Shown here piece after piece: positions 1 to 32,000 of a stretch of DNA of 32,000 nucleotides; positions within the stretch are counted from its first letter, which is position 1; every line of letters begins with the position of its first letter. Below the pieces are notes generated by a model. That model was not told where the DNA came from, searched no databases, and saw nothing but the letters and a program-made list of their open reading frames with translations. The stretch lies in the NCBI RefSeq assembly GCF_043194755.1, contig NZ_JBAFVV010000006.1; one strand, given 5' to 3'. The position numbers and the translations under genes are program-made. Source of the stretch: Xanthobacter autotrophicus DSM 431. Its GTDB lineage: Bacteria; Pseudomonadota; Alphaproteobacteria; Rhizobiales; Xanthobacteraceae.

Positions 1-2607
1 CCAGGCCGATTTTGAAGGCTTTGTGTCGAGCCGGGGCAGCACGAGGAGTTCGCGGGCGCGCGTCGCCGCGACATACCAGAGCCGGATGCGCTCGCGATCC
101 AGCTCGTCCTTTTCCGCCTGGCGCGCGGCCTCATAGCCATCGGGCGCGACGCCGAGGACCGGGCAATAGAATGTGTCGGTCTGGCGGTCGATCACCGCGC
201 TGTCGGGCGACATGACGCCCGTCATGGTGTTGACGGGAATGACAATTGGCCATTCGAGGCCCTTGGCGGCGTGCATGGTGAAGAGCGCGACGGCTTCTTC
301 CTGCGCATCGGGCCGGCCTTCCACAGCGCGAGCCTCGTCGGTCCAGGCCGCGGTCATCGCCTCGGCGAAGGCGCGAAGGCCGCGCACGGCGTAGCCAGTC
401 GACAGGCTCAGATAGAGATCGACGTTGGCGAGCGCGCGTTCGGCCTGGCCGCTATGGCGCTCGAGAAGAAGGGGACGAACCCGCATCACGTCTACGGCCT
501 GCGAGAGAAGCTCGTGCGGCGTCGTGCTGTTGCTGCGGCGGTAGAGCGCTTGCAGCTTTTCGATAGTCTCGCGTGCGAGCGGATGAGCGATGGCGGCGGG
601 ATCGACGCGGAGATCGAGACGGGGAATCCGGTCGGGCTCTTCCTCCGAACGCGGCAGGGTCCAGACGATGTCCAGAAGCTCCTCTTCGGTGAGGCCGAGC
701 AGCGGGCCGCGCAGCAGCGCGCCGAGCGCCAGCGTGTCGCGCCGGTCGGCGAGGACGCGGGTGAGCGCAATCAGGTCCTGGACCTCCTGGCGGCGGAAGA
801 ACCCCTTGCCGGCCTGTGTCGCCACCGGAATGCCGCGACGCTCCAGCGCCTCCTCATAGCGCCACAGCTCGGCGCCGGTCGGCGCCAGCAAGGCGATGTC
901 GCCCGGCTGACAAGGACGTTCCGCGCCGGTGCGCCGGTCGATGATGGGCTGGCTGTCGATCAGGCGCGCGCACAGCTCGGCCACGGCATCGGCTTCGGCG
1001 TCGCGCTGCTGCTCGGCGCTGGCCTTGCCGTTTTCGTCCGCGACGGCGATGTCGAGGGCCGCGACGCACAAGCCGTTGCCGGGATCGTCGTGAAACGGAT
1101 CGAGGGCCGTAAATCCGGGTTGGCCATCGGCCGAGAGCACGGCCTCGAAGCGTTCGTTGACGAACGTGAGGATTGAGGCGCAGGAGCGGAAATTGGTGGA
1201 GATCGACAGGAGGCTGTCGGGGTCCTGAGCGTTAAAGGAGTCGCGCGCCTGCACATAGGCGCCGACATCGGCGCCGCGGAAGCGATAGATCGCCTGCTTG
1301 GGGTCGCCGACCAGGAAGAGTGCGCCCGGCCGGATCCGGAATCGGGTCCAGTCGGCATCGCCATCGACCGGCTCGCCGCACAGCCGCCAGAAGATCTCGG
1401 TTTGCAGGGGATCGGTGTCCTGGAACTCATCGACGAGGACATGCGCGAAGCGCTGTCCCAGCGCGCGCCGGACATCATCGTGGTCGCGCAGCAGGTCGCG
1501 TGCGGCGAAAATCAGATCATCGAAGTCGAGCTGGGCGCTCGCGCGCTTGTGGTCGCGATAGCGCTGCAGGATCGGACGCGCCTCCTCGATCAGAGCCGCC
1601 AGAACCTGGCTGGCCGCCGCCTGAAGAAGCGAGGCCCGGGCGTCGCAGCAGGCGGTGTAGTGGCCTTCGGCAGCGATGTTCAGCCGCTCGCCGTCGGCCT
1701 TGGAGAGGCCCGCCTGCTTCGCCGCTTCGGTCCATTTGCCCTTCTTGCGATAGGAGGCAAAGGCGCCTGCCTTGGTGCAAAGGTCCGGGTGCGGACGCGA
1801 GGTCAAAAGCCGGATCAAGCCCGAGGGCATGGCGGGATCGGGACCGGCCGCCAGCGCGGTCGCCATCTCGACCAGCCGCTCGACGATCACGACCGTTTCC
1901 GGCTCGGTCGCCGCCGTCCCGCGCATGAAGACTGCGAAATCCGCCGTCGCCTGCCGGAAGGCTGTCAGATGACCGTCAAGCGGGGAGACGGCCGGCGCCG
2001 TGAGGGTGCGGCGGCGTCGCAGATTCTCGGCGATCTTGTGGACCAGCGCCACGGTTTCACCGGGGCTGTGCAGCACCATCTCAGCGAGAATGCCGCCCTG
2101 ATCGCCGGACAGGCGCTCCCGCAGCCAGCCATCGAAGATCTCTAGGAAGGTGAGATCGGCCTGATTGCGGTCCATGACGCCGGCGCCGGGATCGATGTCG
2201 GCCTCGGCCGGATAGGGCTTGATCAGGCGCTGGCAGAAGCCGTGAATGGTTGAGCAGGTGATTTCGTCGATCGCGGCGCTTGCGGCCGCGAGATTGCCAC
2301 GCTGCGTTTGCGACAGGCCATCGGGCAGGGCCACACGCAGCTCGGCCGCGATATGTCCGGCCGAGAGGTCGGCGACAAACTCGCGGACACGCGAGAGAAG
2401 CTCGCTGGCCGCCAGTTCGGTGAAGGTGACGGCGGCGATGGCGCGCGGAGGGACACCCTCGGCGAGCATGACGGCGATGCGTCCGGCCATAACGGCGGTC
2501 TTGCCCGAGCCCGCGCCGGCTTCAACCAGGATCGAGCGATCATGGAGGCTGATCGCGTCGTGCCGTGCCCCGTCATCCTTGAGAACGTTGGACACGCTGC
2601 TCATCAT
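1..2607 (-). CDS. UvrD/PcrA/AddA-family superfamily-1 DNA helicase, C-terminus cut off by the window edge (869 codons visible)
   Basis: Absent from the ORF track because no stop lies inside the window. My reverse-strand translation from ATG 2607 gives MMSSVSNVLKDDGARHDAISLHDRSILVEAGAGSGKTAVMAGR (Walker A). In the same frame I verified helicase motif II, FAHVLVDEFQDTDPLQ, at about 1400-1447. No other minus-strand ORF in the track uses this frame between 1 and 2607. The start overlaps the upstream gene's stop as ATGA (2604-2607). Confidence 0.85.
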   Translation of the reverse strand, partial: MMSSVSNVLKDDGARHDAISLHDRSILVEAGAGSGKTAVMAGRIAVMLAEGVPPRAIAAVTFTELAASELLSRVREFVADLSAGHIAAELRVALPDGLSQTQRGNLAAASAAIDEITCSTIHGFCQRLIKPYPAEADIDPGAGVMDRNQADLTFLEIFDGWLRERLSGDQGGILAEMVLHSPGETVALVHKIAENLRRRRTLTAPAVSPLDGHLTAFRQATADFAVFMRGTAATEPETVVIVERLVEMATALAAGPDPAMPSGLIRLLTSRPHPDLCTKAGAFASYRKKGKWTEAAKQAGLSKADGERLNIAAEGHYTACCDARASLLQAAASQVLAALIEEARPILQRYRDHKRASAQLDFDDLIFAARDLLRDHDDVRRALGQRFAHVLVDEFQDTDPLQTEIFWRLCGEPVDGDADWTRFRIRPGALFLVGDPKQAIYRFRGADVGAYVQARDSFNAQDPDSLLSISTNFRSCASILTFVNERFEAVLSADGQPGFTALDPFHDDPGNGLCVAALDIAVADENGKASAEQQRDAEADAVAELCARLIDSQPIIDRRTGAERPCQPGDIALLAPTGAELWRYEEALERRGIPVATQAGKGFFRRQEVQDLIALTRVLADRRDTLALGALLRGPLLGLTEEELLDIVWTLPRSEEEPDRIPRLDLRVDPAAIAHPLARETIEKLQALYRRSNSTTPHELLSQAVDVMRVRPLLLERHSGQAERALANVDLYLSLSTGYAVRGLRAFAEAMTAAWTDEARAVEGRPDAQEEAVALFTMHAAKGLEWPIVIPVNTMTGVMSPDSAVIDRQTDTFYCPVLGVAPDGYEAARQAEKDELDRERIRLWYVAATRARELLVLPRLDTKPSKSAW

Positions 2608-5261
2608 TCCGCCTCCCAGATTTGAGCGACTTCGCCCAGCCGCTCGGTCGCGGCCGGCATCTTGCGTTTGCAATAGGTGGCGCTGGCATTGGCCGGCAGG
2701 GCGAAGGCGAGATCGTCATAGTCGCCACCCGTGTCGGGGCCTGGCAGCGCCGCGCCGCCGGCGAAACTGATCCTCGCCGCGCGCAGATAGCCGGTGATCT
2801 CGGCGAGCACCGCCTCGGGGTCGTCGAGCTGAAGGTCGACGGGCTCGCGTGGGAACAGCAACGAGGCGCTGATCGCGACGTCATGGCCGAGCAGCGCCTT
2901 CACCGCGAAGGCGTAGAGGCAGCGCTGAAGCTCCCGGCCGCCATTCAGCCGGATCGCGGTCCGGGGCGGGCGGCCCGTCTTGTAGTCGCGGACGAGCGCG
3001 CGCTTGCCGTCGCCCGCGATGTCGAGCCGGTCGATGTAGCCGGCGATATTGAACCCTGTGTCGGGGATCGTGACCGGCAGGCCGGGATCCCACGGCGTCT
3101 CCGCGTCCGACTTGGTCTCCAATCCGCCGAACGGCACCTCGCCATAAGAGCGGGCGCCCGGAAGAAGGTCATCGCCATAGGCTAAAGCCCGACCCGCCAT
3201 CAGCCGAGCATCGTCCAGGGTGCGCCCCCAGATGACGGCCGGCGGGATCGGGCGTTCACTTTCCCAATCGGCGGCGACAAGCTCGGCGGCCCGATCCACC
3301 GCTGCCGTGATCGCCGCGGCGTCGGCGGACGCCAGTCCACCGGCGTCCTCCAGGTCGCGCAAGGCGCGGTCGAGAACCATGTGAACCAGATCGCCGACGC
3401 CGAGCGCGTCGAGCACGAGCGGCTCGGCGCTGCTTTCGGGCACGCGCCAGCCGAAGGCATAGACCCAGGCGAAGCTCAGCGGATTGCGCAGCAGACGCCG
3501 GAGCGAGCTGGCCGACTGGGTGCGGGCCAGGATCGAGAGGATGATCGGATGATCGGGCCGGATGAGGCCGTCATGCGCCGTGATCTCGGTACGCCGCCAG
3601 TCGCGCCAGCAGCCTTGCGCGCTGACTGCCTGTGGAGCCGTGCTGAACTCCTGCGGCCGGGCCATGAGGCGGTCGGTTTCGCTGAAGGCATGGGCGGGCA
3701 CGGCATTGCGGCGGAGGTAAACCTCCTCGCCATGCCCGGCGAGCAGCGGGCTGCGTCCCAGCAGGCGTCCGTCGCTGTCGCGCCGGGCGCGAGAGAGGAC
3801 GACTTCACCGGCCGTGGTGGCCAGGATCGTCTCGAAATCCCGGCGATCGGCGAGGTTCACCGGAAGCGGGTCGAGCTCGGCAGTCGGGACAACATGGTCC
3901 GGGATCAGCCGGTCTTCGGCGATCCCGCGCGGCCAGCGCGAGGAGTTGAGACCGATCAATCGCACGAAGCGGCGCGGCGAGGCCGCGAGCGCGCTGACCG
4001 GCATCCAGGCGACGGACACACAGGCTTCCAGCCCGTCATCCTGCTTCAGGGTTTCGAGGATGGCGTCGATCGAGGCGGCTGGCCCGGCGAGAAGGGCCTT
4101 GCGCCAGATGGCAAGCGCACGGCCCTTGAGAAAGGCCTCGCCGATCTCGGGTGCAATGTCCGGCCCCTTGGCGAGAAGCTCGACCGCAGCGCACAGGGCC
4201 GGCGCGTGATCCGTGCCGTCGGGCCAGTCTTCCGGCTTCAACCGTGCCAGCAGGCGGTTCCAGGCATTGGGCGTCGACATGGGTGCATCGGCCGGCAGGA
4301 CGCGCAGCCAGCCTTCGGGCAAGGATTCAAACGGCGCGGAATCCCGACACAGGGCGGCGAGACGCCGGAGCCGGGACTGCGACAGTCCGCGAACGACGAT
4401 GTCTGCCAGCGCGGCGGCGGCCTGGCCTTCGCGGGTGGTGACGGTCCTGACGCCATGGACGAAGTGCAGGTCGATATTGGAGTCTGCGCGCAGGGCGAGG
4501 AAGTGATCGTCATAGTCGGCGGGCGAGGCGGTGGCGATCGCGATGTCTGAGGGCGCCGCCCGCCCTGAGGCAAGAAGCGACCGCGCCCAGCGCATGGCTT
4601 CGATGGCCTCGTGATAGGCCGTGGCCGCGCTGACGGCGCTGACTGCCGGTGTCCCCGCCGGAGCACGCGACACGCCGACGCCCGTGCCCTCCAGCCAGGC
4701 TGGCGCCGTCCTCGGCCCGGCCGTCCATTGCACGGGTATATGCGCGGTGAGCGCCTTCAGCAGCGGCCGCCAGCAGGGTGAGAGTTCCGTGAGGCCAGCG
4801 ATCTCCATGGGGCCGAGAACGGCGGGCGCATGGGCGATACGGCTGGTGGCGGCGGCGACGATGTCGATGGGGCGCATCGTGCCGGCGGGAAGCTGCGCCA
4901 GGACCGCCGCCTCCAGCCGGGCGATGGCGTCGAGTCGCGGATGATCGGCCGCTCGCGCCGCAAGGTCGATGCCCGCACGCCAAGCCTTGTGCAAGGTGTC
5001 CGCGGCCGCGTCGATCATGCCGGGCAGCGACTTGATGTTCTCCAGCTCGCCCATCGGCGTTCCTGGCAGCACGGCTTGGATCGCCGCGCGCAGGCTTTCG
5101 TCGTCGATCGGCCGGACGAAACCTCCGGCGAGCCGCACCGCCGCCTGTTCGAAGGACATGACCTGCAGGCCGTGGCGCCCGTCGCGGGCCGCCGCCAGGC
5201 GGCGTTCCCGCACGGCGAGGCGGCCGTGAACGACGAGGGTGGATCGACTCGCGACGGCCAT
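2604..5261 (-). CDS. AddB/RecB-family PD-(D/E)XK nuclease subunit (885 aa), partner of the downstream helicase
   Basis: 885-aa ORF. A C-terminal RecB-type nuclease core, GYIDRLD...ALVRDYKTG...QRCLYAF, lies at about nt 2930-3040 (YIDRLD checked at 3021-3040). I found no Walker A motif. GGAAGGAGAG Shine-Dalgarno 5 nt before ATG 5261. 4-nt ATGA coupling to the helicase gene. Confidence 0.7.
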   Translation of the reverse strand: MAVASRSTLVVHGRLAVRERRLAAARDGRHGLQVMSFEQAAVRLAGGFVRPIDDESLRAAIQAVLPGTPMGELENIKSLPGMIDAAADTLHKAWRAGIDLAARAADHPRLDAIARLEAAVLAQLPAGTMRPIDIVAAATSRIAHAPAVLGPMEIAGLTELSPCWRPLLKALTAHIPVQWTAGPRTAPAWLEGTGVGVSRAPAGTPAVSAVSAATAYHEAIEAMRWARSLLASGRAAPSDIAIATASPADYDDHFLALRADSNIDLHFVHGVRTVTTREGQAAAALADIVVRGLSQSRLRRLAALCRDSAPFESLPEGWLRVLPADAPMSTPNAWNRLLARLKPEDWPDGTDHAPALCAAVELLAKGPDIAPEIGEAFLKGRALAIWRKALLAGPAASIDAILETLKQDDGLEACVSVAWMPVSALAASPRRFVRLIGLNSSRWPRGIAEDRLIPDHVVPTAELDPLPVNLADRRDFETILATTAGEVVLSRARRDSDGRLLGRSPLLAGHGEEVYLRRNAVPAHAFSETDRLMARPQEFSTAPQAVSAQGCWRDWRRTEITAHDGLIRPDHPIILSILARTQSASSLRRLLRNPLSFAWVYAFGWRVPESSAEPLVLDALGVGDLVHMVLDRALRDLEDAGGLASADAAAITAAVDRAAELVAADWESERPIPPAVIWGRTLDDARLMAGRALAYGDDLLPGARSYGEVPFGGLETKSDAETPWDPGLPVTIPDTGFNIAGYIDRLDIAGDGKRALVRDYKTGRPPRTAIRLNGGRELQRCLYAFAVKALLGHDVAISASLLFPREPVDLQLDDPEAVLAEITGYLRAARISFAGGAALPGPDTGGDYDDLAFALPANASATYCKRKMPAATERLGEVAQIWEAE

Positions 5262-5283
5262 AACCGCTCTCCTTCCCGGGGGG

Positions 5284-5427
5284 CTACTTCTTGTTCGGAC
5301 GCTGGGTGAGCGCCGATGCAGCCACCGTCTTCGCGGCCTTACTGCTCTTCGGATTCCGCAGCACCTTGGCGGCGGCGCTCGCCGCCCGCTTGCTGGTGAC
5401 TTCGCCTTTCGAACCGCGCTTGGGCAT
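5284..5427 (-). CDS. small lysine/alanine-rich basic protein (47 aa), hypothetical
   Basis: Below the track's size cut-off. My translation is MPKRGSKGEVTSKRAASAAAKVLRNPKSSKAAKTVAASALTQRPNKK*. GGGAGG Shine-Dalgarno about 7 nt upstream of ATG 5427. Strong G/C preference at third codon positions. The stop lies 22 nt before the AddB-like start. Confidence 0.35.
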   Translation of the reverse strand: MPKRGSKGEVTSKRAASAAAKVLRNPKSSKAAKTVAASALTQRPNKK

Positions 5428-5460
5428 TGTCTTGCCTCCCGAATTTCACGCCGATCACTA

Positions 5461-5518
5461 TTGACGGGCGCCCTCGATGGGAATAATAATTACACGGATC
5501 GCGTCGATATGTCCATAT
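5461..5518 (+). promoter_or_regulatory. putative brxR/BREX promoter plus two short palindromes (candidate BrxR operator)
   Basis: TTGACG (5461-5466), 18-nt spacer, AATAAT (5485-5490), in the only AT-rich stretch of the 5428-5555 divergent intergenic region. Downstream palindromes are ATCG-CGT-CGAT (5498-5508) and ATATG-TC-CATAT (5507-5518). Sequence pattern only. Confidence 0.25.
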
Positions 5519-5555
5519 ACTTTTTATGCCCATCGGCGCACGGAGGCGGAAAGCG

Positions 5556-6479
5556 ATGCTGGAAGGCGCTACGGCGTTGAAATGGGGTGTGGAGCGCCGG
5601 CTCGAGTTCATCGAGTTCCGGCTGTTCTGGGAGGGCGGGGTCAATCGCTCCGACATCATCGAGATGTTCGACGTGTCCGTACCCCAGGCATCGAAGGATC
5701 TGACGCTCTATCAGGAGCGCGCGCCTCAGAACGCCATCTACGACAAGAGCGCGAAACGCTATGTCGTGAGCGCGCAGTTCTCCCCGATTTTCCTGAAGCC
5801 CGATCCCGACGGTTATCTGTCCCGCCTGCGCTCCCTCGCCGAGGGTCTCACCGAGCCAAGCGAGTCCTGGATCGCGCATCCGCCCCAGACTGATATAGCC
5901 TTGACGCCGCGACGCGAGGTCGATTCAGGCGTGTTGCAGGCGATCCTCGGCGCGGTTCGCGAATACCGTTCGATCGATGTCCATTACCAATCGATGAGCG
6001 GCAAACGAGCCGACCCCATGTGGCGCCGGATGACGCCGCACGCTTTCGGCTATGACGGCCTGCGCTGGCACGCGCGCGCCTATTGTCACATCGACAATAA
6101 GTTCAAGGATTTCCTGCTGCCTCGGGTCCTCGGCGTGCGCGACATGGATGCTCCCGGACCCGGCGGCGATCAGGATACATTGTGGCAGGAGACTTTCGAC
6201 ATCGAGATCGGTCCGCATCCTCGTCTGACACCGAGCCAGCGCGCGGTGGTGGCAAAGGACTATGGGATGAGGAAGGAGCGGGCCGTTTTGACGGTGCGCT
6301 ACGCGATGCTCTTTTATGTTCTCAAGCGCCTTGGCCTACTCGGCGACGCTAGTCAGCAGGATCCCCGCACCCAGCATATTGTTGCCCTCAACGCCGCTGA
6401 GACGGCACGCGCCCTGAAGCGCGCTGACTTCGAAATTGAGGAAACAGAGCAAGCTCCAAAGGTCAGGGGGAGCGCTTGA
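5556..6479 (+). CDS. brxR: BrxR-type wHTH-WYL transcriptional regulator of BREX
   Basis: The N-terminus KWGVERRLEFIEFRLFWEGGVNRSDIIEMFDVSVPQASKDL matches my recollection of the BrxR winged-HTH. A central WYL-like region follows (HYQSMSG...WRRMTPHAFGYDGLRWHARAYC). I prefer ATG 5556 (GGAGG at 5542-5546) over the track's 5526, which has no Shine-Dalgarno. The stop overlaps the brxA start (TGATG). Confidence 0.8.
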   Translation: MLEGATALKWGVERRLEFIEFRLFWEGGVNRSDIIEMFDVSVPQASKDLTLYQERAPQNAIYDKSAKRYVVSAQFSPIFLKPDPDGYLSRLRSLAEGLTEPSESWIAHPPQTDIALTPRREVDSGVLQAILGAVREYRSIDVHYQSMSGKRADPMWRRMTPHAFGYDGLRWHARAYCHIDNKFKDFLLPRVLGVRDMDAPGPGGDQDTLWQETFDIEIGPHPRLTPSQRAVVAKDYGMRKERAVLTVRYAMLFYVLKRLGLLGDASQQDPRTQHIVALNAAETARALKRADFEIEETEQAPKVRGSA

Positions 6480-7096
6480 TGGAGAGGTCGGAACAGCGCC
6501 CCTATCTTATGTCCTTTGGAACGGGCGGCCTCTTCATCAACGAAAGCGTGGCCGTTGCTCGACTGCACGTCGCCGGCGCCGATTGGGATTCGACATTGGT
6601 CGCCGCGCAAGAGAACGGCGCATTCCCGGTCCGCAAGGCAAGTTCGGCGCGGCGCTCGATCCGGGAGATCGTCAACCGCTTGAAGCATCTGTCTCCGGAT
6701 GAGCTGGCGCTTTTCAAAGAAGGGAACCGGAGCGAGCAGGCCGCTCTTCTGTGGCTCGCAGCCTGCCGCGCGTACAGGTTCATCGGCGAATTCGCGGTTG
6801 AGGTGCTCAGCGACAGGTTCCTGTCGTTGCGGACCGACCTTAGCTATGACGATTTCGATGCGTTCCTGGCCGCTAAGGAGGAATGGTCTCCGAAGCTCGC
6901 GGCGCTATCGGCATCGACACGCGCCAAACTTCGCGCCGTGCTCTTCCGCCTGATGCGGGAGGCTGAGGTCTTGTCACAGGATAACCGGATCCTCGGGGCG
7001 ATGTTGTCGCCGCGCGTGTTGGCCGTGATCCAGGCCAGCAACCCCGATGAACTTCGCTACTTCCCCGGTGCAGAGCGACAGTTGGGGAGGCGATAA
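6479..7096 (+). CDS. brxA: BREX protein BrxA (DUF1819-like)
   Basis: About 205 aa, and first in the conserved brxA-brxB-brxC order. Size and position are typical. ATG 6479 is preferred over the in-frame TTG at 6476. Confidence 0.75.
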   Translation: MERSEQRPYLMSFGTGGLFINESVAVARLHVAGADWDSTLVAAQENGAFPVRKASSARRSIREIVNRLKHLSPDELALFKEGNRSEQAALLWLAACRAYRFIGEFAVEVLSDRFLSLRTDLSYDDFDAFLAAKEEWSPKLAALSASTRAKLRAVLFRLMREAEVLSQDNRILGAMLSPRVLAVIQASNPDELRYFPGAERQLGRR

Positions 7097-7098
7097 CG

Positions 7099-7710
7099 AT
7101 GTCGCGAACGAGTGGGACGGCAAGCCCCAAGGATCGCTTCGATCACCTCCTGAAGGTGGTCGCGAGCGAGCGCTTTCTGAAGAAGCAGGGCCTCGGCAAC
7201 GAGGTGCCATTCTTCATCTGCCCCTATCCAGCCGACGAGGCCGTCGCCATGGAGGCGATGCGCGCCAGCCTCGTGAAGCAACTTGGAAACCGAGGCGTGC
7301 GCGTGATCGAGATCAATCTCTACGATCTCAGCATCGCCTTGCTGCGCGATCGTGGCATCTGGGATGAGGTTCTCGCCGCAGAAAACAGCATCAGGAAGGA
7401 CGAGCTGAAAGAGCTTCTTCAAGGGGTTCTCGATCCCGAAACGCATCTCGTTCCTGAAATCGGCGCACGGCTCTCAAGCGAGGAGTTCGATGTCCTGTTT
7501 TTGTCGGGAGTCGGTGAGGTCTATCCCTATATCCGGTCCCACAATGTGTTGAACAACCTCCAGAGCACCGCCAAGGAAAAGCCGACGGTGATGTTCTTCC
7601 CTGGGAAATACACGCACAGCCTGGCCACAGGAGCATCGCTCGATTTGTTCGGAATCCTGCACGACGACAAATATTACCGGGCATTCGACATAACACACTA
7701 CGAGATCTGA
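7099..7710 (+). CDS. brxB: BREX protein BrxB (DUF1788-like)
   Basis: 203 aa. It starts 2 nt after the brxA stop with a GGGGAGG Shine-Dalgarno (7084-7090). Position and size fit type 1 BREX. Confidence 0.75.
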   Translation: MSRTSGTASPKDRFDHLLKVVASERFLKKQGLGNEVPFFICPYPADEAVAMEAMRASLVKQLGNRGVRVIEINLYDLSIALLRDRGIWDEVLAAENSIRKDELKELLQGVLDPETHLVPEIGARLSSEEFDVLFLSGVGEVYPYIRSHNVLNNLQSTAKEKPTVMFFPGKYTHSLATGASLDLFGILHDDKYYRAFDITHYEI

Positions 7711-7717
7711 GGGGGGC

Positions 7718-10700
7718 ATGACCAAACTTCGCGACATTTTTGAGAAACCTGTCGATCGCGCGATCGAGGGGGTCATCAAGGCGGATGACGAGGCCAGCCT
7801 TCGGGTCGAACTCGAGGAGTATGTCATCACCAACGAGATCGAGCGTCAGTTCGAAAGGTTCCTCGATGCCTACAACAATTATGGGACGGCCAACGGCGTC
7901 TGGATCTCCGGCTTCTTCGGGTCGGGCAAGTCACACCTACTAAAAATGCTGGCGCTCCTTCTGGAGAACCGGGACGTGGGCGGAAGCCCAGCCTATGAGC
8001 TTTTCAAGCAGAAGTGCGCTCACAATGAGATTCTCGCAGCCGATCTGCGGAAGGCCGTTTCGATCCCGTCCAAGAGCATTCTGTTCAACATCGATCAGAA
8101 GGCCGATGTGATCTCGAAGGAGCAGATCGACGCCTTACTTTCTGTGTTCCACAAAGTCTTCGACGAAATGTGCGGCTACTACGGCAAGCAGCCTCACATT
8201 GCTCAGTTCGAACGTGATCTGGACAGCCGCGGCCTGCTCGACACGTTCAAGGCGGCATACCAGCCCATCGCCGGTAAGCCCTGGGACCGCGGGCGCGAAC
8301 AGGCTCTGTTGGAGAATGCGAACGTGGCCAAAGCCTATGCGCAGGCCACTGGCGCTGATCTATCCGAGGGACAGGGCATCCTGACGCGGTATCGTCAGGA
8401 TTTCCGGTCATCGATCGAGGATTTCGCCGACAAGGTGAAGGCCTATATCGACGCGCAGAAGCCGGGCTTCCGGCTCAACTTTTTCGTCGACGAAGTCGGC
8501 CAGTATATTGCCGATAACATCAAGCTCATGACGAACCTGCAGACGATCGCGGAAAGCCTGAACACCAAGTGCCGCGGCCGGGCCTGGATCATCGTAACGG
8601 CGCAGCAGGACATGGGCTCCGTCATCGGCGACATGGACAAGCGGCAGGAGAATGACTTCTCCAAGATTCAGGCGCGCTTTGCGAATAGGATGCCGCTCAA
8701 CAGCGCCGATGTCGCTGAAGTGATTCAGAAGCGCCTGCTCAAGAAGACCGACGCCGGCATCGAGGCGCTGTCCGCTCTCTACCACCGCGAGTCGAACAAT
8801 CTGAAGACCCTGTTCGACTTTTCGGATGGCTCAATCCGGCTCGAGAACTTCCGGGACCGCGATCATTTCATTCACAGCTATCCATTCATCCCGTACCAGT
8901 ATCCGCTGTTTCAGTTGGCGATCCAGAACCTGTCCCAACACAACGCTTTCGAGGGCAAGCACAGTTCGGTCGGAGAGCGTTCTATGCTGGGCGTCTTCCA
9001 GGAGGTCGCGGTCAGGCTCGCCGATATTCCGCTCGGCGGTTTCGCGACCTTCGCCCAGATGTTCGAGGGCATCCGCACAGCGCTCAAATCGAACGTCCAG
9101 CAGTCGATCCTGATTGCCGAGAAGAATCTCGGCGACGAGTTCGCCACGCGGATCCTGAAAGCCCTGTTCCTGATCAAATATGTCAAGGCGTTTAAGCCGA
9201 CGGCCCGAAACGTCGCTATCCTGATGCTCGACAGGTTCGACACGGACTTGGCGAAGCACAAGCGGCGTGTCGATGAGGCGCTCAGCCTGCTCGAGCAGAA
9301 CACCTATATCCAGCGAAATGGCGAGCTGTTCGAGTTCCTGACCGATGAGGAGAAGGACGTCGAACAGGAGATCAAGGCGATCGAGGTCGATACGGCCGAG
9401 ATCGCCAAGGAGCTGGAGACCCTGATCTTCGACGGGGTCATCAAGAGCCGGAAGCTGCGGCACGAGGCGTCATCTCAGGATTATTCTTTCGCGCGCTATC
9501 TCGATGACCGGCTGCTCGGGCGCGACTACGAGCTTGCGATCAATGTCATCACGCCATTCCACGAGCAGAGCGGAAACGCCGAGGCGATCGCGATGCGCAC
9601 GATGTCGAGGGACGAGCTTGCCATCGTCCTGACCGCCGACAGCCGCTTCGTGAGCGACCTGATGATGTTTAAGCGGACGGACAAATATGTCCGACAGGCC
9701 CGCGCAGTGACGCAGCAACCGGCCATCGAACGCATCATCCGTGAGAAGGGCGAACAAAACAGCGGCCGGCAGCGTGATCTAACGCTCAAGGCCCGCTCGT
9801 TGGTGGGCGAGGCCCGACTTTTCGTGCGGGGGGAGGAGATCGAGGTTCGGTCGGAGGATCCGCAGGCCAGAATCGAACGTGCGTTTCAGACCCTCGTAGA
9901 CAAGGTCCATGTCAATCTCGGCATGCTGCGTGGCGTAGCTTACTCCGAGAACGAGATCGGCAAGTTTCTCACGCATGGTAATGACGGCATGTTCGGTGAG
10001 GGCGCGGCCAATCTGACGGAGGCCGAGCAGGAGATACTCAACTACGCACAGGCAAACGCCCGCAACGGCATCCGGACGACGGTCAAGGCCGTCGTTGAAC
10101 GGTTTGAGCGCAAGCCTTACGGCTGGTCCTACACCGCGATCCTCTGCACCACGGCCAGCCTACTTGGCCGCGGCAAGATCGAGGCACGTTCGGACGGAAG
10201 CCCATTGGAGGGCGAGGCTCTGCAACGGAGCCTCCAAAACGCCCATGCCCTGGGCAATATCGTGCTCGAACTGCAGGTGGAGTTCACGCCAGCGCAGACG
10301 CGCAAGCTCAAGGAGTTCTATCGCGAGTTTTTCGACGCGCAGCCGGCCGGCTCCGAGGGCAAGGCGCTCGGGATTGAAACGGCCGAGGCCTTTGGTGCGC
10401 TCAAGAATGAGCTCGCGGTTCTGGAAGCACAGTCGTCACGTTATCCGTTTCTTGCCGCGCTGGGCAGCGTTCAGGAGGCGGTGCGCGAGGTCACGAGCAA
10501 GCCCTACGCCTGGTATCTACTGGAACTTGGCCGCCATGAGGATCGGCTGCTTGATCTGAAGGAAAGCATTCTCGACCCGATCCGTCGCTTCATGGGTGGA
10601 GCACAGAAAGCGATCTATGACGAGGCGCGGGCCTATTTGTCCGACCAGAGTGCCAATTTCGGCTATGGCGGCGACGAGACGGCCAACGCTATCCAGGTGG

Positions 10701-11257
10701 TTCTAGACGATCCGAACTGCTTCAAGGGCAATACCATCCAGCAGATAAAGGGCACGCTCGATGCTCTGAAAGCCGACGTCGATACCTGGATCGCGACAGA
10801 GCGCAAGACGGCGCTTTCCAACGTGGAAGAGCTTCGAGAGAAGTTACGGGCGCTCCCCGAATTCGCCTCCCTCACGGATTTCGATCGCCGAGATGTCGAG
10901 GCTACCTTTACAGGCATTCTGGAGACAGTCGCCAACAGCAAGCTGATCGCGGTGATCCGCGAGCGTGTGAGCGGATTCAGGTCATCCGTCTATCCGGCGC
11001 TGCTCGGTCGCGTAACGGCGCCTCCTCCTCCGCCAGCCGCACAGAAGGGTGATGGAGAGGCTGAACGGCAGGGTTTCAGGGATGCCGTAAGCTCGCCGCC
11101 GCCGCCCGCCCAACCCGAGTACGTGGCTGCCAGCGCGCTGCGCGTCACGTATGCCAAGGCGTATCTCGCCGATGAGCGGGATGTCGATGCTTATCTGGAC
11201 ACCCTGCGCGAGACGTTGGTTGCGGAGATCCGCGCGGGCAAGCGGGTCACTGTGTGA
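7718..11257 (+). CDS. brxC: BREX ATPase BrxC/PglY (1179 aa)
   Basis: Walker A GFFGSGKSHLLK near the N-terminus and Walker B-like FFVDEVGQY. The size and position are those of BrxC. A G6-containing Shine-Dalgarno sits at 7709-7716. Confidence 0.9.
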   Translation: MTKLRDIFEKPVDRAIEGVIKADDEASLRVELEEYVITNEIERQFERFLDAYNNYGTANGVWISGFFGSGKSHLLKMLALLLENRDVGGSPAYELFKQKCAHNEILAADLRKAVSIPSKSILFNIDQKADVISKEQIDALLSVFHKVFDEMCGYYGKQPHIAQFERDLDSRGLLDTFKAAYQPIAGKPWDRGREQALLENANVAKAYAQATGADLSEGQGILTRYRQDFRSSIEDFADKVKAYIDAQKPGFRLNFFVDEVGQYIADNIKLMTNLQTIAESLNTKCRGRAWIIVTAQQDMGSVIGDMDKRQENDFSKIQARFANRMPLNSADVAEVIQKRLLKKTDAGIEALSALYHRESNNLKTLFDFSDGSIRLENFRDRDHFIHSYPFIPYQYPLFQLAIQNLSQHNAFEGKHSSVGERSMLGVFQEVAVRLADIPLGGFATFAQMFEGIRTALKSNVQQSILIAEKNLGDEFATRILKALFLIKYVKAFKPTARNVAILMLDRFDTDLAKHKRRVDEALSLLEQNTYIQRNGELFEFLTDEEKDVEQEIKAIEVDTAEIAKELETLIFDGVIKSRKLRHEASSQDYSFARYLDDRLLGRDYELAINVITPFHEQSGNAEAIAMRTMSRDELAIVLTADSRFVSDLMMFKRTDKYVRQARAVTQQPAIERIIREKGEQNSGRQRDLTLKARSLVGEARLFVRGEEIEVRSEDPQARIERAFQTLVDKVHVNLGMLRGVAYSENEIGKFLTHGNDGMFGEGAANLTEAEQEILNYAQANARNGIRTTVKAVVERFERKPYGWSYTAILCTTASLLGRGKIEARSDGSPLEGEALQRSLQNAHALGNIVLELQVEFTPAQTRKLKEFYREFFDAQPAGSEGKALGIETAEAFGALKNELAVLEAQSSRYPFLAALGSVQEAVREVTSKPYAWYLLELGRHEDRLLDLKESILDPIRRFMGGAQKAIYDEARAYLSDQSANFGYGGDETANAIQVVLDDPNCFKGNTIQQIKGTLDALKADVDTWIATERKTALSNVEELREKLRALPEFASLTDFDRRDVEATFTGILETVANSKLIAVIRERVSGFRSSVYPALLGRVTAPPPPPAAQKGDGEAERQGFRDAVSSPPPPAQPEYVAASALRVTYAKAYLADERDVDAYLDTLRETLVAEIRAGKRVTV

Positions 11258-12432
11258 TGATCGCTAGCGTCGAGATTCAGAGCTTCACGGCGTTCGGGAA
11301 TTTGGAAGTCTCGCTCTCCCCGCGCGTAAACGTAATCATAGGTTCGAACGGGACCGGGAAAACACATCTCCTGAAAGCGATCTACGCCCTTGCGATCGCT
11401 GACCAGCCTTCATCGAACGAAGAGCGTTCCAGAAAGGAGCAGGAAACAGACATATCGAAGAAGTTCTTGCGCCTGTTCTCACCTGAGGAGAACAAGATCG
11501 GCGCATTGCGAGCCAACGGTTCGAAAGCGCCGACCCGGCTGAGCCTGAAGCGCAGCGATGACACTAGCGTGGCAATCTCATTCGCCAGCAATTCCAAGGT
11601 CGCTCGGATCGAGAAGGATGCCGAGCCGGACGGGCATGAAGCGCGGCCGGTGTTCATTCCGACCAAGGAGATCCTGTCGCTCGTCCGTGGCATGCGCCAC
11701 CCAGAGCATGATCGCGCAACCGTCGAGATGATTTTCGACGACACCTACATCGACCTCGCGGAACTCCTCGTCCGCCCCGGCTTCGAGGACGAGGCTTCGA
11801 GCCTCAACGAGGATCCCAGGCTTTCGAGCATTGTCCGTGAATTGGTCGGCCTGGTCGGCGGGCGCTATCGCTGGGCGAGCGACGGGGCCTTCCGTTTCGA
11901 GTCGGGGAGCTACGAGGAGAAAGCCGACCCGGCCCGGTCGAAGTCAACGACGGCCCAGGCATATCAGGATTCCACCGTCGTCCGGTTCGTCCCGAAAGGC
12001 GGGCAATCGCTCTCGAGCAGCATGACCGCTGAGGGATACAGAAAAATCGGCGTGCTGCACAGATTGCTCTGCAACGGCTCGATCAACCCCGGCACCACCG
12101 GCGTTCTCCTGTGGGACGAGCCAGAGGCGAACCTGAATCCGAGACTGATGAAGAAGCTCGTTCAGGTTCTCCTGGAGCTATCGCGCAACGGCCAGCAGAT
12201 CGTCCTCGCCACCCACGACTATGTCCTTCTGAAGTGGTTCGATTTGCTCATGGAAAAGGGCAAAGAGGACCATGTTCGGTTCCATGTACTTGTTAGAGAA
12301 GAAGGTAGTGAGGGGATGTCCGTTCACTCCACTGACGATTACGCGCAGCTGGTGAACACAGGAATAGCGAAGACTTTCAGTGAGTTGTACGACGCTGAAA
12401 TCGAGCGCTCGTTGGAGGGCGTTGCGCTATGA
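11257..12432 (+). CDS. ABC/SMC-like (AAA_15/AAA_21-type) ATPase inserted in the BREX operon
   Basis: Walker A GSNGTGKTH (nt 11341-11367). Walker B/D-loop VLLWDEPEANLNP (about 12103-12141). H-loop LATHD. About 230 aa separate Walker A from Walker B. The start is ATG 11257 or GTG 11254, either of which overlaps the brxC TGA (11255-11257). Confidence 0.85.
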   Translation: MIASVEIQSFTAFGNLEVSLSPRVNVIIGSNGTGKTHLLKAIYALAIADQPSSNEERSRKEQETDISKKFLRLFSPEENKIGALRANGSKAPTRLSLKRSDDTSVAISFASNSKVARIEKDAEPDGHEARPVFIPTKEILSLVRGMRHPEHDRATVEMIFDDTYIDLAELLVRPGFEDEASSLNEDPRLSSIVRELVGLVGGRYRWASDGAFRFESGSYEEKADPARSKSTTAQAYQDSTVVRFVPKGGQSLSSSMTAEGYRKIGVLHRLLCNGSINPGTTGVLLWDEPEANLNPRLMKKLVQVLLELSRNGQQIVLATHDYVLLKWFDLLMEKGKEDHVRFHVLVREEGSEGMSVHSTDDYAQLVNTGIAKTFSELYDAEIERSLEGVAL

Positions 12433-12932
12433 TAACGGTGCAAGAGTTTGATCTGGAAATTGCCTTTCCAGAGGCAAAGGCAGTCATTCATTTCGACGAT
12501 AACGATTATCACGTCAACAGCACCATTCAGCGCGTCGACTTCATCGCGGAGTATGAAGATCGTCACGTCTTTGTTGAAATAAAAGATCCTGACAATCCCG
12601 TCGCGCAGAATGTGCCGGCTTTTGAAGGAAAGCTGAATTCTGGCAAGCTGGTACAAAGCCTGTCCGGCAAGTTCCGAGACACGCTTTTCTTCCGCTCCAT
12701 CCAAGGAAAGCACGACTTGAGCGTGGTCTATGTTGTGCTGCTTTCAATGAAGAAGCTGGACGCAGCCCTGCTGCTGACAAAGCAGGATGAGCTAAGAAAG
12801 TCGATCCCCATACGGCACGCCGATTGGGCGCGCGATTGCGCGGCAAGCTGCATCATTTTGAACGTTGAGCAATGGAAGAAGCGGTTTGGTGATCAATCAA
12901 TCCGGCGGATCAGTGAAGGGGCGGCGGTTTGA
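12429..12932 (+). CDS. small (167 aa) putative PD-(D/E)XK-fold nuclease, partner of the upstream ATPase
   Basis: D37-x12-E50-x-K52 within RVDFIAEYEDRHVFVEIKD (nt 12534-12587) resembles the Hjc/restriction-endonuclease core. ATGA overlap with the ATPase stop, and the TGA overlaps the pglX ATG (TGATG, 12930-12934). Hand-counted GC is about 47%. Confidence 0.6.
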   Translation: MITVQEFDLEIAFPEAKAVIHFDDNDYHVNSTIQRVDFIAEYEDRHVFVEIKDPDNPVAQNVPAFEGKLNSGKLVQSLSGKFRDTLFFRSIQGKHDLSVVYVVLLSMKKLDAALLLTKQDELRKSIPIRHADWARDCAASCIILNVEQWKKRFGDQSIRRISEGAAV

Positions 12933-15900
12933 TGGATACCTCGAAGCTCAAGAAGTTCGCGCAGTTCGCGCGTCGCACCTTGATCGGACAGGTCGGTGCC
13001 AAGCTGGACTCCGTTCTCGCGGAAGGGGCCGCGGCCCGGCGCGAGCATCCGGAGGCGATGAAGAAGCTCGAAGCGGCCATTGGTCGGGACGGCAAGAGCC
13101 AGGTGATCGAGCGGGTCGCCTACATCTGGTTCAACCGCTTCTCCGCTTTGCGCTTCATGGACGTGAACGATTTCAATCCGGTTCGCGTCGTCTCACCCCT
13201 GGTTGGCCAGTTCCAGCCCGAAATCCTAGCCGAGGCCAAGGCCGGTAATATCGACGAGGATCGCGTGCCCGAGAAGGTGCGTGGCCAAATCCGCGCCTTG
13301 CTGGATGGCCGCACGCCCAGCCCAGACGCGCAGGCAGAAGCCTATCGGCTGCTGCTCGTCGCCATCTGCAACGATTGGCACAAGGTGATGCCGTTCCTGT
13401 TCGAGCGGATCGACGACTTCACCGAGCTGCTCTTGCCTGAGGACCTGCTGTCGAACGCCTCGATCCTCGCCTACACGCGCGAGGCGATGACGCCCGATGT
13501 CTGCCAGGATGTTGAGGTTATCGGGTGGCTCTATCAGTTCTACATATCCGAGAAGAAGGATGAGGTCTTCGCGGGGCTCAAGAAGAGCGTGAAAATCTCG
13601 GCCGAGAATATTCCGGCCGCCACGCAGTTGTTCACGCCCCATTGGATCGTGCGTTACCTGGTCGAGAATTCGCTTGGGCGGCTCTGGATGCTCAACCGGC
13701 CCAACTCCAGGCTAAGGGAGCGGATGGACTACTACATAGCGCCGGTAGAGCCGGAGACGGACTTCCTCCGCCTCTCGTCGCCGGAGGAAATCAAGGTCTG
13801 CGATCCCGCCTGCGGATCGGGGCACATGCTGACCTATGCCTTCGACCTCCTTCACGCGATCTACGAGGAAGAAGGCTATGACTCGGTCGAGATCCCGGGC
13901 CTGATCCTGGCTAACAATCTCTACGGCATCGAGATAGACGAACGCGCCGGGGCGCTGGCGGCGTTCGCCCTGACAATGAAGGCGGCTGCGCGTCGCAAGC
14001 GGTTCCTGCGGCGATCTGGCAAGGACGGCGTGCAGCCCAACATCTGTGTTCTGGAGAACGTCAGTCTAAAGGACGACGAGCTAGCTGACTATGTGAAGGA
14101 GATAGGGCGCGAGCTCTTCACTACGGACCTACGCGAGACGCTCGGTCAGTTCGAACAAGCGAAGAACTTCGGCTCGCTGATCGTCCCCAACCTCAAGGAT
14201 GCGGACAAGCTAGTTCGGGTGATCGCCGAGAAGCAGTTCGAGAACAACCTGTTCCTACGCGATGTCCACGAGCGCGTGCAGGTTGCGCTACGCATGGCCG
14301 GCTATCTGAGTCCCAAGTACCATGTTGTGATAGCTAACCCGCCGTACATGGGCAGAAAGAACATGAACCCCTCTCTTCAGCGATATGTTGTGGAGAAGTA
14401 TAAGGAGAGTTCTGGAGATTTCTTTGCCACATTTATTGAAAGATGCTTGGCGCTCAAAACGGCGTCTGGGTTTGTGTCCATGATTTCGATGGACAGTTGG
14501 ATGTTCGGGGATGACTACACTGGATTTAGAGGGCAGGTGCTATCTAGGTTCGAAATTGAATGTCTGATTCACCTCGGGCCACATGCATTCGACGAAATAA
14601 AGGGAGAAGTCGTCCAGGTTGCGGCTTTCGTGTTGAGGGATAGGGGGCAAGATAAGATCGTCGGTACTTTTGTTGATTTAACACGGCAGCCAAACTCCGG
14701 ATCCAAAGAGGCGGCGTTTTTGGCCGGAGAGGGGAGGTATTACGTTGACTCCGCTGAATTTGATGATCTGCCGCGGAACGTATTTGCCTATTTCATATCA
14801 GAACATACAAGGTCCGCATTCAAGAACGGAATTCCGCTAAGAGAGATCGCAGAGGCGTTCACAGGGTTGCAAACCGGAGACAATCCTCGCTTCATTCGCT
14901 CGTGGAGCGAGGTCAGCTTCAATGAAATTGACTTCGCTAGACGTCCGAACTCGGAGGTAGAACCGCGAAGCAGCAAGTGGGTTCCATACGTAAAAGGTAG
15001 TGAGTTTCGTAAGTGGTATGGTAATCACGAGTTTGTGCTAGACTGGAGTAATAATGGGGAACAGATTAAGTCCCATAATAGCGCAACGGTTCGCAACCAG
15101 CAGTACTACTTTCGATCGGGATTGGCCTACAACAATATATCAGCCAAGCTCTCGCTGAGATCCGTTGGATATGGTCATATATTTGACCAAAAGAATTCAA
15201 TGTTCTTTGCGGATGTCGATGCGGATGCAAAATTCGCAATGGCATACCTGCATTCGAAAACCACCCCTCCTTTTCTGAGGGTTGTTGCTCCTAAGGATTT
15301 TGGTCCTGGCTCGATGAAACTGCTCCCTGTGATGCAGAACTACGGGGAGTTTTATTCAGTGACAGAAATTGCTGACGCAGCAACTGCCATTGCTCGGGGC
15401 GATTGGGACGCCTACGAGACGTCTTGGGATTTCGCAAGACTGCCTCTCTTGTCCCCCGATGATCGGTCTGGGACGCTGGAAAGCACCTACGCTCGCCTGC
15501 GCGCGCATTGGCGTGGCATGGCAGAGGAGATGCAGCGTCTGGAGGAAGAGAATAACCGCATCTTCATCGACGCCTATGGTTTGCAGGATGAGCTGACGCC
15601 TGAAGTGCCGCTGGAGGAGATTACGCTTACCTGCAATCCTGCCTACCGTTATGGCGGTCAGAAGGCCGCCCCCGAGTTGGAGGCGTTGCTGCTCGCCGAC
15701 ACGATGCGCGAGTTCGTTTCCTATGCTGTGGGCTGCATGTTCGGCCGCTACAGTCTCGATGCGTCCGGCCTCGTCCTCGCCAATCAGGGCCAAGGGCGGG
15801 AGGACTATCGCGCCAAAATCCCGAACCCGACCTTCGAGCCAGACGCCGACAATGTGATCCCGGTGCTCGATGGCGAGTGGTTCGTCGACGACATCGCCGC

Positions 15901-16429
15901 GCGTTTTCGGCGCTTCCTGCGCGTCACTTTTGGGGAAGAGTTTTTCCAGGAGAACCTCGCCTTTGTCGAAGGGGCGCTCGGCAAGGACATTCGGAAGTAC
16001 TTAACCCGCGACTTCTTCAACGATCATGTGAAGCGATATAAGAAGCGACCCATTTACTGGCTGTTCTCGAGCCCGAAGGGCACGTTCAACGCGCTGATCT
16101 ATATGCACCGCTACCGCTCCGACACGGTGAGCGTGGTGCTAAACGACTATCTGCGGGAGTTTCGGTCCAAGCTCGAGGCTTATCGCCGAGCGCAGGAAGC
16201 GCTCAGCATCAGTGGGGACACTTCGCCCGCGCAGAAGACCAAAGCTCTGAAGGAGATCGAGGCGACAGCAAGACAGATCGAGGAAATCGATGCCTGGGAG
16301 CGCGATGTCCTGTTCCCATTGGCGACGCAGAAGATCGAGATCGACCTCGATGACGGCGTGAAGGCCAATTATCCGAAGCTCGGTGCGGCCCTGAAGCCCA
16401 TCAAGGGCCTCAACGAGTCGGACGACTGA
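12932..16429 (+). CDS. pglX: BREX adenine-specific DNA methyltransferase PglX
   Basis: 1165 aa. SAM-binding motif I is DPACGSGHML. Catalytic motif IV, NPPY, lies at nt 14336-14347 (residues 469-472). The N-terminus is typical of PglX. It is followed by pglZ 2 nt later. Confidence 0.9.
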   Translation: MDTSKLKKFAQFARRTLIGQVGAKLDSVLAEGAAARREHPEAMKKLEAAIGRDGKSQVIERVAYIWFNRFSALRFMDVNDFNPVRVVSPLVGQFQPEILAEAKAGNIDEDRVPEKVRGQIRALLDGRTPSPDAQAEAYRLLLVAICNDWHKVMPFLFERIDDFTELLLPEDLLSNASILAYTREAMTPDVCQDVEVIGWLYQFYISEKKDEVFAGLKKSVKISAENIPAATQLFTPHWIVRYLVENSLGRLWMLNRPNSRLRERMDYYIAPVEPETDFLRLSSPEEIKVCDPACGSGHMLTYAFDLLHAIYEEEGYDSVEIPGLILANNLYGIEIDERAGALAAFALTMKAAARRKRFLRRSGKDGVQPNICVLENVSLKDDELADYVKEIGRELFTTDLRETLGQFEQAKNFGSLIVPNLKDADKLVRVIAEKQFENNLFLRDVHERVQVALRMAGYLSPKYHVVIANPPYMGRKNMNPSLQRYVVEKYKESSGDFFATFIERCLALKTASGFVSMISMDSWMFGDDYTGFRGQVLSRFEIECLIHLGPHAFDEIKGEVVQVAAFVLRDRGQDKIVGTFVDLTRQPNSGSKEAAFLAGEGRYYVDSAEFDDLPRNVFAYFISEHTRSAFKNGIPLREIAEAFTGLQTGDNPRFIRSWSEVSFNEIDFARRPNSEVEPRSSKWVPYVKGSEFRKWYGNHEFVLDWSNNGEQIKSHNSATVRNQQYYFRSGLAYNNISAKLSLRSVGYGHIFDQKNSMFFADVDADAKFAMAYLHSKTTPPFLRVVAPKDFGPGSMKLLPVMQNYGEFYSVTEIADAATAIARGDWDAYETSWDFARLPLLSPDDRSGTLESTYARLRAHWRGMAEEMQRLEEENNRIFIDAYGLQDELTPEVPLEEITLTCNPAYRYGGQKAAPELEALLLADTMREFVSYAVGCMFGRYSLDASGLVLANQGQGREDYRAKIPNPTFEPDADNVIPVLDGEWFVDDIAARFRRFLRVTFGEEFFQENLAFVEGALGKDIRKYLTRDFFNDHVKRYKKRPIYWLFSSPKGTFNALIYMHRYRSDTVSVVLNDYLREFRSKLEAYRRAQEALSISGDTSPAQKTKALKEIEATARQIEEIDAWERDVLFPLATQKIEIDLDDGVKANYPKLGAALKPIKGLNESDD

Positions 16430-16431
16430 GT

Positions 16432-18933
16432 ATGCAGGACCGAATCGCCAAGGGGCTCGATGCTCAATTCGACAAGCACCGGATCGTCTTCTGGTACGAT
16501 CCGGCGCACGAATTTCGCAAGGCGTTCGAAGGGTTGGCGCTCGATGGCGTCGAGAAGATCGAGGTGGCGAACACCGAGTTCGCGGTGAAGCACCGCATCC
16601 TGCGGGAAGAGCCGAAGCGGCGCTTTCTGCTCTATCGAGAGGGGCCGCGGCCGGATGACGTCGACAACTGGCTGCTCGACGTCGAGCTGGCGCATGGGGT
16701 GTTCAAGACCGATCAGGTCGCGATCTGGCTGGCGGACCTGGGATTGCCGATCAGCTTCGAGAATCTTGCACGCGAGCACCAGGAGTTCTTTCGGTCCAAC
16801 CGTCGGTTGGAGAAGCTAAAAGCCATTATTCGTGGAGACGATACCAAGCCCAAGCTGCGTCTGAGGATGCTTGGGGTATGCGCCGGGGCTGACGGTGACT
16901 TCGACACTGTCGTCGAGGCGCTGTTGGGAGAGCTAACCGTGGGCAAGGACGACAGCTTGCGGCTGATTGGCCGTGTCGGCCTCAGCGAGTTCCTCTGGGA
17001 TCAGATGTTGCGGATCTTCGGCTACCGCGCCGACAAGCCGAGCATCGGCGATTTCGCGATCACGCTGTTCAAGTCCTGCTATCAGAACGCGGTCGGGGGC
17101 GAAGCGATCCTGACTCCCGAGGCTTTAGGGTTCTTCCGTCGCTGGAAGAACAATCGGAACGCCGAGGAGGCCTTCGCGACGTTATCGGCTGAGTATGCCG
17201 ACGCGTTGGGTGTAGCGCAGGATCTCGCCAAACGTGACTTCCGAGCCCTGATCGAAGTGGACTATTTTGAGGAGGTCGATCGCGCGATCATCCGTGCGCT
17301 GGTCCACGAGGTCGGCAGCCAGACCGTGGCGCAGGCCGATGTCTTGAACTGGATCCGCCAGCGCCGGCAGAGCCATTGGTACGATTCCTATCGCGATCTG
17401 TACGAGGCGATCGGCTTTGCCGCCGAGTTTCAGCAGGCGATGGCGCAGGTGACACTCGGCATAACCAGCCTCGCGGAAGGAGTCGAGCGCTATGCGAAGA
17501 GCTGGTTTCGGATCGACCAGCTCTATCGGAAATTCATCTGGCGCATGCAGGGATCCGGGCAGGCGACGCTGATGCGCGAGCTGTTCGAGCAGGTCGAAAA
17601 TCACTACGTCAATAGCTACCTATTGCGTCTGAACGACGCTTGGCAGACGCATGTGGACGCGGCGGAGTCATGGTCGGCGCCGCCAGTTCCTGCGCAGCGG
17701 AGCTTCTACCGGGACCATGTGGGTGAGTTCCGCCGCCGCGATCAGAAGATCTGCGTCATCATTTCCGACGCGCTTCGCTACGAAGTCGCCGAGGAGCTGT
17801 TAGGCCGCATTCGCAGCCTTGACCGATACGAGGCGGGGATCGAGCCGATGTTCGGGAGCCTGCCGAGCTACACCCAGCTCGGAATGGCGTCGCTGCTGCC
17901 CAATGGGGATCTGCAGATTGCCGACAACGATAGCGGCACGGTCCTGGTGAACGGTCAGAGTTCACAAGGTCTAGAGAACCGCAGGAAGATCCTGGCGACC
18001 GGGCGGGCCGGCGATAGGACGACGGCTGTGAAGGCCGAGGACCTGATGGGCATGGACAAGGATCAGGCCCGCGCGCTCGTCCGAGATCACGACGTCGTCT
18101 ATGTCTACCACAATCTGATCGATGCGATCGGCGACAAGCAAGTGTCTGAGGATCGCGTCTTCGAGGCTGCCGAGGATACGATCGAGGAGATCGTCAGAGT
18201 GGTCAAAAAACTCAACGGCGCCAACGCCAACAATCTGATCGTAACGTCCGATCACGGTTTCATCTACCAGCACCGGCCGATCGAGGAGAGCGACTTCTCT
18301 TCGGCTCAAGTAGAGGGTGACACGATCCTTTTCCGCGACCGGAGGTTCATCCTGGGGCGCGGCCTGAAGGGTAATCGCGGTCTGCGGCGCTTCACGCCGG
18401 AGCAGGCGAGCCTCGAAGGTTCGGTGGAAATGCTGATACCCAAGTCGATTAACCGGTTGCGCCGCCAGGGCTCGGGGAGTCGGTTCGTGCATGGCGGCGC
18501 GACCCTTCAGGAAATCGTCGTCCCGGTCGTCAAAATCAACAAGAAGCGTCAGAGCGACACTTCGGCGGTCGAAGTCGAGATCATCGGAAGCACCAACCAG
18601 TTGATCACGTCGAGCCAAATCTCGGTTCGCTTCTATCAGGTCGCCGCCGTCACGGAGAAAACCCAGGCCCGCACGCTGAGAGCCGGCATTTACGCACTAT
18701 CGGGCGAGTTGATCTCCGACAGCCATGAACTGGTCTTCGATTTCCGATCCGAGAACGCTCGCGAGCGCGAAGTCGCGGTTCGTTTCCTGCTGCTACGCCA
18801 GGCGGATGCATTCAACGGCCAGGAGGTCATCCTGAAGCTGGAGGAACGGCACGGCGATACATCCCACTTCAGGGAATACCGCACGGCTCGCTACACGCTC
18901 CGCCGCAGCTTCTCGAACGACTTCGATTTTTGA
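16432..18933 (+). CDS. pglZ: BREX alkaline-phosphatase-superfamily protein PglZ
   Basis: 833 aa with PglZ-type motifs VIISDALRYEVAEEL and LIVTSDHGFIYQ. It sits in the conserved position between pglX and brxL. Confidence 0.9.
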   Translation: MQDRIAKGLDAQFDKHRIVFWYDPAHEFRKAFEGLALDGVEKIEVANTEFAVKHRILREEPKRRFLLYREGPRPDDVDNWLLDVELAHGVFKTDQVAIWLADLGLPISFENLAREHQEFFRSNRRLEKLKAIIRGDDTKPKLRLRMLGVCAGADGDFDTVVEALLGELTVGKDDSLRLIGRVGLSEFLWDQMLRIFGYRADKPSIGDFAITLFKSCYQNAVGGEAILTPEALGFFRRWKNNRNAEEAFATLSAEYADALGVAQDLAKRDFRALIEVDYFEEVDRAIIRALVHEVGSQTVAQADVLNWIRQRRQSHWYDSYRDLYEAIGFAAEFQQAMAQVTLGITSLAEGVERYAKSWFRIDQLYRKFIWRMQGSGQATLMRELFEQVENHYVNSYLLRLNDAWQTHVDAAESWSAPPVPAQRSFYRDHVGEFRRRDQKICVIISDALRYEVAEELLGRIRSLDRYEAGIEPMFGSLPSYTQLGMASLLPNGDLQIADNDSGTVLVNGQSSQGLENRRKILATGRAGDRTTAVKAEDLMGMDKDQARALVRDHDVVYVYHNLIDAIGDKQVSEDRVFEAAEDTIEEIVRVVKKLNGANANNLIVTSDHGFIYQHRPIEESDFSSAQVEGDTILFRDRRFILGRGLKGNRGLRRFTPEQASLEGSVEMLIPKSINRLRRQGSGSRFVHGGATLQEIVVPVVKINKKRQSDTSAVEVEIIGSTNQLITSSQISVRFYQVAAVTEKTQARTLRAGIYALSGELISDSHELVFDFRSENAREREVAVRFLLLRQADAFNGQEVILKLEERHGDTSHFREYRTARYTLRRSFSNDFDF

Positions 18934-18944
18934 GGGGGGGAGCG

Positions 18945-21014
18945 ATGACCGCGCTGGACGATAAGATCAATGAACGCTTCCCAGGCCTCGTGGTGCGCAA
19001 GGACCTGGTCAAAGCGGTGAAGGGCAACGCCATCGTCCCTTCGTATGTGCTGGAATTCCTGCTCGGCCAATATTGCGCCACCAATGACGAGGCTTCGATT
19101 CAGTCGGGTATCGAGACGGTCAAGGAGATCCTGCGCAAGCACTATGTGCATCGCAACGAGGCAGGCCTGATCCGGTCGAACATCCGGGAAAAGGGGCGAT
19201 GGAAGGTAATCGACAAGATCAGTGTCGACCTCAACACCGACAAGGACGCGTATGAGGCGACCTTTGCCAATCTCGGTATAAAGAAGGTCACCATCGATTC
19301 CGACACGGTGAAGGCTCATCCCAAGCTGCTCGTGAGCGGAGTCTGGTGCATTGCCGATGTGGAGTACGAGCACAGCGAGGACAAGAACGTCGAGCCCTGG
19401 ATCTTGAGCAGCATCAAACCGATCCAGCTCTCCAAGTTCGACTACGATGCTTTTCTCGAGGCGCGCGCCGGCTTCACGACCGAGGAATGGATCGACCTGT
19501 TGTTCCAGACGGTCGGGTTCGACCCCGAAATGTTTGGGCGGCGCAGCAAGCTCCTGCAGCTGATGCGCCTCGTGCCCTTCGTTGAGCGAAACTACAATCT
19601 GATCGAGCTAGGGCCGAAGGGGACAGGCAAGTCGCACATCTTCTCGGAGTTTTCGCCGCACGGCATCCTGATTTCCGGTGGCGAAGTGACGGTGCCCAAG
19701 CTGTTCGTCAACAACAGCTCGGGCAAGATCGGACTCGTCGGCTACTGGGATGTCGTGGCCTTCGACGAGTTCGCCGGCCGGCAGAAGCGCGTCGACAAGG
19801 CGCTTGTCGACATCATGAAAAACTACATGGCCAACAAGAGTTTCTCGCGCGGTGTGGAGACGCTTGGTGCCGAGGCGTCGATGGTCTTTGTCGGGAACAC
19901 CAAGCACAATGTTCCCTACATGCTGAAGCACACCGACTTGTTCGAAGAGCTGCCTGAGAAATATTACGACTCGGCCTTCATCGATCGACTTCACACTTAT
20001 GTTCCAGGCTGGGAGATTGATGTCATCCGCGGGGAGATGTTCGCGTCGGGATATGGTTTCGTCGTCGATTATCTCGCCGAAATCCTTCGGCACATGCGCA
20101 ATGACGACTATTCCAACCGCTACCAGGGGCTGTTCACGCTCTCATCGGATATTTCGACTCGTGACCGCGACGGGGTAAACAAAACCTTCTCGGGTATGAT
20201 GAAGCTGCTCTTTCCGGCGGACAACGCGACCGAGGCCGAAGTAGAAGAGATTTTGCACCTCGCCGTGGAAGGGCGGAAGCGGGTCAAGGATCAGCTTCTT
20301 CGGATCGACAGCACATATCCGGAAACGGACTTCTCGTTCACGGCGCAAGATGGGCGCAAGATCGAGGTAAAGACGCTCGAAGAGTCAGAATATCCGCAAT
20401 ACTACCACAAGCGCGCCACGGGCCACGAGGATCCGACTTCGGAGAAAGCAAAGGATATCGGCAGCGCGCCCGGTTCACCCGCTACGCGGCGCGCAGTTGG
20501 ATCAATGGCTGAGCCCGTTGGCCGGCGCGAGGGGCACAAAGTCTTCAGTGAGAACCAGAAGGGAGTCACGTTTGCCGATCTGTTCTGGCCCTGGATCGAC
20601 GGGGCCACGAAAATTGTCATCACTGATCCCTATATCCGCATGTTCCATCAGGTGCGCAATCTGATGGAGTTCATCGAGATGATCGCCATACGCAAGGCGC
20701 CAGAAGATGAGGTCGCGGTACGGCTCATCACCTGTCTCGATGAATCATATCCTGAGAAGCAGCAGGCTAATCTTGTTGCTGTCGAAAATGCCAGCACGGC
20801 CGCCGGGATCGATTTCTCCTGGGAGTTTGACGGGACGAACACGATCCATGCGCGTCATATCGTCAGCGATGCGGGCTGGAAGATCAGCCTCGATCGAGGT
20901 CTCGACATCTTTCAGAAGTTCGAAATGAATGACGCGTTTAACCTCGCCAATCGGCTGCAAGCTTATCGTCAGGTGAAAGCATTTGAAGTCACATATTTGA
21001 GGGCAAAGGAATAG
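18945..21014 (+). CDS. brxL: BREX Lon-like ATPase/protease BrxL
   Basis: The N-terminus MTALDDKINERFPGLVVRKDLV is typical of BrxL, and Walker A is GPKGTGKSH. ATG 18945 follows a GAGGGGGGGAG Shine-Dalgarno and is preferred over the track's TTG at 18930. Confidence 0.88.
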   Translation: MTALDDKINERFPGLVVRKDLVKAVKGNAIVPSYVLEFLLGQYCATNDEASIQSGIETVKEILRKHYVHRNEAGLIRSNIREKGRWKVIDKISVDLNTDKDAYEATFANLGIKKVTIDSDTVKAHPKLLVSGVWCIADVEYEHSEDKNVEPWILSSIKPIQLSKFDYDAFLEARAGFTTEEWIDLLFQTVGFDPEMFGRRSKLLQLMRLVPFVERNYNLIELGPKGTGKSHIFSEFSPHGILISGGEVTVPKLFVNNSSGKIGLVGYWDVVAFDEFAGRQKRVDKALVDIMKNYMANKSFSRGVETLGAEASMVFVGNTKHNVPYMLKHTDLFEELPEKYYDSAFIDRLHTYVPGWEIDVIRGEMFASGYGFVVDYLAEILRHMRNDDYSNRYQGLFTLSSDISTRDRDGVNKTFSGMMKLLFPADNATEAEVEEILHLAVEGRKRVKDQLLRIDSTYPETDFSFTAQDGRKIEVKTLEESEYPQYYHKRATGHEDPTSEKAKDIGSAPGSPATRRAVGSMAEPVGRREGHKVFSENQKGVTFADLFWPWIDGATKIVITDPYIRMFHQVRNLMEFIEMIAIRKAPEDEVAVRLITCLDESYPEKQQANLVAVENASTAAGIDFSWEFDGTNTIHARHIVSDAGWKISLDRGLDIFQKFEMNDAFNLANRLQAYRQVKAFEVTYLRAKE

Positions 21015-21082
21015 CGTCTCGTGGGAAAATGCTGAACCGCAAGTCCGGTTGCAATTGCCGACGGTCGATTATGTCACGGGCA

Positions 21083-21523
21083 TCAGTTCCCGCCCTCTGG
21101 CGCGTTAAGTTCTCTTAGTATATCCCCAACACTCCGCCCGTCCACACGACACACCGCGATGACTCGGTCATGGGAGATGACGCGTCCGCCACGCCCACGA
21201 CGGGCCTCGCATCGCGTGTTGCGACCGAACGCGACCCGCTCAAGTAGCCTCTTTGCTCGACCGCCTTCCGGAGAGTGAAGCTCAGGCGCGTTAAAGTCCG
21301 CCAGCCGAACCTCGATCCAAGTGTTGGGGTCCGCAGAGTTACCCACGCAAAATCCGTCGCCGTCGCCGACGTAGCGCACCAGGCCGCTGAACTGCTGTCC
21401 GGGGCGCGACGGTAGGCGTCCCTCGCATGGGTCGGCACGCGCCGGCGATGTGGTCAGCAGCATGATTGCGGCGCCGAATGCGATCGTCGTTAGGCCCAGC
21501 GGCCTGGAAGCGAGCCTCAACAT
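21083..21523 (-). CDS. staphylococcal-nuclease (SNase/thermonuclease) family protein with Sec signal peptide
   Basis: N-terminal signal MLRLASRPLGLTTIAFGAAIMLLTTSPARA|DP. SNase-like core VGDGDGF...IEVRLADFNAPE. GGAGAGGG Shine-Dalgarno. The start overlaps the upstream gene's stop by 7 nt. Confidence 0.7.
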   Translation of the reverse strand: MLRLASRPLGLTTIAFGAAIMLLTTSPARADPCEGRLPSRPGQQFSGLVRYVGDGDGFCVGNSADPNTWIEVRLADFNAPELHSPEGGRAKRLLERVAFGRNTRCEARRGRGGRVISHDRVIAVCRVDGRSVGDILRELNAPEGGN

Positions 21524-22245
21524 CCCTCTCCAGCGCGCGCAATCTTCAGACCGTAGTCGGCTTCGAGCATGTCGACGATGCGGACCAGAGCACGATAGAT
21601 GCTCAGTTCATTCGCACCAAATTTGTAGTGGCCGGTGATCAGCGCCTCTGGCAGCAGATCATCGACTCGGGCCTTTCGCTTTTCTTCCTGGCCATCGCGG
21701 ATGTAGGTGACGGGATAGCGGAAGGATCGGCCTTCGCCCTCCCACACGCCCCAGGCGCTATAGTTCTGGATGTTGGCGTTATAGCACTCCGAGCCGATGA
21801 TGCTCTCCATGCGCACCAGGATGTCACGGATCGGGCCGACCTTGGCGCGGGTCCGTTGAACATACCGATAGCCTTCGATGCCCTTCTGCACCTCCTCCAA
21901 CTGGGCGGAATACCAGTCGTGCTCGGCGGCGGCCCTTTGCTTAATCCCCGCGAGCAGGTCGGCAGGCACGTCGTCAGGGGACAAGGAGGCGAGTTCGGCA
22001 AAGGCCTCGACCTCACTCTGGACGGCGTTGAAACGATCTTCCCAAGTCTCGTTGTATTGCGAGGCCTCATCCAGAATGGCTTGTTTGAACGGTAGCGCTT
22101 CACCGAAGTCTAGCGCCTGCAAGGCATGGTAAGCCTCGCTCTCGCTGTCGATGACATGCTGCTGCATTTCTTGATCGCCGGGCCAGTCCGTTTTGGCGGC
22201 GCGTCGAATCCCGTTAAGAACTTCAGAGGGTATGTCCTGCGTCAT
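21517..22245 (-). CDS. acidic hypothetical protein (242 aa), no recognisable domain
   Basis: Long ORF with coding-like G/C at third codon positions. ATG 22245, preceded by AGGTGAG, is preferred over the track's TTG at 22266. My count is about 42 D/E against about 26 K/R. It is co-oriented with and overlaps the SNase gene. Confidence 0.6.
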   Translation of the reverse strand: MTQDIPSEVLNGIRRAAKTDWPGDQEMQQHVIDSESEAYHALQALDFGEALPFKQAILDEASQYNETWEDRFNAVQSEVEAFAELASLSPDDVPADLLAGIKQRAAAEHDWYSAQLEEVQKGIEGYRYVQRTRAKVGPIRDILVRMESIIGSECYNANIQNYSAWGVWEGEGRSFRYPVTYIRDGQEEKRKARVDDLLPEALITGHYKFGANELSIYRALVRIVDMLEADYGLKIARAGEGC

Positions 22246-22322
22246 AGGCTCACCTGAATCTTTCAATCTTGGGCGGAAATATCGGAGCTGACGGGGGTAT
22301 GTCGGTGACCGAAATTTTGTCG

Positions 22323-22754
22323 CTATGAGCCGCCCCGCAGCGGGTTGATCGTGCTGATCCCTGCAAAATGCTTCTCATTGTCGGTGACGATCGTGCAGCC
22401 GTTAGATTCCGCAACGGCGGCGATGATCATGTCCAAGGCGCTGCGCGGGTGGCCAGCGGCTGTCCCATCGGCCATTAGTCTCGCCCAAACGAGACCTGCC
22501 TTCTCGTCGAAGGGGAGAACGCGCCCGGCGAAGAGCGCTGATGGGCCTTCCGGCCCTGCGAACCACGCTTCGAGCTGATCGCGCTTGCGGCCGGCAGGCT
22601 TCTCCAGCACGCCGCGCCGAATCTCGGCGATGGTGAGCGAGGCGATGAAAAGGTCTTCGTCGACCTGTTCGGCCATCCACGCCAGCAGCGAGTCCGAGGG
22701 GGCGGTCTTGGTGACGTTGCTGATAATGATGGTGTCGAGAAGATACCGGCTCAC
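22323..22754 (-). CDS. vapC: PIN-domain type II toxin (VapC/FitB-like)
   Basis: 143 aa with the PIN acidic residues in LLDT (N-terminus), IAEIRRG, DMIIAAVA and TDNEKHF. 4-nt overlap with the upstream antitoxin gene. Confidence 0.85.
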   Translation of the reverse strand: MSRYLLDTIIISNVTKTAPSDSLLAWMAEQVDEDLFIASLTIAEIRRGVLEKPAGRKRDQLEAWFAGPEGPSALFAGRVLPFDEKAGLVWARLMADGTAAGHPRSALDMIIAAVAESNGCTIVTDNEKHFAGISTINPLRGGS

Positions 22755-23053
22755 AGGTCAACCTTGCGACCTGGCTCATAGGGGCGGGCTGGCACGGCAT
22801 CGGCGCCAACCAGAGGCGAGCGTCGGAGGGCTTCGAGGATGCCACCCTTTCGCGGCGGCTGACCGGCGATGCCTTGGCTGACGGCAGCGCGCAAGCGCTC
22901 GGCCTCCGGGCCGTTCTCGGCCAAGCGCTTCGCAAACGAGCGAATTAGCTCCCGATCGGAATCGCGCCCGAGAACCTCGAAGCGCGCCATGCCGCGTTCA
23001 ACCAAGCGGTTCCGGTAGTTCTTGATGGCGCGCCTCTGAGACGTGTCGCTCAT
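22751..23053 (-). CDS. type II antitoxin partner of VapC (putative DNA-binding N-terminus)
   Basis: 100 aa, directly upstream of and overlapping vapC. The N-terminal IKNYRNRLVERGMARFEV resembles antitoxin DNA-binding segments. GGAGG Shine-Dalgarno 7 nt upstream of ATG 23053. Confidence 0.65.
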   Translation of the reverse strand: MSDTSQRRAIKNYRNRLVERGMARFEVLGRDSDRELIRSFAKRLAENGPEAERLRAAVSQGIAGQPPRKGGILEALRRSPLVGADAVPARPYEPGRKVDL

Positions 23054-23067
23054 GATTGACCTCCGCG

Positions 23068-23083
23068 ATATTACCAGTAATAT
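23068..23083 (-). promoter_or_regulatory. perfect 7-bp inverted repeat, candidate VapB operator
   Basis: ATATTAC-CA-GTAATAT lies 15 nt upstream of the antitoxin start codon. A related half-site, TCCAGTTAC, follows at 23085-23093. The site overlaps a TAATAT -10-like hexamer on the minus strand. Confidence 0.4.
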
Positions 23084-23345
23084 ATCCAGTTACAGGTCGG
23101 ACGGCAAGATGGCCTGGAGCAAGGGCTCGTTCCGGGAAGGAAGCGATGATGGCTGATGCCGTCGAACACCGCACGCGACCGCATCACCCAGCCGCCGATT
23201 GTAGGTATTTGCGCTTCGCCACGACGCGCCAGGGTTCGCCAGCGGAGCCTATCGCGACCGGGAGCGGCCGATATTTCACTGCATGTTTATCGCGTAACCA
23301 ACTGAAACTGTTCAATGTTGTGGGGTTAGATGCGACAATGACAGC

Positions 23346-23591
23346 ATGTCTGCCAACGTCGTTCAATTCCCAGCGTCGCAGGGCGACGCCGACCTTTACG
23401 ACTACGTCCGCCCAATCCGGTCGGCGCTGCCGGAGCCGCGGTCACGCGCTCGGAACGGGGGCGAGCACCAGGCGAGCCTCAAAATCTCTGATGACTGGCC
23501 CGATCACGTGCCGGTCACTGAGGCCGAGCTGGACCTTTTCGAAGTCCATTTCGGTCCGCTCCTCGACGAGCTGCTGGGCTCGAAAAACTGA
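23346..23591 (+). CDS. hypothetical 81-aa protein upstream of the recombinase
   Basis: The ORF has high G/C at third codon positions and ends 21 nt before the recombinase start. No clear Shine-Dalgarno and no recognisable domain. Confidence 0.4.
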   Translation: MSANVVQFPASQGDADLYDYVRPIRSALPEPRSRARNGGEHQASLKISDDWPDHVPVTEAELDLFEVHFGPLLDELLGSKN

Positions 23592-23612
23592 ATTTGTGAA
23601 GGGAGGTCCCGC

Positions 23613-25289
23613 ATGAACGCCAAAGCGACCCCTGCCTTGGCTTCGCCGGGGCGTGCCGCTCTCTATCTGCGTGTTTCGACCGGCCGGCAGGCCGAACACG
23701 ATCTTTCGATTCCAGACCAGCGCCGTCAACTTCAAGCCTATTGCCAAGCGAAAGGCATCGCCGTCGTCGCCGAGTTTGTCGAGCCGGGTGCGTCGGCGAC
23801 AGACGACCGGCGACCTGAGTTTCAGCGGATGATGGACGCCGGAGCACAAAAGCCCGCGCCGTTCGACTTCATCATCGTGCATTCCTTCTCGCGCTTCTTT
23901 CGCGATCAGTTTCAGCTCGAATTCTATGTCCGGCGACTGGCGAAGAACGGTATCCGCCTCACGTCCATCACGCAGGATCTCGGCGATGATCCGATGAGCG
24001 TGATGATGCGTCAGATCATGGCATTGTTCGATGAATACCAGTCGAAAGAGAATGCCAAGCACACGCTCCGGGCCATGCGCGAGAATGCCCGCCAGGGCTA
24101 TTGGAATGGCTCGCGGCCGCCCTTCGGCTACAGGATCGTGGCGGCCGAGCAGCGGGGCGCGAGGACCAAGAAGAAGATCGAGCCCGATCCGGCCCAGGTC
24201 GAGACGGTCCGGCTCATGTTCCGCCTTGCACGGGTCGGCGCCGACGACGGTCCAATGGGGTCCCGCCAGATCGCCGACTATCTGAACACGCGCGGTATCC
24301 GGACGCAGACCGGCGGGCGCTGGGGCGTCGGGGCGGTCCACCAGATCCTGACGCGGGAGACCTACATCGGCCACCATCGCTTCAACGTCTCGGGCAAGCG
24401 CAAGGGAGAGCAGAAGTCGGAAGACGAGATCGTCGATGTGGTGGTCGAGCCGATCATCGACGAGGAGGAGTTCGCCGAGGTCCAGGCGGTGATGCGATCG
24501 CGCAGCCCGCAACTGAAGGCCCCGCGGTTCGTAACGGCCGGGACGCTCCTGGGCGGCGTGTGCTTCTGTGCCGATTGCGGGGGAGCCATGACGCTCCGCA
24601 CCTCCGGCAAGGGGGACCAATACCGCTACTACACCTGCTGCACGACGGCACGGCAGGGGAAGACGGCGTGCCGCGGCCGCACGATCCCGATGGACGAACT
24701 GGACACAATGGTTGTGTCGCATCTGGAGAAGCGACTGCTTGCACCCGAGCGGCTTGAGGAGCTGCTCGCTGGTCTGCTTAAGCGTAAGGAGGAGCACGCT
24801 GAACGCCTGAAGGGTCGCATTGCCGAACTGAGGAAGCAGGCTGCGGACGCTGAAGCCAAACTGACTCGGCTGTACGAGGCCATTGAGAATGGTCTCGCTG
24901 AAATGGACGATTCCAACCTCAAGGGACGGATTGTCGAGTTGAAGCGGATCCGTGATTCGGCGCGGGCCGATGCGGACCGGGCCGAAAACAGGGGAGAGGG
25001 CGACGACAATCGAGTGACGCCGGAGCTGCTGCGTCGGTTCGGGATCGAGGCTCGTAAGAAGATCAGGGATCGAGAGGGCGGTTTCCGGCGCCATCATCTC
25101 CAGGCGCTAGTTCAGCGGGTGGAGGTCGGAGCCGACGAAATTCGGATCAGGGGATCGAAGCCAAGGCTCCTCCAGACGCTTGTGGCGTCTGGAGGAAACT
25201 ATGGAGTGGAAACTGCGGCGCACGGCGTTCGCAGTTTCGTTCCGAATTGGCTCCCTGAGCAGGACTCGAACCTGCGACCATTCGATTAA
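23613..25289 (+). CDS. large serine recombinase (resolvase/invertase N-domain, recombinase domain, zinc ribbon, coiled coil)
   Basis: Catalytic-serine motif ALYLRVSTGRQ. Zinc-ribbon cysteines CADCGG...YYTCCTTARQGKTAC. Coiled-coil segment KEEHAERLKGRIAELRKQAADAEAKLTRLYEAIENG. GGGAGG Shine-Dalgarno 7 nt upstream. The last 42 nt overlap tRNA-Asn. Confidence 0.9.
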   Translation: MNAKATPALASPGRAALYLRVSTGRQAEHDLSIPDQRRQLQAYCQAKGIAVVAEFVEPGASATDDRRPEFQRMMDAGAQKPAPFDFIIVHSFSRFFRDQFQLEFYVRRLAKNGIRLTSITQDLGDDPMSVMMRQIMALFDEYQSKENAKHTLRAMRENARQGYWNGSRPPFGYRIVAAEQRGARTKKKIEPDPAQVETVRLMFRLARVGADDGPMGSRQIADYLNTRGIRTQTGGRWGVGAVHQILTRETYIGHHRFNVSGKRKGEQKSEDEIVDVVVEPIIDEEEFAEVQAVMRSRSPQLKAPRFVTAGTLLGGVCFCADCGGAMTLRTSGKGDQYRYYTCCTTARQGKTACRGRTIPMDELDTMVVSHLEKRLLAPERLEELLAGLLKRKEEHAERLKGRIAELRKQAADAEAKLTRLYEAIENGLAEMDDSNLKGRIVELKRIRDSARADADRAENRGEGDDNRVTPELLRRFGIEARKKIRDREGGFRRHHLQALVQRVEVGADEIRIRGSKPRLLQTLVASGGNYGVETAAHGVRSFVPNWLPEQDSNLRPFD

Positions 25290-25323
25290 CAGTCGAACGC
25301 TCTACCAACTGAGCTATCAGGGA
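25248..25323 (-). tRNA. tRNA-Asn (anticodon GTT), 76 nt with encoded CCA
   Basis: Folded by hand from the reverse complement. Acceptor stem TCCCTGA/TCAGGGA. Anticodon stem TTCGA/TCGAA with loop CTGTTAA. T-arm GCAGG-TTCGAGT-CCTGC. Discriminator G followed by CCA. Confidence 0.9.
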
Positions 25324-25350
25324 CCATGGGTCTCGCGACCGAGGGGGGCC

Positions 25351-25378
25351 ATATAGCAACCACTCGGCGGCTTGTGAA
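25351..25378 (-). promoter_or_regulatory. putative tRNA-Asn promoter
   Basis: On the minus strand: TTCACA (25373-25378), 16-nt spacer, CTATAT (25351-25356), about 27 nt upstream of the mature tRNA 5' end. Pattern match only. Confidence 0.3.
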
Positions 25379-25411
25379 GTCGAAAGACGCAGTTTTCGCG
25401 TCCGGGATGCC

Positions 25412-25435
25412 GCACCCGGCCCCGCCGGCCGGGTG
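25412..25435 (-). terminator. GC-rich hairpin downstream of the ABC exporter gene
   Basis: Perfect 10-bp stem GCACCCGGCC/GGCCGGGTGC with a 4-nt loop, 16 nt after the stop at 25451. No U-tract directly follows. A weaker GACGC/GCGTC hairpin followed by TTTC lies just downstream on the minus strand. Confidence 0.35.
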
Positions 25436-25450
25436 CAAGCCATTGCAAGA

Positions 25451-27355
<1,905 letters not shown>

Positions 27356-27599
27356 GCCTGTCTCCGGCGGCCACCGGACACGGGGCCGCTTGGGTTGTCC
27401 ATCAACTGCCGGCGGGGCGCCAAGTCAACGCCCGAAGTCAACGCCTGCGCGGCGCCGGGTGCCCCCGGGTGGTATCCGGGAGAAGCGGATGGGAGGTGCC
27501 CCGGTCGGGGATCGCGGCCAGGCCGCAGCGTCACCCCAGGTCTCGGGCCGGCGCACGAGAGGGCCGAAACGGCCGCCGGCAGGAGGATAGCTGGGAAAC

Positions 27600-27673
27600 T
27601 GGAGGCCACGCCCGGAATCGAACCGGGGTGCACGGATTTGCAGTCCGCTGCGTAACCACTCCGCCACGTGGCC
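27600..27673 (-). tRNA. tRNA-Cys (anticodon GCA), 74 nt with encoded CCA
   Basis: Folded by hand. Acceptor stem GGCCACG/CGTGGCC. Anticodon stem GCGGA/TCCGT with loop CTGCAAA. T-arm CCCGG-TTCGATT-CCGGG. Discriminator T followed by CCA. Confidence 0.88.
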
Positions 27674-27772
27674 TCACGGAGGCGTGTTCTTAAGGCGTTC
27701 GCCGGACGGGCGCAAGCGGCGGCGCGCGCGTTGTCCCCGGCAAACGGCGGTGGGCCGGTCCGCGTGTCGCCC

Positions 27773-28756
27773 TCAGCGCGTCGCCCGGCGCACCAGGAGG
27801 CGCGCGACGCCGGTGAAGGGGCCTGCATACAGGGCTGAAACGATGGGACGCACCAGCGCCACCCGCCGGCGCGGGCCCGGCTTCATCACCCGAACCACCT
27901 CCTGCAGGTCTTCCCAGGCCTGGCGCATCCGCGCCACGTCCCGGATCCTGGACCCCTGGACGAACTCGTTGCGCAGCACCTCGAGGAAGCGCGGGCCGAT
28001 CACGTCCCGCCCCCAATAGAAGCCGAGGCGTGGCTCGTCCGGAAACGCGTCCAGCAGCTTGCGAAAATAGATCATGCGCGAGCGCGCCATGCGGTCGCTG
28101 AACGAGGTGGAACCGGAATAGATGCGCCAGCGCGTCACGGCCGTCTTGATGTAGATGCTGCGGAAGCCGAGCGAGAACAGGCGCACGAAGAGGTCGTCGT
28201 CCTCGTATCCGGAGAGGCGCTCGTCGAACAGGCCCGCATCGAGGATGGCCTGCCGCGACACCAGCGCGGCGCCCGGCAGGATGAACATGTCGTGCCGCAG
28301 GCATTCCGCCCGGCTGCGCTTCGGCTGCGGCGAGGACACGTCATCGAGGCAGCAGTCGAGCACCGCCCGCCCTTCGCGGTCGATCTGGTCCAGATTGCCG
28401 TAGACGAGGCCAAGCCGGGGCGTCTGCCCGTCCAGGAAGGGACGGCGCAGCAGCTCCACATGGTTCTCGTGCCAGGCGTCGTCCTGGTCGAGGAAGGCGA
28501 CATGGCTGCAGCGCGTATGGCGGATGGCGAGGTTGCGCGCCGACGACTGGCCGCCGTTCGGCTTGCCGAGGAGGGTGATGGGGTGGCTCTCCGCCAGCTC
28601 CGCGACGATCGCCGGCCCTTCGTCCGTGGAGCCGTCGTCCACGACGATGATCTCGTCCACCGGAACGGTCTGGGCAAGGACGCTTTCCAGCGCCTCGCGG
28701 ATGAACGACGCGCCGTTGTACAGCGGAATCACCGCTGCAACCGAAAAAGCAACCAA
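27773..28756 (-). CDS. family 2 glycosyltransferase
   Basis: GT2 N-terminal signature SVAAVIPLYNGASFIREALESVLAQT...IIVVDDGSTDE. The start is uncertain. The track ORF extends to a TTG at 28849. I favour the TTG at 28756, which is preceded by GGAAGGGAG. ATG 28825 and ATG 28819 are alternatives. Confidence 0.75.
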   Translation of the reverse strand: MVAFSVAAVIPLYNGASFIREALESVLAQTVPVDEIIVVDDGSTDEGPAIVAELAESHPITLLGKPNGGQSSARNLAIRHTRCSHVAFLDQDDAWHENHVELLRRPFLDGQTPRLGLVYGNLDQIDREGRAVLDCCLDDVSSPQPKRSRAECLRHDMFILPGAALVSRQAILDAGLFDERLSGYEDDDLFVRLFSLGFRSIYIKTAVTRWRIYSGSTSFSDRMARSRMIYFRKLLDAFPDEPRLGFYWGRDVIGPRFLEVLRNEFVQGSRIRDVARMRQAWEDLQEVVRVMKPGPRRRVALVRPIVSALYAGPFTGVARLLVRRATR

Positions 28757-28879
28757 ACCCGGCTCCCTTCCCTCGCCCTGAGAGACACGCCGGCCCCTGA
28801 TGCCCCAGCGTGATCTCATTGGCATAACGGCAGAAACGCAGCTTGCCAATGACCGGGGCGACGGCGAAGGCGCCGGAGC

Positions 28880-29335
28880 TCAACCGTAGGGAACGAGGCC
28901 GGTTGTATCCTCGCCGTTGTGGAAGCCGATGGCGAGGCGGAAGGAATAGGCCATCCGCTCGGCGTGGGCGATGGCCGCCTGGGCGGCGGCCGGGGGCAGC
29001 ACCTCCACGGCGGTGGGCCGGAACAGCGCCAGCCAGCGGGCGAACTGGGGGTCGCCCGCATCCGTGCCCAGGGCGAGGTGCGGCGGCAGAGGGCGCCCGT
29101 CGTAGCGTCCGCTCTTCAGCAGCACGGAGGACCAGAAGTCGCACATCTTGGCGAGATGCACCGGCCAGGCGCCCTCGGCGATGCGGCCGCCGAAGATGGG
29201 CCCCAGCACGGCATCCTCGCGCACACGATCATAGAAACGGTGGACGAGGCGGTGGATGGCCTCCTCGTCGAGCCCTTCGGCCTCGGGCCCTTTCGGCGCC
29301 GGCGCGGGCACCGCGCGGGGAAGGGGTGGGGTCAT
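28880..29335 (-). CDS. group III truncated haemoglobin-like globin (151 aa)
   Basis: This is the only credible part of the 1004-aa track ORF. ATG 29335 gives MTPPLP...HRFYDRVREDAVLGPIF...HLAKMCDFWSSVLLKSGRYDGRPLPPH, a pattern typical of truncated globins. Stop TGA at 28880-28882. Confidence 0.7.
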   Translation of the reverse strand: MTPPLPRAVPAPAPKGPEAEGLDEEAIHRLVHRFYDRVREDAVLGPIFGGRIAEGAWPVHLAKMCDFWSSVLLKSGRYDGRPLPPHLALGTDAGDPQFARWLALFRPTAVEVLPPAAAQAAIAHAERMAYSFRLAIGFHNGEDTTGLVPYG

Positions 29336-29662
29336 GGTCTCGCTCTCCCTCGGCCGCCGCGCCGGACACCGCCCGCGCGTCGGACGGCGGCGGGCGCGGG
29401 TCGGCGGCTTTCCATTCGGCCAGTTCGCGTTCGGCCGGCACCTGTCGGCCAGTTTCCATGGGGCAGGCGCCAAGCCTCTGCCTGCCGGGCTGCCGGAACC
29501 ATGCGACTTGCGGCCACAGCAGACGCCGCGTGTGCGGCCCGCCGACCTTCTGCGCCTTGCAAAAGGGGCGGCAATATGGCTCTTGAGCCGAGCGGCCGGG
29601 AGCGTCCGTTCCCCGCCCCCTCGGAGAGGGGCAGCCGCTTCAGGGATGGCCGGAGACGTATC

Positions 29663-30325
29663 ATGATCGATTTCGCCGAGCTTCGCCGCGGCATGGTGGA
29701 CGGGCAGGTCCGCACCAACAACGTCACCGAACCCCGTCTCGTCGCCGCCATGCTGGAGATCCCGCGCGAGAAGTTCGTGCCGGCCGCGCTGAAGTCCCTC
29801 GCCTATATCGACGACGACCTGGTGCTCGCCCCCGGCAATCCGCCGCGCTACCTCATCGAGCCCATGATCCTCGCCCGCCTGGTGCAGCTCGCCGACGTGC
29901 AGGACGACGAGCACGTGCTCGATATCGGCACCGGCACCGGCTATTCGGCCGCCGTGCTCGCCCAGCTCGCCCAGCAGGTGGTGGCGGTGGAGGAGGACGC
30001 GGGGCTTGCCGCGACTGCCACCTCCACCCTCGCCGAGCTCGGCGTCGCCAACGTGGCGGTGATGCAGGGCCCGCTCAATGCCGGCTGGGCCAAGGAAGCG
30101 CCCTACGACCTGATTCTCATCAACGGCTCGGTGGACGAGGTGCCGGCCGCCCTGTTCGCCCAGGTGAAGGAAGGCGGGCGCCTGGTCGCCGTGGTGGGAC
30201 ACGGCGGCGCCGGCCGCGCCACCGTCTTCTCCAAGATCGCCGGCAGCATCAGCGAGCGCGTCGCCTTCAACGCCGCCGTGCCCGCCCTCCCCGGCTTCCA
30301 GGCCGCGCCCCGCTTCACTTTCTAA
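29663..30325 (+). CDS. pcm: protein-L-isoaspartate O-methyltransferase-like protein
   Basis: 220 aa from ATG 29663 (MIDFAELRRGMVDGQVRTN...). SAM-binding motif VLDIGTGTGYSAAVLA. The conserved neighbour tolC is downstream. The track ORF 28919-30325 is over-extended at its 5' end. Confidence 0.75.
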   Translation: MIDFAELRRGMVDGQVRTNNVTEPRLVAAMLEIPREKFVPAALKSLAYIDDDLVLAPGNPPRYLIEPMILARLVQLADVQDDEHVLDIGTGTGYSAAVLAQLAQQVVAVEEDAGLAATATSTLAELGVANVAVMQGPLNAGWAKEAPYDLILINGSVDEVPAALFAQVKEGGRLVAVVGHGGAGRATVFSKIAGSISERVAFNAAVPALPGFQAAPRFTF

Positions 30326-30559
30326 ACCGCGCCGCGCCGCCTTCGCCATCCACGTCCCGGGCGGCGCGCGTCCAAAGCCGCGCCAGGCCTTGCTTCCACG
30401 GGCACTGTGGCGCGTTTGCCGCGGTGGGCCGAAAACGACCGGGGAATCAATCCGGTCAGTTCCCGATCGCGCCTTGCATAGATATCTTTCAGAAGCGTTA
30501 CCGCGCGGCAGAGTCGGTGCGGCGGGTCTGCTTTGGCCGTGTCGGATCGGGAGAATGGG

Positions 30560-31948
30560 ATGTCGGTTGCGAAGCGTTTTCGCCGAAACAGTTTTGCATT
30601 TTTGGCGGGGGCCGGCATCGTCGCGCTGTGGGTCGGGAGCGCGGGCGCTCAGACGCTCGACGTTGCCTTGGCCCAGGCGTATGTGAACAACCCCACGCTC
30701 AACGCCCAGCGCGCCGGTACCCGCGCGACGGACGAGAACGTGCCGAAGGCCCTGTCCGGCTACCGGCCGACGCTGAGCGCCACCGCCTCCGCCGGCCCGG
30801 AATACGCCCGGGCCCAAGCCTCCGGGATCACCACCCGGGGCTCGCTGTGGCCGCGCTCCTTCGCGCTGACCGCCGCCTATACCCTCTTCAACGGGTTCAC
30901 CACCGCCAACCAGACCCGCACCGCCGAATCGCAGGTGCGCGGCTCGCGCGAGACGCTGCGCAACACCGAGCAGACGGTGCTGCTGAACGGCGTCACCGCT
31001 TACATGAACGTGATCCAGGCCATCGCGCTCCTCGACCTGCAGCGCCAGAGCCTGGCGGCATTCGAGCAGGAACTGCGCGCCACCCGTGACCGCTTCAACG
31101 TGGGCGAGGTGACCCGTACCGACGTGGCGCAGGCCGAGGCCCGCGTGGCCGATGCCCAGTATCAGGTCAGTCAGGCGGTGGCGAACCTGTCCTCCGCCAA
31201 GGCCACCTACCGGCAGGTGATCGGCGTCGAGCCGGGCAAGCTCGCCAGCCCCCGCTCCATCGAGGGCATGCTGCCCCGGGACGTGAACGGGGTGATCTCC
31301 AACGGCCTCGCCTCCCACCCGGCCATCAAGGCCTCCGAGTTCGCCGTGGACGCCGCCGTTTTCCAGGTGAAAGTGGCCGAGGGCGCGCTCATGCCCAACG
31401 TGAGCGTGCAGGGCCAGCTCTCCCAGGCCTATGACCAGAACTTCGCCACCGATGCCTATGGCGCCGCCGCCGCGACGGTGAACCTGACCGTGCCGATCTA
31501 CCAGGGCGGGCAGGAATACGCGAACATCCGGCAGACCAAGGAGCTGCTCTCCCAGGCCCGCCTCGAGGTGGACGTGAACCGCGACACCATTCGCGCGCTG
31601 GCGGTGCAGTATTGGGGAGCGCTGGAGGCGTCCAAGGCGCAGATTCTCGCCGCGCAGGCCTCGGTGGCCGCCAACACCCTCGCCCTCGAAGGCGTGCGGG
31701 AGGAATGGCGCGTGGGCCAGCGCACCACCACGGACGTGCTGAATGCCCAGCGCGACCTGACCAACTCCCAGTCTGCCCTCGTGGTGGCCCAGCGCGACCG
31801 CGTGGTGGCCGCTTATTCGCTGATCTCCACCATCGGCAAGCTCGATGCCGTGTCCCTGGGGCTGCGGGTGAACGTCTACAACCCCACCACGCACTACAAC
31901 CAGGTGCGCGACAGCTGGGCGGGCGTGCGGACACCGGACGGAAAATAA
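30560..31948 (+). CDS. tolC: TolC-family outer-membrane efflux protein
   Basis: Signal peptide MSVAKRFRRNSFAFLAGAGIVALWVGSAGA|QT, then LDVALAQAYVNNPTLNAQRA and the duplicated TolC repeat structure. ATG 30560 follows GGGAGA and is preferred over 30533. Confidence 0.88.
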   Translation: MSVAKRFRRNSFAFLAGAGIVALWVGSAGAQTLDVALAQAYVNNPTLNAQRAGTRATDENVPKALSGYRPTLSATASAGPEYARAQASGITTRGSLWPRSFALTAAYTLFNGFTTANQTRTAESQVRGSRETLRNTEQTVLLNGVTAYMNVIQAIALLDLQRQSLAAFEQELRATRDRFNVGEVTRTDVAQAEARVADAQYQVSQAVANLSSAKATYRQVIGVEPGKLASPRSIEGMLPRDVNGVISNGLASHPAIKASEFAVDAAVFQVKVAEGALMPNVSVQGQLSQAYDQNFATDAYGAAAATVNLTVPIYQGGQEYANIRQTKELLSQARLEVDVNRDTIRALAVQYWGALEASKAQILAAQASVAANTLALEGVREEWRVGQRTTTDVLNAQRDLTNSQSALVVAQRDRVVAAYSLISTIGKLDAVSLGLRVNVYNPTTHYNQVRDSWAGVRTPDGK

Positions 31949-32000
31949 TCCCCGGGAGCCGTGCCGGCCGCTCTTTTGCTGCCAGAACCGGCAATGCCAT

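What the first reader, a model, noticed from the sequence alone, without database searches (positions are those of the whole stretch)
11254..12932. ABC-type ATPase plus minimal PD-(D/E)XK nuclease cassette spliced into the BREX operon between brxC and pglX
Canonical type 1 BREX is brxA-brxB-brxC-pglX-pglZ-brxL. Here two extra genes sit between brxC and pglX.

Gene 1 (392 aa) has Walker A GSNGTGKTH, Walker B/D-loop VLLWDEPEANLNP and H-loop LATHD, with about 230 aa inserted between the two Walker motifs. This is the AAA_15/AAA_21 ABC/SMC-like architecture used by the ATPase subunits of several defence systems, such as PARIS AriA, Septu PtuA and OLD/Gabija-type proteins.

Gene 2 (167 aa) carries D37-x12-E50-x-K52 (VDFIAEYEDRHVFVEIKD). 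That is an Hjc/restriction-endonuclease-like core. It is not the TOPRIM partner of PARIS/OLD and not the HNH partner of Septu, so I cannot place the pair in a named family from memory.

All three junctions overlap: GTGATG at 11254-11259, ATGA at 12429-12432 and TGATG at 12930-12934. The cassette is therefore translationally coupled into the BREX operon on both sides rather than sitting beside it.

Gene 2 and the 3' end of gene 1 are about 47% GC in hand-counted lines, against about 60% for BREX and about 70% for the flanks. This points to a separate and probably recent acquisition.

As I recall, accessory defence genes embedded in type 1 BREX loci are already known, for example the GmrSD-type BrxU on pEFER and a PARIS pair in a Salmonella BREX locus. 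That makes this position a plausible hotspot.
Basis: partly seen in the sequence, partly recalled or inferred. Interest (0 to 1): 0.85.

Follow-up and report, generated by a model that had tools for sequence, protein, structure and literature searches.

The report
Known HEC-02 defence pair inside BREX
The two extra genes between brxC and pglX are a real ATPase-plus-nuclease anti-phage cassette, but one already catalogued as "HEC-02" and already reported inside BREX loci, so the finding is correct but not new.

Summary
Two overlapping genes (11257-12432, 391 aa; 12429-12932, 167 aa) sit between brxC and pglX of a complete type 1 BREX operon.

Both match PADLOC's HEC-02 models end to end (HEC-02A E 1.7e-104; HEC-02B E 9.5e-61). 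HEC-02 is an ABC ATPase plus a NERD-like PD-(D/E)xK nuclease. Payne et al. (bioRxiv 2024) showed that a Dickeya representative blocks phages and needs both genes. A 2026 NAR survey reports OLD-type ABC ATPases paired with PD-(D/E)XK nucleases inside BREX loci. This refutes the novelty claim.

"Recent acquisition" is not supported as stated:
- All 37 genome relatives of gene 2 with at least 40% identity occupy this same slot.
- The ATPase co-diverges with BrxC.
- Even so, the closest BREX relative (Sinorhizobium plasmid, BrxC 91%) lacks the cassette, so it is dispensable and is lost or exchanged.

What I did not find described in the papers consulted:
- It has been swapped between otherwise about 80-90% identical loci.
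- At least four nuclease types occur in this slot.

The trigger and substrate are unknown. The window's proteins are only 29% and 26% identical to the tested pair.

The parts
11257..12432 (+). Gene 1: HEC-02A, an OLD/PARIS-like ABC ATPase (391 aa from ATG 11257; alternative GTG at 11254)
   Evidence: PADLOC PDLC04213 HEC-02A, E 1.7e-104, full length. Pfam AAA_21 3.3e-23 and AAA_15 9.4e-18. AF2 model pLDDT 69 / pTM 0.75; Foldseek top hits are PtuA, SMC and Rad50 heads, and OLD.
11341..11367 (+). Walker A / P-loop GSNGTGKTH
   Evidence: Read from the sequence. G29, N31-T36 are invariant in 27 homologues.
12022..12045 (+). Signature-like motif MTAEGYRK (ABC 'C-loop' position)
   Evidence: M256-G260, R262 and K263 are invariant. 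The assignment as the signature motif is inferred from its position upstream of Walker B.
12103..12141 (+). Walker B + D-loop VLLWDEPEANLNP
   Evidence: W286-E290 and N292-P295 are invariant.
12205..12219 (+). H-loop LATHD
   Evidence: L317-D321 are invariant.
12240..12931 (+). Exchangeable effector module: the last ~60 codons of gene 1 plus all of gene 2. Low GC (0.51).
   Evidence: Nucleotide identity of the window (and L011) to L080 is 0.76-0.87 up to ~12220, 0.37-0.54 from ~12265 to ~12900, and 0.81 again from 12907. GC steps from 0.63 to 0.47 at 12220. The ATPase tail (aa 326-391) is 0.72 identical between loci with the same nuclease type and 0.44 between loci with different types, at similar core identity.
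12429..12932 (+). Gene 2: HEC-02B, a small stand-alone PD-(D/E)xK (NERD-like) nuclease, 167 aa
   Evidence: PADLOC PDLC04220 HEC-02B, E 9.5e-61, full length. AF2 pLDDT 87.6 / pTM 0.85. Foldseek top hit is the R.BspD6I small subunit (E 3.6e-4), then Nt.BspD6I, Hjc and XisH. No Pfam hit.
12537..12584 (+). Catalytic core D37-x12-E50-x-K52 (VDFIAEYEDRHVFVEIK)
   Evidence: Invariant in 28 homologues down to 48% identity. Kept in all four nuclease types. D lies at the start of one strand and ExK in the next strand of the model.
5526..11257 (+). Upstream half of the type 1 BREX operon: brxR (WYL) 5526-6479, brxA 6476-7096, brxB 7099-7710, brxC 7718-11257
   Evidence: Pfam and PADLOC. The only promoter-like site in the operon region is at 5461-5490, upstream of brxR.
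12932..21014 (+). Downstream half of BREX: pglX 12932-16429, pglZ 16432-18933, brxL 18930-21014
   Evidence: Pfam and PADLOC.

Best explanation
The two genes are a HEC-02-type two-gene anti-phage module. Gene 1 is an OLD/PARIS-like ABC ATPase (HEC-02A). Gene 2 is a small stand-alone PD-(D/E)xK, NERD-like nuclease (HEC-02B). The pair sits in the brxC|pglX slot of a type 1 BREX operon.

Shown here:
- Family identity.
- Intact catalytic motifs in both proteins.
- Obligate A-then-B pairing in essentially all relatives.
- Operon integration by overlapping stop and start codons.
- Dispensability for an intact BREX, because sister loci lack the cassette.
- Long-term residence of this clade in this one slot.
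- Recombinational exchange of an 'ATPase tail + nuclease' unit.

Inferred from the tested Dickeya HEC-02 pair and from the solved PARIS and Septu systems:
- The ATPase oligomer acts as sensor and regulator and holds the nuclease inactive through its C-terminal tail.
- A phage cue changes the ATPase state and licenses the nuclease to cut nucleic acid, either by stopping infection directly or by abortive infection.
- The module works on its own as a second layer and is simply co-expressed with BREX.

The trigger and the substrate (DNA, or RNA/tRNA) are unknown.
For: Family and structure:
- PADLOC gives full-length best hits to HEC-02A and HEC-02B.
- Payne et al.: HEC-02 is ABC ATPase + NERD-like PD-(D/E)xK, it defends E. 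coli and both genes are required. Their Table S8 merges a cassette they found embedded in BREX, DISARM or type I RM systems (347 occurrences) into the HEC-02 model.
- PMC12839542 reports OLD-ABC + PD-(D/E)XK REase modules embedded in BREX.
- Motifs are intact and invariant. Folds agree.

Pairing and position:
- A precedes B in 64 of 66 genome loci. 37 of these are in BREX-1 between brxC and pglX, 4 are in BREX-3 and others stand alone.
- Junctions are tight in most loci.

Independence from BREX:
- Cassette-free but otherwise intact sister BREX loci exist: L077 (BrxC 91%) and L078 (84%).

Tail-nuclease coupling.
Against: - The tested Dickeya pair is distant: A 29% identity, B 26% over 90 aa; hhalign probability 81.5% over residues 1-86 only.
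- I found no experiment on this BREX-embedded subfamily in the papers searched.
- Gene 2 has no Pfam hit, NERD included, even at E<=10, and no sequence hit in the PDB. Its best structural match has a TM of only 0.43.
- The gene 1 model is only moderately confident (pLDDT 69), with four disordered stretches.
- Nothing here shows an A-B complex, a trigger or a substrate.
- Exclusive residence of this clade in the BREX-1 slot would also fit a BREX-dependent role.
Confidence: 0.78

Rival explanations
1. BREX-dependent guard or backup. The cassette does not act alone. It either senses inhibition of BREX (for example by Ocr-like DNA mimics that bind PglX, as PARIS does), or it is recruited to DNA lesions made by BREX (PglZ nicks) and finishes the degradation.
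For: - All 37 close relatives of gene 2 lie in the same BREX-1 slot, across at least seven phyla-level groups.
- The ATPase co-diverges with BrxC (Mantel rho 0.62, p 0.001).
- Translational coupling on both sides.
- Precedents and proposals in the literature: PARIS/Ocr and PrrC/EcoprrI.
Against: - More distant HEC-02 pairs stand alone among housekeeping genes, or sit in BREX-3 and Hma systems.
- The Dickeya pair was cloned and tested as a candidate system with its own promoter region, apart from its surrounding Hma system.
- Co-divergence can be mere linkage.
- Embedded PARIS in Salmonella BREX showed no Ocr response and no effect on methylation.
Confidence: 0.15
2. Integral BREX subunit. In this BREX lineage the pair supplies a nuclease/ATPase activity that BREX itself needs for restriction or methylation.
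For: It sits in the middle of the operon and shares overlapping stop and start codons with brxC and pglX. The position is conserved in many loci.
Against: - The closest relatives of this very BREX (L077 at 88% nt; L078) have all six genes intact and no cassette, with brxC abutting pglX.
- 16 of 66 related loci have an empty slot, and others carry unrelated cassettes there.
- Canonical BREX-1 works without it (established knowledge).
Confidence: 0.03
3. One reading: a foreign cassette recently spliced into this BREX locus from outside, as shown by its low GC.
For: - GC is 0.51 for 12240-12931 against 0.58-0.60 for BREX.
- A cassette-free sister locus exists, with homology breaking exactly at the brxC stop.
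Against: - The low GC of gene 2 relative to BrxC/PglZ recurs in nearly all 37 loci, at host GC from 0.37 to 0.62.
- The gene 1 core has BREX-like GC (0.595).
- Window and L011 are collinear at ~79% identity across the cassette, and L160 at 85-95%.
- The L077 difference also covers most of pglX (11259-15392). That looks like allelic exchange between BREX loci, not an insertion.
- What is plausibly recent is exchange of the tail+nuclease unit.
Confidence: 0.04

Closest known systems
HEC-02 (PADLOC; Payne et al., bioRxiv 10.1101/2024.01.29.577857), tested pair from Dickeya dianthicola NCPPB 3534
   Same: - Same two-gene architecture: an ABC ATPase followed by a ~170-aa PD-(D/E)xK protein.
- Both window proteins hit the HEC-02 HMMs over their full length.
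- Same D...ExK core.
- Found embedded inside other defence operons.
- A cassette those authors found embedded in BREX, DISARM or type I RM systems was folded into the HEC-02 model.
   Different: - Only 29% (A) and 26% (B, N-terminal half) identical to the tested pair.
- The ATPase is ~50 aa longer, through an insert at aa ~177-236.
- The host system is BREX-1, not Hma.
- I found no test of this subfamily in the papers searched.
OLD-ABC + PD-(D/E)XK REase 'backup effector' modules in BREX (PMC12839542, NAR 2026; earlier Krishnan et al. 2020, as cited there)
   Same: This is the class described there: OLD-family ABC ATPases paired with REase, HNH or PIN instead of TOPRIM, embedded in BREX core loci in 594 taxa.
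   Different: That work is a comparative survey. In the passages I read it does not describe the tail+nuclease exchange or the slot occupancy reported here.
PARIS (AriA/AriB), including the copy embedded in Salmonella D23580 BREX
   Same: - An ABC ATPase of the same broad clade (AriA HMMs at E 2e-24) plus a separate small nuclease.
- Embedded in BREX.
- The solved mechanism is the best working model: an ATPase scaffold releases the nuclease on a phage trigger.
   Different: - The partner is PD-(D/E)xK, not TOPRIM/DUF4435.
- The AriA match is much weaker than the HEC-02A match.
- No evidence that Ocr is the trigger.
Septu (PtuA/PtuB) and retron-associated PtuAB
   Same: The closest solved structures to the gene 1 model are PtuA chains (8sux, 8eea, 9n69). 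The ATPase + nuclease logic is the same.
   Different: PtuB is an HNH nuclease. Sequence similarity is confined to the P-loop region. TM is only ~0.45.
PrrC within EcoprrI, and PD-T4-4/PDC-M47 pairs
   Same: These are ABC-ATPase-based effectors nested inside a modification-based system. PD-T4-4/PDC-M47 pairs occupy the same brxC|pglX slot in other loci, and in L068 sit in tandem with HEC-02.
   Different: They have different effector domains and different ATPase subfamilies.

Membership tests
HEC-02 (PADLOC candidate/validated system) | Protein matching the HEC-02A ABC-ATPase model | tested here: met
   PDLC04213, E 1.7e-104, residues 1-388 on profile 1-335/337
HEC-02 (PADLOC candidate/validated system) | Protein matching the HEC-02B model | tested here: met
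   PDLC04220, E 9.5e-61, residues 1-164 on profile 1-170/172, plus nine further HEC-02B models
HEC-02 (PADLOC candidate/validated system) | A and B adjacent, on the same strand, A first | tested here: met
   ATGA overlap at 12429-12432. Same order in 64 of 66 genome loci.
HEC-02 (PADLOC candidate/validated system) | (D/E/Q)xK catalytic signature in B | tested here: met
   D37, E50 and K52 are invariant and kept in all four B types
HEC-02 (PADLOC candidate/validated system) | B resembles the NERD domain (PF08378) | tested here: inconclusive
HEC-02 (PADLOC candidate/validated system) | Anti-phage activity that requires both genes | not testable with these tools
   Shown only for the Dickeya pair, which is 29% / 26% identical
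ABC ATPase (OLD/SMC-like clade) | Walker A, signature-like motif, Walker B, D-loop and H-loop in order, with an ABC head fold | tested here: met
   Motifs. Foldseek E ~1e-12 to PtuA, SMC, Rad50 and OLD heads.
PARIS (AriAB) | TOPRIM (DUF4435) AriB partner | tested here: not met
   Gene 2 hits only HEC-02B models and has a PD-(D/E)xK fold
Septu (PtuAB) | HNH nuclease PtuB partner | tested here: not met
   No HNH. PtuA HMM hits are limited to residues 1-79.
Gabija / class OLD nucleases | TOPRIM domain fused to the ATPase | tested here: not met
   Gene 1 ends ~70 aa after the H-loop. GajA and Old HMM hits cover short stretches only.
Type 1 BREX (context) | brxA, brxB, brxC, pglX, pglZ and brxL in one operon | tested here: met
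   Pfam and PADLOC, E from 1e-41 to 0

The most novel reading that the evidence does not exclude
The BREX-1-resident HEC-02 clade is a diversifying, BREX-linked guard.
- The ATPase core is inherited with BrxC.
- The ATPase C-terminal tail (aa ~335-391), and probably the loop at aa ~221-240, together with the nuclease form a cognate 'effector plug'. Recombination swaps this plug between BREX loci, and at least four types exist.
- This would parallel target-recognition-domain shuffling in pglX or hsdS, driven by phage inhibitors of the nuclease or of the tail-nuclease contact.
- If the trigger is an anti-BREX protein, this would be a widespread PARIS-like counter-counter-defence with a different effector.

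The exchange itself is well supported here. The guard function and the arms-race reading are speculation.
Probability: 0.2. Interest if true: 0.6.

Novelty: already known. Interest (0 to 1): 0.3.

Why it matters
As a discovery it adds little. PADLOC would label this locus BREX type I with an embedded HEC-02, and both the pairing and its embedding in BREX are published.

It still matters in three smaller ways:
- It is a clean, compact natural example of a layered defence operon, and cassette-free sister loci are available as natural controls.
- This BREX-embedded subfamily is far from the only HEC-02 pair reported as tested (Dickeya), so its activity, trigger and substrate remain open.
- The mapped exchange unit (ATPase tail + nuclease) gives a specific, testable prediction for where the two proteins touch and how effector diversity arises.

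Tried and rejected
- Pfam on gene 2 and 27 homologues at E<=10: only noise.
- PDB sequence search with the gene 2 profile: no hit.
- Viral structure library: only weak nuclease- and helicase-like hits, TM <=0.42.
- Search for direct repeats flanking the cassette, or att repeats of tRNA-Asn inside the window: only short, chance-level families.
- Promoter scan: no promoter-like site near the cassette, and the counts do not exceed shuffles. This is weak support for co-transcription only.
- I suspected that close ATPase homologues in Bradyrhizobium and Methylocystis had a different partner, because they were missing from the gene 2 hit list. Rejected: L160 and L161 carry 94% and 85% identical gene 2 homologues. 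The gap came from the word-based search.
- I first read the identity correlations as simple co-divergence of the whole cassette with BREX. Revised after finding cassette-free sister loci and the weak BrxC-versus-nuclease Mantel correlation.
Full report

Yes. The ORF table and the sequence show two + strand ORFs between brxC (7718-11257) and pglX (12932-16429). They are 11254/11257-12432 and 12429-12932.

All three junctions overlap as described:
- TGATG at 11255-11259, with an alternative GTG at 11254.
- ATGA at 12429-12432.
- TGATG at 12930-12934.

Gene callers on identical metagenomic contigs start gene 1 at ATG 11257, giving 391 aa.

Pfam and PADLOC confirm a complete type 1 BREX around the pair, preceded by a WYL/BrxR regulator. 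The only promoter-like site in the operon region lies upstream of brxR. Good Shine-Dalgarno-like strings precede gene 2 (GGAGGG) and pglX (GAAGGGG) but not gene 1. That fits translational coupling of gene 1 to brxC.

The GC claim is roughly right:
- Gene 2 and the last ~190 nt of gene 1 are 0.51. Single 60-nt lines range 0.43-0.57.
- The gene 1 core is 0.595, BREX overall 0.58 and the flanks 0.69.

**2. What is it?**

Both proteins match PADLOC's HEC-02 models over their full length. HEC-02A scores E 1.7e-104 and HEC-02B scores E 9.5e-61. These are far better than the next families (AriA 2e-24; Old, GajA, PtuA, AbiLi and NsnB about 1e-13).

What HEC-02 is (bioRxiv 10.1101/2024.01.29.577857):
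- It stands for 'Hma-embedded candidate 02' of Payne et al.
- It is an ABC ATPase plus a NERD-like PD-(D/E)xK protein.
- The Dickeya dianthicola pair protected E. coli against several phages, and both genes were required.
- Their Table S8 lists a cassette they found embedded in BREX, DISARM or type I RM systems (347 occurrences) that was 'incorporated into the HEC-02 model'.

A 2026 NAR survey of BREX (PMC12839542) reports OLD-family ABC ATPases paired with PD-(D/E)XK REase, HNH or PIN instead of TOPRIM. It finds them embedded in BREX loci in 594 taxa and reads them as a backup effector layer. The kind, its name and its embedding in BREX are therefore already in the literature.

*Structure of gene 2:*
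- An AF2 model built on 28 homologues is confident (pLDDT 87.6, pTM 0.85).
- It places D37 at the start of one strand and E50-x-K52 in the next.
- Its best PDB matches are the small subunit of R.BspD6I (E 3.6e-4), the Nt.BspD6I nickase, Hjc resolvases, XisH and HamA. That is a restriction-endonuclease-like fold, though with a TM of only ~0.43.
- There is no Pfam hit, NERD included, for any homologue, and no PDB sequence hit.
- I call the fold PD-(D/E)xK and leave 'NERD' as not independently confirmed.

*Structure of gene 1:* the model is of moderate quality (pLDDT 69). It matches PtuA, SMC and Rad50 heads, and OLD at E ~1e-12.

*Family size:* the gene 2 family is small and always a stand-alone protein, typically ~165-185 aa. 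It has 671 clusters at 50% identity among 1.84 billion representatives.

The window's proteins are distant from the tested Dickeya pair. The ATPase is 29% identical over 366 aa. The nuclease is 26% identical over its first 90 aa, with hhalign probability 81.5%.

**3. Context elsewhere**

The exact gene 2 protein was read on 23 metagenomic contigs. The 10 places shown all have the same BREX arrangement.

A genome scan gave 66 loci with gene 2 relatives:
- In 64 an HEC-02A homologue lies immediately upstream.
- All 37 loci with at least 40% identity to gene 2 (L068, at 32%, also does) sit between brxC and pglX of a type 1 BREX. They come from Alpha-, Gamma- and Deltaproteobacteria, Verrucomicrobiota, Cloacimonadota, Spirochaetes and Chloroflexi.
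- Four more distant pairs sit in type 3 BREX. In L053 and L057 they lie between PglXI and PglZ.
- Others stand among housekeeping genes.

**4. History: not a simple recent insertion**

Gene 2 has lower GC than BrxC/PglZ in nearly all 37 loci, at host GC from 0.37 to 0.62. The dip is a family trait.

The window and Sphingobium quisquiliarum (L011) are collinear at ~79% nucleotide identity from upstream of brxR through the cassette into pglX. Bradyrhizobium L160 is 85-95% identical across it.

Even so, the closest BREX of all lacks the cassette. This is Sinorhizobium plasmid pSS05631d (L077; BrxC 91%, PglZ 92%). Mesorhizobium L078 lacks it too.
- Homology to L077 stops exactly at 11259.
- It returns weakly inside pglX at 13031 and fully at 15392.
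- The difference is therefore a block containing the cassette and most of pglX. That looks like allelic exchange between BREX loci rather than an insertion.
- Empty sites read ...TGATGGAT..., while the filled site has TGATG at both ends. Gain or loss of the cassette thus keeps the coupling seamless.

BREX evidently does not need the cassette.

**5. An exchange unit inside the cassette**

Over 56 BREX-1 loci, Mantel correlations of pairwise distances are:
- BrxC versus ATPase: 0.62 (p 0.001).
- BrxC versus nuclease: 0.17.
- ATPase versus nuclease: 0.24.

The nucleases fall into four types that are less than 45% identical to each other. Representatives of all four match HEC-02B models.

Some loci with 80% identical ATPases and 91% identical BrxC carry nucleases that are 31% identical, for example L011 versus L080. 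Sliding nucleotide identity of the window or L011 against L080 behaves as follows:
- 0.76-0.87 through the brxC 3' end and gene 1, up to ~12220.
- 0.37-0.54 from ~12265 to ~12900.
- 0.81 again from 12907, at the pglX start.

The left break coincides with the GC step (0.63 to 0.47 at 12220). It lies just after the H-loop.

At the protein level, I compared loci whose ATPase cores are at least 60% identical:
- The tail (aa 326-391) is 0.72 identical when the nuclease type is shared and 0.44 when it differs.
- A second spot at aa ~221-240 behaves the same way (0.61 versus 0.22).

I infer that the tail, and perhaps that loop, contacts the nuclease, and that 'tail + nuclease' moves as a cognate unit. 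I did not find it described in the papers I read.

**6. The slot is a hotspot**

I examined 66 metagenomic BREX-1 loci related to this pglX that keep both the brxC end and the pglX start:
- 16 have brxC abutting pglX and 50 carry an insert.
- 24 of the inserts are HEC-02-like.
- The rest include PD-T4-4/PDC-M47 pairs, Schlafen-AlbA_2/HATPase_c_4 proteins, PsyrTA, a Bro-N protein (PDC-S13), a PDDEXK_3 protein and a PIN protein.

Cassettes also stack. L068 has PDC-M47 plus HEC-02, and L027-L032 have a Schlafen-like gene plus HEC-02. A second slot, pglX|pglZ, holds HEC-06/GmrSD-like genes and IetAS.

The sample is biased towards relatives of this pglX, so the fractions are not general frequencies.

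**7. Mechanism**

Shown:
- Family membership, intact motifs and obligate pairing.
- Operon coupling.
- Dispensability for BREX.
- Tail-nuclease co-variation.

Inferred by analogy with the tested HEC-02 pair and the solved PARIS and Septu systems:
- An ATPase oligomer senses a phage cue and controls a nuclease that it otherwise sequesters.
- Cleavage of nucleic acid then blocks the infection.

I favour autonomous action with co-expression (0.78) over a BREX-dependent guard (0.15), for three reasons:
- Distant relatives stand alone.
- The Dickeya pair was cloned and tested as a candidate system with its own promoter region, apart from its surrounding Hma system.
- The embedded Salmonella PARIS did not affect BREX methylation.

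The exclusive BREX-1 residence of this clade keeps the guard model alive.

**8. Verdict**

The functional interpretation is largely right. The novelty and 'recent acquisition' claims are not supported.

Rating: already known, as a catalogued subfamily of HEC-02 / OLD-ABC + REase modules in BREX. Interest is 0.3. The remaining interest lies in the untested subfamily and the exchange unit.

Noticed in passing
window 23613-25289 (+) and 25248-25323 (-): A large serine recombinase (Resolvase + Recombinase + Zn_ribbon_recom) ends inside or next to a tRNA-Asn gene. GC rises from ~0.62 to ~0.70 just beyond it. The BREX island is probably an integrative element at tRNA-Asn. No att repeat was found inside the window, so the other end is unresolved.
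   Followed up: partly
window 2604-5261 (-), and a small ORF just upstream of brxR: An 885-aa PDDEXK_1 protein lies upstream of and divergent from brxR. It is conserved in the same position in Sinorhizobium, Mesorhizobium, Bradyrhizobium and Methylocystis-type loci, with a UvrD-like helicase beyond it in L078. This may be an AddAB-like companion system of this BREX lineage. Its GC (0.69) is that of the flanks, not of BREX.
   Followed up: no
window ~14200-15400 (inside pglX): The central part of pglX has low GC (0.49). It is the only BREX segment with no recognisable nucleotide homology to the closest relatives: L011, L077 and L078 all break at ~14200-14370 and resume at ~15400. PglX is 61-66% identical where the other BREX proteins are 78-93%. 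This is probably target-recognition-domain exchange.
   Followed up: partly
L017:4792-8766 and L017:10500-14021: Pacificibacter maritimus has two full-length pglX copies flanking the HEC-02 pair (brxC-pglX-A-B-pglX-pglZ). This may be an intermediate of the block exchange proposed here.
   Followed up: partly
L018, L022, L024, L034, L037, L039, L043 and others, between pglX and pglZ: A second embedding slot, pglX|pglZ, carries 1.1-4.2 kb inserts in many HEC-02-bearing BREX loci. Examples: a HEC-06/GmrSD-like gene plus a gene with weak Argonaute-associated/pAgo model hits in L024, and IetAS in L039.
   Followed up: partly
L048, L049, L053, L057: Distant HEC-02 pairs (31-34% identity to gene 2) are embedded in type 3 BREX. 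In L053 and L057 they lie between PglXI and PglZ. L053 also has a Schlafen-AlbA_2/Fic-like_C gene between BrxC and PglXI.
   Followed up: partly
window 18930-21014 (brxL), residues 545-691: BrxL carries a C-terminal MIT_C / phospholipase-D-like domain (PF16565, E 3e-38). This may be the HKD-type nuclease variant of BrxL mentioned in PMC12839542.
   Followed up: no
window 12459-12484 (+): A 9-bp-stem hairpin followed by a T-rich tail lies in the first 60 nt of gene 2 and was flagged by the terminator scan. Terminator-like sites are only mildly enriched over shuffles (23 versus 14), so it may be chance.
   Followed up: no
window 27600-27673 (-): A tRNA-Cys gene lies 2.3 kb beyond tRNA-Asn in the high-GC flank.
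   Followed up: no
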